Source: an uncultured delta proteobacterium (GTDB lineage Bacteria > Myxococcota_A > Polyangia > Fen-1088). Taken from it: a stretch of DNA of 64,000 nt. The position numbers and the translations under genes are program-made. Under the pieces are notes generated by a model. It was not told where the DNA came from. It made no database searches and saw nothing but the letters and a program-made list of their open reading frames with translations. Every line of letters starts with the position of its first letter. Position 1 is the stretch's first letter. The stretch spans positions 1,280,001 through 1,344,000 of the forward strand of contig CAVYGB010000002.1 of NCBI GenBank assembly GCA_963767925.1. Direction: 5' to 3'. This document shows, one piece after another, positions 1 to 64,000 of the stretch.

Positions 1-430
1 GGCCCTCGAGCTCGACGGCGGCGAGCAGCTCGTCGATGCGGCGGTTCACCTCCGCCCGGGGCAGCTTGCGGATCTCCAGGCCGAAGGCGATGTTGCCCCG
101 CACGTCGAGGTGGGGGAACAGGGCGTAGCTCTGGAAGACGAAGCCGACCCCCCGGCGCTGCGGCGGGACGTCGGTGCCGTCGACGCCCTGGATGAGGATG
201 CGGCCGCTGTCGGGGTACTCGAGGCCGGCGATGAGGCGCAGCACGGTCGACTTGCCCGACCCCGATGGGCCCAGCAAGGTGGTGATGGTCCCCGGGCGGG
301 CCAGGAACGAGACGCCGTCGACCGCGGGGGTGCCGGCGCGGGTGAACCGCTTGCACAGGCCGACCACCTCGAGGGCGGGGGCGCTGGCCGCGCGGGGGGC
401 GCTGTCTGCCGTGTCGTCGCGCTTGCCCAT
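1..430 (-). CDS. cysA: ABC transporter ATP-binding protein, sulfate/thiosulfate CysA-like (runs off the left edge)
   Basis: Manual translation from ATG at 430: ...[20 protein letters not shown] (Walker A)...[30 protein letters not shown]. Lies downstream of siroheme genes. Confidence 0.75.
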
Positions 431-453
431 GGTGCCTGGCTCCGCGGTGGCGG

Positions 454-1239
454 TCACCGAACGCCCTCCACCTGGAGGTCGGCCCCCTCGCTGGCCGCGA
501 GCAAGGGGGAGAGCTGGGCCGCCAGGGAGACGACCTCGCCCACGACGACGAGCACGGGGAGGTTGGCGGCGAGGCGGTCGGGTGGCAAGCTGGCCGCCGC
601 CAGGCCGGCGAGGGTCCCGACCCAGCGCCAGGCCTCGCGGGTGGAGGCGCCGGCGAGCAGGGCGGCGGGCGTCGCCGGGTCCAGGCCGCGCTCGAGCAAG
701 CGGGCCGCGATGTCGGCGCGGGCGGCGTAACCCATGAGCACGACGAGGGTCACCCCCCGGGGCGGCAGGGAGGCCAGCACCGGCTGGTAGGCGGCGGGGG
801 CGTGCCCGGAGGCCACCACGAACCCGGTGGCCATCCCCCGGTGGGTGACGGGGATGCCGGCCAGGGCCGGGCCGGCGACCGCCGAGGAGACCCCGGGGAT
901 CACCTCGAAGGGGATGCCGGCGGCGGCGAGGGCCAGCGCCTCTTCCCCGCCCCGCCCCAGCACGAACGGGTCGCCGCCCTTGAGGCGGACCACGTCGTTG
1001 CCCCGGCGTGCCTCGCGCACCATGAGGCGGTTGATCGCCTCCTGGGTCATCGACTCGCGCCCCGCCCGCTTGCCCACGTAGAACCAGCGCGCCTCCGGCG
1101 CCAGCGGCCGGAAGTCCTGCGGCGCCAGGGCATCGAACAGCACCAGGTCCGCCTCCGCCAGCCGCCGCTGCGCCCGCACGGTCAACAGGTCCGGCGCCCC
1201 CGGCCCCGCCCCCACGAGCGAAACCCGCCCCGGCGTCAT
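454..1239 (-). CDS. cobA: Uroporphyrinogen-III C-methyltransferase (SUMT; CysG methyltransferase domain)
   Basis: [54 protein letters not shown] motifs. Confidence 0.93.
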
Positions 1240-2301
1240 TTGCGCCCCCGCTCTCGCGGCTCGCGTGCGCCAGAAGGGTCAGATGCAGAGTCGGAGTCGG
1301 GGGGGCCAGCGTCCGGATCGAGCGCGCCCCCCTCACCCCATCCCTCTCCCCGCTCCCGCGGGGCGAGGGGGTCAGATCCAGATCCAGATCCAGGGGCGGA
1401 GGTGGAGCCGGTGGTCGGCTTGGGCGCTCCCGGTTTGCCCTCTCCCGCGGGAGCGGGAGAGGGGAAGGGTGAGGGCGGGGCGTAGAGGGCGTTGAGCGCC
1501 TCGAGCAGCAGGGGGCGGCGCGCGGGCATCGGGGTGCCGGCCGCGCGCCAGCGCAGCCGGGCCTCGCCGGCCGCCGCCGTCCAGCGATCCGAGATCCGCC
1601 GGCAGCAGCGCCTCGAGCCCCTCGCGCACCAGGGCGGCCAGCGCGGGCGCGGTGCCGCCGGTCGAGACCGCGATGGTGAGGGGACCGCGGCGGGCCACGC
1701 TACCGGCGAAGGCCGAGGCTGCCGGGGGATCGTCGGCGGCGTTCACGAAGATCCGCCGCGGCAGCGCCGCTGCCAGCACCGCCCGGTTGACCGCCGGCGT
1801 GGCCGCCGCCACCGCGAACCAGGCGCCGTCGAGGTCCTCGGGGAGGAAGCCCCGCTCGATCACCGTGGCGCCCGCCGCCCGCAGCTCGGGCCGCACCTGG
1901 GGCGCCACGATGGTGACCTCCGCCCCCGCCGCCACCAGGGTGGCGTGTTTGGCCAGCGCCACCGTCCCGCCGCCCACCAGCACCACCTTGCGCCCCTCCA
2001 GCCGCAGAAACGTGGGGAACAGCGGCTCGGTCTGCGCCGCGCCTGCCGGCAGCGGCCCGGACGCCTCGCCACCCCCGGATGCGCCCGCCGGACTGGCATC
2101 GTTCGACGGCACGGGCGCCGGCAGCGGCCCCGCCGCCTCGCCACCGGCCTCGAACGGGCCCGCCGGACTGGCATCGTTCGACGGCACGGGCGCCGGCAGC
2201 GGCCCCGCCGCCTCGCCACCGGCCTCGAACGGGCCCACCGGACCGGCGTCGTTCGACGGCGCGGGCGCAGGCGAGAGGGGAGACCGGCGCTGAGGCGTCA
2301 T
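1236..2301 (-). CDS. Precorrin-2 dehydrogenase/sirohydrochlorin ferrochelatase (CysG N-terminal/Met8p/SirC-like) with low-complexity extensions; apparent frameshift near 1590
   Basis: [44 protein letters not shown]. Removing one G near 1590 restores ..[26 protein letters not shown] overlaps with proA and cobA. Confidence 0.85.
1329..1475. repeat. Inverted pair of BoxC/REP-like palindromic elements (CCCTCACCC..CCCTCTCCC..GGG.GAGGG)
   Basis: Arms ~1329-1369 and ~1438-1475 are near reverse complements. The same element family occurs at 14.5 kb and 20.8 kb. Confidence 0.75.
2043..2268. repeat. 75-bp tandem repeat, about 3 copies, encoding [25 protein letters not shown]
   Basis: gttcgacggc recurs at 2101, 2176 and 2251 (75-bp period). 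Confidence 0.92.
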
Positions 2302-3638
2302 GGCAGGTCGCGGTGGGTGAAGGGGCGGCCGCCGGGGCCGTAGTCGGCGGTGGCCTGGCCGTCGCCGCTGAGCAGCCAGCGGTAGGTGAGCAGGCCCTCG
2401 ACCCCGACCGGGCCGCGGGCGTGCAGCTTGTCGGTGCTGATCCCCACCTCGGCCCCCAGACCGAAGCGGTAACCGTCGGAGAACCGGGTGCTGGCGTTGT
2501 GGAACACGCAGGCCCCGTCGACCTCGTCGAGGAAGCGGCGGGCCGACCCGGCCTCCTCGGTGACGATGGCGTCGGTGTGGCGCGAGCCATGGCGGGCGAT
2601 GTGCGCGAGCGCCCCGTCTAGCCCCGCGACCTTCTTGATCGACAGGACGAGCTCCCCGTATTCGGTGTCCCAGTCGGCGTCGGTCGCCGCCAGCAACCCC
2701 GGGTGGCGGTTGCGGGTCTCGGCGCAGGCCCGCAGCTCCACCCCCCGGGCGGCCAGCGCCGCCACGCAGGCGTCGAGGGCCGGGCCGGCCGCCTCGGTCC
2801 ACAGCAGCGTCTCGACCGCGTTGCAAGCCGCCGGGTAGCTGCACTTGGCGTCGACCGCGATGCGGGCGGCCTTCTCCGGGTGGGCGCCGTCGTGCAGGTA
2901 GACGTGGCAGATGCCGTCGGCGTGGGCCATCACCGGGATCTTGCTGGCCCCCCGGACGTGGCGGATGAACCCCGACGAGCCGCGGGCGATGATCATGTCG
3001 ACCACGTCGTGCAGCCCCAGCAGGGCGTCGACCTCGGCCCGCTCCTCGAGCAGCACCAGCGCGCCCGGATCGACGCCCGCCGCCGCCAGCACCTCCTGGG
3101 CCACCCGGTGCAGCGCCCGGTTGCTGGCCCGCGCCTCGCGCCCGCCCTTGAGCACGGCCGCGTTCCCGCTCTTCCAGGCCAGCCCGGTGATCTGCACCAT
3201 CGCGTCCGGCCGGGCCTCGAACACGACCCCCAGCACGCCCAGCGGGCAGGACACCCGCTCGAGCACCAGAGCGCGGTCGAGCTCCCGGTGGGTGAGGCGC
3301 TGCCCCACGAGATCCGGCATGGCGGCGAGCTGGCGCAGGCCATCGATCACGCCGGCGAGCTTCTTGCCGTCGAGCCCCAGCCGGTTGACCAGCGCGGGGG
3401 CCAGCGTCCCCGCGGCCTCCTCCTGCCGCGCGCGCGCCAGGTCCTCGGCGTTGGCCGCCAGCACCACCTCCTGCACGGCCGGTCGCGCCAGCGCCGCCGC
3501 CAGGCCCTCGAGCAACCGCGCACGGACGTTACCCCCGGCGGGCCCACCGCCCGGGCCCGACCCGCCGGCGCGCAGCGCCCGCGCCGCCGTCCGGGCCGCG
3601 ATCACCTGATCGCGAAGGTCTGACCCGCTCGCGCCCAT
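2298..3638 (-). CDS. proA: Gamma-glutamyl phosphate reductase (glutamate-5-semialdehyde dehydrogenase)
   Basis: [71 protein letters not shown] at 3638 overlaps the ltaE stop. Confidence 0.95.
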
Positions 3639-4706
3639 CAGGCCCTCGAGCGCGACCTTCCGGCCGTCTCGGCGATGATCGCCAGCGCGCGCTCGCAGTC
3701 GGCCCGGCTGACGTCCAGGTGGGTGACGAGGCGGAGGCGGCGCGCGCCGGTGGCCAGGCAGAGGACGCCCCGCTCGCGCAGCGCCGCCGACAGGGTCTCC
3801 GCCGGCGCCATGTTCGGGGCCAGCTCGATCAGCACCATGTTGGTCGTCACGCGCGAAAGGTCGACCTGCAGCCCCTCGACCGCCGCCAGCCGCTCGCCCA
3901 GCAGGCGGGCGTTGGCGTGGTCCTCGGCCAGCCGCTCGACGTTGTTGTCGAGGGCGTAGAGCGCCGCCGCCGCCAGCACCCCCGCCTGGCGCATGGCCCC
4001 GCCCATCATCTTGCGGAAGCGGTGGGCCTTGTAGCGAAGCGGCTTGCTGCCGGCGAGCACCGATCCGACCGGCGCGCCCAGCCCCTTGGAGAAGCAGAGG
4101 CTCGCGGTGTCGAAGGGAGCCGCCAGCTCCGCCGCCTTGACGCCCCGTCGCCACCGCGGCGTTGAGCAGGCGGGCGCCGTCGAGGTGCAGGGCCAGCCCC
4201 TGGGCCCGGGCGAACGCCGCCACGCCGGCCACGTCCTCCTGGCGCCAGACCACGCCGCCGCCCCGGTTGTGCGTGTTCTCCACGCAGACCAGGCGGGTCG
4301 GGGCCAGGCTGTGGTTGCGCTCGGGCTTGAACGCCTCCTCGACGTCGGCCGCCGTGAAGGTCCCCCCCTGCCCGGCCACCGCGAACTGCACCCCGGCGAT
4401 CGCGCCGGCCGCGCCCGCCTCGTAAAAGTAGTTGTGCGACCCCTCGCCGATCACGACCTCGTCGCCGGGCTGGCAGTGCACCTTGAGGGCGATCTGGTTG
4501 GCCATGCTGCCGGAGGGGACGAACAGCGCCGCCTCCTTGCCCAGCAGCGCCGCCGCCCGCTCCTCGAGCAAGTTGATGGTGGGGTCCTCGCCGAACACGT
4601 CGTCGCCGACCTCGGCCGCGGCCATCGCCTGGCGCATGCCCGCCGACGGCTTGGTGACCGTGTCGCTGCGGAGATCGATGAAGGCGGGCGAAGGGCGTGT
4701 CGACAT
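3638..4706 (-). CDS. ltaE: Low-specificity L-threonine aldolase; apparent frameshift near 4145
   Basis: [45 protein letters not shown]. After the shift: [32 protein letters not shown]. Confidence 0.92.
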
Positions 4707-5874
4707 CAGAGTGCTCCCATGACGAGGTTGTCTCGCGTCACCACCGCATCGTACCCCCGGTAACCGAGCAGGGCATCGATCTCGTCGCTCTGGTGGCCGC
4801 ACAGCTTGCGGCACGCGTCGGCGTCGTAGTTGACCAGCCCCCGCCCGTGCACCCGCCCGCTGCCGTCGCGGATCTCGACGACGTCCCCCTTCTCGAAGGC
4901 CCCCTCGACCCCCACCACGCCGACCGGCAGCAACGACGCCTTGCGGTCGCTCAGCGCGCGCAGGGCCCCCTCGTTGACCACCAGCGCCCCCTGCTGACGC
5001 CGGCCGACCGCGATGTGGCGCAAGCGCTGCGGCCGCCGCTCGGGCGTGTGCACGAAGGTCCCGACGTCCTCGCCGGCCAGCACCCGGTCGAGGATGTCCG
5101 GGACGGTGCCGTTGGCGATGACGGCGGCCGTGCCCTCGGAGGTGGCCAGGCGCGCCGCCTCGAGCTTGGAGGCCATGCCGCCCAGGCCGCCGGCGTTGGC
5201 CCCCAGGGCCCGGGCCATGGTCGACTCGTCGATGGCCCCGAGAGCTCGCTGACCCGGCTGGCGGTCGGGTCTACGCTGGGGCTGGCGGTGAAGAACCCGT
5301 CGACGTTGGTCAGCAGCACCAGCAGATCCGCGTCGAGCGCCACCGCCACCAGCGCCGACAGCCCGTCGTTGTCGCCGAAGACCGGCACCGCGCTCGAGGG
5401 GCTGCCGTTCTTGAGCTGGTGCTCGACCAGCTCGCGCACGCTGACGCTGTCGTTCTCGTTGAGGATCGGCACGGTGCCGAGCTCGAGCAGGCGCATCAGG
5501 GTCGTGCGCACGCACAGGGCCCGGTCGCGGTCGCCGAGGTCCTCCTGGGTCAGCAGCACCTGGGCCGCCGTCACCCCCCGCTGCGAGAAGGCCCCCGTGT
5601 AGACGTGCATGAGGTGCCCCTGCCCCACCGCCGCGCAGGCCTGGCGCAGGCCGAGCGAGCGCGGCCGCTCCTTGAGCCCCAGCGCCCGCATCCCCATGCC
5701 GACCGCCCCGCTCGAGACCAGCAGCACCTCCCGCCCCTCGCGCCGCAGGCGGGCCAGGCTGTCGACGAGCCCCATCAGCCGGTCGACCGCGAGGGTCACG
5801 CCGTCACCCATGACGACGTGGGTGCCGAGCTTGACGACGATCCGATGCGCCTGGGCGAGTGAGGCGCGATCCAT
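4706..5874 (-). CDS. proB: Glutamate 5-kinase with C-terminal PUA domain; apparent frameshift near 5238
   Basis: [38 protein letters not shown]. After the shift: [28 protein letters not shown]. Confidence 0.93.
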
Positions 5875-6123
5875 GGGCGTTCCGGGGAAAAGCGAGCGCG
5901 GAATCTACTATAGAAAGCCGCCCACCGACCCCGCCCGCCGCGCTGCAGTCGGCGCCGAAACGCGGGCGGAAGGCGTGACCCCCTCGGGCCGGGCTCCCGG
6001 AAGGGGAAGAACCCCGGGGGAGGCGGGCGGACGCTGCAACGCGCCCCGACGGGGCCGTCGACGAACGAGGGGCGGGCCCATCCTCCAGCGCGCCCCGCCG
6101 AAACGCTGTAGCTTCCCGACGTC

Positions 6124-7165
6124 ATGACCCCGCCCTCCCTGCGCGCCTACGTGGGCCACGCCAACCCCGACGGCGACCTGCTCGTCTTCGCCTACGATCC
6201 CGCCAGCGCCGCGCTGACCCCGGTCGACCGGGTGGCCAGCGGCTCGTCGAGCTCGTTCCTCACCGTCGATCCGACCCGCCGGTTCCTGTACGCCACCCAG
6301 AACCGCAGCGAGCAGATCTCCGCCTTCGCCCTCGACCCCGGCAGCGGCAGCCTCGCCCTGCTCGGCCGCGTCCCGGTGCCGCCCGGTCCCGGGTCCAGCG
6401 AGGTGGGGCCGAGCTACCTGAAGGTCGCGGGCAGCGGGCGTTACCTCCTGTGCGCCAACTACCGGGGCCACAGCAGCGTTGTGTTCGCGCGCGCCGCCGA
6501 CGGCCAGCTCGGCCCCCTGCTGCAGAGCCTGTCGGCGGGCAAACACGCCCACGCCATCTTGCTGTCGCCCGACGACCGCTTCGCCTTCGTCCCTTACCTC
6601 GGCTCGGACAAGGTGGCGCAATACCGCTTCGATGGCGGAAGCGGCGCTGCTGCACCCCAACGACCCACCCGCGGTCGAGACGCCGGCCGGCGCCGGCCCC
6701 CGCCACCTGACCTTTGCCCCCGACGGCCGGCGCGTCTACCTGGTCAACGAGCTCGACGCCAGCGTGATGGCCTTCGACTACCACCCCGAGCGCGGCACCT
6801 TGACCGCCCGCCAGCGCATCGACTCGCTGCCCGGCTACAGCGGCCGCCGCTGGGCCGCCGACATCCACGTTCACCCCTCGGGCCGCTTCCTCTACGTCTC
6901 GAACCGGGCCCACGACAGCGTGGCGGTGTTCCGCATCGACCCCGGCACCGGCGCGCTGACCCTCGCCGGCAACCCGGGCAGCGGCGGCCGCTCGCCGCGC
7001 AACTTTTGCCTCGCTCCGGACGGCCGCTTCCTGGTCGTCGCCAACCAGGACTCGGGCACCCTGGTGACCTTCGCCGTCGACGCGGACAGCGGCCTCCTGC
7101 GCCAGGTCGCCGAGCGCGCCGTAGCACCCTCTCCTACCTTTATAACTATCGTCGCGGTGCCCTGA
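6124..7165 (+). CDS. pgl: 6-phosphogluconolactonase-like 7-bladed beta-propeller lactonase; apparent frameshift near 6645
   Basis: ANYRG, HAHAILLSPD, YLGSDKV. After the shift: GAGPRHLTF, NEL, AADIHVHPSGRFLYVSNR, PRNF, VANQDS. Confidence 0.85.
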
Positions 7166-7247
7166 CCGCTGCCAGGCGGTTTCCGGGGCGAAACGGCCCG
7201 GTGGGTGCCGCGCCGGCCCCGGGGATTCGTGGGATAACTCCCGCCCC

Positions 7248-8068
7248 ATGTTCGAAGGGAACAAGACGCTGGCTGTCATCGGCTGCGGCACGATGGGCGA
7301 AGCCATCGTGCGAGGCCTCTTCCGCTCCGGGAAGATGCTGCCCGGCCAGGTGTTCGCCAGCGATCGCCGCGACCGAGCTGGTCCGCGAGCTGACCACCCG
7401 CCACAAGATCCGCGCCACCGTCGACAACATCGAGGCCGCCCGCGCCGCCGACGCTGCCCTTGTCTGTCTCAAGCCGCAGCACATGGCCGCCGCCCTCGAC
7501 AGCGAGCCGATGCGCGACGCCCTGGCCGGCAAGCTGGTTGTCAGCATCGCCGCCGGCGTGCGCATCGGCGCAGCTGCAGGTCTGGCTGCCGAAGAGCGCC
7601 ATCATCCGGGCCATGCCGAACACCCCCGCCGTGATCGGCGAGGGCATGACGATCATCTCGCGCGGCACCGGCGTCACCGACGCCCAGGCCCGCGTCGCCG
7701 AGGAGATCTTCTGCGCGGTCGGACGCTGCTCCGAGCTCGACGAGAGCAACCTCGACGTCATCACCGCCCTCAACGGGTCGGGCCCCGCCTTCGCCTACCT
7801 GGTGCTCGAGGCGCTGGCCGACGGCGCCGTCATGATGGGCCTGCGCCGGGACATCGCCTTCACCGTCGCCGCCCAGATGTTGCAAGGGGCCGCCCGCATG
7901 GTGCTCGAGAGCGGCCTGCACCCTGCGGCCCTCAAGGACCAGGTGACGACCCCCGCCGGCTGCACCATCGCCGGCCTCCTGACTCTGGAAGACGGCCGCA
8001 TCCGTTCGGTGCTCGCGCGCGCCGTCGAGGAGGCCACCCGGGTCGCCGGGCGCCTCGGCCAGAGCTGA
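7248..8068 (+). CDS. proC: Pyrroline-5-carboxylate reductase; apparent frameshifts near 7370 and 7568
   Basis: IGCGTMGEA, LKPQ, VSIAAGV, IRAMPNTP, TALNGSGPAF, HPAALKDQVTTPAGCTIAG, spread over three frames. Confidence 0.92.
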
Positions 8069-8091
8069 CAATCCGGAGGACCCCCAACATC

Positions 8092-9318
8092 TTGGCATCC
8101 CCTACGTCTCCTGGCGTTCGTGTTCCCATGACCCGTCCCCAGCTCGGCCGCGCCGAGGCCGACGCCGTCGCCCGCGTCGTGCGCTCCCGCTGGGTCATGC
8201 AGGGCCCCGAGGTCGCGGCCTTCGAGAACGAGCTGGCCGCCACCGTCGGCGCCGCGCACGCCGTCGCCGTCTCGAGCGGCACCGCCGCCCTCGAGCTGGC
8301 CCTGCGCGCGCTCGGCATCGGCACCGGTGACGAGGTGGTCACCGTCAGCCACAGCTTCATCGCCACCGCCAACGTGGTGCTCGCGGTGGGCGCCCGCCCC
8401 GTCTTCGTCGACGTCGAGCGCGACACCTTCGGCATGGATCCCACCCTGGTCGAGGCGGCCATCGGCCCCCGCTGCAAGGCCATCCTCTCCGTGCACCAGC
8501 TCGGCTTCCCCTGCGATCTGGCCGAGCTGCTCGCCATCGCCACCCGCCACGGCCTGCCCCTGATCGAGGACGCCGCCTGCGCCCTGGGCAGCGAGATCCT
8601 GCTCGAGGATCGCTGGGACCGCATCGGCCGCCCCCACGGCCGGCTGGCCTGTTTCTCCTTTCACCCGCGCAAGATCATCACCACCGGCGACGGCGGCATG
8701 ATCACCACCGGCGACGGCGCCCTGGCCGCCCGGCTGCGCTCGCTGCGCCAGCACGCCATGAACGTCACGCTGGCCGAGCGCGAGCGCAACCCGCTCGCCC
8801 GCGAGAGCTACGACGAGCCGGCCTACAACTTCCGCATGACCGACCTGCAGGCTGCCATCGGCCGCCCCCAGCTCGCCCGGCTCGACGCCTTCATGGCCGA
8901 GCGGCGCCGGCTGGCGGCCGCCTTCTCGCTCGCCCTCGAGGACCACCCGGTGCTCGCGCCCGGTCGTCGATCGCCCCGGCTCGCGCACCAACTGGCAGAG
9001 CTTCCCCACCCTCCTGCGCGCCGGCGTCGAGATGACCCAGGACCAGGTGCTGCAGTTCCTGCTCGACCGCGGGCATCGCCGGCCGGCGCGGGCCTCACCA
9101 ACGCCCATCAGGAGCCGGCCTACGCCGGCCGGGACAACTGGCGGGGCGGGCCGCTTCCGGTGTCGGAGTACCTGCGCGAGAACACCGTCATGTTGCCGCT
9201 GTTCCAGGGCATGACGAAGGAAGAGGAGCGCCTGGTGCGCGAGGCCATCGAGGACCTGCGCGACCCCGCCGCCCGCGCCCCCTACCGCGCCGCCCCCCAG
9301 GCCGTCCCCGCGCTGTAG
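8092..9318 (+). CDS. DegT/DnrJ/EryC1/StrS family PLP-dependent aminotransferase; local frameshifts ~8965-9090; start may instead be ATG 8128
   Basis: GPEVAAFE, VSSGTAAL, SFIATAN, IEDAACALG, FSFHPRKIITTGDGGM, YNFRMTDLQAAIG, LPLF. Confidence 0.9.
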   Translation: MASPTSPGVRVPMTRPQLGRAEADAVARVVRSRWVMQGPEVAAFENELAATVGAAHAVAVSSGTAALELALRALGIGTGDEVVTVSHSFIATANVVLAVGARPVFVDVERDTFGMDPTLVEAAIGPRCKAILSVHQLGFPCDLAELLAIATRHGLPLIEDAACALGSEILLEDRWDRIGRPHGRLACFSFHPRKIITTGDGGMITTGDGALAARLRSLRQHAMNVTLAERERNPLARESYDEPAYNFRMTDLQAAIGRPQLARLDAFMAERRRLAAAFSLALEDHPVLAPGRRSPRLAHQLAELPHPPARRRRDDPGPGAAVPARPRASPAGAGLTNAHQEPAYAGRDNWRGGPLPVSEYLRENTVMLPLFQGMTKEEERLVREAIEDLRDPAARAPYRAAPQAVPAL

Positions 9319-9442
9319 GAACGCCCGCCCGGCGGGTGTGCGGTGGCTTACCGGGTAGTCAGCGACAACCACCGGTAGGTGGCGCGCCACGCCTGCATTT
9401 TCAGCTTTTCCGTTTCCCTCCGACGGCTGTGTCTGGATAGGC

Positions 9443-10468
9443 ATGAGGAGGTTGCGGAACATGACGCGACAGCGGAGCCTGGGTTTCGTGGGGATCGTGC
9501 TGGCCGGCATCGTCGGAGGCTGCCAGCCGATCGAGGCGGAGGTGGACGACTTCCGGAACGGCGTGCCTCGACAGGAGACCGTCGAGATGAAGGTGCCGGC
9601 CCGGGCTGGCCAGGCGCTCACCGCCGAGGCCGACGGCGAGACCCTGGCTGCCCTGCGCGGCCAGACCGCCGACTTTTACCAGCTCACCCGGGCGGTGAGC
9701 GTGGTGGTCAACGGAGGCGGCGCGCTCGCCCTGGTGCTGATCAAGACGATCGTCGCGCAGCCGCCCAGCAGCGTCGCGGGCGACACCGCCGTCTGGGGCC
9801 CCGGCCACGGCCCCCTCGACCCGGTCACCTGGAAGCTCACCGTGAAACACCTCGGCGACCACGAATACAGCTACCAGCTCGCGGGGCGCTCCCGCCTGAA
9901 GCCCGACGCAGACTTCACCGTCGTGCTCTCGGGCGCCCACACCGCCTCGGTCGACAGCGACGGGCGGGCCATCGAGGGCTTCGGCAGCGGCGACTTTACC
10001 CTCGACTGGGACGCGCGGGCCAAGTTGCCCGGCGCCGGGAAGGAGGTGGGCAGCGCCCACTACACCTACGCCCGGGCCAGCGCCGGCGCCACCGTCGAGA
10101 TCGACGCCGACTTCCGCCAGGTCGACGACGACAACCGCCCCGGCCAGCGGGTCGACGTCGGCTACCGCTTCCGCTCGACGCCCGGCGCGGGCGGCAGCAT
10201 GCAGTTCGTCCACGCCGTGCCCGCGCAGATGGCCGCAAACGGCGGGCGCTGGGCGGTCAAGAGCCGCTGGACCCAGGACGGCGCCGGCCGCTCCGACGTC
10301 CGCGCCACCGGCGGCGACCTGCCGTCCACCTTCGAGGCCACCGCCAGCGAGTGCTGGGACACCGGCTTCGACAGCGTCTTCTTCCAGGCCAGCTGGCCCC
10401 GGGCCCCAAGCTACGGCGCCGAGCCGACCGACTGCGTGTTCAAGACCGCGGAGCACTCCACCCTCTGA
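9443..10468 (+). CDS. Hypothetical lipoprotein (paralog of 13510-14469)
   Basis: Signal peptide with lipobox-like IVGGC. GC3-rich codons. Shares motifs with 13510-14469. Confidence 0.8.
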   Translation: MRRLRNMTRQRSLGFVGIVLAGIVGGCQPIEAEVDDFRNGVPRQETVEMKVPARAGQALTAEADGETLAALRGQTADFYQLTRAVSVVVNGGGALALVLIKTIVAQPPSSVAGDTAVWGPGHGPLDPVTWKLTVKHLGDHEYSYQLAGRSRLKPDADFTVVLSGAHTASVDSDGRAIEGFGSGDFTLDWDARAKLPGAGKEVGSAHYTYARASAGATVEIDADFRQVDDDNRPGQRVDVGYRFRSTPGAGGSMQFVHAVPAQMAANGGRWAVKSRWTQDGAGRSDVRATGGDLPSTFEATASECWDTGFDSVFFQASWPRAPSYGAEPTDCVFKTAEHSTL

Positions 10469-10522
10469 TGTGAACGGGGACGGTGCTGGGTCGGGCCGCT
10501 CCGACCCGCCGCCGTTTCGCCG

Positions 10523-11047
10523 ATGCCGAACCACCCCTACCTCACCGTCGTGACCCCGGGCGCCGCCGCGCGCGACCCTCTGCGGGAGCTGTACGAGAAA
10601 TACGGTGGGAGCGTGTACGGCCGCTGCCTCTACCTGCTCAAGGAGCGATCGAAAGCCGAGGACGCCATGCAAGAGGTGTTTGCCAGAGCCTTCCAGCACT
10701 ACGAAGGATTCCGGGCCGAGTCCTCGCCGCTCACCTGGCTGTTCAAGATCGCCACCCACCACTGCCTCAACGTGCTCCGCGCGGAGAAGGCCGGCTGGCG
10801 CGAGCGCTTCGCCACCGAGGAGCGGCAGCGCGGCGAGGGGCACGGTGGCCCCCAGGTGTTCGAGCTGCGCGACCAGGTCCGGCGGATCCTGGCCCGCTTC
10901 GACCTCGAGACCCAGGCCGCCGCCATCCACTACTACGTCGACGAGATGACCCTCGACGAGGTGGCCCAGCTCCTGGGCCGCTCGGTCCCCACCGTGCGCA
11001 AGCGCCTGCAGGCCTTCGCCGCCGCCGCCGGCAAGGAGGGCCCGTGA
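10523..11047 (+). CDS. ECF-type RNA polymerase sigma factor
   Basis: LYEKYGGSVYGRC, AEDAMQEVF, TWLFKIATHHCLN (region 2). MTLDEVAQLLGRSVPTVRKRL (region 4). Confidence 0.92.
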   Translation: MPNHPYLTVVTPGAAARDPLRELYEKYGGSVYGRCLYLLKERSKAEDAMQEVFARAFQHYEGFRAESSPLTWLFKIATHHCLNVLRAEKAGWRERFATEERQRGEGHGGPQVFELRDQVRRILARFDLETQAAAIHYYVDEMTLDEVAQLLGRSVPTVRKRLQAFAAAAGKEGP

Positions 11048-11883
11048 CCTCGGTGAAAGAAGCCTCCGGCGGGTCGTTGACCCGCGACGGCTCGACCCAC
11101 GTCGGCGAGCTGCGCCTGCGCCGCTTCCGCCTGGGTGAGCTGACCGGCGAGGAGCACCAGCAGGTGGCCCGCCACACCGGCGACTGCAGCGGCTGCCGAA
11201 CCCGCCTCGACGCCCTGGCCGACGAGCAGCGGGCCTTCGAGCACGAGATCCCCCTGGCCCGCTTCTCCGGAGGGGTCGAGCGCGCCGCCCGGGTCCCCCG
11301 CCCCGTCGCCCGCCCGCGCCGCCGCTGGCTGGCGGGCGCCCTCACCGCCGCGGCCGCCGCCGCCGGCCTGCTGCTGCTGTTCCGGCCGGCCGGCGAGGTC
11401 GACGGTGGCCGCAACCGGCTCAAGGGCGCGGGACCGCCGGTGGCGAGCATCCGCATCGCCGCCGCCGACGGCAGCACGCAGCGCTCGGCCCCCGCCGGGG
11501 TGAGCGTGCGCCTGTCGGCGGGCGAGCGGCTGCGCCTCGGCTACCGGGTGGCAGAGCCGGCCCACCTGGTGGTGCTGTCGCTCGACGACGCCGGCCACAT
11601 CACCCCCCTCTACCCGGAGCGGGGCACCAGCTTGCCGGTGGCGCCCCCCGCCGATCCCGCCGCCACCTTCGACTACCTCCCCGACAGCGTGGAGCTGACC
11701 GGAGCGGGGCGCGAGCGCGTCTTCCTGTTCCTCGCCAGCCGGCCCTTCCAGGTGGATGACGCGGCGGCCGCGACCCGGACCGCGTACCAGCGGTCGGGCC
11801 GCGGCGATCTCGGTAAGATGGAACCCCCCGGCCTGGCCTCGAGCCCGGCCGAGGTCTGGAGCTGGCTGTTCTTCAAGCCGTGA
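11044..11883 (+). CDS. Zinc-binding (ZAS-type) anti-sigma factor with TM helix and DUF4384-like periplasmic domain
   Basis: GTG start overlaps the sigma stop (GTGA). H...HTGDCSGC (HxxxCxxC), TM WLAGALTAAAAAAGLLLLF, C-terminal LSLDDAGHITPLYP..LPDSVELTG..ERVF. Confidence 0.82.
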   Translation: MTSVKEASGGSLTRDGSTHVGELRLRRFRLGELTGEEHQQVARHTGDCSGCRTRLDALADEQRAFEHEIPLARFSGGVERAARVPRPVARPRRRWLAGALTAAAAAAGLLLLFRPAGEVDGGRNRLKGAGPPVASIRIAAADGSTQRSAPAGVSVRLSAGERLRLGYRVAEPAHLVVLSLDDAGHITPLYPERGTSLPVAPPADPAATFDYLPDSVELTGAGRERVFLFLASRPFQVDDAAAATRTAYQRSGRGDLGKMEPPGLASSPAEVWSWLFFKP

Positions 11884-13499
11884 GCGCGCGCCGGTTCGTC
11901 TTCGCCGCTGTCCTGTTGCTCGCCGCCGGGCGGGTACAGGCGCAGCCGCAGCCGCAGTCGACCCTGCGCCGGTTCGCGCTCATCGCCGGCAACAACGAGG
12001 GCGGCCCCGATACCCGCCCGCTGCTCTACGCCACCGGCGACGCCCGCAAGATCCACGGCGTCCTCACCGAGCTCGGCGGGGTGGCCCCCGGCGACGCCGC
12101 CCTCCTGCTCGACGGCACCGCCGGCGACTTCCTCGGCGCCCTCGCCGCCCTCGAGGGCCGGGCCGCCCAGGCCGCCCGCCAGGGCCAGCGCACCAGCCTC
12201 ATCGTCTATTACTCCGGCCACGCCAAGGAGGGCGCCCTGCGCCTGGGCGGCAGCCGGGTCGATCTGGAGGCCCTCAAGCTGCGCCTGGCCGACGGCAGCC
12301 CGGCCCACGTCCGCATCGGCATCTTCGACGCCTGTCGGTCGGGCGTGGTCAACCGGACCAAGGGCGCGCGGCGGGGGCCCGGCTTCGAGATCCAGGCCGA
12401 CGGGGCCCACGACGCCCGCGGCCTGGTGCTGCTGACCTCCTCGAGCGCCGACGAGGACTCGCAGGAGTCGGACGCCATCGCCGGCAGCTACTTCTCGCAC
12501 CACCTGATGAGCGGGCTGCGCGGCAGCGCCGACCGCAGCGGCGACCGCCGGGTCACCCTGTCGGAGGCCTACGAATACGCCTACGCCCGCACCGTCGCCG
12601 AGACCGCGGAGACCGCCTCCGGCGCCCAGCACCCCACCTTCGACTACGACCTCAAGGGCAACGGCAACCTCGTGCTCTCCGAGCTCGGCAGCCGGGGCGA
12701 AGGCCTCTACCTGCCCGCCGGGGCGCCCGCCGGCATCTATTACCTGGTGGAGTCGGGGCGGGGCGTGGTGAGCGCCGAGGTGCTGAAGCTGGCCAACGTC
12801 GACCGGGTCATCGCCCTGTCGGCCGGGCGCTACCAGGTCAAGCGGCGGCTGCCCGATCGCCTGCGCCTGGGCCAGGTGCAGGTCCCGAGCGGACGGCTCG
12901 TCACCCTCGAGGAGGCGAGCCTGCGCGACGCCCCCTTCTCCGACGATCCGGTCAAGGGCGCCGCCGCCGACCTGTCCCGCCTGGGGATCGGGATGGGGGC
13001 CACCGTGCAGTCCTTCTTCGACGCCCCCACCCGGGCGGGGCTGTTCCCACCCACCGGCCTGCTCAGCGCCGAGCTCACCTTGCGCCACTTCTTCCGGCGC
13101 GACTGGGTGTGGGCCGTCGACCTGGCCGCCGGCAGCACCCGCGCCACCCTCGTGCGCGAGCCCTTCGGCGCCCGCCTCCCCTTCCGCTTCACCGAGCTCG
13201 ACCTCGGCAGCTCGCTGTTCGCCGAGTGGCCGTTGCTGGGCGGCCGGCTCACGCCCTTCTTCGGCGGGCGCCTCGCCTTCCTCCTCCTGCAGCGCACCTT
13301 CGAAGGGGAGGCCGCTGGCATCCCCGAGCAGCACCTGTCGACCTTCTCGCCGGGCCTGCTGGCGGGCCTGCGCTACCGCCTGGGCCTCGGCCTCAGCGTC
13401 GCCGCCCGGGCCCGCGTCCACTACCTCCTTTACAACGTCGACGAGAACCGCTCCCTGGGCTACTGGGAGCTGGCCGGCGTCGTCCTCTACGAGCTGTGA
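11880..13499 (+). CDS. Exported caspase-family (peptidase C14) protein with probable C-terminal outer-membrane beta-barrel
   Basis: Signal peptide (..VQA-Q). RRFALIAGNN, YYSGH (catalytic His), FDACRSG (catalytic Cys), SQES, SYFSHHL..GLRGSAD, QHP. The C-terminal amphipathic strands end in GVVLYEL. Confidence 0.88.
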   Translation: MSARRFVFAAVLLLAAGRVQAQPQPQSTLRRFALIAGNNEGGPDTRPLLYATGDARKIHGVLTELGGVAPGDAALLLDGTAGDFLGALAALEGRAAQAARQGQRTSLIVYYSGHAKEGALRLGGSRVDLEALKLRLADGSPAHVRIGIFDACRSGVVNRTKGARRGPGFEIQADGAHDARGLVLLTSSSADEDSQESDAIAGSYFSHHLMSGLRGSADRSGDRRVTLSEAYEYAYARTVAETAETASGAQHPTFDYDLKGNGNLVLSELGSRGEGLYLPAGAPAGIYYLVESGRGVVSAEVLKLANVDRVIALSAGRYQVKRRLPDRLRLGQVQVPSGRLVTLEEASLRDAPFSDDPVKGAAADLSRLGIGMGATVQSFFDAPTRAGLFPPTGLLSAELTLRHFFRRDWVWAVDLAAGSTRATLVREPFGARLPFRFTELDLGSSLFAEWPLLGGRLTPFFGGRLAFLLLQRTFEGEAAGIPEQHLSTFSPGLLAGLRYRLGLGLSVAARARVHYLLYNVDENRSLGYWELAGVVLYEL

Positions 13500-13509
13500 G
13501 GCCTCGACC

Positions 13510-14469
13510 ATGAACCTCCGCCACCTCCGCCCTGCCCCGCCGGCCGCCCGGGCCGCGCCGCCGGCTGTCTTCGCGATCGCCGTGGCTGTCGCCGTCGCTG
13601 TCACGGCCAGCGCCTGCGGCAACTACTCCAACGACGACCTCGACTTCCAGCTCGCCGTCCCCAAGCGCGAGGAGCTGGTGGCCAAGCTGCCCACCCAGGC
13701 GCTGGTCACCCCCGAGGCCACCGCCGAATATTACCGAGCCACCCGCGAGGGGGCCGTCAACTTCAACAACGCCGTCGTCGAGCTGACCGCCCTGGTGGAC
13801 GACGTGCGCGTGTTGCCCCCCTCCGGCCGCGACGGCGACGAGCGCACCTGGGGCCCGTTTCGCCACCGGCTCGATCGCGACTGGGAGATCCGCCTGCGCA
13901 TGGCTCGCGCCCCCCAGGCTGGCGAGCCCGGCTTCCGCTACGTCTTCGAGTTCCACCGGGTAGGAGCGCCCGCCAGCCCCTGGCAGCCGCTGCTGAGTGG
14001 AGCCTTCGGCCTCGGCCGGGGACACGGCGAGCTGGTCCTCGATCTCGCCCAGGCCCGCCGCAGCGGCTATCCCGTGGCGGAGTTCAAGGACCTGCAACGC
14101 CTGACCCTGCGCTACCAGCGGCGCCAGCCCCCCTTCACGGTCGAGCTCGCGCTCGAGACGGTGGCCGAGAGCCCCGACCCCGAGGCGACCTACCGCTACG
14201 CCGAGAACCCCGACGGCTCGGGCAGCCTGTCGTTCGTCTGGCGCCTGCGCGACAACCTGCTGGCCCAGGCCGCCGAGATCCGCAGCCGCTGGAACCCCGC
14301 CGGCGCCGGCCGCGCCGACGCCCGCATCGTCGAGGGCCTGGCCGCCATGGGCAACGCGCTGGGCATCGACTGCTGGGGCCCCGACGGCCGCGCCACGTAT
14401 GTCTTGCGCGAATACGGCATGCGCCGCGAGGAAGGCGCCCCCACGAGCTGCGTCTTTCAGGGTTTCTAG
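13510..14469 (+). CDS. Hypothetical lipoprotein (paralog of 9443-10468)
   Basis: Lipobox TASAC. Motifs PPS..GD..WGP, SRW...GAGR.D, CW, CVF shared with 9443-10468. Confidence 0.8.
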   Translation: MNLRHLRPAPPAARAAPPAVFAIAVAVAVAVTASACGNYSNDDLDFQLAVPKREELVAKLPTQALVTPEATAEYYRATREGAVNFNNAVVELTALVDDVRVLPPSGRDGDERTWGPFRHRLDRDWEIRLRMARAPQAGEPGFRYVFEFHRVGAPASPWQPLLSGAFGLGRGHGELVLDLAQARRSGYPVAEFKDLQRLTLRYQRRQPPFTVELALETVAESPDPEATYRYAENPDGSGSLSFVWRLRDNLLAQAAEIRSRWNPAGAGRADARIVEGLAAMGNALGIDCWGPDGRATYVLREYGMRREEGAPTSCVFQGF

Positions 14470-14486
14470 CGCACCGGAAGGTCTGA

Positions 14487-14668
14487 CCGGAGACCCCTCA
14501 CCCCTCCCTCTCCCCGCTGCGCGGGGCGAGGGCGAACGGACAACGGGGTGCAGAGATCTCCAACGCGTCCGCCCTGGATTGCCCGCTCGGACGATGAGCG
14601 GGGCTCCTCGCCAGGTGTTCGCCCTCGCCCCGCGGCAGCGGGGTACAGGGAGGGGTGAGGGGCTCCGG
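14487..14668. repeat. Long inverted repeat of BoxC/REP-like elements between convergent genes
   Basis: cccctcacccctccctctccccgctgcgcggggcgagggcgaac (14494-14537) versus gttcgccctcgccccgcggcagcggggtacagggaggggtgagggg (14617-14662). Confidence 0.85.
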
Positions 14669-14703
14669 CGTGCGCTGGCGGGAGCCTTCGTCTCTGACCA
14701 GCG

Positions 14704-16221
14704 CTACTTCACGCGGTTGTCGACGATCGCCCGCAAGACCCGCGTATCGAAGGGCTTCTCCAGCCGCGGGCTCGTGCTCTGCTCGAGGAAGCGACGGGCC
14801 GCCACCGTGAACGCACCCCCCGTCAGGAAGATCATCCGACCCGCCTGCTCGGGCAGCTCCACCTGCAGCACCTGGTGCAGGTCCATCCCGGTCATCTGCG
14901 GCATCATCAGATCGCAGAAGATGACGTCGTACCGCTCGCCCGCCCGCAGCCAGGCCAGCGCCTCGGCCGCCCGGGTGGTGGTGACCACCTCGTGGGCCGG
15001 GGCCAGCGTCCGGGCGATCGCGCTGTTGATGGTCGGCTCATCGTCCACCACCAGCACCCTCCCGCGCCGGCGGGCCTCGTCGGGCGCCTTCGGCTCAGCG
15101 ACAACCTTGGGGGCGGCCGGCAGCCGTAGCTGCACGATCAGCCGACCGGGGAGGGTCTCGACGTCGAGCTGTCCCCCCAGGTGCTGCAGGAGCCCGCGCC
15201 CCACCCGCAGCCCCGCCGGACCCGCTTCCGGGCCCGACCCGGCAAAGCCGGTGAACAGGCGCAGGTCGGGCGGATCGGGCAGGTCGGGCCCGCTGCCCGC
15301 GATCTCGACCAGGACCCGCCCCGCCCCGTCGTGGCGGGTCGACAGCCGGATGAGGTTGTCGCAGGTGCGGTCGGGGCTCAGCGAGCGCGCCATCCCCAGG
15401 AGGAAGTTGAAGAGGATCTGCCCCAGGCTCGGTGCGTTCGCGAGCACCTGCGGCACCTGGCGGTAGTCCCGCTCGAGCCGGGCCCGGTGGCGGATCTCGT
15501 GGCCGGCCAGCCGCACGCAGCCGTCCAGCAGCACCTCGACGTCGAGGGCCCGCAGCCGATCCGCCTCCCGGGCGGAGAACGCCCCCAGGTCGCGCACGAG
15601 CTGGCGCACCCGTTCGGTGGCCTCGCGGGCCGATCGCAGATCTTCGGCCAGCTCGGCGGTCTGGAAGGGACCCGGGCTGCCCCCGCGCCCTGCCGCCCCC
15701 GCCACCCGGTTGCTCGCCATCTCCAGGCTGGTCACCGCCGCCGCCAGGGGATTGTTGATCTCGTGCACCACCCCCTCGACCAGCAGGCCCACCGCCGTGA
15801 TCCGGTCGGGCGTCGGGGCGGACCGGCCGCGGCCCCGTTCGGTCACGTCCTCGGCGAAGCAGACCACCGCGCCCAGCGCCGGGTCGGCCAGCCGGTTGAC
15901 CAGCCGGACCTCGAAGGTGCGGCGGTCACCGCTGCCGTGCTGGCCGAGGAGCTGGGCGCTCTCGGACCCCTCGGGTGCCTGTCCGGACAGGCAAGCCCCC
16001 AGCAACCGGGCGAACCCATCGGCGTCCCTCGAGCCGAGGCAGTCGACGAGGCTCTTGCCCTGGCAGTCGCCAACCGGCCGCCCGAGCTGACGCTCGAGGG
16101 CGCCGCCGATGTGGGTCACCCGGCCGTCCCGATCGAGCAGCGCCACCACCTGGGGACTGCTCTCGATCATCGCCCGGAACCGCTGCTCGCTGGCCCCCGG
16201 TATCACGTCATGCGCCTTCAC
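14704..16221 (-). CDS. PAS-HisKA-(degenerate HATPase)-receiver hybrid sensor protein
   Basis: N-terminal PAS (SEQRFRAMIE..). H-box HEINNPL. Receiver LVVDDE/FCDLMMP/FLTG/EKPF. Confidence 0.88.
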   Translation of the reverse strand: MKAHDVIPGASEQRFRAMIESSPQVVALLDRDGRVTHIGGALERQLGRPVGDCQGKSLVDCLGSRDADGFARLLGACLSGQAPEGSESAQLLGQHGSGDRRTFEVRLVNRLADPALGAVVCFAEDVTERGRGRSAPTPDRITAVGLLVEGVVHEINNPLAAAVTSLEMASNRVAGAAGRGGSPGPFQTAELAEDLRSAREATERVRQLVRDLGAFSAREADRLRALDVEVLLDGCVRLAGHEIRHRARLERDYRQVPQVLANAPSLGQILFNFLLGMARSLSPDRTCDNLIRLSTRHDGAGRVLVEIAGSGPDLPDPPDLRLFTGFAGSGPEAGPAGLRVGRGLLQHLGGQLDVETLPGRLIVQLRLPAAPKVVAEPKAPDEARRRGRVLVVDDEPTINSAIARTLAPAHEVVTTTRAAEALAWLRAGERYDVIFCDLMMPQMTGMDLHQVLQVELPEQAGRMIFLTGGAFTVAARRFLEQSTSPRLEKPFDTRVLRAIVDNRVK

Positions 16222-16473
16222 GACCGGTCGGGCGCCGGACCGCCCGCGACGGGCGCCAGGGGGCGAGGCCTGCGGCCTGATTGGAGGTTCGGGCGGGAGC
16301 TTTCACCATGGATGCGGGTTCCGGGACGGCTGTTGACGAATGGCCGCGCATCCTAATGGCACGCTGTCGGGATCTGATTCAGTATTCCGCTGACTCGGTT
16401 GTCAGTGTTCGTCCTACTTAAATAATCCCCAAAAGCCGACTCCGGTATGACCGCCAGCCCCACAAACGGGTAT

Positions 16474-17118
16474 TCATTCCACCAGCCCGGCGCGCAAGGC
16501 GTAGCCCATGAGCTGGGCGGTGGTGCGCATGCGCATTTTCTCCAGAATGCGGGCCCGGTACGTGCTGATGGTCTTCTCGCTCAGGCGCAGCTCGGCCGCG
16601 ATCTCCTTGACCGTCTGGCCGGTGGCCAGCAAGCGCAGCACCTGGTGCTCGCGGGTCGACAGCAGCTCGTGCGCCGCCCGCGCCCCCTTGGCCAGGCCGG
16701 CCGCCAGGCTCTCGGCCACGTCGGCGCTCATGTAGCGGCCACCGACCAGGACCTTCTTGGCCGCCGCCAGCAGCTCCTCGGCGGTGTTCTCCTTGGTGAT
16801 GTAGCCCACTGCCCCCGCGCGGAAGGCCCGCACGGTGTAGGCCCCTTCCCCCTGCACCCCCAGCATCAACACCCGCAGGCCCGGCCGCAGCCGGGTGGCG
16901 TCCTTGAGCAGGTCGAAGCCGCCCCGGCCCGGCAGCGAGACGTCCACCACCACGAGGTCCCAGGCGCCGGTCCGGATGAGCTGCAGCGCCTCGACCGAGG
17001 TCCCTGCCTCGCCGAAGGTGACTGTCCCCAGGCCCTCGGCGAACACCTGGCGCAGTCCCCGCCTGACGACGGCGTGGTCATCCACCAGCAATATTCGCAA
17101 ACGGGACACCCCGCTCAT
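16474..17118 (-). CDS. NarL/FixJ-family response regulator (REC + LuxR HTH)
   Basis: ILLVDDHAVVRRGL, VVDVSLP, LSTREHQVLRLL, LSEKTISTYRARILEKM. Confidence 0.93.
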   Translation of the reverse strand: MSGVSRLRILLVDDHAVVRRGLRQVFAEGLGTVTFGEAGTSVEALQLIRTGAWDLVVVDVSLPGRGGFDLLKDATRLRPGLRVLMLGVQGEGAYTVRAFRAGAVGYITKENTAEELLAAAKKVLVGGRYMSADVAESLAAGLAKGARAAHELLSTREHQVLRLLATGQTVKEIAAELRLSEKTISTYRARILEKMRMRTTAQLMGYALRAGLVE

Positions 17119-17383
17119 GCGCTGGTCGCACCTCCCCTCTCGACCCGCCGCTGGAAAAACCGCGAGCCCTGCCTGTAGACCCCTTCGTTGTCGTCTACCG
17201 ATATGTGCCGGCTGACCGAGTGGGTTCCGAGACCCATCCTCCCGCTCCGGGTCGTTGCAGACCGGAACCCCTGTTGTTGTTGCCGGCAGGACCGGCGGAC
17301 GCGTTGGGCCTAGATCAATCGAAAGTGTCGACTTTGTCGAGCACTGTTACGCGGAAGTGTCCGCCGGCGTTTGCCCAGGCACG

Positions 17384-18241
17384 TCAACGCTGACAACGGG
17401 GGCAGAAGAACGTCGAGCGCGCAGCATCCACCCGCCGGCGAATGTACGCGCCGCAGGCGGCGCAAGGTTTTCCCTCGCGACCGTATACGAGCAAAGCAGC
17501 GGAATTTTCCCCGGGCGTGCCGTCAGCATCGACGTAGTCCCGTAACGTGGTGCCACGATTGGTGATCCCCTGCTCGAGCACGGTGCGGATGGCATCGAAC
17601 AGGGCGTTTGCCCGGGCCCGGGTTCGCAGGGCCGGTGTGCTCGGGGCAACACCGGCCCGGAACAGCGCCTCACACACGTAGATGTTGCCCAGGCCGGCGA
17701 CCCGCCGCTGATCCAGCAGGAAGCTCTTGATGGGCGCGCGGCTGGTGGCGAGCGCGGCGATGAAGGCGGGGGCATCGAGCTCGCTGAGCGGGTCGGGCCC
17801 CAGCTCGGCCAGCTCGGGCACCGTGGACAGATCGCGGGCCGCGCCCACCCAGCCGAACCGGCGGGGGTCGACGAAGCGCAGGTCGAGCGGCCGCGCGCGC
17901 GCCGTCTCCAGCTTCCACACGAGGTGCGTGTGGGGGGCGCGGGGCGCGTCCGCCTCGACGATCTGCAGGCGTCCGGTCATCCCCAGGTGCACGACGACGC
18001 CGGGGCCCGACCCGTGGGCTGCGCCGCTGCGTGGCTCGCCGAGGTCGAGGATGAGATATTTCCCCCGCCGGCGAACCGCCTGCACCGAAGCGCCCACCGA
18101 CAGCCGCCGGATCGCCGCCACGTCGGGCGGGCGTCCCAGGCGCAGGGGGAGACGGCTCCACCAGAAGCTGGCGAGCGAGGCGCCCACCAGGCGCCCGCGC
18201 AAGGAACGAACCAGGGTCTCGACCTCGGGCAGCTCAGGCAT
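17384..18241 (-). CDS. mutM: Formamidopyrimidine-DNA glycosylase
   Basis: MPELPEVET, RRGKY, HLGMTG, DPRRFG, AGLGNIY, C-terminal zinc finger CAAC..FCPRCQ. Confidence 0.97.
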   Translation of the reverse strand: MPELPEVETLVRSLRGRLVGASLASFWWSRLPLRLGRPPDVAAIRRLSVGASVQAVRRRGKYLILDLGEPRSGAAHGSGPGVVVHLGMTGRLQIVEADAPRAPHTHLVWKLETARARPLDLRFVDPRRFGWVGAARDLSTVPELAELGPDPLSELDAPAFIAALATSRAPIKSFLLDQRRVAGLGNIYVCEALFRAGVAPSTPALRTRARANALFDAIRTVLEQGITNRGTTLRDYVDADGTPGENSAALLVYGREGKPCAACGAYIRRRVDAARSTFFCPRCQR

Positions 18242-18448
18242 GGCGGTGACTCCGGAAAGGGTCGCCGGCGGAACGCGGGACGGGGCCGGGGTGGCCGGCG
18301 GGACGCGAGGGCCACGGCGGGGTTGCGGGCGGAACGAGAGACGAGGCGGTCGTGGCCGGCGAGAGGCGAGGCCGGGCGGGGGCCGCGGGCGGAGGCTGTC
18401 GGGCGGGCACGGCGCGCGCGGGGCGGGGGCCGGGCGCGGGCAGCGGGT

Positions 18449-19345
18449 TCATTCGATCACCTCGGTGGGGGCCGGCGGGGGCGGCGGTCCTCCGTCAGCC
18501 GCCAGGGCGTTGGCCAGGGCGGCCAGGTCCTCGATCGACAGCTCCTCGCCGCGACGGGTGCCGTCGACGCCGGCGGCCCGCAGAGCCGCCTGCAGGCGGG
18601 GCGCGCCGAAGGAAGGCTCGAGCGCCCGGCGCAACATCTTGCGGCGGCCGCCGAAGGCCGCGCGCACCACTTCCGCGAACACCGCCGGCGACTGCATGGG
18701 GGCCCGCGGTTGCGCGCGCGGGACCAGGCGGAACACGGTGGACGCGACGGTGGGGGGCGGGAGGAAGGACCCCGCCCCCACGTGGAACAGCAAGCTCACC
18801 TCGGCGAGCTGCTGCACCATCACCGAGAGGCGGCCGTAGATCTTGCCCCCGGGCGGGGCGGTGATCCGCTCGGCCACCTCCCGCTGGACCATGAAGACCG
18901 CGCGGGCAATGGCCGCGCCGCTGGCCGCCGCCTCGAGCACATGGAACAGCAACGGCGTCGTGATCTGGTAGGGCAGGTTCCCCACCACCACCAGCGGGCG
19001 CCCGGCCCGCGCGGCGGCGCCGGCGAGGTCGAAGGTGAGCGCGTCGGCCAGCGTGACCTCGACGCCGGGGTGGTCACCGAGCTCCGCCCGCAGCACCCCC
19101 ACCAGGTCGGGGTCGCGCTCGACCGCGACGACCCGCCCGGCGGGAACGGCGGCGGCCAGGCCGCGGGTCAGCGCCCCCAGCCCCGCGCCGATCTCGACCA
19201 CCACGTCGGACGGGTCGAGCTGGGCGGCCTGCACGATCCGCTCGGCCGCGCGGCGATCGGAGAGAAAGTTCTGCCCCCAGCTCTTCTTGGGGCGCAGCCC
19301 GTGGCGCGCGAGCAGGGCCCCAGCCCCGGGAGCCTCTCCCGTCAT
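18449..19345 (-). CDS. rsmA: 16S rRNA (adenine1518/1519-N6)-dimethyltransferase
   Basis: KKSWGQNFL, EIGAGLGALT, GNLPYQIT, MVQREVAERI, YGRLSV, RRKML. Confidence 0.96.
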   Translation of the reverse strand: MTGEAPGAGALLARHGLRPKKSWGQNFLSDRRAAERIVQAAQLDPSDVVVEIGAGLGALTRGLAAAVPAGRVVAVERDPDLVGVLRAELGDHPGVEVTLADALTFDLAGAAARAGRPLVVVGNLPYQITTPLLFHVLEAAASGAAIARAVFMVQREVAERITAPPGGKIYGRLSVMVQQLAEVSLLFHVGAGSFLPPPTVASTVFRLVPRAQPRAPMQSPAVFAEVVRAAFGGRRKMLRRALEPSFGAPRLQAALRAAGVDGTRRGEELSIEDLAALANALAADGGPPPPPAPTEVIE

Positions 19346-19445
19346 CGCCGCCGCGGCGAACGCCGCCTGCCAGCCATCACAACCCGCAGCCCCCGATGGA
19401 CCGCCCGCACCGGCCAGCCCGGCCGCCCCGTTTCCATCCCCGCCG

Positions 19446-20492
19446 TCACAGCGGCAACCCCGGGTCGACCGCCAGCTCGAGCGAGGCGTGGCGGCCCAGG
19501 CGCAGCAGCTCCGTCCCGGCCGCGGCGATCATGGCGGCGTTGTCGGTGCACAGCCGCGGCGGCGGGATGTGCAGCGCGAACCCGTCCTCCCGGGCAGCCG
19601 CCGCCAGCCCCGCCCGCAACCCGCGGTTCGCCGCCACGCCGCCACACACAACCAGGGCCCCCAGCCCCTGGAGCTGGAGCGCCCGGCGCGACTTGCGGAC
19701 CAGCACGTCCACCACCGCCGCCTGGAAGCTCGCACAGACGTCGGCGAGCGCCGGCCCCTCGGGCGCGGGTCGCTCGCGCAGGAAGGTCGCCAGCGCCGTC
19801 TTGAGCCCGGAGAAGGAGAAGTCGAGATCGTCGCGGCGGGCGAGCGCGCGGGGAAAGTCGTGGGCCTGCGCGTTCCCGGTCGCGGCCAGCCGATCGATGG
19901 CGACGCCGCCCGGATACCCGAGCCCGAGCAGCTTGGCCACCTTGTCGAAGGCCTCGCCGGCCGCGTCGTCGCGGGTGGCCCCGAGCAGGCGGACGTCGAC
20001 CGGCCCGCCGCAGCGGAGCAACATGGTGTGCCCGCCCGACACGAGCAGGGCGACGTGGGGATAAGGCGGCGGCCCGCCTGGCGCCCCGCCGTCCCCCGGC
20101 CCTCCCACCCGGACGTGCCCCTCCGCCTCGATGAAGGCCGCCGCCAGGTGCCCCGCCAGGTGGTTCACGCCGACCACCGGCTTGCCGAGCGCGTACCCGA
20201 GCGACTTGGCCACCTCGACCCCCACCAGCAACGCCCCCACCAGCCCCGGCCCGGAGGTCACCGCCAGCCCGTCGAGGTCCGCCAGCTTCACGCCCGCCCG
20301 CGCCACCGCCTCCCGCACCACCGGGACCACCGTCGCCAGGTGCTGCCGAGACGCCACCTCCGGCACCACCCCCCCGTACTGCGCATGCACCAGCACCTGC
20401 GACGCGACGACATCCGACCGCACCCGCCGCCCATCCTCGAGGACCGCAGCCCCCGTCTCATCACAAGACGTCTCAATCCCGAGCACCAACAT
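19446..20492 (-). CDS. tsaD: tRNA N6-adenosine threonylcarbamoyltransferase
   Basis: MLVLGIETSCDET, YGGVVPEVASRQH, GPGLVGAL, NHLAGH, VSGGHT, DDAAGEAFDK, FSFSGLKT, GGVAAN, TDNAAMI. Confidence 0.97.
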   Translation of the reverse strand: MLVLGIETSCDETGAAVLEDGRRVRSDVVASQVLVHAQYGGVVPEVASRQHLATVVPVVREAVARAGVKLADLDGLAVTSGPGLVGALLVGVEVAKSLGYALGKPVVGVNHLAGHLAAAFIEAEGHVRVGGPGDGGAPGGPPPYPHVALLVSGGHTMLLRCGGPVDVRLLGATRDDAAGEAFDKVAKLLGLGYPGGVAIDRLAATGNAQAHDFPRALARRDDLDFSFSGLKTALATFLRERPAPEGPALADVCASFQAAVVDVLVRKSRRALQLQGLGALVVCGGVAANRGLRAGLAAAAREDGFALHIPPPRLCTDNAAMIAAAGTELLRLGRHASLELAVDPGLPL

Positions 20493-20807
20493 CTGGGCCG
20501 GCCAATCTTCCTCATCCGCCGCCCCGACGCCAGCGGGATGGTTGGGGGGCGTCGTTACCAGGAGGCCGGACGGTGCCGGAGTAGGCCGCCTGCCGGACAG
20601 CCCCCGACGAGCCGGGTCGCGGGCGGCGCCCGGTCGGCCAAAGGCACCGCTTCCCTGCTTCGCCTTTCCAATGCTACGGCCCGGGCGGACCGGCCACGGT
20701 ACGGCACGACCTCGGAGCCCCACCCGCTCCGCTCGCTGCCCTCGTGAACCGGGTTTGCGGTGCCGGGGTAGGCGCAACGCTGTGCGCAGGCAACCCCCTG
20801 CCCGTTT

Positions 20808-20860
20808 GCCCTCTCCCCGCGGGCGTGTGCGGCCGTGGGGAGAGGGCACGGGGGAGGGGA
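20808..20860. repeat. BoxC/REP-like palindromic element
   Basis: gccctctcccc...ggggagagggc hairpin followed by ggggagggg. Confidence 0.65.
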
Positions 20861-20914
20861 GGTAGCCGACCCGAGCGCCCCCGTCTCGCGGACAGGAGCG
20901 CCGACCGCGGGGAT

Positions 20915-22840
20915 TCAGTTGCGGCCGAGGATCGCGGTGATGTCGGCGGCGTAGGCGCCGCGGGGGGCGAGCTGCAGGTAGCGGCGGTAGCTGGCCCGCG
21001 CCGCGCGCCGGTGGCCCGCCTTGTCGGCGGCGAACCCGAGGAGGGCGTGCGGGTCGGGCAGGGTGGGGTCGAGGTCGACCGCCCTCCGGGCCCACTTCCC
21101 CGCGAGGTCGAAGTGTCCCTGGTCGAGCTCGGCGCGGGCGAGGATCGAAGCGATGGTCGCCGAGTCGGGCAAGGCGAGGAAGGCGCGCGTGCAGACCTCC
21201 ACTGTCCGCGGCGGCCGGTCCAGCGCATGGGCATCGCGACAGGCGTGCACCGCCGAGGGGGTCCGCTCGGGGTAGAGAGACTCGTCGGACGGGAATCCCC
21301 CGCGCGAAGCGGACGGTGCGGGTGCGCCGACCCCGGCGGGCCGGCCAAACGCCGGGGCCGGCCGGGCAGAACCCCACGGGACGCCCGGGTCGGTCGGATC
21401 CGCCGCAGCCAGGTCCCCGCCAGCGGCGGAGGGGCTGGTCGAGTACCGGTCGCCTCCGGAGCGGCTCGACCCCCGGGCGAAGGTCGGGTCCCTCCCGTCG
21501 GGGCCGGTGACGCTCGAGGCGCGCATCTCCCCGCCGGCTGTCGATCGCCCCGAACCCGGACGGACGTTGGGGTCGGTCGAAGGCAGGCCTGCGGCGCTCG
21601 GGCCGCTCGAATACGGGTCGGTGGCATCGTCTCGGGGGTTGGCCCCGGTCGAGCCGGTCGGGTCGTAGCCGTCCGCCGCGGGGCGGGTCGGATCCTGCCC
21701 GGCGGCCGCGCCGGCCCGCTCGAGAGCTCCGACCGGGGCAGAGGTCCGCACAGGCCGGGCCTGGTCCCCGGTCGGCGCGGCTCCGGTCGGCAGCAGGAAG
21801 AGGAGGGCGACGAGGACCGCGGCCACCCCGGCGCCGAGGATCGCGATTCGGAGGTTCCGACGCCGGACCTGCGCCTCCGGGGCCGCCGGCGCGCTCGGGC
21901 GGGGAAACGCCGGCGCCCATCCGAGCGCTGTGCTGCCGGTGCCCCGGTTGTCCTGGATGGTGCCCGACAGGACCGCGCCCCGGCGCTCGACCCCTGGCTC
22001 GCGCGCGGCCGCCACCCGGGTCGGTGACGGCGGCGACGACCGGCGGCGCACCCCTTCCAGCACGAGCGCGCGCGGCGAGGAGCCGACAACATCCCGCCGC
22101 GCGACCGGCCCCCAGGTGACGACGAAGGTCCCCTCCCGGAAGGCGAGCAGCCGGGCGATCGCTTCGCGCCCGGTCAAGCTACCCAGCTCGGCGTCGACCG
22201 CGCTCCCCTCACGGAAGTAGATGATGCCTTCCGTGCCGTCCTCGTTCGCGAGGCGGATAGTACCAGAGCGTCTATTTAATTCAACAGACCGCAAGACGTC
22301 GCCGACCGCGATCTCGCCCAGGCTGCCCTCGAGAGAGGGCCGCGTCGGCACCGCTGTCGAGGCCAGCTCCGCCTGGAGCTGCCGCTGCAGGAGCAGCCGC
22401 GCACGTGCAACGAGCTCGCGCGACCAGACCGGCCGGACGAGCAGGTCGTCCACCGCGACATCGATCGCCTGCGCCCGCGCCGCCAGGGTCCCTCCGTTCG
22501 CCAGCAGCAGCAGCGGCAGCCGCCGCCCGTCGTCATTGCCGCGCGGGCTTTGCGGAGCCCCCGTCGCCCCGAGCTGCCGCCCCACCTCCGCCGCGAACCC
22601 CGAGATCAGGTCCGCGTCCGCAATCAGCAAGTCGACCGGCCGCCGCGCCAGCGCCGCCAGCGCCTCCCCTTCGCTCCCCGCCGGGAGCACCTCGAAGCCC
22701 GCCTCCAGCAGCGCCACCTCGAGCGGCAACCGCGCAGCGGCGTCCGCGTCCGCCAGCACCACGACCGGCCTCCCGTTCCCTCTGCCCGCGTCGTCCATCG
22801 ACAGCTCCGGCCCGACGATCCTATCGGCCATTTCCCCCAT
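20915..22840 (-). CDS. Membrane protein with pseudo-receiver, DUF4388 (PATAN-like), TM helix, low-complexity linker and TPR C-terminus
   Basis: VVLADAD..DLLIAD..DDLLVRP (degenerate REC). LEGSLGEIAVGDVL..RRSGTI..IYFREG..DAE..G.EA..RLL..EGTF (DUF4388). TM IAILGAGVAAVLVALLFLL. YRRYLQLAP TPR. Start codon uncertain. Confidence 0.8.
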   Translation of the reverse strand: MGEMADRIVGPELSMDDAGRGNGRPVVVLADADAAARLPLEVALLEAGFEVLPAGSEGEALAALARRPVDLLIADADLISGFAAEVGRQLGATGAPQSPRGNDDGRRLPLLLLANGGTLAARAQAIDVAVDDLLVRPVWSRELVARARLLLQRQLQAELASTAVPTRPSLEGSLGEIAVGDVLRSVELNRRSGTIRLANEDGTEGIIYFREGSAVDAELGSLTGREAIARLLAFREGTFVVTWGPVARRDVVGSSPRALVLEGVRRRSSPPSPTRVAAAREPGVERRGAVLSGTIQDNRGTGSTALGWAPAFPRPSAPAAPEAQVRRRNLRIAILGAGVAAVLVALLFLLPTGAAPTGDQARPVRTSAPVGALERAGAAAGQDPTRPAADGYDPTGSTGANPRDDATDPYSSGPSAAGLPSTDPNVRPGSGRSTAGGEMRASSVTGPDGRDPTFARGSSRSGGDRYSTSPSAAGGDLAAADPTDPGVPWGSARPAPAFGRPAGVGAPAPSASRGGFPSDESLYPERTPSAVHACRDAHALDRPPRTVEVCTRAFLALPDSATIASILARAELDQGHFDLAGKWARRAVDLDPTLPDPHALLGFAADKAGHRRAARASYRRYLQLAPRGAYAADITAILGRN

Positions 22841-23734
22841 TTGAAGAGCCCACCCCCAGGCCCCGCTCTTCCGGCTCACGCGCCCCGCGTCCCCCAGCAG
22901 CCCCGGGTCCGCATCGACTCGCACCGGCCAGCAGACTCGTGTCTTCTCTCAGCACCCGAGCCGCCCAGCCAAGCGTGGCGTCCCGCCCCGGCGATCTCAC
23001 TCCGGCTATGTGTTTCGTCGTTCGGCGAGGCGTCGTCACACCCCGCAGCCGGCGCCTGGCCAGGCCTGGCTCGGTCGCACCCGGGCGCCCGCTCCCGCCG
23101 GCTGAGCTGACGCGTGAGGCCAGGTTGGTGGTCCGACGACACCCAGTCTGCGGCGGAGCTGTTGTCAGGTTCCTCCGCTGCGCACGCCGGCGAGTGACCG
23201 CTCGGAGCGAATCCGCGCCCGGTCCGGAGGGTCAGGCACCTGGACCCGTCCTCCTGTGACGGCCCGTCATGCCAGAGGCGCCTCGAGGCATGGGGGGCGG
23301 GGCGCCATGCCTTCCGGGGGCGAGCGGCGACCGACCATCTCGAACCAGCCAGCCGAAGGAGGTGGTCGGTGGTGGCCCTGGGGGCGGTGCCGCGGAGCAG
23401 GGGCGCCGGGACCTCGTGGCCAGTGGAAGGGGGTGGAGGTCGGACGGGGCATCGGGCGGAGCGGCTGGTTCGGCCGAACGTCGGGACGGGCAGGCCGGCG
23501 GCCGCCAGCCCGGCCCGCCCGGGCCCGAAGGGGAACTGGCGGACACTGTCTGACTGGGTCTGTCTGGCTTCGGAAAGGGGGGCCAGAGAGAAGCGGGCGG
23601 TCGCGGTGCGGCCGGAGTCGGCCTTGGGACCCGGCCTGGCCCGTGCTCCACCCGGGGGTATCGGAGGCCTCGCGGACGAGGGGGACCCGTGGCCTCTCGC
23701 GGATCCTACCCCCTGTCGGCACTATACTAGCGCG

Positions 23735-24355
23735 GTGCAAGACAAGGACGCGCAGGGCGCCATCGCGGAGGTCGGCGAGCGCCTCGGGAGACCCGTCACG
23801 GAGGGGGAGAGCCGGAGCGTCCTCCGCTTCTTCGAGCTGCTCCTGGTATGGAACCGGAGCATCAACCTCACCGGGGCGCGGGCGGTCGACACCCTCATCG
23901 CCGAACACCTCCCCGACTCCCTGGCCCTCACCCGCCTCGTCCCGGCCGGCCACACCCTGCTGGACGTGGGCGCGGGCGGCGGCCTCCCCGCCATCCCCTT
24001 TGGCCTCCTGCGCCCGGACGTCCCCCTCACCCTGCTCGAACCCAGGACCCGCCGCGCCGCCTTCCTGCGAACCGCCCTCCGTGAGCTCAAGCTCTCCGCC
24101 CAGGTCGACACCCGGCGACTGGAGCAGGTCGAGACCCGCTTCGACGTCCTCTCCGCCCGAGCCGTCCTCCCCCCCGACCCCTGGGTCACCGCCGCCTCGA
24201 CCCGCCTCAACCCCGAGGGCCGCATCATCGTCTACCTCACCGACCCCCTCGACTGGCGCCCCCCACCCCCCTTCCAGGTCGCCGCCTCCATCCCTTACAA
24301 GGCCGCCCACCACAACCGCCTCGCCCTCGCCCTGGCTGTTCCACGTGGAACATGA
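23735..24355 (+). CDS. rsmG: 16S rRNA (guanine527-N7)-methyltransferase
   Basis: LLVWNRSINLT, HLPDSL, LDVGAGGGLPAIP, LLEPRTRRAAFL, SARA. Confidence 0.92.
   Translation: MQDKDAQGAIAEVGERLGRPVTEGESRSVLRFFELLLVWNRSINLTGARAVDTLIAEHLPDSLALTRLVPAGHTLLDVGAGGGLPAIPFGLLRPDVPLTLLEPRTRRAAFLRTALRELKLSAQVDTRRLEQVETRFDVLSARAVLPPDPWVTAASTRLNPEGRIIVYLTDPLDWRPPPPFQVAASIPYKAAHHNRLALALAVPRGT
24337..24352. promoter_or_regulatory. parS centromere site (ParB binding)
   Basis: Perfect 16-bp palindrome TGTTCCACGTGGAACA at the 3' end of rsmG. Confidence 0.9.
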
Positions 24356-26187
24356 CCCGCCTCTGGTGAGACGGGGGTTCGCGATTTCTGCCGGGAGGCC
24401 TCTGCCGCCTGCCGCATACGCCCATCTTTCACCCCTCCCCCCTCGACGCCTACGACCCGGTCCACCCCCGCAGTCAGACGCCGCCCCTCCCCCTCGTCTT
24501 CCTGTCGCCTTCGGACGCCCCCGTCCCACCGACTCGAACCCTGGGGTCCGCGCCCGCGTACCTCGGTCCCCCGGCACCCCCGCCCGCGAGGCGTTCCCTC
24601 GCCCTCTCCCGGTTACCCCCAGCTCCGGCCCCCTCCCTCCCTCTCGGCTCACCTCCCCTGGGGCCGGGCCGCACCCCCGGACTCCTGCTTCTCCACCGAC
24701 CTCCAGGCCGGGATCGGAACGCCCCCGCCCCACTCTGGACCCCACGCATGACCTTGATCGGTCCGCCGGCGTCCCGGCAGCCGGCGGGATCCCCCTCCTG
24801 CTCTGACCCCCGCGCCGGAGCCGCCAGGTCTTGAGCCCCACGCTCCGGCCCCCGGCCCCCCGCCCCCAGCGCTCCCCTCCTCCACCGGGGTCTTCGACAC
24901 CCCCCACACGACCCTCGGGCCGCTTTTCGACCGCCCGGGGTGGGTCCTGGCGCCCCCGCCCGGAGCGGGCGACCCTCCGGTCCCTCTGACCCCGCACCCA
25001 CACCCCCTCCGTCCCTCAAGGACCCAGCCGCCCGGCCACCGTCTCCACCGGCCGGGACGGTCCGCGCCTGGTCGTTGACGCCCCACCATCGACGCGAGGC
25101 TCGAACGCCCCCAACCGCCGGCCCCTCCCTGAACCCGGAGCGCCCAGAGCGCCGCGCGGGACCGCCAACGACACCAGGCCTCGGACCCGCCCCGGACCCC
25201 CCGGCTCCGACCCAGCCCGCTCGCGGCCTGGCCCCAGGGCCGCCCAGGCCGTCCGCCCCTCGCGGCGTGGTCCGCCCCCCGCTCCGCTTGCCCAGCTGCC
25301 CTCCCCGCCGGGACCCGGACGCAAGACCGAGCGCGGGCCGCGTCCGCTGACGCCTTTCCATCCATCCCCCGGGTTCCAGCGCCCCCCACCCGCCGGCCCC
25401 CGGCCCGAGCCAGGACCGCCCGGAGGGCCGCGGAGGGACCGCCTACGACACCGTGCCTCGCACCCGGCCCGGGCCCCTCCCGGTCCGACCCGGCTCGCTC
25501 GCGGCCTGACCCGAAGCCGCCAAGCCCTCCGCCCCCCAACTGCGTTGTTCGCCCCCGCTCCACCTGGTCCGATGCCCAGTTCCTCCGGGAACTCGGTACC
25601 CGGTGCACGGATCCCGTTCGGGGTCCGTGCAGCGGGTACGGAACTCGGACGCGCCGCCACGCGCACCCTACCCGGGCAAAGGAGGAGCCCCCCCGTCCGA
25701 CGCCAAGCCCCCTCTTGCCAGGCTGCGCTACCAAGCCCGTTCACCGGCAGCTCCCCTGGCCTCGCCGCTGCCGGTCCCCCGCGTCTCCCCGCGGTACCCC
25801 CGGACGCCCCCCCCGGGCGGCCCAGGGGTCCGGCCGCCGCCACCCGGGCACTGACCCCCTTCCACCTCGCCGCACGGCACCTCCGCCCAATAGCGAGCCG
25901 GGTGGCCCCCGGCTCTGACCGGAACGGTGACCTTCCTCCCCGACCGGGCGGCGTCCCCCGCCTGCTCGGACGCCGACCAGACCGACGCCCACTCTCAACT
26001 GCTCCAGGCTCCCGACTGCGCCCTTCCTCTTCGGGCCACCTCCCCGACTGAAGCGCCCACCTTGCGGTCCCGCCGGCCGTCTCGGGCTCCCTGCTTCCGC
26101 TCGCCCTTTCCCGCCGGGCCCGAGGTCAGTCGGGACGCCGGACCCCGCTCTACGGGGTCGATGCTCCGCCACTTTCCTCTCCGCAGA

Positions 26188-26203
26188 TGTTCCACGTGGA
26201 ACG
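26188..26203. promoter_or_regulatory. parS centromere site (ParB binding)
   Basis: TGTTCCACGTGGAACG immediately upstream of the bioF ATG. Confidence 0.9.
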
Positions 26204-27418
26204 ATGCGATCGCGTATCGTGGGCCCAGTGTTGCCCTCCTTCTCCGAGGCCCTGGCCCACGAGCTGGCCGGGCTGGCGGCGCGGGACCGCCTCCGCCGCT
26301 GTCCGCCACTCGAGGCTCAGCCCGGCCCGCCCAGCCGAACGCACGCAGCCCTCCAGGGGCGTTCGGTCGTCAGCTTCTGCTCGAACGACTACCTCGGACT
26401 CGCCTGCCACCCCGGGCTGATCGAGGCGGCCTCCGTCACGGCTTCCCTCACCGGCTTCGGGGCAGCCTCCGCGCGCCTGGTCTCCGGCGACCTCCCGGAG
26501 CACCGCTCGCTCGAACAAGCCGCCGCCAGCTTTGTCGGCCTCCCCTCCGCCCTCGCCTTCCCCACTGGCTACCAGACCAACCTGGGCGTCCTCGCCACCC
26601 TGGCCAACGGCAGCGACCTCATCGTCTCCGACGCGGCCAACCATGCCAGCATCATCGATGGCTGCCGGCTCTCCCGCGCCTCCGTCCGGGTCTACCCGCA
26701 CCTGGACGTCACCGCTGCGCGCTCCGCCCTGACCGAGCGCGCCTCCACCTACCGCCGGCGCATCCTCGTCACCGAATCGCTCTTCAGCATGGACGGCGAC
26801 GTCGCCCCGCTGGCCGACCTGGCCGAGCTGGCCCGCGCCACCGACTCCATCCTGGTCGTGGATGAAGCCCACGCTGTGGGCGCCCTCGGTCCCTCCGGCC
26901 GGGGAATGTGCGCAGCCGCCGGCGTGACACCCGACGCCCTCATCGGCACCTTCGGAAAGGCCTTCGGCTGCTTCGGCGCCTTCGCCGCCGGCGCGCCCGA
27001 GCTGACCGCCATCCTCCAGAACCGCGCCCGCACTTTCATGTTCACGACCGCGCCCCCGCCCGCGCTCGCCGCCGCCGCCACCGCCGCCATCGGCATCGTG
27101 CTCGGGCCCGAGGGCGACCGCCGGCGGGCCACCTTGCGCCGACACATCCGCTGGCTCGAGGAGCGACTCTCCACCCGCACCCGCGCCCCCGTGCGCCTCC
27201 ACCCCACGCCGATCATCCCCGTCGTCCTCGGCGATGACAGCCGCGCCCTCGCCGCCAGCCGGGCCTTGCTCGAGCGGGGCATCTTCCTCCAGCCCATCCG
27301 GCCGCCCACCGTCCCCGAAGGGACCGCCCGCCTGCGCGTCACCCTCTCCGCCGACCACACCCCCGAGGAAGTCGCGGCGCTGGGCGACGCCCTCGCCGAG
27401 CTGCTCGCCGGAACGTGA
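26204..27418 (+). CDS. bioF: 8-amino-7-oxononanoate synthase
   Basis: [65 protein letters not shown]. Confidence 0.95.
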
Positions 27419-28095
27419 AACCCGGGCTGTTCGTCACCGGCACCGACACGGGCGTCGGCAAGACCGTCGTGAGCGGCGGCCTCCTCCGCCTGCTCGCCCG
27501 CGCCGGCCGCAACCCGGTTCCCTTCAAGCCCGTCGAGACCGGCTGCGGCCGCGGGAGACCTGCCGACGCCCGCGCCCTCCGCGCCGCCGCTCGGCGCCCC
27601 GACATCGATCTTTCCGCCGTATGCCCCATTACCTTTCCTGCGCCGGTCGCCCCGGCCGCCGCCGCCGCGAGCAAGGGTACCGTCCTCCGCCCCGCTGACT
27701 TCCGCGCCGCCTACCGCCGCCTCCTCCCCCTCGGCACCTGCATCGTCGTCGAAGGCGCCGGCGGCCTCCTCTCTCCCTACGGACCGCGCTTCACCGGCGC
27801 CGACCTCGCCCGCCTCCTCGGCCTGCCCGTCCTCCTCATCGCCCGCAACGCCCTCGGCACGATCAACCACACCGCCCTCGCCCTCGCCGAGATCCGCCGG
27901 CGCCAGCTTCCGCTCGCCGGCTACCTCCTCGTCACGACCCAGCCCACCCGCGGCCTCGCCCTGCAGCGAAACGCCGAGCTCCTCACGACCCTCACGGGCC
28001 TTCCTCCCCTCGCCGTCCTCCCTCACCTCCCCGACCCCACCCCCGACCGCGTCGCCGACCAGCTCGCCCGCCTCCTCCCCCGCCCCCTCCTCTGA
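27415..28095 (+). CDS. bioD: Dethiobiotin synthetase
   Basis: FVTGTDTGVGKT, KPVETG, VEGAGG, LGTINH. GTGA overlap with bioF. Confidence 0.95.
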   Translation: MKPGLFVTGTDTGVGKTVVSGGLLRLLARAGRNPVPFKPVETGCGRGRPADARALRAAARRPDIDLSAVCPITFPAPVAPAAAAASKGTVLRPADFRAAYRRLLPLGTCIVVEGAGGLLSPYGPRFTGADLARLLGLPVLLIARNALGTINHTALALAEIRRRQLPLAGYLLVTTQPTRGLALQRNAELLTTLTGLPPLAVLPHLPDPTPDRVADQLARLLPRPLL

Positions 28096-29193
28096 TCCAC
28101 CGGTCGACCGCGCCGCCTGTCTCCGCTGCCGACCTCCGATCCGCCGCGAGCCCACCCGCTCCGTGCCATGCCTCCCGACCGCCGCCCTGGGCACCGTTCA
28201 CATGCCGACCCGGACCGCCTCCGCACCAGCGGTGCGCGCGCCAGCGAGTAGCGCGACTATCTGATCCCCGTTTCCCCGGCGCCGCCCACCCTGCGACCGC
28301 CCGACGCCACTCGCCCGGCTCGCCTGGACGCCGATCGGGATCGTCCCAGCCAACGTGCGTGCACTCCCTGGTGGCGTGGCTACCGAGCCTTCCGCGCGCG
28401 CCCCCGAGCGCCGACCGTGGAACCCCTCCAAACCAAAGTCCGCACGCGCAGAGCCGCGACCAGTGACGACTCTCCGAGCCGACCAGACTGCTCGCTGGGT
28501 TCGCCCCCAGCGCCTGCGAGACGACCAAATCGGTCGACGGCAAACGCCCTCGCCAGCGCGCCCGTACCGGGTCCTCTACGCGTGACATTCCGACGCCCGT
28601 CACGCTCGCCCCAGCCGTCCACCGCGACCGCGCACACGACCACCTCGCCACCCGGACGGGCGCGGACCACCGAGGACGCCCCTACATCCTTGTAGCGACG
28701 ATTGCGGGCAACCCGGCCGCTGTCGGGCTGGACGTCGGCTGCGGTAACCGCCGTCTGCTCGAGCCCGCCCGCCCCCGCCGGTCAGCGCCTCGAAGCCTCG
28801 CGCTCCCGCACGAGCACCGGTCCTGGCCGTCGCCCCGTTCCACACGCAACCCTGCCCGACGGCTCAGGGGACCGAGCGGCCCCACCAGGCGGCCACCTCC
28901 CGGTCCGCGTCCCGCCTCCACCAAATCAGCGCGAAAAGCCCACTGCCAGACCCCCCTCGAAGCGGACTACCGCCGAGGCCCTCCCCACGCTGGACGGACG
29001 CCTCCGCACCCTCCTACCCGCGCCGCCTTGGTCGAGCACCCGCCTGGGTTTCGCGCCGATCCCGCGCCTGGGAGAGCGCTGGCCCGCAGCGATCGTCCGC
29101 GGGACCGCTTCACCTGACAACCGCCGCCGGCCCACGGAGACCACACCCATCACCCCTCCAGATCGGAACACCCGCCCCTTCGGGCGGCGCCGA

Positions 29194-29688
29194 TCAGGGA
29201 GCGGCCTGGGCGGAGGTACGGCGCTTCGGGAAGATCACCACGCGGCGGGCGGGGCCTTCGCCCTCCGACTCCGTCGTCACGGCCGGGTGGTCGGCGAGGG
29301 CCATGTGGACCACGCGGCGATCGTGCGGGCTCATCGGTTCCACGGGGACCGGCCGACCCGACCGCTGGGCCTTCTCTGCCAGCCGCTTCGCCAGATCGAT
29401 CAGCGAGTCCTCGCGGCGGCCACGGTAGCCCTCCGCATCTACGACAACCAGCGGGCGCTCGCCCGGCTGCTTGAAAACGATCCGGTTCACCAGGTACTGG
29501 AGCGCATCGAGGGTCGAGCCCTTCTTGCCGATCACCAGTCCCGACTCGGCGCCGTGCGCATCAAGAATGATGCGTTCGCCGTCGTCGAACGCGCTGACCT
29601 CCGCCTCCACGCCCATGCGCTCGAGAACGTTGCGCAGAACGTCAGCTGCCTTCTCTCGCAAGTTTGCCAATGCCGAGCTGTCGCTCAT
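29194..29688 (-). CDS. jag: Jag/EloR/KhpB-type RNA-binding protein (KH + R3H, no Jag_N domain)
   Basis: GLVIGKKGSTLDALQYL (KH), DAEGYR.RRE.SL, PMSPHDRRVVH (R3H), SEGEG..RRVV. SD ggagg upstream. Confidence 0.9.
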   Translation of the reverse strand: MSDSSALANLREKAADVLRNVLERMGVEAEVSAFDDGERIILDAHGAESGLVIGKKGSTLDALQYLVNRIVFKQPGERPLVVVDAEGYRGRREDSLIDLAKRLAEKAQRSGRPVPVEPMSPHDRRVVHMALADHPAVTTESEGEGPARRVVIFPKRRTSAQAAP

Positions 29689-29706
29689 GACGCCTCCAAG
29701 GCTTCT

Positions 29707-30276
29707 TCAGATCGTGAAAGTCGCTATCGGGGTCGGGAGCGCCGGTGGGGCCCCGCGCGCCGCAGACTCCGCCGCGGCTCCTGGCCTTGGCAGCGCTGGC
29801 TTCGCCTCAGAAGGTTGCTCTGGCGCTTCCCGTGTCACCGACGAAGTCGTGGTCGGCGTGTTCATTTCCCCCTCCCCTTTCCCCCCAGAGGTCGTCAGCT
29901 CTTCCGAAGAACGGACCTCCCCCCGAATCTTCTCTTCTGGCCGATTTGTTGGCCGAGCTTCAGGCCGGCGCTTCGGGGTGACCGCCCGTGCGGACGGATC
30001 CGAAGCGACCTTTACCTTCGTCCTGGCCGCTGTCTTATGCGCTGCCTTGACCGCCGGCTTGGAGGCAACCCTGGTCGCCGGCCCCTTGGCCGTCCCCTTG
30101 GTCGTCCCCTTGGTCTTGGGCGGCGCGGCCTTCGTCTCGGCCTTGACCCGAGGCGCGGCGGCGCGCGCCTTCCCGGAGCGCGGCGCCCGCTTGGCCTTCG
30201 TGCCCTTCGATGGAACGGCGGGGGGGCGTCCTCCTGCCCTCGCGCCAGCCGTTTTCTTCTTCTTCGACGCGGCCAT
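29707..30276 (-). CDS. Lys/Ala/Pro-rich basic protein, histone H1-like low complexity
   Basis: MAASKKKKTAG..KAKRAPR..KTKGTTKGTAKG..KPAVKAAHKTAARTK. Consistent AAG codons. Sits directly upstream of jag. Confidence 0.6.
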   Translation of the reverse strand: MAASKKKKTAGARAGGRPPAVPSKGTKAKRAPRSGKARAAAPRVKAETKAAPPKTKGTTKGTAKGPATRVASKPAVKAAHKTAARTKVKVASDPSARAVTPKRRPEARPTNRPEEKIRGEVRSSEELTTSGGKGEGEMNTPTTTSSVTREAPEQPSEAKPALPRPGAAAESAARGAPPALPTPIATFTI

Positions 30277-30425
30277 ACCCAAAAGTTCGCTCTCACCCTA
30301 CTGTCGCCGGAACCGCTGTGTCAACAGATACGGCTTGAATTCAAGGATCTTGCCGCTTAGCATCCGCCGTCGCTGAGTCGTCATTCCAAGAGCGGATTCC
30401 AGACCACGTTCCACCCAGGCCGACC

Positions 30426-31928
<1,503 letters not shown>

Positions 31929-31989
31929 CCGGGCCCGCCCGAACCGGGCGGAATAGTACGGCCCCGGCTTGATTTAGTACTCAGGCAAG

Positions 31990-32029
31990 CGCTATAGCCT
32001 TGACTATAGCGATATAGGGGTGGTAGAGT
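31990..32029 (+). promoter_or_regulatory. Probable sigma70 promoter of cdnL with an overlapping inverted repeat
   Basis: TTGACT (32000-32005), 18 bp spacer, TAGAGT (32024-32029) with a TGn extension. Palindrome CGCTATAG-N6-CTATAGCG (31990-32011). Confidence 0.6.
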
Positions 32030-32083
32030 TCGCGCGCCTCGACACAGAGGCGCTTTTTTCGTAACCACCAGGAGAACAGGTAA

Positions 32084-32575
32084 ATGGAGCCGACTTTCCG
32101 CGTGGGGGACCTGGCCGTCTATCCGGCACATGGCGTGGCACAGATCATCGGTGTCGAAACGCGCGAGATCTCGTCGAGCAAGCAGACCTTCTACATCCTG
32201 AAGATCCTCGACAACGGGATGAAGATCATGATCCCGACGAAGAACGCCGCCGCCGTCGGCCTGCGCGAGCTCATCCGCGAGGAAGAGGTCGACGAGGTCT
32301 TCGAGATCCTGAAGAGCCGGGAAGTCGCCGTCGAGGGCCAGACCTGGAACCGCCGCTACCGCGAGTACATGGAGAAGATCAAGACCGGCTCGGTCTTCGA
32401 GATCGCCGAGGTCCTCCGCGACCTCCAGCGCCTCAAGGGCGACAAGGAGCTCTCCTTCGGCGAGCGCAAGATGCTCGACACCGCGCGCACCCTCCTCGTA
32501 AAGGAGATCGCCGTGGCCACCAAGTCGAAGGAAGTAAAGATCGAGGAGAAGCTGAACCGCATCTTCGCCTGCTGA
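32084..32575 (+). CDS. cdnL: CarD/CdnL-family RNA-polymerase-binding transcription factor
   Basis: FRVGDLAVYPAHGV, VGLR, WNRRYREYMEKIKTGS, EIAEVLRDL, LSFGERKMLDTAR.LLVKE. No HMGA-like tail. SD aggag. Confidence 0.93.
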   Translation: MEPTFRVGDLAVYPAHGVAQIIGVETREISSSKQTFYILKILDNGMKIMIPTKNAAAVGLRELIREEEVDEVFEILKSREVAVEGQTWNRRYREYMEKIKTGSVFEIAEVLRDLQRLKGDKELSFGERKMLDTARTLLVKEIAVATKSKEVKIEEKLNRIFAC

Positions 32576-32597
32576 CCGTCGCGGCATCGCCCGCCCG

Positions 32598-32627
32598 CAA
32601 ACCCCGGAGTGTTCCTCCGGGGTTTTT
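32598..32627 (+). terminator. Rho-independent terminator after cdnL
   Basis: aaaccccggag-tgttc-ctccggggttttt hairpin with U-tract. Confidence 0.8.
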
Positions 32628-32739
32628 GCATTTCGGGGGCAAGGGAGCGACGGGGCGTCCTGAGGAGTTGGACGCAACGACAGGAGTGCCTCGTGACTCC
32701 GCGGACATAGGGGCCTCGTGACTCCGCGGACGGCTCACC

Positions 32740-32867
32740 TCTGCGCAGGGAAACGGTGAAGTCAGCGATTTACCGCGCGGTCGCTCGGGCCATTTCCATA
32801 GCATCTGCGCAGGGAAACGGTGAAGTCAGCGATTTACCGCGCGGTCGCTCGGGCCATTTCCATAGCA
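32740..32867. repeat. Perfect 64-bp tandem duplication, preceded by an ~18-bp direct repeat cctcgtgactccgcggac x2 at ~32689-32731
   Basis: tctgcgcagggaaacggtgaagtcagcgatttaccgcgcggtcgctcgggccatttccatagca at 32740-32803 and 32804-32867. Confidence 0.92.
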
Positions 32868-33186
32868 GGGGAGGGGAGGGCCCCGGAGTCCACGGCGCTC
32901 GCGTCCGACCTCGACGGCCCGGCCGGGTAAACCAATCGAGTTTCGGGTTGCCAGGTGATCCCGATCGCACAGGACACCCACGCCAAACGTCTCCGTCCCG
33001 CGCCCGTCGCCACGACCGTCGCGCTTCGGCAACCCGCTTGCGTCGACTCCGCCGGCCGGGCTAAGACTCTCCGCGGGAAGATAATCTGTTCCCATCCGCC
33101 AGCGGCGACACCCACTGACTGACAGCACGAAGTCCGTCCGCGCGGCCACCAGCCAGTGATTCACCCCCGCGCTCAAGGAGGCACCT

Positions 33187-34172
33187 TGAATTCCGCACCT
33201 CTTTCTCCCTCGCTTCCCGCACCTCCTGTCGGCCTCAGGTCACTGGCGGGAATCCTCCTGCTCTTCGGTGCTCTGACCTGCTCCCCCGACTACGAGAGCG
33301 GCGTAACCGCTTGTGCGGCCACAGAACCGAAATGCCCGGCGGGGTTCTTCTGCAGCGGCATCCGGTGCTACGCACTCGGCACACCCGGAGTCAACCCCAG
33401 CGGCGAAGGTGGATCGAGCACCGTCGGCACCGGCGGCGCATCCGGCATGGGCGCTGCCCCGGCCACCAGCGGACGCGGCGGCGGATCGAACCCACCACCA
33501 CCGGAGCCCACCGGCTCTGGCGGACGCGGCGGCAGCAGCCTCCCGCCCACCGTCGGCGGGAGCACACCGCCGCCTCCGTCTGGCGGCACGACACAGCCGC
33601 CCGCAACGCCTCCCGGAATGGCCGCCCGCTGCGGAGCCAAAGTCGCGGCGGACACTTGCGACACCTGCATATTCACGATGTGCTGCCCCCAGCTGCAGGG
33701 ATGTTTCGATACGAGGGAGTGCCCCGCCTTCCTCGCCTGCCTCCGGGACTGCAACAACAACGACGTCTGCCTCGAGATGTGCATCCAGAGCAACCCCAAC
33801 GGGGCCCGCCTAGGAACCGACTATCTTCGCTGCCAGGGAAAGTGCTCCAGCCAGTGCGGCGGCGGCTCCGCACCACCAGCAATGCCCCCACCCGGCCAGG
33901 CCCCGCCTGCCATGCCGCCGGGCGCACCCGCCATGTGCGGCGGAGCGTCCGCGACCAGTCCCTGCAGCCAGTGCGGTTTCGCCGGCTGCTGCTCGGAGAT
34001 CCAGACCTGCCTCGGCAACGCCGCCTGCGCGGCCATCGTGAACTGCCTCCCCGACTGCATGAGCGACCAAGCCTGCCGAGACCAGTGCCTGACCACCAAC
34101 TCCGCCGCAGTCCCCCTCTTCAACCGCTTCGCGCAGTGCCTCAGCGACAAGTGCACAAAGGCCTGCAGCTGA
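33187..34172 (+). CDS. Cys-rich lipoprotein with Gly/Pro linker and two copies of a CxxCxxxxCC...C domain
   Basis: SD aaggagg before TTG. Hydrophobic stretch ending ALTC. Duplicated CDTCIFTMCC../CSQCGFAGCC.. modules. Confidence 0.8.
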
Positions 34173-34283
34173 GCTGAACAGCCCCTGTTTCGTTAACCGC
34201 GGTCGAGCGGACGCCCCGGTCGCGCGCGCGACCCCACTACCCCGTCGACCGCGGTCGCGGCCCCGCTTCCGAGCACGGATCAT

Positions 34284-35492
34284 ATGCCCGAAGTCGTCGC
34301 GAACTCTCCTCCGCAAAGGACCACCATGCCTCCTCAGGTCATCTCGTGGCCAGCGTTGACGGTAGCAGCGGGTCTCCTCCTGATCATCCAACCGGCGTGC
34401 TCGGGGACAGACAGCACGGGTGCAGTGGGCACGGTCTCCTGTTCCTGCACGACCACGGGTGCTTGCGATCCCGGCCTGGTCTGTAGATCGAGCCTCTGCG
34501 TGGCCGACAGCCCCGCTGAGGGCAACGGCGCTACCGCCGGCATCACCCCGCCGCCCGAGAGGTCGATGAACGGCCCCCTCGAACCCTACCGAGGGGAGAG
34601 GTTTTCATTCGCCCGGCCCGTGGGGTGGCAGGTCATGGACGGACCTAACAATGGCCAGGACGGAAGGGAGGACAAGATGTTCATTTACCCCGAACCGGCG
34701 AGGGCAGGGGTTGGCTTCATTCGCCTCACCGCCGCGACTGTCCCATGGCACACGAACTCCCAAGCCAACGACCGCCTCGAGTACGTCCTCCGCGCTGGTG
34801 ACCAGACGGCGATCAGGCGACAGAGCTGCTGCACGGTATCCTTCTCCCACTGGTCCATGGCCATCGTCGACACCGGCAAGACCGGCTACAACCGCTTCCT
34901 GATGGTCCTGGCCAACAGCAACCGTCTCGGCTTCGAAAGTACGACTGCCGTCGAATCCCTGATCCAGGTCACCGCCGTCTCGATCGAAAAACTCGAGGAG
35001 GGCGCCCTGTGGATCGCCCTCAACATCGCCCAGAGCGTCGGCCCTCCGAACAGCTCCACCGCGGCGCTCGTTCATGGAACCTGGGAGAGCGTCCAGGGCG
35101 ACGGAACCGACTTCTTCGATGCCAGCGGCACCTTCATCGCAGGTAACACACACGGCGAATATCGCCTGTACAAGTTCCTCCCGAGTCGGCAGTACGAAAT
35201 CACCTCCGCCGTCGCCTTCCAGGGCCCCGTCACGACCAACGAAGCCATCGTCATCGACGAAGCCGGCCGCTACTCCCTGGACAGCGGCGTTCTAGCCCTC
35301 ACCCACCAAACTTGCATCGGGAGACAGTACAAGGACGGCGCCATGACTTTCCGCGGAGCCTGCGGCGAGGGAACGTCACCCTGGATTCTCCGAGTCGAAC
35401 CGCACTCTAACGGAGCCTTCCAGATGACCGGCGTCGCCTTAAACCCCGCCGGCTGGAACCGCCCCCAACTCATTGTTCCGTCGAGGAAGTAA
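34284..35492 (+). CDS. Lipoprotein with Cys-rich N-terminal module and lipocalin-like C-terminal part (paralog of 39637-41661)
   Basis: Signal peptide ending QPAC. SCSCTTTGACDPGLVCRSSLC. LEPYRG, VDTGK.G and GTWES shared with 39637. Confidence 0.75.
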   Translation: MPEVVANSPPQRTTMPPQVISWPALTVAAGLLLIIQPACSGTDSTGAVGTVSCSCTTTGACDPGLVCRSSLCVADSPAEGNGATAGITPPPERSMNGPLEPYRGERFSFARPVGWQVMDGPNNGQDGREDKMFIYPEPARAGVGFIRLTAATVPWHTNSQANDRLEYVLRAGDQTAIRRQSCCTVSFSHWSMAIVDTGKTGYNRFLMVLANSNRLGFESTTAVESLIQVTAVSIEKLEEGALWIALNIAQSVGPPNSSTAALVHGTWESVQGDGTDFFDASGTFIAGNTHGEYRLYKFLPSRQYEITSAVAFQGPVTTNEAIVIDEAGRYSLDSGVLALTHQTCIGRQYKDGAMTFRGACGEGTSPWILRVEPHSNGAFQMTGVALNPAGWNRPQLIVPSRK

Positions 35493-35496
35493 CACG

Positions 35497-35705
35497 TGCC
35501 ATTTCGGTCATCAGGGTTGGTGGTCTCCTCGCTTGCGGGTCTCTTTAACACCATCTTGTGGCTCGACGGTGGGATCGCCGAGGAGCTGGTGCCAGTGCTT
35601 GGGGTCGACCTGGCTGGTCATGATGGTGGCGCGGTTGCCGCAGCGGTCCTCCAGGACCTCGAGCAGGTCGTTCTTCTCGGTCTCACGCGGGGCCGTCAGC
35701 TCGGC
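35497..35705 (-). mobile_element. istB: Degraded IS21-family remnant (istB C-terminal fragment and probable terminal repeat)
   Basis: NDLLEVLEDRCGNRATIMTSQVDPKHWHQLLGDPTV matches the IstB C-terminus. HKMVLK follows in another frame. tgccatttcggtcatc at ~35497 resembles an IS21 end. Confidence 0.75.
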
Positions 35706-35922
35706 AGACATACTCAGCCGTCGAAGAGGGGGCTGTGTCCACACAGGCCCCCGGGCGCCTAAGTCCCTCTCGCCCTCTCGCTCCTCCCACCAATCTTCGG
35801 GGCGTACACGTCTTCGGGGCATACCCGCGGCTCTCGCCTCTTACCGTTCAATCCCGTGAGGGCCGTCGATGCGCCGGCGCCGCTTGTCCACAAAACGCCC
35901 AAAGGAGTGTCGCACAGGCCCC

Positions 35923-35961
35923 GAAAGAAGAGCCCCTGACGGCCAAATGGCGTCAGGGGCT
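35923..35961 (-). terminator. Probable intrinsic terminator of the minus-strand cassette
   Basis: agcccctgac-ggccaaatggc-gtcaggggct hairpin followed on the minus strand by cttctttc. Confidence 0.65.
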
Positions 35962-35983
35962 GGATTCTCTGCCTCTTCGGCCT

Positions 35984-36469
35984 TCAAACTCGAAGATTCT
36001 GCTGAAGAGCTTTGTTGGTCTCGTGCTTCGCCTGGGCCAACTGACTCTGCAGAGTGATTGCACTGTGCCACATCTGCATAGACTCCTGCTGCTTCATCAT
36101 CTCTAGCTGAAAAAGCTTGTTCGGGTCACCCGCCGCCATCTCTTCCAACTTGGCGAATCGGTCTCCGCCTCCACCAAGAGGCCCTTCTAGCTCGCCCCCA
36201 CCGAAACCAGCACCTCCTGCTCCTGCTCCTGCTCCTGCTTGTCCCTGCCGCGACGGTGCTTCCGGCTCGGTCTGGAAGAAACCCTTGGCGGCCTCTTTGA
36301 GGTTCGGCGCGACGTCGACTACGTCCTGCGCCAGCCCGAGCCAATTTCCCGTCGCGGCGTTAACGACTCCGCTCGCGATGTCGCCCACGCCTTCGGGAAA
36401 TCCAAGGGCGTCAAAAACGCCTTCCGCTACGCTACCGAGGCCGCCGGTGATCTTGTCCAAAAAGCCCAT
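35984..36469 (-). CDS. Small Gly-rich protein with T3SS needle/inner-rod (SctF/SctI)-like C-terminal helix
   Basis: SD gaggga. No signal peptide. C-terminus DPNKLFQLEMMKQQESMQMWHSAITLQSQLAQAKHETNKALQQNLRV resembles the ..P..L...Q......S...K..HD..K.I..N.R pattern. Confidence 0.6.
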   Translation of the reverse strand: MGFLDKITGGLGSVAEGVFDALGFPEGVGDIASGVVNAATGNWLGLAQDVVDVAPNLKEAAKGFFQTEPEAPSRQGQAGAGAGAGGAGFGGGELEGPLGGGGDRFAKLEEMAAGDPNKLFQLEMMKQQESMQMWHSAITLQSQLAQAKHETNKALQQNLRV

Positions 36470-36511
36470 TTTTATCTCCCTCTATTCGACTTTCGTTTTG
36501 TCCAATCGACG

Positions 36512-36871
36512 CTACTGAGAGGCGTTCTGCTTGGCCTCTTGAACCGCTCGAGCAAACTGAAGCAGCTCTTCTCTCATCTTGCGAATGTTCTCGTTCGCCG
36601 GATCGATACCGTGTGCCGTCTCCAACAGGACCAACGCTTCCTTGAACTGGTTCTGCTTCCGAAGCATCGTCGCATAGAGGCCGAGCGACCAAGCATCCTT
36701 GCTCTCAACGGCCAGAACCCCTTTCAACAGCTTCTGAGCGTCCTCGTACCGTTCCGCCTGGTATAAGTTGTACGCTGTCTGACGCATTTCTTGGAGAAGC
36801 GCGGGGGGAGCATCTACGACGTCCTTGACCGTCAGTGCACCCCAGGCGGGCTGTTCGCGAGCGTTGTCCAT
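36512..36871 (-). CDS. Small TPR protein resembling SycD/LcrH/IpgC-type T3SS chaperones
   Basis: 119 aa, SD aagga. TVKDVVD.P..LLQEM..AYNLYQAERYEDAQKLLKGVLAVESKDAWSLGLYA..RKQNQFKEAL..DP.N. Confidence 0.7.
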   Translation of the reverse strand: MDNAREQPAWGALTVKDVVDAPPALLQEMRQTAYNLYQAERYEDAQKLLKGVLAVESKDAWSLGLYATMLRKQNQFKEALVLLETAHGIDPANENIRKMREELLQFARAVQEAKQNASQ

Positions 36872-37010
36872 TGCCTTGTCCTTTCGTTCCGTTCCGTTCC
36901 TGAAAGCCAGTCCCTTATCGGGCCGGCCGGCGGACAGTTGCGTGTGCGAAGAGGACGGATGCCGAATATTTCGTCCCTTCTCGCAACCCCCTGTAACCCT
37001 TGAGTTTACC

Positions 37011-38675
37011 TCAACCTCCGGCCGAACAAAAACGCCCAAGCCGCCTGGCCAGCCGTAACTGTTCTCCAGCACGCTTGGCGCTCATGAGATTGAGCACATG
37101 CCGCTGCATCTCGAGGAGTGCGTCCCGGTGACCCCCCTTGACATCGCCCTCAAGTCCTGCTGTGAGACCGCGTAGAGCGGGCCCCAGTTCTCCCCTGCGG
37201 ATGAACGTGTAAGCAAGATTCAGATTTGTCTGCGGATCCGAAGGATCAATCCCCTGCGCGCAAACATAAGCCTCATGCGCCTCCCCGAACCGCGCTAGCG
37301 AATAGAGGAGGTCCCCACGAATGTTCCAAAGCCAGGCGCTGTACCAACGATTCAGACGCAGCGCCGCCCCGACCCACTCCAGTCCCAAATCCCGCTCCTC
37401 CGCCTGATTGGCAACCATCGCTGCCTCACCGAGCAGCGCCCAGTCTCTAGGACTCTCCAACAACGCCGCGCGATAAGACTCGAGCCCTTCTCTTAGTCGT
37501 CCCATCTTCAGGTTCTCCCGAGACCGCCTCAATGATAGGGCACGCCGCCGGCCAGACGCGGAGTCAAAAAGCCTCCCGAACGCCAAGGCTGTCAATCGCA
37601 ACTCTCGACGGGTGACGAGCCTGGAGTGAACCGCTTGCTCATCGTCTCCTACAGGACTCGATACGGTCAACGCCTGTCCGACCAACGTGTCTTCCAGCAC
37701 AGGGAAATTCACACCCATCGCCGAGGTAACACCAAAGCGCTCGGCCGTGAGTGGTCGCCCCGACGAGGACGACCGCGTGACACCGTAGTCGTTGATGAGA
37801 ATGAAACCATCATCGGATATAGCCTGCGCGACTCCCGACAGATACTCGAACGCTCCGAAATTCCATGCAGCAGCTTCGCCCTCGCGAAGGTCCGTTGCCA
37901 GCCGAGAAACCCCGGGGATCTGGCCAACACCGTCGACCCGAAAATCCATCTGATAGTCAAAAAGCGTGAGAAGCGGGAACAGCTTCTCGAGGTCCTGAGA
38001 GTCACCCGATACGGCGACGGCTCTAATGTCATCGACACACATTCCAGTAAAGGACCGAACTACCTCTGAGTCGTCTATCAACTCGGTGCGAATGCAGAGT
38101 TGCTCGATAACACCAGCAGTGGTCTTACGCACCAACGCCGCCGGAAGAACACACAGAAGATAGTTGCAGAAAACAGCGCGAACGCCGGTCTCAACCCTCA
38201 ATACGCTCCGAGCATCGGCCAAGTGAGCCCGCACATGGCCTCGATGACTCTCAAACAACTTCATCTTCCCCCATTGTTCAAGAGTCGCCGGAGAACCATC
38301 GGTCACGACGAACTGAAGACGCTCGTAGAAATCCTCTTGGGCGTCATCACAGAGGGCCCGGAACGCGTCCAAAAAGTGAAGTGCAAAGAGACCAGTGCCT
38401 GCACCGTGTTCCACCACCGTGATCACTCCACTTGGCCTCGTTTCCCGAAGGTTCGCTAGAAGCAGACGTGCCGCATCCTCGGAAAGACGGCCGCTGTTGT
38501 TAACCCGATAGGGAACCTCTTTCCGGATGAAGGGTTTCACGCCTTCCAGGCGCCAGTAGAGCTCAGAAACTCGCCATTCGAGACACTCGCTTATGGGTCG
38601 AAAATCCTCGATGAGTCGAGCGCCGCGAGGGTCCTCCACCCGCTGCGGGCCCCTACATTTCGCCTCCATTGTCAT
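37011..38675 (-). CDS. SAM-dependent methyltransferase (MidA/NDUFAF7-like) with C-terminal TPR repeats
   Basis: VVEHGAGTGLFA (motif I), FVVTDGS, FCNYLLCVLP, GFILINDYG, VNF. The C-terminal ~170 aa are TPRs (WLWNIRGDLLY..AYVCAQGIDPSDP..NLAY). Confidence 0.78.
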   Translation of the reverse strand: MTMEAKCRGPQRVEDPRGARLIEDFRPISECLEWRVSELYWRLEGVKPFIRKEVPYRVNNSGRLSEDAARLLLANLRETRPSGVITVVEHGAGTGLFALHFLDAFRALCDDAQEDFYERLQFVVTDGSPATLEQWGKMKLFESHRGHVRAHLADARSVLRVETGVRAVFCNYLLCVLPAALVRKTTAGVIEQLCIRTELIDDSEVVRSFTGMCVDDIRAVAVSGDSQDLEKLFPLLTLFDYQMDFRVDGVGQIPGVSRLATDLREGEAAAWNFGAFEYLSGVAQAISDDGFILINDYGVTRSSSSGRPLTAERFGVTSAMGVNFPVLEDTLVGQALTVSSPVGDDEQAVHSRLVTRRELRLTALAFGRLFDSASGRRRALSLRRSRENLKMGRLREGLESYRAALLESPRDWALLGEAAMVANQAEERDLGLEWVGAALRLNRWYSAWLWNIRGDLLYSLARFGEAHEAYVCAQGIDPSDPQTNLNLAYTFIRRGELGPALRGLTAGLEGDVKGGHRDALLEMQRHVLNLMSAKRAGEQLRLARRLGRFCSAGG

Positions 38676-38860
38676 TTCACCTCGCTCTCCTCTCGTCGGG
38701 CCGGCACGCGTCGCGCCGCGCTCTTCATGTGAGCTGCCTCGTCAGGACACTACACCAGCCCAGCGTGTCATTAAGCCTTGACTTGTGTCGTGCGCCAGGA
38801 TATTCGAAGAGGCCCGGAAACGCGCCACTTCTCTTCACCGCTCCACTGCGAGGAATGGAA

Positions 38861-39640
38861 ATGTCTACAGCTCTAGGGACGAGATGTACGGCTCTGCTTG
38901 CGATCGCGTGCGTCGCCACCCTCCCATCGATCGCCCAAGGACAGTACGCAGGGCCCGACGGCTATCTTTGGAACAACCCCGTGTCAGCCTCAGCGGCGCT
39001 ATTTATCCAGCAGAGCATCATGTCTGAGACCATGGGTTTGGGCGCCAATGCCAAGCAGCGCCTTCTAGGAGACACGGCTAAGCGCCGCAGTCCTTCCTCC
39101 CATCGCCAACCAGGCGGTACGACAGCATTTACGCCGAGACGCCATACCGTTCTGGACCAATTCACAGGCACCCGAAGAGACCAAGCAACCAAACTCTTGG
39201 ACGACTGTCAAAAGGTGTATGCCAAAACCTTAGCGCTGACAGGAGCGGCCCAGCCCTCCGAACTCAATGACCTCTCAACTTCGACCGCCTTCTACTTCAT
39301 CATCGCTCACTATATCTATTGGCAGGGTCAATCCCAGGTTCCTGCGGACCCTCAGCCCGCGCATTTTCAGACTCTCCGAAACAAACTCCGCGTCCGGTAT
39401 GTCTCCAACGGAAGTATGATTGGTAAGAGCGACACCGAAAAGCAAGCCGCTCACGACAGCTTGGTTCTTTCCGCTTGCATACCCATGGTGCAATTCACTC
39501 AGGCCAAGAAGGCGAACAGCGAGCCAGGCAAACAAACGGCGCGAAAGGCCGCCGCAGACCTGCTAACCAGGCTCGGTCTTTCTCCGAATGCGATGCGATT
39601 TCAGCCCGACGGTACCGTCCTCATTCGTGGTATCGATTGA
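38861..39640 (+). CDS. Secreted hypothetical protein (DUF6683-like)
   Basis: Signal peptide ..SIAQG-QY. GYLWNNPVS, NDLSTSTAFY, KSDTEKQ. SD gagga. Confidence 0.6.
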   Translation: MSTALGTRCTALLAIACVATLPSIAQGQYAGPDGYLWNNPVSASAALFIQQSIMSETMGLGANAKQRLLGDTAKRRSPSSHRQPGGTTAFTPRRHTVLDQFTGTRRDQATKLLDDCQKVYAKTLALTGAAQPSELNDLSTSTAFYFIIAHYIYWQGQSQVPADPQPAHFQTLRNKLRVRYVSNGSMIGKSDTEKQAAHDSLVLSACIPMVQFTQAKKANSEPGKQTARKAAADLLTRLGLSPNAMRFQPDGTVLIRGID

Positions 39641-41661
39641 AACCCCTTCTGCCCTCTCGGATAGCGGCGATCGGACCCCGAGTCTTCGTCACTCTGGCGT
39701 TGGCGGCATTTTCGGCTGGCTGCCCGGGACCGGGAGAACGTTGCACCTTGGGCACCGACGGTTGCGCCTGCACATCATCGCTGACCTGCGATCTGGGCTT
39801 GGTCTGTGCGTCCCAGGTCTGCCGGGGCCCTTCCCCGGGGGCCGCCGCAGGAAGTAGCGCCGACTCCGTATCACTCGAGCCGTTCAGGGCACCGGATATC
39901 ACATTCGCGAAGCCGAAGGGCCTGCTTCGGAAGGGTAACGATGCTCGCGTCTACGTCTTCGAGGCACCGAATCTGGACGAGGCCCCCATCACGGGGTTTC
40001 AGGTCGGTTACCTGGGACACATCCGCTCCTCGCAGGTTCCATCTGCCCTTCAGGTGCTAGAGAAGGTCATCACGAGCGAAAAGCTCACGTCCGTCGGGAC
40101 ACCGGCGTCTTCGCCTGAATACGCCACCTCGCTGGTGGATACCGGAAAGCCCGGTCCTTTTCGGTATGCTCGGATATCAGCGCTACGTCACTGGAAACTC
40201 GTTAGCGAAGGCGTCGCCGCTGTCCACCAGCCCCCTCCGCTCTCCCTAGACCTTCTGCTCCTTCAGATCAGCTTTCCAGACTCGGAGATCGACGAGAAGC
40301 TCAAGCTTCCGTACCTCCTCAAATCCATCGCGTGGGGCGTGGCCTTGCCGCCCGACACCCTTTCTCTGGACGAGCTATCGGGTACCTGGGAGAGCTCCAG
40401 TGGTGGTTTCCCCAGCGACGCCTTCACTTCGGAAGGTATCTACACCGGGTCCTTCCAGTCAGGGAGCCTCTTCCGAATTGCTCTCGATCAAACATGGACC
40501 TACGACCTCCTCACCTCCTTCTCTGTAAGCTGTGCCGGCGTCCCTGGCTGTGTCCTCGAGGGAATCGCCACGACAAGCAGTCGAGGGCGCTATCTGGCGG
40601 AGGGCGGCACGATCACCTTCGAGCCTTCCCGCTGCCAGTATCGTTTCTACGACAGGAACGTCCAGCTGAAGACGATGGCGGGATGTTCGCCGGACATGCT
40701 GCCAGCTACCTTGCGCATGGGCCGCGGTCCGCGAGGCGGGTTGTCCGTCGGCGGCCTTGGTACCGTCCCGGTGAACGCCGACCAGCAGAAACTCCTCCAC
40801 GCTGCCAGGAAGGGCGGGCCAGGCGGCACCTGGGACGCTCCAGTTGAAGGCCCTCCTCGTCCCGTCGATGAGACCTTCAATATCTGCGGCCTCTCCGAGA
40901 GTGAGCCGAACGATGAGCCGACCCAAGCCACCCCGGTGGTCGCGCAGCAGCGAGGATGTCTCCCGACCAGCCAGGACGTCGACCTCTTCCGCGCAACCGC
41001 CCCGGCCTCTGATCTCGGGGGCGGCTACTACGAAGGCTCGCTCTCCAGCGTCAACGCGCTCAGCCTGGAGGTTTATCCAGGAGCAGACCTTTCCGCTTCG
41101 AATCGTCTCTTGGCTGCCAGTACAGGGCGTGGTGATCGGACGTACTTCTACTGGCCAGGTGCCCCCGGTCAGACCTACACGTTGCGATTGAACACCGCTT
41201 CGCGCTCCTGGTGTGCCTACGACCTCGACATCGCCTACCACAAGGTAGACGACGCTTTCGAGGTCAACGACACTATCGACCAAGCCACCCCGATTGCCGT
41301 CGGTTCCCCCGTCGACGCCTTCTTCTTTGCCGGCAAGCGCCCGGGCACGCCGCCGATAAACTACGAGGACTGGTACTCTTTTCAGCTCCATCCTGGGCTG
41401 GCGACCATCCGCATCGATGTCCCGGCCGATATCGCTGCCGGAGTGAAGGTCATCGGTCCCTCCGGTTCGGGGCCGGAGCGCTATGTCTTCAACTCGTCTC
41501 CTGGCGAAGACTACCTCCTCGCCGGCTTCACGGTCATGACTTCGGGCACCTACCGGGTGAGGCTCACCTATGTCCCGGCCCCCGGGGGAGTGGCCATCGT
41601 AAGAGGGATGGTTCCCCCGAGCTTTACGACACCGTACCGCCTCCTGGTGACCCAGCCTTGA
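39637..41661 (+). CDS. Lipoprotein with Cys-rich N-terminal module, shared middle domain and two PPC-like (pre-peptidase C-terminal) domains
   Basis: TTG start overlapping the upstream stop. Lipobox SAGC. CTLGTDGCACTSSLTCDLGLVCASQVC. ESEPND..AT..DVDLF and DDAFEVNDT..AT..EDWY. Confidence 0.75.
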   Translation: MKPLLPSRIAAIGPRVFVTLALAAFSAGCPGPGERCTLGTDGCACTSSLTCDLGLVCASQVCRGPSPGAAAGSSADSVSLEPFRAPDITFAKPKGLLRKGNDARVYVFEAPNLDEAPITGFQVGYLGHIRSSQVPSALQVLEKVITSEKLTSVGTPASSPEYATSLVDTGKPGPFRYARISALRHWKLVSEGVAAVHQPPPLSLDLLLLQISFPDSEIDEKLKLPYLLKSIAWGVALPPDTLSLDELSGTWESSSGGFPSDAFTSEGIYTGSFQSGSLFRIALDQTWTYDLLTSFSVSCAGVPGCVLEGIATTSSRGRYLAEGGTITFEPSRCQYRFYDRNVQLKTMAGCSPDMLPATLRMGRGPRGGLSVGGLGTVPVNADQQKLLHAARKGGPGGTWDAPVEGPPRPVDETFNICGLSESEPNDEPTQATPVVAQQRGCLPTSQDVDLFRATAPASDLGGGYYEGSLSSVNALSLEVYPGADLSASNRLLAASTGRGDRTYFYWPGAPGQTYTLRLNTASRSWCAYDLDIAYHKVDDAFEVNDTIDQATPIAVGSPVDAFFFAGKRPGTPPINYEDWYSFQLHPGLATIRIDVPADIAAGVKVIGPSGSGPERYVFNSSPGEDYLLAGFTVMTSGTYRVRLTYVPAPGGVAIVRGMVPPSFTTPYRLLVTQP

Positions 41662-41829
41662 CGTTCAGGTGCACGGCACTGGCTTTTGAGAGCGCCCCTC
41701 TGGTCAAACAGTGCAAGAGCGTGTTCGACTCTAACGGGCCTCCTTCAGTCTTCCCTCTCCCTCACGGTCTCGATGTCGAAACAGCCCGGGTGAATACCGG
41801 GTGTGCCGCGTGAGGCGCGTCCGCTTCAT

Positions 41830-43122
41830 TCACCACCGGGGTTGCACGTTGTTTCCAGAAGTCGTCAGCTGATCCAGTGTCCCGGTCGCGGGATCGATGG
41901 CGAACAGGTCGGCCCTCGGAGGTTCCCCGATGGCCATCCCGACCACGGCGCGTCCGTCCCCGACGACGGTCACCCACAGGACATCGCTGACGTCGTTCGT
42001 TGGCCGCAGGATCACGTTCATCTGGCCGCTGACACGATCCCAGACCGCAAGCCCGGCCCGGCGTCCCGACTGACCGCCCGCCTTGTATTCAAACTCCGCG
42101 ACCACCAGCGCACCCGAGCCATCTTTGAGCCATGCCGGCGTTTCGCTGCCGATCAAGAGAGGCGAGGCCGTCGTGCGGTCCGCCGCCACCAGCCGCTGTT
42201 GCTCGACGGGCGTCGTGCTCCATTCGTACAGGCCTGCCTCCGTCGAACCCGCGCAGATCTTCTCCACTACCAGCATGGACTGTCCGCTCGGACTGGGGGC
42301 CGGATGGCCGCTCACCTGGCAGGAGGGGTGCAGCTTGAACTGGAGGCTTCCCTCCGACAGAGACGCGAACCTTCTGCCCTCCGGCGGCAATAGGTCCAGT
42401 CGGTCGCTCCGCGATCCACTCGGTCAGCACCTGAAAAAAGAGCGTCTTCCCGTCTGCCGACCACGCGGGGGCGTTGACCGCCGTATGGAAGCCGCGCAGC
42501 CTGCAGCGCCCGGACATGCAGATCTCGTCTCCGGGGCAGGTCGAGCTGTTCGCACACATCTCTCCTGATCCGTTCCCCGTCGTGAACGGCGGGGTGAACC
42601 GGACGAACTGTTTTCCGTCCACGCTCACCGCCCAGATCGCTCCGGTGGGGAATCCTGCCGACAGGTCAGCTTGCGACGGACGAAAGCTGCTGGAGGCGAA
42701 CGCGATCGCCTTCCGATCCGGCGAGACGGCCATGCCTTTGATCCTCGAGCCACGGCCAACGTTGTCATCGAGCTGGCTGATCAGTCGCTCCTGCCGCGTG
42801 CTCAGGTTGTAGGAATAGAGATGAGACACCAAGGGCGCCTCTGTCCCCCCCTTTTGATCAGCTTCTCGAACACCACCTCGTCCGCCGGTAGGGGTTCGAC
42901 TGCGTTCCCACCCCCCTGCGTAGGCCCTCCCGGAGGCTCACCAGCACTGCTGCTCCCGGAGGGTCCCAAGCACCGACCTTCCACGCACATCCGGCCAAGA
43001 TCACAGAGACCCGCGCTCGTACACGTACAGCTCTCGGTGCCGACGGCGCACTCCTCACCGGAGTCGGGACAGCCACTGGCCAACCCTCCAAGTAACGCGA
43101 GAATCAACAGCTTCGTCCGCAT
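41830..43122 (-). CDS. Lipoprotein with Cys-rich N-terminal module and TolB/PD40-like propeller; frameshifts near 42850 and 42405 (error or pseudogene)
   Basis: Lipobox ASGC. CAVGTESCTCTSAGLCDLGRMCVEGRC. AVSPDRKAIAF, PAWSADGKTLFF, PAPSPSG, QLTTSGNNVQPRW, spread over three frames. Confidence 0.7.
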
Positions 43123-43271
43123 GAAGAGCTCCTCGTCCGTCTACGCGTTGAATGCGGCCCGGCCGCAGGCTGCCAGGCTACCATCAGTTGGCCCCACCAG
43201 ACGCCAAGCATTGACACGCTCTGTTCTGCCCGGATAGACAGTCTCTGCCTCATGCCGATCTGGATGCGCGG

Positions 43272-44639
43272 GTGATACGGGGGCTCTTCCGGGGCACCGT
43301 CCTCGAACCGGGGGACGCCGACTACACCTTGGCCTGCGCGGGGTTCAACGGTGAGACCACGCGGCGGCCCAGGTTGATCGTCCGCTGTGTCGACGATGGC
43401 GATGTCCAGGCGGCCGTCCGGCTCGCGGTGAACGAAGGCTTGCCGCTATCGGTGAGGGGAGGGGGCCACTCGATCGGTGGGTACGGGTCGGTGGACGGAG
43501 GCATCGTGGTCGACCTCCGCTCGAGGAGGCGGGTTTCGCTCGATCGAGAGGACGATGCAATTTCTGTGGAAGGCGGCTGTACCTGGGGCGAGGTGATCTA
43601 CCACTTGACTCGCGAGCACCGAGCCACGCCCGGTGGCTTCAGCGCTCGGGTGGGAGTTGGCGGCCTCACGCTCGGTGGCGGGTACGGGCTGCTGTCCCGA
43701 CTCCACGGGCTCGCCGCCGACAACCTCGTCCATGCCGACGTCGTCACGTCCGACGGCAACATGGTTCGAGCGGGAGCCGGAGACGCCGACCTGCTCTGGG
43801 CCATGAGGGGGGCGGGAGCCAACTTCGGGGCTGTCACTTCGCTGCGCTTGCGGGTGCACGCGGTGCCGCCCTTGCTGGTCGCTCAGGCCGTTTACCCACT
43901 GGACCAGGCGGGCGACCTCCTCCGGCGCTACGCCGAGCTCATTCCGGCCCTTCCGGATGCCACCACAGTCTACCTGGGCCTGGCCGGTCAGCCTGCGGGG
44001 GCGGGCGTCTTGACCTTCCTTGGCTTCCACCTCGGCGATCGGGCCGAGGCGGAGCGTCTGCTGGGTCCACTGGCGCGCCTCGGGCGGCCGCTCGTCGCTC
44101 AGATGCAGGCGGCGGCCTACTGGCGCATTCACGTTCCGGGGCCCGATAATTTCCTTCAGGAGGGCCATCACCACGCCTGGAAGGCGCATTTCCTGGCGTC
44201 GCTGGACGACGACGCCCTGGGGACTATCGCCGAGCACGCCCTTCAGGCCAGGAACCAGGATCTGCTGATCATGATCGAGCACCTGGGCGGCGCCATCGGC
44301 CGGGTCCGACCGGACGCGGCCGCATTTCCGCATCGCCACGCGTCCTTCGGAGTCGTCACCGCGGTGAAGTGGCGACCACCAGGCGCCGCCGATGACGCCC
44401 GCGCTATTCAGGGCAGCCTCCATCGGGCGCTGGCGCCCCGATCCATCGGGACCTATGTCAACTACGTCGGTAGTCCCCACGGTCCACTCGAGGTCGAGGC
44501 TGCCTACGGCGCGAACTTGCCGCGCCTCCGCCAGCTCAAGCGTCGCTTCGACCCCAGCAACCTCTTCCGCAGCAACGTGAACATCCTCCCCGCGGAGGCC
44601 TGCACGCCACTGCCCGGCGCTGGCCCGGAGCCCCGCTGA
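43272..44639 (+). CDS. FAD-binding oxidoreductase, berberine-bridge-enzyme-like
   Basis: SVRGGGHS (covalent FAD His), VGVGGLTLGGGYG.LSR.HGL..DN, DLLWAMRGAG.NFG.VT, YVNY..AYG.N..RL..LKRRFDP.NLF. Confidence 0.92.
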   Translation: MIRGLFRGTVLEPGDADYTLACAGFNGETTRRPRLIVRCVDDGDVQAAVRLAVNEGLPLSVRGGGHSIGGYGSVDGGIVVDLRSRRRVSLDREDDAISVEGGCTWGEVIYHLTREHRATPGGFSARVGVGGLTLGGGYGLLSRLHGLAADNLVHADVVTSDGNMVRAGAGDADLLWAMRGAGANFGAVTSLRLRVHAVPPLLVAQAVYPLDQAGDLLRRYAELIPALPDATTVYLGLAGQPAGAGVLTFLGFHLGDRAEAERLLGPLARLGRPLVAQMQAAAYWRIHVPGPDNFLQEGHHHAWKAHFLASLDDDALGTIAEHALQARNQDLLIMIEHLGGAIGRVRPDAAAFPHRHASFGVVTAVKWRPPGAADDARAIQGSLHRALAPRSIGTYVNYVGSPHGPLEVEAAYGANLPRLRQLKRRFDPSNLFRSNVNILPAEACTPLPGAGPEPR

Positions 44640-46264
44640 TGGACGTCCTCCTGGTGACCGATCTCGAGGGAGTGGCCGGAGTCGACGATGTCGGGGACCT
44701 CCTCGAGGGGACCCCAGGTTTCCCGGCCGCTCGAAAGCTCCTCGAGCGCGAGGTGGAGGCCGCCTGTCTGGGACTCCGGGAAGGTGCTGCCCGCGCAGAC
44801 AAGGTCCTCGTCTCCGACAGCCACCGCGGCGGCCCCTCTCCCACGCTCGACCCCCGAAATTTGCCGCCCGGAGCGCTCTTCTTCCGCGGCGCCGACGCCT
44901 ACGATCCATCGCTGCTCGACCGGGTGGACGCTGTCGCCTGTCTCGGCATGCACGCAGGTGACCGAGGCTTCACCCCTCACACAATCGATCTCTCCTGCCT
45001 GTGGGAGACGGAAGGACGTCCGGTCAGCGAGACTGACCTCTTGCTCGGCCTCGCCGCAGAACGGGGCTTACCGGTTGTCTTCGTCGCCGGCGACGATGCC
45101 CTGGCCCCCGGGGTTCCCTTCGTCCCCACCAAGACGGCGCTGTCGGCGATTCGCGCACGCTCGCGTGATCCAGCGGCTGTGGCGACGGAGATCCGCCGCG
45201 CCGCTGCGGGCAAGCCCGTGCCGGCGCCGGGTCTGACCGGCACTCTGGCAGTGAGGTTCCGCAGTCGATGGATGGCCGAGGTCGCCGAGCGCGCCGGAGG
45301 GCTACGCCTCGACGAGACGGCGGTTCGCCTTCCGGAGGGCTCTCTCTCGCAACGAATCGCCCACGGTCGCCGTCTCGTACACGCCGTGTCGGACCCGATG
45401 TTCGCGGCCTTCCGTCCCTGGGCGTTGCCCGAGGAAGCCTCCACCCTGGCAGCGCGCTCCTTCGAGAGGAGAGACCCAACGCCTCGGCAGTCCGAGGCCC
45501 GGCGCGCCCTGACTGCCTTCCTGTCGGGCTCCGAGGGTCCCGACGATTGGTGTCGAGCGAACCGCGCCCTCACCCTCCACATGCTCGAAGGTCATGCCCC
45601 CGCGTTCTTCGCTGCCGAGGACCTGGCCCCCGTCCTCGGCGAGGCCGTGGAACGGCTGGCCTTGGTCCCCCGAGACTTTCCGCCGGCGCTCGATCCGGTC
45701 CAGGCCATGGCCCGGCTCGACGCCATCTACGTACTTCATGAGCGCGGCCACCCTGCCCCGGTGGACGGGGACCAGCTGGCCCGCTTCGCGTCGACCACGC
45801 GTTCCTCGAACGTGCCTTTCGCGTGGTTGCTCGGCGAGATCGCTCATCAGATCGGCCTCCCGGGCCGGCTCGCCCTCCCTCCCCGCCCCTACCGACGGGG
45901 CATGCGGATCATCGACCTCTTCTGGGTGACGCACCAGATCCTCCTGGAGACCCGCTATCTTCGCAAGCCGCTCCCTGCCCGTGGCTGGGAGACCGCCACG
46001 GAAGAGCTCCTCCTGGCCACCCCCTTCGTCGTCGAAAACGGCCACCTGGACCTCGCCGCCCAGCTCTGCTTTTGCCTCACAACCGCTGGGGAGGGACGGG
46101 CCCCGGAACGTGAGCGCCTGCTCGCGAGCCTGGCGTCTCATCAAAACTCTCGTGGGGAAGTCATCGAGGACTCCACCGCCAGGCTCCGGTCTGCCGACGT
46201 TCGACGCCGCCTCGAGACCCATTGCACGGCTGCGGCCCTCCTCGCCTTTGCGACTGCCTGCTGA
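44639..46264 (+). CDS. M55 (DppA-like) metallo-aminopeptidase domain fused to a helical C-terminal domain (DUF6895-like)
   Basis: TDLEGVAGV, VSDSH, GMHA, HT, SETD, FVAGDD, TK (M55). C-terminal FWVTHQI..HLDLAAQL..LASHQ..G..HCTAAALLA. TGATG coupling to the upstream gene. Confidence 0.75.
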   Translation: MDVLLVTDLEGVAGVDDVGDLLEGTPGFPAARKLLEREVEAACLGLREGAARADKVLVSDSHRGGPSPTLDPRNLPPGALFFRGADAYDPSLLDRVDAVACLGMHAGDRGFTPHTIDLSCLWETEGRPVSETDLLLGLAAERGLPVVFVAGDDALAPGVPFVPTKTALSAIRARSRDPAAVATEIRRAAAGKPVPAPGLTGTLAVRFRSRWMAEVAERAGGLRLDETAVRLPEGSLSQRIAHGRRLVHAVSDPMFAAFRPWALPEEASTLAARSFERRDPTPRQSEARRALTAFLSGSEGPDDWCRANRALTLHMLEGHAPAFFAAEDLAPVLGEAVERLALVPRDFPPALDPVQAMARLDAIYVLHERGHPAPVDGDQLARFASTTRSSNVPFAWLLGEIAHQIGLPGRLALPPRPYRRGMRIIDLFWVTHQILLETRYLRKPLPARGWETATEELLLATPFVVENGHLDLAAQLCFCLTTAGEGRAPERERLLASLASHQNSRGEVIEDSTARLRSADVRRRLETHCTAAALLAFATAC

Positions 46265-46271
46265 GGCGCTC

Positions 46272-46310
46272 GCGCCCGAACCCTGCGTGACGGCCGCGCA
46301 GGGTTCGGCG
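46272..46310. terminator. GC hairpin between convergent genes
   Basis: ccgaaccctgcg...cgcagggttcgg inverted repeat. Confidence 0.5.
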
Positions 46311-46322
46311 TCTGGTGGCCCT

Positions 46323-46937
46323 CTACTGAGATCGGGGCGGCCGGGATTCGATCTTGCCGAGGGGGAGGACGGGTTTGTCGGGGGGAGGGGGGAGCTCGGC
46401 GGGTTTGCGGGTGGGATCGGTGTCGTCGATCCAGCGCAGGGTGATGAGGCGGAGCTTCATGTTGCGGGGGAACGTCGAGCGAACCAGCTGCTTGAGCTGG
46501 TCGGGAGTGGCGCCCTCCCGGCGGCGTTTGAGAAGGGTTCGCACCTCGGGTGGGGGATCGATCTCGGCACGGCCGAGATCGGCCGTCAGGGACAGCTCTT
46601 CGGGAGTGTATTCCTTCAGGGCGCGCGTGACAGCGGATGGGTCTCCGGGCGGGGCGCCCCGCTGGGCCTGGTCGGGACGCAGCGGGGGCATGCGGGTGGC
46701 CGGACGGGCAGGCGCTGCGGCCTGGCGAGCGGCAGGTACCGTCGGCTCATCGGTGGGCGAGGGGGGAGGGGCGGCCTCGGAGGGCGCCTGTGCGGTGGGC
46801 GGCACCGGATCCGCGGTCACGGCCGGGGCGGGCGCGGGCGCGGGCACGGAGACAACCGCCGGCCGAGGGCGCAGCCAGAAGACCGCTGCCGCTGCGGCCA
46901 GGGCCAGCAGCACCGGCACGATGATCCGCGCCTTCAT
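46323..46937 (-). CDS. Membrane-anchored Pro/Ala-rich hypothetical protein
   Basis: N-terminal TM helix. ATGA overlap with the upstream peptidase gene. Confidence 0.65.
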   Translation of the reverse strand: MKARIIVPVLLALAAAAAVFWLRPRPAVVSVPAPAPAPAVTADPVPPTAQAPSEAAPPPSPTDEPTVPAARQAAAPARPATRMPPLRPDQAQRGAPPGDPSAVTRALKEYTPEELSLTADLGRAEIDPPPEVRTLLKRRREGATPDQLKQLVRSTFPRNMKLRLITLRWIDDTDPTRKPAELPPPPDKPVLPLGKIESRPPRSQ

Positions 46938-49270
46938 ACGCCCTGACCCGGCGGCGGGGTGGTGGTTCCCGTCGGTGGCGGGGTGGGCGGGGTGGTTCCC
47001 GGGGGAGTGCTCCCCGGCTGCGAGGTCGGCGGCGGCGGCATGCTGACGCTGCCGCTGCCGGGCCGGTCACCGAGCTGCACGAGGTTTGCCTTGAAGCTGT
47101 TGTTCCCCCAGACGTCCGCCACCCTCAGCATGAGGATGTAGGCGCCTGCAGAGGCGGTGTTCAGCCCGAACTGGACCGTACCGTTGGCGGGGATGTAGAC
47201 GCCGGTCGGGGAGAGCTGCTTCTCGATCACCCCCATCTCCAGATCGAACACCTGGAGCGTCGGCACGAAGACGGCCTTGTCGAAGACGCCCGCGAGCTCC
47301 GCCAGGGTGAAGACGCGAAAGCGCCCACCACCCAGGTCCAGGACGACATTGGTCGCTCCGCCAGTCTTGGGGTCGACAAGCAGGCTGGCGGGGAGGGCGC
47401 TTTCTCCATCCTGCACCACGCCCTCGGCGGCCAGGTAGGGCGTCTGGTAGGTCTGCCCCTGCGCGGTGAACGCCCAGGGCGTGAGCGACACAGGCAGGTT
47501 CTCCGGGTTGGCGACCAGGACGGAGTGCTTTCCATCCCAGGTCAGCGCGTGCTCTCCGGCACCGATAAAGCCGTGGGCGATGGACCCGAAAAGAGTCGCG
47601 TAGCGGGCGCTCCTGGCCTGAAACAGCAGCCCTTCCACGTAGGCCGTGTCGTCTCCCGTGATCTGGAAGGCCACTTGCGCCGCGTCGTCCGGCTTCGGTG
47701 GGGAGGTCACGGTGGCGGTCGCCGTCACCGTCGGTCCGGTCGCCGGCATCGCCGCCCGGAGCATGTTCAGCGAGGCGCCCCATCCAGTGGCTCGCTCCCA
47801 GGGCCCTGCCAGCCGCGGGTAGAGGCCCAGAGTCTCCGGGTCGATCAGCTTGACCGGGCCTCCATACACGTGGAGACCGAGCTGGGCCTTCCGGATATCC
47901 CCGGCCGCAACGGCCAGACGAGCCGCCAGCGCAGCGTCGTAGGCCCGGGAGGCTGCGCCGCTGAGGGCCAGGTTGCTCCCCCCCTTCAGGGTCTCGAGGA
48001 TGTTTCCGATGTCGCGCAGGTCCAGCCCGCCGCTGTCCGCACCGCTGAAATACCCCGGGAAGCTCAGATACAGCCCGCGCGCGGCCAGGGCCGGGCCGCC
48101 CGGGGTCCTCATCTGATCACTGACCGTCTTCATCGCGGTCATGAAGGTCCCGAACTTCTCGGTGTCCCACACGGCGTGCGAGCGAAACATGGTGTCCATG
48201 CCCCCGGCCTTCCGGTGGTGCTCGTCCCACTGCGCGGCCTCGGCGACGGCGAACTCCTTGCCGGTGGCTGAAGCGTTGGCGCTCAACCAGGTCAACGTCT
48301 CCGTGTAGTCGAACCCGTCGCCATAATCGAGCTCGGCGTTGGCGATGAAGACCTTGGTGAGATCCGCGAAAGGAGGGATCACCTCGACCCCCGACATCAA
48401 GCAGGTGTCGAACCCGAAGATGTCGAGCGGACGGACACCGCCGAGACCGGCCCGCTGAAGCCCCGCCCGTACGGCAGAGGCCACGCTGTCGACGGCCATG
48501 CCCGGCGCTCGCTCGCGCGTGTTGTCCTGGTTGTCTCCGCCGAAGCCGCCCCGCCAGGCTCCACCGTGGTCCCACAGGATGACGCCGTAGCGATCCGCGG
48601 GGAACTGCTTGAAGGTGGCTTCGATCGCCGAGGCCAGGATGGTGGGATCATCGAAGTCGAGCTCGTTCTCGGCCCCGAGCTCCTGGGGCTCCTGCCCGTT
48701 TCCAGTGATCCGGTACCAGAACGCTCCCGGCGGAAACATCGGACCACCAGCCATGACCCGCACCTTGGCGTTCCAGTCGACCAGCGCGATGAACTGGACG
48801 TTGTCGCCGATCTTCGCCTGGCTCATCTCCGCTATGTCGCGCAGCAAGGACGGGCTCAGCGAGTGGTCGCCGTGCCCATAAAAGAAGATGGTCCACTTGG
48901 CCCCGCCGGCGCCCGGTCGTTGCCCGCTGCCGGCGAGCCCGGCGAGGTTCGCGAAGCCCGCCTCGCGAGGCAGCGGCGTCTGCCCATCCGCCCCGGTGAC
49001 CGGAGCGGGACTGGTGCCCCCGCCGACAGCGACCGTCTGGGTGGGGGCGCTCATGTTCGGGCCCGGCCCACCGCCCCGGAGGCAGACTCCGGACTGGCAA
49101 CTCAGCCCCGGATCACATTGATTGGTGCTCGTGCAGGCGCAGGTCTCGACGCCGACGACACAGGAGCTTGCATCGCCGCTCCCGGTACAAGCGGGGACGA
49201 GCGAAACGGCAGCGCCGAACAGCCCGAAGAGCGTGAGGAAACCGACTCGAGGACCGACTGGTGTCTTCAT
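46934..49270 (-). CDS. Clostripain-family (C11) cysteine peptidase lipoprotein with Cys-rich N-terminal module
   Basis: Lipobox VPAC. CVVGVETCACTSTNQCDPGLSCQSGVC. KWTIFFYGHGDHSL, FPADRYGVILWDHGGAW (His), GFDTCLM (Cys). Confidence 0.88.
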   Translation of the reverse strand: MKTPVGPRVGFLTLFGLFGAAVSLVPACTGSGDASSCVVGVETCACTSTNQCDPGLSCQSGVCLRGGGPGPNMSAPTQTVAVGGGTSPAPVTGADGQTPLPREAGFANLAGLAGSGQRPGAGGAKWTIFFYGHGDHSLSPSLLRDIAEMSQAKIGDNVQFIALVDWNAKVRVMAGGPMFPPGAFWYRITGNGQEPQELGAENELDFDDPTILASAIEATFKQFPADRYGVILWDHGGAWRGGFGGDNQDNTRERAPGMAVDSVASAVRAGLQRAGLGGVRPLDIFGFDTCLMSGVEVIPPFADLTKVFIANAELDYGDGFDYTETLTWLSANASATGKEFAVAEAAQWDEHHRKAGGMDTMFRSHAVWDTEKFGTFMTAMKTVSDQMRTPGGPALAARGLYLSFPGYFSGADSGGLDLRDIGNILETLKGGSNLALSGAASRAYDAALAARLAVAAGDIRKAQLGLHVYGGPVKLIDPETLGLYPRLAGPWERATGWGASLNMLRAAMPATGPTVTATATVTSPPKPDDAAQVAFQITGDDTAYVEGLLFQARSARYATLFGSIAHGFIGAGEHALTWDGKHSVLVANPENLPVSLTPWAFTAQGQTYQTPYLAAEGVVQDGESALPASLLVDPKTGGATNVVLDLGGGRFRVFTLAELAGVFDKAVFVPTLQVFDLEMGVIEKQLSPTGVYIPANGTVQFGLNTASAGAYILMLRVADVWGNNSFKANLVQLGDRPGSGSVSMPPPPTSQPGSTPPGTTPPTPPPTGTTTPPPGQGV

Positions 49271-49692
49271 CTGGAGGACCTCTCGCTGAAAAATGGAACA
49301 CTGAGCAAAGAAGCGTGCATAAGCTAACCGAAGAGCCGCAACACGTCCATCGCAGTGCTTGCACCAGGCGCGTTGTCGGATATGTAGTCTCCCGGCTTCG
49401 GATGCACGCCGGAAAAGTTGCGCGATTCTCGCGAGAAAAGCGGGTAGGCGGGCCGCCAGCCCGCTCTGGCCCGCTCCTCTGGGCCGGTCGAAGTCTCCCT
49501 TCCAGAAGGAAGGCGGGCTTCACCGCCGCTCCGCTTCTCGCTTTTCTACGCGCGGTAACGTGACTAAGCTGGCCCCTATATACTGCGTTGCGCTAACGCC
49601 ACCCGCATCGAATCCAGTAGCAACTCGTCGCAGGCGCAACCGACAAGAGCCGCCACAGGCATAACGCGCACGTCAGCGAAAGGATCTTCAAC

Positions 49693-51285
49693 ATGGCTTC
49701 GACGATCGACAACCGCAGCTCGGTGCACAGCGCCCCACCCACCGTCACCGAAGACGCCGGTGCAGCCAAGAGCGTCTCCAGCCTCCCGGCCCAGGGCCCC
49801 ATCTCCGGTGAGCAGGCTCGGGATGCCATCAAGCAGGCCACCCAGGATCTCGACGGGCAGGCCGCCGGCCTCGAATACAACCAGCTCAAGGACTGGGCCT
49901 CCGCCAACAAGGACCGCCTGTCACCGGAGGCGCAGAAGCTGTTCCAGATCTACGACCGATACGCGCTCGACGCCCTCAAGCAAGGCAAGACCGGCATCGA
50001 CACCGGCAACTACGACAAGATGCTCAAGGAGATGGACGGCGCCCTCCCTCCGACCTGGCAGAAGATGGACAAGATCGAGGGAAGCTGGCACCAGGCGTCC
50101 AATCTCCAGCAGAACGTCTTCGGGGAGATCAAAGACGCCTACAAGGACTTCAAGGAGCTCCTGAACCGCCAGCCGACCTACAACGACAGCGGCGCGGGCA
50201 AGGCCCTCCGGGATCTCGACAACAAGACCACCCTCGACAGCATCCGCAACGCCGGCCTCTCCGGCTCCGGCCGACAGGCCAGCGTGAGCGGCACCGACAT
50301 GGTCGACACGATCGACAAGGCCACCTCCGACCTCGATGGCCAGGCGGCCGGCCTCGAGTACCGCGACGTCAAGACCTGGCAGGACGCGAACAAGAACAAC
50401 CTCTCGCCGGAGGCCAAGAAGGTCCTCGACATCTACGACAAGTACGCCACAAAGGCGCTGGGCGAAGGGCGCACCCATCTCACCCAGGACGAGCACAAGT
50501 CGATGATCGCCGAGATGCGCGAGGCAGCCAAGCCCCAGCAAAAGGCCACGGAGTACAACGACAAGAGCGCGGGCAAGGCCATCGAGACCCTGAACGACAA
50601 GCTTCGGGGCCCAGGACAGGGCGACATCAGCGGCAAGGACATGACCAACGCCATAAACCGTGGCACGAAGGACGGCGACGGTCAGGCGGCGGGCCTCGAA
50701 TACCGCGACTTCAAGACCTGGTTCAACGAGAACAAGGACAAGCTCTCTCCGGAAGCCAAGAAAGTCATGGAGATCTACGACCGCTACGCGACCAAGGTCA
50801 TGGGCGATGGGCGCACCTCCTTCACCGCCGCCGAACACAAGGCGATGATCGCGGAAATGCGACAGGCGGAGAAGCCTGCGGCCCAGCACCTCGACGCGGG
50901 TGCGGGCAAGGCGATCGACGGTCTCAACGAGAAGCTCGGCCAGAAGAGCGGATCGAAGATCGATGGCCAGGAGCTGACCCAGGCAATCTTGAAGGGCACG
51001 GAAGACCTCGACAATCAGGCCGCCGGCCTCGAATACGACGAGTTCCGGAAGTGGGCCAACGAGAACGCTGCCTCCCTCTCGCCCGAGGCCAAGAAGGTGA
51101 TGGAGATCTACGACAAGTACGTCACCGAGGCTCACAAGCAGGGCCGCACCGGCATCCTGCCGGAGGACCACGCCAAGATGGTCACCGAGATGCAAGACGC
51201 CTCAAAGCCGAAGCTGACGGCGACCGACGTGATGAACGCGTACAGCTTCGAAGACATCCGCGCGCGGCTCCCGCACAAGGGCTAA
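49693..51285 (+). CDS. Hypothetical protein with four ~100-aa helical repeats
   Basis: Four copies of D.D[GN]QAAGLEY..W...N...LSPEA.K...IYD[RK]Y....G.T......KM..EM. No signal peptide. SD aagga. Confidence 0.88.
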   Translation: MASTIDNRSSVHSAPPTVTEDAGAAKSVSSLPAQGPISGEQARDAIKQATQDLDGQAAGLEYNQLKDWASANKDRLSPEAQKLFQIYDRYALDALKQGKTGIDTGNYDKMLKEMDGALPPTWQKMDKIEGSWHQASNLQQNVFGEIKDAYKDFKELLNRQPTYNDSGAGKALRDLDNKTTLDSIRNAGLSGSGRQASVSGTDMVDTIDKATSDLDGQAAGLEYRDVKTWQDANKNNLSPEAKKVLDIYDKYATKALGEGRTHLTQDEHKSMIAEMREAAKPQQKATEYNDKSAGKAIETLNDKLRGPGQGDISGKDMTNAINRGTKDGDGQAAGLEYRDFKTWFNENKDKLSPEAKKVMEIYDRYATKVMGDGRTSFTAAEHKAMIAEMRQAEKPAAQHLDAGAGKAIDGLNEKLGQKSGSKIDGQELTQAILKGTEDLDNQAAGLEYDEFRKWANENAASLSPEAKKVMEIYDKYVTEAHKQGRTGILPEDHAKMVTEMQDASKPKLTATDVMNAYSFEDIRARLPHKG

Positions 51286-51405
51286 CTCCCCGAGCGAGGT
51301 GATGGCCGCGGCCTCCGGGCCCGGCCGTCCCCCTCGGTTCGCGCCGCCGTCGCCGTCACGCCACGTGCGCCCGAGAGCGCGCGTACGACCTGCCGGATCG
51401 GCCCC

Positions 51406-52188
51406 CTACTGCATCCTCCGGGCGCGCCCGTCGAACTGCACCTGGCATGTTTCCGTGAGACCGGGCTCGCGGGTGGAGAACTTGAACCTGGCCATCGTGA
51501 CGGCGACATCGCCGCTGACCAGGATCGTACCGCCGACGGGCGTGACGACGTAAGAGGACTCGCCTTCGGCGAAGCTACAGGGAGGGGCCGTCCGGTAGGT
51601 GGCGGTAGCGCCGCTGACGTCGAGCCGAAACGTGCATGGCTCGGCGAACTCCCACAATGGCGCGTCGACACCCTTCTCGAGCTGGAACGTCCCGCTGAGC
51701 GATTCGACGGAGGGGCCGCTCACCTCGCAGTTCCAGGTCTCGGAGCCACTGGTGAACTCCCAGGTGCCCAGAAAGGCCGTGACGTCGGCGACTGGAGGCT
51801 CCGGGGCGGGCGGTACCGGCCCTCCGACGGTGCCACCACCGGCCCCGCCCGCACCCGTTCCGCCAATCCCGGTCCCGCCGGAACCGATGTTTCCCGGACT
51901 GATCCCACCCGCGCCGTCCGATGCAGCGTCCGGACGGAAGATGGGGCCGATCCCGCTTCCGCCCGCCCCGCCTGCTCCATCGGGATCGCCGGGCACGCTG
52001 CTACCGCCGCCGGCATCGCGGAGCAGGCCTCCGAAGAGGCCGCCACCGCCGCTGGGGCTCGGCGGGGCGGCGCCGGCTGGAGGTACAGGCTCATTGCGGG
52101 GGCTGCTGCAGGAAAGGGCGAGAGCGACCATCCAAAACCTGGGAAGCCGTCCCCGCACTCCCTCTTGGTCCAGCACACCGAGATGCAT
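51406..52188 (-). CDS. Hypothetical lipoprotein with Gly-rich linker and small C-terminal beta domain
   Basis: LALSC lipobox-like motif, GGAGG linker, FLGTWEFTSGS..C. Start uncertain (52188 or 52131). Confidence 0.6.
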   Translation of the reverse strand: MHLGVLDQEGVRGRLPRFWMVALALSCSSPRNEPVPPAGAAPPSPSGGGGLFGGLLRDAGGGSSVPGDPDGAGGAGGSGIGPIFRPDAASDGAGGISPGNIGSGGTGIGGTGAGGAGGGTVGGPVPPAPEPPVADVTAFLGTWEFTSGSETWNCEVSGPSVESLSGTFQLEKGVDAPLWEFAEPCTFRLDVSGATATYRTAPPCSFAEGESSYVVTPVGGTILVSGDVAVTMARFKFSTREPGLTETCQVQFDGRARRMQ

Positions 52189-52328
52189 GGCGTCCATATA
52201 ACATGCCGGAATCAGTGCGTGAGCCACCGCTGCTCCCGCACCGAGCGACCAGAAACACCCCGACGCTGAGGCGGGCCTGTCTCGGAGAGCCGCCTCGCTG
52301 ATGCGACGCCACTTCGAACCCGCTGCGC

Positions 52329-52565
52329 CTAGCGAGCGGCGAAGTTCGAGCGGGCGTACGACTCGAGGTATCCGCACGTGCGGCAGCGGTAAGTGCCGAT
52401 GGGGATGAGCGTGTCTTCGGGCGAGCGGGCTCCTTCCCAGAAAGACTTTTCCGGGTGACCGCCGGCCCAGTGGCTCACGCCGCGGGCGCCGTAGGTGTTG
52501 TCGACGGTGAAGCCTTGTTCCATCTTGCCGGCGCACTTGGGGCAGGTCGTGGGTATGTTCGACAT
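52329..52565 (-). CDS. Small zinc-ribbon protein (PF20097/DUF6487-like)
   Basis: CPKCAGKMEQGF...W...YRCRTCGYLESYA. Confidence 0.7.
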   Translation of the reverse strand: MSNIPTTCPKCAGKMEQGFTVDNTYGARGVSHWAGGHPEKSFWEGARSPEDTLIPIGTYRCRTCGYLESYARSNFAAR

Positions 52566-52705
52566 GGGTGGATCCTGGGTGGGGAATGATACATGGGCGC
52601 TGGCGGCGGCAGCTGGTCCCGGGCCCCGATCGTCGAACGACCCTGTAGTCCGCCACAGCAAGATCCTCCAAGTTTGGGGTGGGGGGTGGGTGTAGAAAAC
52701 GGGCG

Positions 52706-54406
52706 ATGACTTCGAACGGGCTGGGGTTCGTGATTTTCGAGACGGCGATCGGGTGGTGTGGGTTGGCCTGGGGGGAGCGGGGGGTGGTGGGGGTGCAGTT
52801 GCCGGAGGGCGGGGAGCGGGAGACGCGGGGGCGGATGTTGCGGAGGTTTCCGGGGGCGGTGGAGGGCGCTGCCGCGGGCGAGGTGCGGGGGGCGGTGGAG
52901 GACATCGTGGGGTTGTTGCGGGGGGAGGCGACGGATTTGTCGCGGGTGGTGCTCGACATGGATCGGGTGCCGCTGTTTCACCGGCGGGTGTACGACGTCG
53001 CGCGGAGAATCCCTCCAGGAAAGACGCTTACTTACGGGGACATCGCGCACCGGCTGGGGCAGCCTCACGCGGCGCGGGCGGTGGGGCAGGCGCTGGGGCG
53101 CAACCCATTCGCCATCGTGGTGCCCTGCCATCGGGTGCTCGCGTCCGGTGGGCGGGTGGGGGGGTTCTCGGCGACTGGTGGCATCGCCACGAAGTTGCGA
53201 ATGCTCACCATCGAGGGGGCGCATCAGCGGGACCTGCCGGGGCTGAGCGACGGGCCCCCGGCCGCGGCGACTCTGGTTGCACCAGCGCCGGCCGGGAATA
53301 GCGAGGAGACGCCCGCGGACTTCACGCTTCCCAGGATCGGGCGCAAGGGGCCGTCTCGGGCGACAGGAAAGACGACAGGAAGCCTGACGGATCGAACAGC
53401 CACCTCTGCGCGTGCGGCATCCCGGTCCGGCGTCACCGGCGTGCGCAGCGGCCCTAAATCACTCCGCGCCGCCAAGAGCTCCCCCACCAACGTGACCGCC
53501 AGGTCCTCCGGCGCCGCCAAGAGCACTCCCCCTCGCGCGCCCCGCGCCACGAATCGGGCGGGCGCCATCGGAGCACGGCGGGTCCCCGACACGCCACTCC
53601 GCGCCGCCAAGAGCTCTCCCACCACCCGCACGCTCCGCGCCGCCAAGAGCTCTCCCACCACCCGCGCGTCCCGCTCGGCGAAAGAAGACGCCGCCGCAAG
53701 CATCGGCAAACCGACGAGCGTGGTGCCGAAGCCGGCGCGGGGGCGGGGGGCGGGGGGCTTTCGATTCGATACTCAGGCGGCGGTGGCGCACCTTCGGGGG
53801 GCAGACCCTCTGCTGCGGCGGCTGATCGATGCGGTGGGGCCTTTCGTGATGAAGCTCGACCGGACGCGGAGCCTGTTTTTTGCGCTGGCGGAGGCCATCG
53901 TCTACCAGCAGCTCACGGCGAAGGCGGCGGCGACGATCTTCGGGCGGGTGCGGGGGTTGTTTCCCGGGGGCGGGGAGGTGTTCACGCCGGAGCAACTCCT
54001 CGCTGTGGGGGAGGCGGAGCTGCGGGGGGCGGGGCTCTCGCGCAACAAGATGCTCGCGCTGCGGGACCTGGCGACCCGGGCCGGCGCGGGGGAGATCCCC
54101 GCGATGGCGGATGTGCACCGCATGGACGACGAGGCCATCGTCGAGCGGTTGACCCAGGTGCGTGGGATCGGGCGCTGGACGGTGCACATGCTGCTCATGT
54201 TCCGGCTCGGGCGGGCGGATGTGCTGCCGGCGGACGACTACGGGGTACGGCAGGGGTTCGGCATCACCTTCCGCAAGAAGGAGCTCCCGGCGCCCAAGGA
54301 GGTCCTCGCGCGCGGCGAACGCTGGCGGCCCTACCGCTCGGTGGCGAGCTGGTACCTCTGGCGCGCGGTCGAGCGGGCCCGCTCCCGAAAACAGATGAAA
54401 GCCTAA
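52706..54406 (+). CDS. Fused O6-methylguanine-DNA methyltransferase (Ogt) and DNA-3-methyladenine glycosylase II (AlkA) with a basic repeat linker
   Basis: IPPGKTLTYG, ARAVGQALGRNP, PCHRV (Ogt). AIVYQQL, GLSRNK, VRGIGRWT (HhH), VLPADDYG, WRPYRSVASWYLW (AlkA). Confidence 0.9.
   Translation: MTSNGLGFVIFETAIGWCGLAWGERGVVGVQLPEGGERETRGRMLRRFPGAVEGAAAGEVRGAVEDIVGLLRGEATDLSRVVLDMDRVPLFHRRVYDVARRIPPGKTLTYGDIAHRLGQPHAARAVGQALGRNPFAIVVPCHRVLASGGRVGGFSATGGIATKLRMLTIEGAHQRDLPGLSDGPPAAATLVAPAPAGNSEETPADFTLPRIGRKGPSRATGKTTGSLTDRTATSARAASRSGVTGVRSGPKSLRAAKSSPTNVTARSSGAAKSTPPRAPRATNRAGAIGARRVPDTPLRAAKSSPTTRTLRAAKSSPTTRASRSAKEDAAASIGKPTSVVPKPARGRGAGGFRFDTQAAVAHLRGADPLLRRLIDAVGPFVMKLDRTRSLFFALAEAIVYQQLTAKAAATIFGRVRGLFPGGGEVFTPEQLLAVGEAELRGAGLSRNKMLALRDLATRAGAGEIPAMADVHRMDDEAIVERLTQVRGIGRWTVHMLLMFRLGRADVLPADDYGVRQGFGITFRKKELPAPKEVLARGERWRPYRSVASWYLWRAVERARSRKQMKA
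53460..53670 (+). repeat. Imperfect direct repeats encoding LRAAKSSPTT in the Ogt-AlkA linker
   Basis: ctccgcgccgccaagagctc recurs near 53462, 53597 and 53633, with a variant near 53507. Confidence 0.8.
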
Positions 54407-54850
54407 CGAGGGGGCCGTCTACTTCGCGAATCGACGGCGGAGTTACGGATCGTCCCGGGATATTCCTCCAACCGGTACCCGGGTCGCGGCCGAGGGCGGA
54501 CCTCCTCTCTCGTACGGCAGAACCTGTCTTGTTCGAGCCGCCGATGGGAGAGCCGATCCTGCGGTGGTGCCGCGCGCGCGAACCGCTTCCTCGAAGGGCC
54601 CGAGATTGCACCGTCAGCAGAGACGTACGGCGAAGGCCTGGTTCTACCGCGCCGGAGGGCCGCGACCTTGAATGTAGCTAACCTCGCCGTCCCTTGAACG
54701 CGGAGGGCTTCGCGATGGTTCTACTGGCCTCCCGGACTGCGGCGCCAAGGCATAGCTCCTCTGACTGTCCCTTTTCGTGTCAGTTCGATCACCTCCGGAC
54801 CGGAGCGTGCGGTGGTACGAATGGGGGTTCCCTTCTGCGAGGTCGTCTCC

Positions 54851-57034
54851 ATGAACTGCTTGCACCGCTACCGGTCGATGGTGCTCCTGTGGGCTCTGAT
54901 GCTCGGGGGGACGGTTGGCTGTCCTTCGCCCAACGACATGCCGATTCCCGTGCCGGATCCGCCGCGAGCCGGGTCGACCGATGGACGGCCGCCGATCACG
55001 GCGGTGCCGACGGATGGGCCGGGGACCTCTCCGGGTGGGGGCAGCGACGGGGGGGGCATCGATCCCACGAGCTGTCCGGACGGGCAGCAGTTCTGTGCGG
55101 AGAAGGGGTGTGTCGACACGACGTCGCCGGAGGCGTGCGGGCGATCGTGTGCGCCTTGCCCGACCATCACCGGCGGCACGGCTACCTGCGACGGGACCCG
55201 GTGTGGGCTGGTCTGTCCGGCGGGGATGCGGGTCTGCCTCGACAAGTGCATCGCGGAGGGCGCGCCTTGTGACGACGTCTGCCCGGATCCCAAGCAGCGG
55301 CTCTGCAACAACGGCTGCGTGAACCTGGACAACATCGCCGCCTGCGGGCCCGAGTGCGTGACCTGTCCGGCGTCGGTCAACGGCAAGACGTCCTGCAACG
55401 GGACGAGCTGCGAGATCGCCTGCGACGCCGGCTTTCACCTGTGCGACGGCGTGTCCTGCAAGTCGGATCGCGACCCCCGGAGCTGCGGCAGCTCGTGCAC
55501 GCCCTGCCCGGTCCCCGAGGGCGGCGAGGCGACCTGCGATGGCACGGTCTGCGGGGCCAAGTGCCCGGCCAGCACGAAGCTGTGCGCGGGGGCCTGCATT
55601 CCGGTCAACCAGGCCTGCATGGGCGTGTGTCCCGACGGCAAACACGACTGCGACGGCAACTGCGTCCCCAACGACGTCAACTTCTGTGGGCCCTCCTGCC
55701 AGCAGTGCCGCGCGCCGGCCAACGCGGACGCCCGCTGCGCCGGCGACGGCTGCGAGTTCTCCTGCCGCAGCGGCTTCCGGACCTGCGGGGACGGCTGCCT
55801 GGCCAACGACCGGCCCTGCGACGGCGCCTGCCCGGGCGGGCGCAAGGTCTGCGGCGACCGCTGTGTGCCCACCTCCACCTGCTGCACCGGTGGCAGCGAG
55901 GGTTGCCCGGAGTGCTCGAGCTGCAACAACGGCACCTGCGGGCGGCGGCCCGACGGCACCGGCTGCGGCAGCAACCGGGTGTGCGCGGCCGGGTCCTGCA
56001 TCGGCTGCGGGTCGTCGGGGCAGACCTGCTGCGCGTCCAGCGCCTGCGGCGGCGGGCTGGTCTGCCGCCAGAGCACCTGCGTCGGCTGCGGATCGATCGG
56101 CGAGCCCTGCTGCGCCGGCGACGGGTGCGACGGCGGGACGGTCTGCCGCTCCGGTTCCTGCGCGAGCTGCGGCGGCTTCGGCGAGCCCTGCTGCGCCGGA
56201 AACGCCTGCGACGGCGGCGGGCTCTCCTGTCAGGGTGGGACTTGCAGAGGCGAATGCACGCCCGGGATGCGCATCTGCGAAAACGGGCTCCCCCGCGTCT
56301 GCAGCACGACCGGGCAGTGGCAGACCGGCAGCGCCTGCAACAACCAGGCGTGTGTGAACGGGACCTGCCAGGGCAACTGTGCCCCGGGCCGGCGCGGCTG
56401 CCGCAACGCCGAGACGCCCCAGGTCTGCAACAACAGCGGCCAGTTCGTGGCCGAGCAGGCCTGCCAGGGGGTGTGCCGGGGCGAAGGGGAGTGCGTGGGC
56501 TCCTGCCGCCCCACCGCGCCCGCCCGCTGCGAAGGCCTCACCCGCATCACCTGCGACGGCAACGGCAACTCTTCGCCGGAGTCCTGCCAGCCCCGCCAGG
56601 CCAACGAGACGCCCTCCTGCTCGGCCAGCGGCTGCCAGTCGAGCTGCAACGTCAGCCCCGGCCGCTGCAACGGCAGCAGCCGCTGCTGGAGCCTCGAATA
56701 TGGCTGCGACGAGTGCGTCGAGGGCCTGATCTGGCGGGACATTCCCGGCACGCCCGGCGGCGACCGGGTGTGCGTGAACCGGGCGGCGTTCGATCGCGTC
56801 CGCCAGGAGAACGCCGAGCACCCGGCCAACGTCGACCCCATCGACCGCACCTTCGGTCCCAACACCTGCCGGCAGGGCTTCGTCTTCCGCGACGCTTTCC
56901 CGGGCGACGAGGTCTGCGTGACCGGGGCGTCCCGCAGCCAGGCGGCGGCGGAGCGCAACGCCCAGAACAACGGTGCGGTCACCCGGGTGCGCGCCAACCC
57001 CAACTGCCCCACCGCCGACCGGCGCTGCAACTGA
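54851..57034 (+). CDS. Large Cys-rich surface lipoprotein (Stig1-like and other Cys repeats; duplicated C..G..[WF]R.....D.VCV C-terminal domain)
   Basis: Lipobox TVGC. Very high Cys content. CGxxCxxC and GEPCC repeats. CVEGLIWRD..GDRVCV and CRQGFVFRDAFPGDEVCV. Confidence 0.85.
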   Translation: MNCLHRYRSMVLLWALMLGGTVGCPSPNDMPIPVPDPPRAGSTDGRPPITAVPTDGPGTSPGGGSDGGGIDPTSCPDGQQFCAEKGCVDTTSPEACGRSCAPCPTITGGTATCDGTRCGLVCPAGMRVCLDKCIAEGAPCDDVCPDPKQRLCNNGCVNLDNIAACGPECVTCPASVNGKTSCNGTSCEIACDAGFHLCDGVSCKSDRDPRSCGSSCTPCPVPEGGEATCDGTVCGAKCPASTKLCAGACIPVNQACMGVCPDGKHDCDGNCVPNDVNFCGPSCQQCRAPANADARCAGDGCEFSCRSGFRTCGDGCLANDRPCDGACPGGRKVCGDRCVPTSTCCTGGSEGCPECSSCNNGTCGRRPDGTGCGSNRVCAAGSCIGCGSSGQTCCASSACGGGLVCRQSTCVGCGSIGEPCCAGDGCDGGTVCRSGSCASCGGFGEPCCAGNACDGGGLSCQGGTCRGECTPGMRICENGLPRVCSTTGQWQTGSACNNQACVNGTCQGNCAPGRRGCRNAETPQVCNNSGQFVAEQACQGVCRGEGECVGSCRPTAPARCEGLTRITCDGNGNSSPESCQPRQANETPSCSASGCQSSCNVSPGRCNGSSRCWSLEYGCDECVEGLIWRDIPGTPGGDRVCVNRAAFDRVRQENAEHPANVDPIDRTFGPNTCRQGFVFRDAFPGDEVCVTGASRSQAAAERNAQNNGAVTRVRANPNCPTADRRCN

Positions 57035-57297
57035 CCGCGCACGAATGAGCGGCGACAACCTGCCACCCTCCCCTCTGCGGTCGGGGCCAGGCCCGGGAAG
57101 ACCGAAACAAGGTGCCTGCTCACCCGACGCTGGCGGGTCATATTCCAGACCGTCATGACCAAGGCCAGGACCCCGGGGAGCAAAGGACCATCCATGAGCG
57201 CTCCGCTTCGAGCGGCATCCTCCCTCGAACGATGCTTCGAGCGGCTCGCTTGCTTCCTGAGTCCAGCCGTCGTCCTGGGCCAGGGCGAGGGCCGGCC

Positions 57298-59287
57298 ATG
57301 AGGGACAGGCTCGATCGACGCGCCTCGGGTGGTTCGGGGCCCGGGTGCGGACGCAGCGGCTTCTCGTCCGGCTGGCGCCCACCGCTCCTGGCCGGGCTGA
57401 TCGCCGTGGCCTTCACCGCCTGCTCGGACCCGGCACCCCCTGCGGACCTGCCGGGCGACGGCGGCGCCAGGGACAGCGGCGCCCCGCTCTCCGACGGACC
57501 CGCCCTCCCGGACGCCCGACGCCACCGGCGCCGCGTCCTCCAACCCAGACGGGCCCGGCGCCGACCCGCCCGGTCCCGACGGCCCCTCCACTCCCGCCAC
57601 CGACGCGGGCAGCGGCGACGGGCCCGCCAGCGACGGGGGACCGCCTGCGCCCGCGACCGTCCCCGAGATCCTCACCAACCGCTACGACAACGCCCGCACG
57701 GGGGCCAACCTGCGCGAGACGGTGCTCTCGCCCGCCACCGTGCCCTCGCTGCGCCTGCTCGGCGGCTGGCCGCTCGATGGGGAGGTCTACGCCCAGGTGC
57801 TCGTCGCCGACGGGATCGAGGTCGCCGGCCGCCGCCGGGCGGTCGCGCTCGTCGCGACCATGCGCAACAGCCTGTACGCCTTCGACGCCGACGCGCCCCC
57901 CGACCAGGCGCTGCTCTGGCGGCTCGGCGAGATGCGCGAGCTGGGCACCCCGGCCTTCTGCAGCCGCAACGTGGGCGGCTTCAACGGCATCCTGTCGACG
58001 CCGGTGATCGACAAGGCCCGCGGCAGCGCCTTCCTCGTCGCCCGCGACTGCGATCCCAACTTCCCGCCCGACGCCCCCTCCTGCCAGCACCGGCTGTTCG
58101 AGGTCGCGCTCGCCACCGGTGAGATCCGGCAGCAGGCCGTCATCGCCGGGTCGGTGACCGTCCCGCCCGGCAAGGGCAGCGCCGGGGCCACCGTCCCCTT
58201 CGTGCCGAGTGCCCACTGGAACCGGCCCGCCTTGCTCCTCACCGACGGGGCGCTGCACATCGCCTTCGGCTCGGGGCCGGCTGGCGACGCCCACGAGGAG
58301 GACTTCGTCTACCACGGCTGGCTGTTCCGCTACGCCGCTGCCGACCTGAGCCAGGCGCCGCAGGTGTATTGCACCACCCCGCGCGGCCGCGGCGGCTCGG
58401 TCTGGCAGGCGGGGGCGGGGCCCGCTGCCGACGGGGACGCGGTCTTCCTGACCGGGGCCAACGGCATCCAGGGCGACAGCCGCGTTCACCCCCCGGGCGA
58501 GTGGCCCGACCGCCCGGTCGGCCAGGAGGACAGTGTGGTCCGCTTGCCCCACGCCAGCCCGCTGCCCGGCCCGGCCGACCCGATCGCCCAGTACTTCGAC
58601 AGCCGGCCTTACCTCCCCGACGGCAACGTGTTCCGCTACATGGAGAGCGGGGACAACGGCTTCGGCTCGTCGGGCCCGCTGCTCATCCCCGAGACGAAGC
58701 TGCTGCTGGTCGGCAGCAAGGCCGGGCTGGTCTACCTGATCGACCGCGAGACGATGGCGGCCACCCAGGAGCCGCTCAACCCCTTCACCGCCCTGCCGCT
58801 GCAGCCCGGGCACACGCTCTATCTGCACTCCTGGTGGGGCATCCCGGTCATCACGCAGGCCTTCGTCTACTGGCGGCCGGCCAGCGCCGCCGCGCCCGCC
58901 AGCCCCCGCCGCGTCGGGCACGCCTTCGCCTGGGCGTCCAACGACCGCCTGCGGTCCCTGCGCTTCGACCACGACAGCGGGCGCCTCGAGCCCGGCGCCA
59001 CCTCCGAGCTGCCGGTGGTCGCCGGCGGCGGCAACCTGGTCCTGTCGGCCGACGGCGAGCGCGAGGACTCCGCCGTGCTGTGGGCGTCCACCCGCTCCAC
59101 GACCCGGCCCGAGCCGGACGGGCAGCTCTGGGCCATCGACCCCCGCACGCTGGCGGTGCTGTGGCGGGCCGACACCCCCGCCTGGTCGAAGTTCACGCCG
59201 CCGACGGTCGTGCGCGGGCGGGTCTTCCTGCCCAGCACGTCGAACGACGTCACGGCCCCCCGCCAGGTCCTGGTCTACGGCCTCTGA
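57298..59287 (+). CDS. PQQ-like beta-propeller lipoprotein; apparent frameshift near 57515
   Basis: Lipobox FTAC. After the shift: LTNRYDNARTGANLRETVLSP, DGEVYAQVL, NSLYAFDAD, GILSTPVID, RPALLL, GGSVWQAG, GSSGP, KFTPPTV.RGRVF, VYGL. Confidence 0.8.
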
Positions 59288-59338
59288 CTCCGGGCGAAAA
59301 GCTTGCCTCCACCCTCGCCGGCACGCTAAGAACCGCCG

Positions 59339-61801
59339 ATGCGCTTCCGTCCGTTTTCGTTCGCCGTCGCCCTGGCGAGCTTCTCGACGATCGCGCTCGA
59401 GCTGACGCTGACCCGCATCTTCAGCGTCACGATGTATTACCACTTCGCCTTCATGGTGGTGTCCATCGCCATGCTGGGGCTCTCCGTCTCCGGGGTGGCC
59501 ATCTACCTGCTGCCCCGCCTGTTCCAGGACCGCCGCACCCCCGCCCTGGCGGCGGTGTTCATGTTGCTGTTCGCCGGGCTTTCGCTGCTGGCGCTCAAGA
59601 CGGCGCTCGACAACCCGATCAGCCTCACCCACTGGCGCGAGAACATCGGACGCCTCGCGGCGCTCTACACCACCGCCGGCCTGGGGCTGCTGGCCTCCGG
59701 GTTCGCCATCTCGCTGGCCATCGCCGGGGCCCGCGAGCGCATCGGGCAGATCTACGCCTTCGACCTCATCGGCGCCGCGCTCGGCTGTCTGGCGGTCGTG
59801 CCCGCGGTCTCCTTCCTGACGGGGCCCGGCGCGGTGATCGCCTGCGCGGCGGTGGCGGGGCTGTCGGCCGTGCTCTTCGCCCTGTCGGCGCCCGCTCGCG
59901 GCAACGGCGGCCACCTCCGGCTGGGGCTGGCCGGCCTGGGCGCGGTCACGCTGGTCGGGCTGGGCTTCCTGGCCGCGACCGAGGGGACCGCGCTCCGCTT
60001 CGGCGCCGCCCGCAACCCGAGCAAGTTCCTCGGCAACCGCCCGGTGCTGTTCGAGAAGTGGAACGCCATCTCCCAGATCACGGTCGCCCCGGCGGGCCGC
60101 GACGACCACCGCTGGATCTTCATCGACGCCGACGCGGCCACCCGCATCTGGTCGGGGGCGATCAAGAACGACGGCTACCAGGCGCCCCGCCGCTACGGCG
60201 AGGTGCGGGTGGCGGCGCTGGTCTACACCCTCCGCAACGACAAGACCGCCCTCATCATCGGACCAGGCGGCGGCACCGACGTCATCTCCGCCCTCTCGCA
60301 CGGCGTTCCCAAGGTGGTCGGTGTCGAGGTCAACCCGATCATCGTCAACAACGTGGTCAAGGGCGCCTTCGCCGACTTCGCCGGTGACCTCTACCGCGAC
60401 CCGCGGGTCCACGTGGTCGTCGACGAGGGGCGCAGCTACATCCGCCGCTCCGATGAGCTGTACGGCTCGATCCAGGCGACCCTCGTCGACACCTGGGCGG
60501 CCTCCTCCTCCGGGGCCTTCACCCTCTCCGAGAACAACATCTACACGGTCGAGGCCTTCGAGGAGTTCCTCGGGCGCCTCACCCCCGGCGGCATCATCTC
60601 CGTCACCCGCTGGTACGACGGCGCCCGGCCCAAGGAGTTCCTGCGGCTCATCGCCCTGGCCCGCGAGGCGCTCGAGCGCCGCGGGGTGGCCCCGGCCGAC
60701 GCCCACCGCCACTTCGTCCTCGCCACCGACCGCGAGCGCCGCGGGACGCTCATGCTCAACCGCGACCCCTACACCGCCGCCGAGGTGCAGACCCTCGCCG
60801 ACAAGGCGGCCGAAGGCTCGCTCCAGCTCCTCTACGCGCCCAGCCGGCCCACGGGACCCCAGGCCGGCACGGGGGCCCGCAACGTGGCCGACGAGGACGA
60901 CCTGCTGGCGGCCTTCTTGCGAGCGCCCTCGGCGGCCACCTTCCTGCAAGGCCTCTCCTACGACGCCAGCCCCACCACCGATGACCGGCCCTTCTTCTTT
61001 TACAACCTGCGGCTGAGCGACCTGTCGTCGATCCTCGGGCGGCTGGGCTCGGTGGAGATCAACAACCTGGGGGTGGCCATCCTCCTGCTCCTGCTGATCC
61101 TCTCGGCCGCCCTCACCCTCGTGCTGGTCGTGTTGCCCCTGGCCCTGTTCGAGCGGCGGGGGCTGGCGGCGGGCGAACGCGGGCGCAAGCTGCGCCTCCT
61201 GATGTACTTTCTGACGCTGGGGCTCGGCTTCATCCTCGTCGAGCTCGGGTTCATGCAGACCTTCGTGCTCTTCCTGGGGCACCCCATCTACGCCCTCGCG
61301 GTCGTGCTGGCCGGCCTGCTGTGCGCGAGCGGCCTGGGCAGCGCCCTGTCGGGCTGGGGTACGCGCCGCTTCGGAGTGCAGGGGTACGCCCGGCGCACGA
61401 TCGGCGCGCTGGCGGTGGTCCTCATCGTCTACGCCTTCGTGCTCACGCCCCTGTTCCGGGCGCTGCTGGGGCTGCCCCTGCCGGCCCGGGTCGGGCTGGC
61501 CCTCGTCCTGGTGTTCCTGCCCGGTCTGCTGATGGGGGCGCTGCTGCCCAGCGGGGTGCGCGCGGCCCAGAGCTTCGGGCCCGGCACGGTGGCCTGGTGC
61601 TGGGGCCTCAACGGCTCGGCCAGCGTCGTGGGGTCCATCCTCGCCGTCATGCTGTCGATGAACTTCGGCTTCACCGCGGCGCTGCTGCTCGGCATCGGCG
61701 TCTACCTCGTCGGCCTGTTGCTGCTGCCGAACGTCGCCGCCGGTCCCGCGGGCGCGACAACGGCTGCGACCGCGCCCATCGCGGCCCCGCCCCCCGCCTG
61801 A
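59339..61801 (+). CDS. Multi-pass membrane protein with central spermidine-synthase-like SAM-binding domain
   Basis: ELTLTRIFS, IYAFDLIGAA, IIGPGGGTD, VEVNP, DEGRSY, YTVEAF, TDDRPFF, WGLNGSASVVG. Confidence 0.85.
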   Translation: MRFRPFSFAVALASFSTIALELTLTRIFSVTMYYHFAFMVVSIAMLGLSVSGVAIYLLPRLFQDRRTPALAAVFMLLFAGLSLLALKTALDNPISLTHWRENIGRLAALYTTAGLGLLASGFAISLAIAGARERIGQIYAFDLIGAALGCLAVVPAVSFLTGPGAVIACAAVAGLSAVLFALSAPARGNGGHLRLGLAGLGAVTLVGLGFLAATEGTALRFGAARNPSKFLGNRPVLFEKWNAISQITVAPAGRDDHRWIFIDADAATRIWSGAIKNDGYQAPRRYGEVRVAALVYTLRNDKTALIIGPGGGTDVISALSHGVPKVVGVEVNPIIVNNVVKGAFADFAGDLYRDPRVHVVVDEGRSYIRRSDELYGSIQATLVDTWAASSSGAFTLSENNIYTVEAFEEFLGRLTPGGIISVTRWYDGARPKEFLRLIALAREALERRGVAPADAHRHFVLATDRERRGTLMLNRDPYTAAEVQTLADKAAEGSLQLLYAPSRPTGPQAGTGARNVADEDDLLAAFLRAPSAATFLQGLSYDASPTTDDRPFFFYNLRLSDLSSILGRLGSVEINNLGVAILLLLLILSAALTLVLVVLPLALFERRGLAAGERGRKLRLLMYFLTLGLGFILVELGFMQTFVLFLGHPIYALAVVLAGLLCASGLGSALSGWGTRRFGVQGYARRTIGALAVVLIVYAFVLTPLFRALLGLPLPARVGLALVLVFLPGLLMGALLPSGVRAAQSFGPGTVAWCWGLNGSASVVGSILAVMLSMNFGFTAALLLGIGVYLVGLLLLPNVAAGPAGATTAATAPIAAPPPA

Positions 61802-61990
61802 GCACCGGCCCCGCCTGCAACGATGAAGGCGCCCGCCACCGCCGCACTCCCCACCTGAGCACTGTCCCCGGGTCGCCGGCCAATCCGCCTCCGTAAGAGC
61901 CCCGCCTCGGGCCGGGCGCTGCCCCGACCGCCCCGGCGCTCACCGGCCCCCACGGTGGCCGAGCCGCCGCTGCTCTGACAGATTTGGCCC

Positions 61991-62836
61991 ATGGCCGTCA
62001 CGCGGGTGCTGCGGCGGGGCGATGTCTCGGTGGTGGACTACCGCTGCACGGCGCGGGCGGGGGACCGGCCCTTCCCCGAGCAGCACGGCAGCTTCTCCCT
62101 GTCGTACGTGTTCCGGGGCAGCTTCGGGTACCAGACGCGGGGGCGGGCCTTCGACCTGGTGGCGGGCTCGCTGCTCGTCGGCTACCTCGGCGACGAATAC
62201 CTGTGCACCCACGAGCACGCCGGCGGCGACGCCTGCCTGTCGTTCTCCCTGGCGCCTGCGCTTGTCGACGCCGTGGGGGGCAAGGCGTCGCTGTGGCGGG
62301 CGGCCTGCGTGGCGCCGCTGCCCCAGCTCATGGTGCTGGGCGAGCTCGGCCAGGCGGCGGCGGCCGGTCGCAGCGACGTCGCCCTCGACGAGGTGGGGCT
62401 GCTGCTGGCCGCGCGGTTCGTCGAGCTGGCCAGCGGGCGGACGCGACAAGCCCAGGCGGCCTCTGCGCGCGACCGGCGCCGGGCGGTGGAGGCGGCCCTC
62501 TGGATCGACGCGAACGCCGCCGAGCCGGTCGCGCTCGCGGCGGCGGCGCGCCAGGTGGACCTCAGCCCCTTTCACTTCTTGCGCCTGTTCTCGGCGGTCC
62601 TCGGCGTGACCCCCCACCAGTACCTGGTGCGCGCGCGCCTGCGCCACGCCGCCCGGCTGCTGGCCGACCGCGACCGCGGCCGTTCGATCGCGCAGGTCGC
62701 CTTCCGGGTCGGCTTCGGCGACCTCTCCAACTTCGTCCGCACCTTCCACCGGGCCGCCGGCGTCTCCCCCCGCGCCTTCCGCCAGGCGGCCCGCGGCGAC
62801 CGGGCCCTCGCCCAGGAACGCCTCGCTCATCCGTGA
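61991..62836 (+). CDS. AraC-family transcriptional regulator
   Basis: [50 protein letters not shown]. Confidence 0.93.
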
Positions 62837-63008
62837 GGGGAGCCGAACGGCGCTCGCCCTGCAAAGGCGCCTGATACGGGCGAGTCGCGCAAACCGAGGA
62901 CCGCCCATCCCTGAGGGGAGGCAACTCGCTTGGGGGTGGCTGCGTGCCTGTCCGAGCGGATCGAGCGCCGCGAAGACCCGCAGGCTGAGCCTTCACGCCG
63001 GCGGGCGA

Positions 63009-63653
63009 TCAGGCGGCCGCGCGGCGCCCGGGGCGGCGGGCCAGGTCCATGCCGTCGCCGGCGTGGGTGAAGACCGGCGAGGGGGCCGGCCGGCGGATCG
63101 CGGCCCGGTCCTCGAAGGCGTCCGCGCCCACGATCGGCTGGCGGACGTCGAAGCCCGGCGGGTCGAGGCCAACGCCGTCCCGCCCGAGCTGGGGGCCGAC
63201 GCCGGTGCGGGCGGCGGCGGCGAGGCGGGGCTCGAGCGCGTCGCCCGGGTGGAAGGACGAAGCAGCCAGCGCGGGCGTGCGCCGGTGGGGCGCGACGTTG
63301 TCGAGCTCGCTGCCAATCGGCCCGGTGATGAGCAGCCGGGCGAAGGCGGCGCCGCGCGCGTTGACCCCGTCGACCTCGGGTCCAGCCGGCGCCAGGTAGC
63401 GGAGCGCGACCTCGCCCGGGCCGTCGAAGCCGATCTCGTATTCCCGGGGCGGCGGCGGCTCGACGCCGTCCAGGCCGAAGAAGGGCGCCATGCCGGCGCC
63501 CCGCGCCTGATAACCGTCGACGAAGTCCCCGTCGACGAGCACCTGCACCTCGGCCGCCACCTCGGGCAGGGGGGGCGCGTATTGCGACGGATCGACGTCG
63601 CGCAGGCGCGAGTCGTCCTGCAAGTAGCCGGGGTGCTGCGAATCGAGTCTCAT
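63009..63653 (-). CDS. Hypothetical protein
   Basis: Open frame with plausible GC3-rich codons and no recognised motif. The C-terminus may be frameshifted. Confidence 0.45.
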   Translation of the reverse strand: MRLDSQHPGYLQDDSRLRDVDPSQYAPPLPEVAAEVQVLVDGDFVDGYQARGAGMAPFFGLDGVEPPPPREYEIGFDGPGEVALRYLAPAGPEVDGVNARGAAFARLLITGPIGSELDNVAPHRRTPALAASSFHPGDALEPRLAAAARTGVGPQLGRDGVGLDPPGFDVRQPIVGADAFEDRAAIRRPAPSPVFTHAGDGMDLARRPGRRAAA

Positions 63654-63829
63654 CCGGTCGGCCGCCAGTGGCGAGGTTACCTCAAGTTGGCCAGTCCGGA
63701 TCGTGACGCAACATGGCGCGCGCCCCTCGACAGGAGCGGGCAACTGTCACATTTCGAGACCCCCGCCCTGAACACCACTCATCCCCGACCCGCGCGGCGT
63801 GCGGCTTCCGGCGAGCGCGGTATGAACCA

Positions 63830-64000
63830 ATGGCCATGGCAACCGTCCGGATCCTGTTGCGGCTGACCAGCGCGTCGATCGCGGGCCTCTTCGCCGCCCG
63901 TGGCGGGGGGTGGTGGCTGGCGGCCGTCCTTTACCTCCTCGTCACCATGGCGCCGATCCGGGCGCGGGGCACGCGGCTGGCCTTCTGGTCGACGGTGGCC
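63830..64000 (+). CDS. N-terminus of a probable membrane protein (runs off the right edge)
   Basis: MAMATVRILLRLTSASIAGLFAARGGGWWLAAVLYLLVTM...; open to the window end. Confidence 0.45.
   Translation, partial: MAMATVRILLRLTSASIAGLFAARGGGWWLAAVLYLLVTMAPIRARGTRLAFWSTVA

Follow-up and report, generated by a model that had tools for sequence, protein, structure and literature searches.

The closest described counterparts of the locus reported here belong largely to type III secretion. Needle subunits are about 70 to 90 amino acids (aa) long, and the needle protein SctF is a bare helix-turn-helix hairpin of that size. Class II chaperones hold translocators by an N-terminal peptide; the ligand of YscG/PscG is a C-terminal helix. 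Flagellin and EspA are served by chaperones of the FliS or CesA kind. Within the phylum that concerns us, the type III secretion system of non-flagellar kind (T3SS*) in predatory Myxococcota is described as a machine without needle, secretin, or translocon (PMC12075869, PMC3459982).

The window analyzed here, the whole stretch of 64,000 nucleotides, carries on its minus strand three co-oriented open reading frames (ORFs) of 554, 119, and 161 aa, separated by 139 nt and then 42 nt (Table 1). The 119-aa length is counted from an ATG; a GTG further upstream would give 186 aa. Each of the three ATGs is preceded by a Shine-Dalgarno (SD)-like purine-rich stretch (GGAGAGCGAGG, AAAGGACAAGG, and GAGGGAG), and 3' of the last gene lies a G+C-rich hairpin of 11 to 13 bp with a CUCUUCUUU tail, whose folding energy of -38.4 kcal/mol (z -4.12) was equaled by none of 200 shuffles. 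A simple pattern scan did not detect this hairpin, whose loop or bulge is larger than that scan allows. At 57 to 60% G+C, the three genes are richer in A+T than the first 32.6 kb of the window (73%) and the genome as a whole (71%). A neighboring ORF matches the IS21 IstB profile NF038214 over 42 residues only (profile positions 165 to 206 of 232; E 9.5e-7) and scores 28.7 bits where the cut-off is 200; because this match is short and far under the cut-off, we regard the ORF as a remnant, and no full-length IstB with an IstA transposase was found at that position. A Pfam scan of 54 ORFs of the window, the three genes of this unit included, turned up no secretion-apparatus family, and a frame-broken FHIPEP gene lies 9 to 11 kb ahead of the window start. 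The locus agrees with an earlier, sequence-only reading of the same DNA, which had noted three co-oriented genes with SD sites, a terminator hairpin, A+T richness relative to the flanks, an adjacent IS21 remnant, and no T3SS apparatus genes within the window.

Table 1. Features of the locus, with positions in the window
Feature	Position	Strand	Basis
carD (CdnL-type), conserved left anchor of the locus	32084..32575	+	Pfam CarD, synteny
Inserted stretch of ~31.7 kb separating carD from the conserved 815-aa gene	32600..64000, continuing to ~64.3 kb		synteny
IS21 IstB helper-ATPase remnant, C-terminal fragment only	35511..35822	-	NF038214 match
Intrinsic-terminator-like hairpin with U-rich tail, closing the three-gene unit	35921..35961	-	folding energy and sequence
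161-aa three-part protein, C-terminal helix SctF-like at family level	35984..36469	-	profile searches, AF2
119-aa TPR protein resembling class II T3SS chaperones, partner of the needle-like protein	36512..36871	-	profiles, AF2, Foldseek
554-aa Methyltransf_28 (MidA/NDUFAF7-type) SAM methyltransferase with C-terminal TPR domain	37011..38675	-	Pfam

The same reading had taken the genes for an orphan and portable cassette, and neither description survives comparison with related genomes. The order and chromosomal site of the TPR gene and the small needle-like gene are kept there: the two lie directly after carD, on the same strand, and before a conserved 815-aa gene. In three of these loci (L117, L119, and L121), the carD ORF ahead of the pair is 91 to 96% identical to that of the window. 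In the source genome, carD and the 815-aa gene are separated by the inserted stretch, in which the pair sits inverted, and synteny picks up again at C2:1344313-1351505. The pair is a resident of a conserved carD-side locus. The inserted stretch is low in G+C only between 32.6 and 43 kb (62%, against 70.5% in 43 to 64 kb); we rejected this as proof that the pair was transferred, since the pair genes of two relatives also lie 3 to 10 points below their surroundings. A reading of the stretch as a defense island was likewise dropped, because PADLOC assigned no defense family to eight of its ORFs and returned only weak TPR noise.

The pairing of the two genes is also conserved, as had been anticipated. 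Within the same taxonomic family, a related TPR ORF is immediately upstream of the small gene and co-oriented with it in all seven loci (phmmer E 4e-11 to 6e-19). Across the phylum, 9 of 20 loci have a TPR ORF directly downstream when judged by phmmer, and 10 of 20 when judged by the family HMM; five loci of a related subfamily, A1, have no TPR neighbor. A pattern scan of genome contigs with the pair alignment yielded 60 pattern matches, and two metagenome scans yielded 308 and 40, none of which was confirmed. Housekeeping genes such as uvrD, dapAB, and prmA adjoin the 15 syntenic phylum loci, and no T3SS apparatus gene adjoins the pair in any genome examined (the window and these 15 loci). 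The FHIPEP gene of one genome, G013, is 109 kb from the pair.

The 161-aa protein consists of an N-terminal helical domain (residues ~1 to 65, three helices), a disordered Gly-rich linker of 38 residues (66 to 103), and a C-terminal helix (116 to 160) that AF2 models with a pLDDT of about 90. Searches with this protein itself returned little: it matches no Pfam family even at E <= 10, phmmer against the PDB gave chance-level matches such as alpha-synuclein, and a word-index search found one homologue. Structural similarity to T3SS subunits, expected from the sequence-only reading, did not appear, as Foldseek returned no PDB match for the model and VIA-align over 48,161 chains gave generic long helices only (Z <= 5.5); fold comparison cannot assign a lone long helix, and these searches are uninformative for the model. 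A search of the source genome with PF09392 at E <= 1 likewise found nothing. The window protein and a paralogue-like ORF on contig C3 of that genome are connected at the profile level only, BLASTP between them being not significant.

The family to which this protein belongs is more revealing. An HMMER query built from the window protein and one close homologue, run against 1.84 billion representatives, recovered 141 proteins at E <= 1e-3, of which many are full-length. An alignment of 26 members of this undescribed family shows a domain conserved at the N terminus, a Gly/Pro/Ser middle that is hypervariable, and a helix conserved at the C terminus; N158 and Q128 do not vary, and H149 hardly does. 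Members range from 140 to 650 aa, and longer ones (up to 493 aa) retain both termini. Compared with needle chains in the PDB, the family profile matches 7y6c_F (E 7.8e-6), a PrgI-SipD fusion (E 0.0043), and PrgI (E 0.09 to 0.23), in every case over profile positions 125 to 166 and reaching the final IIQNFR. The Pfam needle family T3SS_needle_F (PF09392) is matched by 12 of the 26 members (best E 2.7e-6) and the EspA profile, weakly, by 3; no other Pfam family is matched repeatedly. The closest ESM-Atlas clusters are Myxococcota hypothetical proteins, and PF09392 is found in 17% of the members of one of them. Matches are marginal in the A1 subfamily, both to the needle family (2 of 43, best E 0.15) and to HrpA pilin (2 of 43, best E 0.024). 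The SctF/SctI-like C-terminal helix that had been proposed for the window protein therefore stands for SctF at the level of the family but not as a Pfam match of the protein itself, whose apparent needle likeness is that of its relatives. At family level, we read the conserved C-terminal helix as homologous to the SctF polymerization helix.

The 119-aa protein matches TPR_19 (E 3.5e-11), and its best NCBIfam match is LcrH_SycD (TIGR02552; E 2.7e-6), at 27.1 bits well short of the curated equivalog cut-off of 104.8. The profile of its family aligns with almost the whole of IpgC (E 3.8e-12); many generic TPR matches score higher. In a Foldseek search with its AF2 model (pLDDT 88.9), IpgC ranked 5th (TMq 0.72), PcrH 10th, and SycD 11th and 12th; designed consensus TPRs, MamA, and OGT score like IpgC. 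TPR folds resemble one another. Among natural proteins, the T3SS class II chaperones IpgC, PcrH, and SycD give some of the best fold matches and, together with the weak sequence match, point to the class II type that had been suggested for this protein.

Complex prediction for the TPR protein and its client also gave the result that had been expected of a chaperone and its substrate. Scores were 0.71, 0.64, and 0.72 in successive runs, and the best of three controls scored 0.00; among solved complexes, 116 of 157 attain the 0.71 mark, and among mismatched pairs 2 of 215 do, counts that are approximate because custom alignments were used. The runs share at least 76% of contacts, with a partner pLDDT of at least 75, and place the concave face of the TPR groove over residues ~127 to 145 of the client's C-terminal helix. 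The two proteins are thus predicted to bind each other, although the score may stem from solved needle/co-chaperone or translocator/chaperone complexes that the predictor had memorized.

Based on these observations, we favor, with moderate confidence, an explanation in which the core of the locus is a conserved two-gene module, consisting of a TPR chaperone of the class II or needle-co-chaperone kind and a needle-tailed client that occurs across the Myxococcota and is exported by a type III route. In the cytoplasm, the TPR groove would cover the amphipathic C-terminal helix of the client at the residues indicated by the modeled complex, and the covered client would stay soluble and unpolymerized until it is passed to a type III export gate. 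Outside the cytoplasm, we infer that it would be an axial subunit or one of filament type, or else an early substrate; in the manner of flagellin or EspA, its conserved termini would form a core, leaving the variable middle exposed. Against this explanation, the client has roughly double the length of a needle subunit and carries an extra N-terminal domain and linker.

The source genome contains parts through which such export could run, and T3SS-type machinery, whose presence in carrier genomes the earlier reading had left to be checked, was found there. It has a complete flagellar gene set in clusters and, scattered, non-flagellar T3SS parts: a second sctRSTU-like operon, a second FHIPEP gene that is frame-broken, an SctJ-like gene, an SctN equivalog (611.4 bits against a cut-off of 604.75), and a third FliMN_C gene. 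The flagellum and these scattered parts could export the client. In a sample of 401 genomes of the phylum, the needle-like family occurs in 67, FHIPEP in 230, and FliG_C in 165. Cross-reading of the three tables shows FHIPEP in 65 of the 67 carriers, so that the suspected co-occurrence with type III genes is found, but one taxonomic family supplies 32 of the 67 and the association is confounded by kinship. The family is concentrated where FHIPEP occurs without FliG: it is carried by 41 of 68 such genomes, by 24 of 165 with FliG, and by 2 of 168 with neither.

These observations bear on the most serious alternative, namely that the pair is unconnected with type III secretion. On this view, the client would be an intracellular or envelope coiled-coil protein with a generic TPR partner, and the SctF likeness of its last 40 residues would be due to convergence or so old that a shared export route does not follow from it. 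Such a reading fits the constant separation of the pair from apparatus genes and its housekeeping synteny, the lack of a direct Pfam match in the window protein, the generic helices returned by structure searches, and the wide shortfall of the LcrH_SycD match from its cut-off. It accounts less readily for the fact that the only repeated Pfam matches of family members are to T3SS_needle_F and EspA, that the profile matches in the PDB are to needle chains and end, as in needles, at the extreme C terminus, that the partner's fold is matched best, among natural proteins, by T3SS class II chaperones, and that nearly all carrier genomes have FHIPEP. We consider it unlikely, though it keeps some weight.

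The sequence-only reading had placed all three genes in one module. Its assignment of the 554-aa protein to the MidA/NDUFAF7-type enzymes holds, as residues 69 to 310 match Methyltransf_28 (PF02636; E 1.4e-10) at 41.5 bits, above the cut-off of 23.3, and are followed by TPR matches at residues 384 to 509. The enzyme has more than 240 full-length homologues. In a three-gene module, by analogy with flagellin methylation, this TPR-fused methyltransferase would methylate the needle-like subunit or the chaperone complex. Consistent with such an arrangement are the common strand, the short gaps, and the single strong terminator at the end of the unit; the invariance of the SAM-binding glycines G91, G93, and G95 in an alignment of 16; and an alignment between the enzyme TPR (residues 403 to 509) and the chaperone family (hhalign 95.1%, E 3.1e-8), which is unspecific because TPR domains in general align with one another. 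The methyltransferase-TPR family lies, in 8 of 30 loci, between DUF2169 and PAAR-like cargo genes of type VI secretion systems (T6SSs), and neither DUF2169 nor VgrG, its usual T6SS partners, was found in the source genome (83.8% complete), a point likewise in favor of a three-gene module. However, the trio is not a unit elsewhere: the enzyme is missing from all 27 related pair loci (7 in the same taxonomic family and 20 in the phylum), and no relative of the TPR or small protein occurs at any of 30 methyltransferase loci (phmmer E <= 10; family HMM). The gene, single-copy in the source genome, is present in 1 of 60 relatives, itself without a match to the small-protein family, and is absent from a same-genus genome. 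A three-gene module is therefore improbable in our estimation. The methyltransferase gene is not part of the conserved module; it is probably a recent, sporadic acquisition within the 31.7-kb insertion and may be co-transcribed with the pair, and methylation of the needle-like subunit could only be surmised.

In the least probable alternative, the client would serve the flagellum as an accessory axial protein and leave through the flagellar gate rather than a non-flagellar T3SS. This view draws on the complete flagellar set and the scattered, partly frame-broken non-flagellar parts of the source genome, on one genome (G176) with a pair ~6 kb from flgL, flgK, flgN, and flgM, and on the profile similarity of SctF to FliC/FlgL reported by Abby and Rocha (PMC3459982). 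We consider it very unlikely: 43 of the 67 carriers lack a FliG_C match at E <= 1e-5 even though 65 have FHIPEP, FliG_C occurs in only 9 of 34 genomes of the taxonomic family with most carriers, and the SctN equivalog exceeds its cut-off in 3 of 4 such genomes tested.

The favored two-gene module resembles several known systems without coinciding with any of them. Like SctF (PrgI, MxiH, YscF, SsaG), the client family has a C-terminal amphipathic helix of ~45 residues after a Pro-containing turn, with a ..II.N.R tail; its profile matches extend to the extreme C terminus, and a TPR-type partner is predicted to lie over the helix. Unlike SctF, the 161-aa protein and its relatives of 140 to 650 aa are not bare hairpins, as they carry in addition a hypervariable linker and, at the N terminus, a conserved domain; the family gene is never within an apparatus locus, and the window protein falls under Pfam detection. 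The family shares with EspA and flagellin its conserved N- and C-terminal helices and hypervariable center, but it has no flagellin or EspA domain above a curated cut-off, and its chaperone is a TPR protein rather than one of the FliS or CesA kind. It illustrates a needle-type helix joined to a variable display domain.

Like SycD/LcrH, IpgC, PcrH, SicA, and YscG/PscG/SsaH, the 119-aa TPR protein is small and all-helical, and its gene lies beside that of its client; it would bind, like class II chaperones, through its concave face. It differs from them in being shorter and far under the TIGR02552 cut-off, and its predicted ligand is a C-terminal helix instead of the N-terminal peptide of class II translocators. 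Unlike in needle co-chaperone systems, no YscE-like third partner was seen. The 554-aa enzyme shares with the MidA/NDUFAF7 protein arginine methyltransferases an above-threshold Pfam match and a Gly-rich SAM motif, and is set apart by its C-terminal TPR fusion and by membership in a bacterial family that recurs in T6SS cargo operons. As a by-product, our analysis draws attention to this family as a recurrent member of such operons; we found no paper on it in that setting, nor any on needle-like proteins in Myxococcota, in a full-text literature whose coverage excludes most subscription journals.

For delivery by the needleless T3SS* of predatory Myxococcota, a chaperoned, needle-tailed family offers a concrete candidate. 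In the broadest version of our proposal, the tripartite needle-tailed proteins and their TPR chaperones would be the missing needle-derived component of this machine (a filament, a periplasmic rod, or a first secreted substrate, with a core of conserved termini and an exposed hypervariable middle under diversifying selection), and the source genome would in addition have recruited an acquired, TPR-targeted arginine methyltransferase to modify that component; taken as a whole, this is quite unlikely. The likeness lies in the phylum, to judge by the Atlas taxa, and in a source genome that has non-flagellar T3SS parts and no Pfam-detectable SctF. The difference is that the machine is described as lacking a needle (PMC12075869, PMC3459982), whereas the family described here would be a candidate needle-derived component.

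The three-gene cassette of the window encodes a methyltransferase fused to TPRs, a TPR protein and a small needle-like protein. We lean towards reading the last two genes as a pair that encodes a chaperone and its client, a needle-derived type III substrate. The chaperone would mask the polymerisation helix of this client, and the client would be exported and assembled.

The sequence-only reading had likened the 161-aa protein to SctF/SctI subunits. This likeness holds for the C-terminal tail at the level of the family, but not for the window protein by itself, which has no Pfam match when scanned alone. Its matches in the PDB are at chance level, and fold searches with its model returned nothing informative. 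A word-index search gave one homologue (P0002, 42% identity), and the resulting two-sequence profile retrieved 141 proteins at E<=1e-3 in an exhaustive HMMER search. The 26 taken into our alignment, A4, have a conserved N-terminal domain of ~55 residues (G..VE..D..GLPE..GD.ASG..N..TGN), a middle rich in Gly, Pro and Ser of very variable length, and a conserved C-terminal domain ending in ..M.TLLTNL...HE..MAIIRN.RA; both termini are retained in longer members (up to 493 aa). Searched against the PDB, the A4 profile matched a 43-residue chain of 7y6c (E 7.8e-6), presumably the needle fragment (the entry's name in the table of matches is that of the co-chaperone), a PrgI-SipD fusion (0.0043) and PrgI itself (0.09-0.23), with all needle alignments extending to the terminal IIQNFR. 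Scanned singly, 12 of the 26 members matched Pfam T3SS_needle_F (best E 2.7e-6) and three matched EspA. AlphaFold2 with A4 predicted helices at residues 4-22, 26-40 and 43-65 (pLDDT 58-75); residues 66-103 come out disordered, 104-112 form a short helix, and the helix at 116-160 is predicted with confidence. In the ESM Atlas the protein falls among Myxococcota hypothetical clusters, one of which has PF09392 in 17% of its members; PF09392 has no match anywhere in the window's genome. A more distant subfamily, A1 (119 proteins), differs in its N-terminal domain and keeps the needle-like tail, having its last 42-45 residues in common with A4 (hhalign 96.9% and 97.7%). A1 has no Pfam match. This genome carries two A1 genes, both on contig C3; no TPR neighbour was found for either, and one has a Ser/Thr kinase gene nearby.

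The middle gene's 119-aa product matches TPR_19 (E 3.5e-11) and is a TPR protein; it had been proposed to be a class II T3SS chaperone. The model (pLDDT 88.9) matches designed consensus TPRs, and its best natural matches are IpgC (rank 5), PcrH (rank 10) and SycD (ranks 11-12), by a small margin over other TPRs. The top NCBIfam match, LcrH_SycD, reached 27.1 bits, far below the cut-off of 104.8. Gene neighbourhood is more telling than the fold match. In all seven places fetched in genomes of the same family, the immediate upstream neighbour of the needle-like gene is the TPR gene, in the same orientation, as in the window; a TPR relative lies directly downstream in 9 of 20 places fetched from the listing of the phylum search (10 with the family HMM). 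In genome G176, a 229-aa family member, matched to A4 through its N-terminal domain, precedes a 149-aa TPR gene (L096:6791-7932), ~6 kb from late flagellar genes (flgL-like, flgK, flgN, flgM, flgI, flgH, flgA). Complex prediction for the TPR protein and a client segment (residues 100-161), which had been suggested as a check, gave 0.71, 0.64 and 0.72 (best control 0.00), passing a mark reached by 116 of 157 solved pairs and 2 of 215 mismatched ones; the pass shows likeness and not binding, because the alignments were our own and structures of similar complexes already exist. Between runs, at least 76% of contacts recur (partner pLDDT at least 75), and TPR residues 13-55 are placed against client residues 127-145.

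Secretion-apparatus genes are absent among the window ORFs scanned, as first noted, and the pair never adjoins such genes in the loci examined. Non-flagellar T3SS parts are nevertheless scattered elsewhere in this genome, in agreement with the proposed link to a T3SS. A second sctRSTU-like operon, separate from the flagellar clusters, has rplQ and priA as its direct neighbours on either side. The second FHIPEP gene, split over several frames in the assembly, is isolated in a stretch of housekeeping genes (hisD, rplU, obg, M16 peptidase); in genome G321, too, a second FHIPEP gene is found by itself, its neighbours being an FHA/YscD-like gene and a transposase. There is also an SctJ-like gene, and one ATPase scores above the SctN equivalog cut-off (611.4 vs 604.75 bits), with a third FliMN_C (SctQ-like) gene 16 kb away; this stretch is probably a sorting-platform region. 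Among 401 sampled phylum genomes, the small-protein family occurs in 67, FHIPEP in 230 and FliG_C in 165. By our own cross-reading of these tables, FHIPEP is present in 65 of the 67 carriers. The small-protein family is carried by 41 of 68 genomes that have FHIPEP and lack FliG, by 24 of 165 with FliG and by 2 of 168 with neither; this association is inflated by kinship, because 32 carriers belong to a single family of genomes. A pair with no relation to T3SS would fit the low LcrH_SycD score and the distance from apparatus genes, and fits poorly with the needle-like tails and the FHIPEP co-occurrence; we consider it unlikely.

The cassette was described correctly in its layout. Its three co-oriented ORFs, each with an SD-like purine run 5' of the start and separated by 139 and 42 nt, have 57-60% G+C against 71% for the genome, and the last gene is followed by a terminator hairpin that has a G+C-rich stem and a U-rich tail (-38.4 kcal/mol, z -4.12; 0 of 200 shuffles as stable), although it was absent from the output of a simple pattern scan. 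The IS21 remnant beside it is a 42-residue IstB remnant. Probable secreted proteins or lipoproteins without family flank the cassette (ORFs 33156-34172, 34284-35492, 38669-39640 and the 39475-41661 region); the flanking ORFs include one of 338 aa that is rich in Cys and Pro, as well as a DUF6683 protein, and the N-terminal halves of the 402-aa and 728-aa ORFs look similar by eye.

The pair is not the orphan cassette first supposed. In six of the seven same-family loci, pepA and carD are followed in turn by the TPR gene, the needle-like gene, a convergent 815-aa gene and three more conserved genes. In the window carD is in place and synteny picks up again only at C2:1344313, just beyond the window end; therefore an insertion of ~31.7 kb separates carD here from the 815-aa gene. 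Based on the same-family synteny and this insertion, the pair is an old resident of the carD site. Inside the insertion it is inverted, with the IstB remnant beside it and the methyltransferase upstream. The pair is divergent (TPR protein 34-46% identical to relatives) and sits in a different context in the same-genus genome. Part of its low G+C is intrinsic, since in two relatives, too, the pair lies below its surroundings in G+C. The assembly has many broken frames, and at window 6479-8068 and C2:1344313-1346725 several conserved genes are split or truncated by frame changes (lactonase, P5C reductase, and the 815-aa homologue in two pieces); together with 83.8% completeness, this suggests that the assembly is error-prone and that these are not true pseudogenes.

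Coordinates of the cassette, its site and related genes in the same genome (C2, C3 and C8, contigs; L, fetched loci)
Feature	Position	Strand	Remarks
Methyltransferase ORF, 554 aa	window 37011-38675	minus	ORF call
TPR ORF, 119 aa from its ATG	window 36512-36871	minus	ORF call
Small needle-like ORF, 161 aa	window 35984-36469	minus	ORF call
Terminator hairpin	window ~35921-35961
IstB remnant ORF	window 35511-35822
pepA	window 30426-31928		in place vs relatives
carD	window 32084-32575		in place; 91-96% identical to relatives' carD ORFs
A1 member	C3:34024-34518 (L002:1495-1989)	minus
A1 member	C3:51961-52659 (L090:9762-10460)	minus
Flagellar clusters	C8:503029-514305 and C8:564928-579654		flgC, fliE, fliF, fliG, fliH, flgD, flgE, motAB; also flgI, flgH, flgG, flhF, flhA, flhB, fliR, fliQ, fliP, fliO, fliN, fliM
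Second sctR-S-T-U-like operon	C8:2004202-2007128 (L106:14202-17128)		FliP, Bac_export_3, Bac_export_1, Bac_export_2
Second FHIPEP (SctV/FlhA-like) gene	C2:1269161-1271317 (L010:9161-11317)		9-11 kb before window start
SctN-type ATPase / third FliMN_C gene	C8:1123777-1125024 and C8:1141080-1141289

The methyltransferase has a separate history. The 554-aa protein (METHYLTRANSFERASE) carries Methyltransf_28 above cut-off at residues 69-310 and TPRs at 384-509; over 240 full-length proteins make up the family of this fusion (40-50% identity). Relatives of the TPR protein or the small protein were found in none of 30 methyltransferase loci, on contigs titled Acidobacteriota, Delftia, Competibacter, Myxococcales / delta proteobacteria and Planctomycetota, so the trio fails as a conserved neighbourhood. 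In eight of the 30 (L014, L021, L028, L029, L031-L034; public contigs) the gene lies between a DUF2169 and a PAAR-like gene, in the order DUF6484, HEAT-like (437 aa), DUF2169, methyltransferase, PAAR-like and a 370-aa unknown, with Imm11/Imm49 immunity genes and VgrG nearby. This setting is a T6SS cargo operon, and the fusion is a recurrent, undescribed T6SS cargo companion; our literature search found no paper on this methyltransferase in T6SS operons. In 10 other loci the gene adjoins a PG_binding_1 protein and a 340-aa unknown. It is single copy in the window's genome, where DUF2169 and VgrG were not found at the assembly's level of completeness. The catalytic part is present in one of 60 relatives (G423), again after a DUF2169 gene, and was not found in the same-genus genome. 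The enzyme's own TPRs can be aligned with the chaperone family (95.1%), as TPRs in general can. A three-gene module including methylation would account for the co-oriented cassette and runs against the 30 loci; we regard it as distinctly improbable.

A flagellar accessory role for the client, compatible with the full flagellum encoded here and at variance with the many carriers that have FHIPEP but no FliG, is the least credible alternative and can largely be set aside. The flagellar clusters are complete although the Atlas taxa point to Myxococcota. For the favored pair of chaperone and needle-derived substrate, our literature search found no paper on such a needle-like family. In three papers, Myxococcota T3SS are described as needleless, SctF having been lost (PMC12075869, PMC3459982, PMC11509652).
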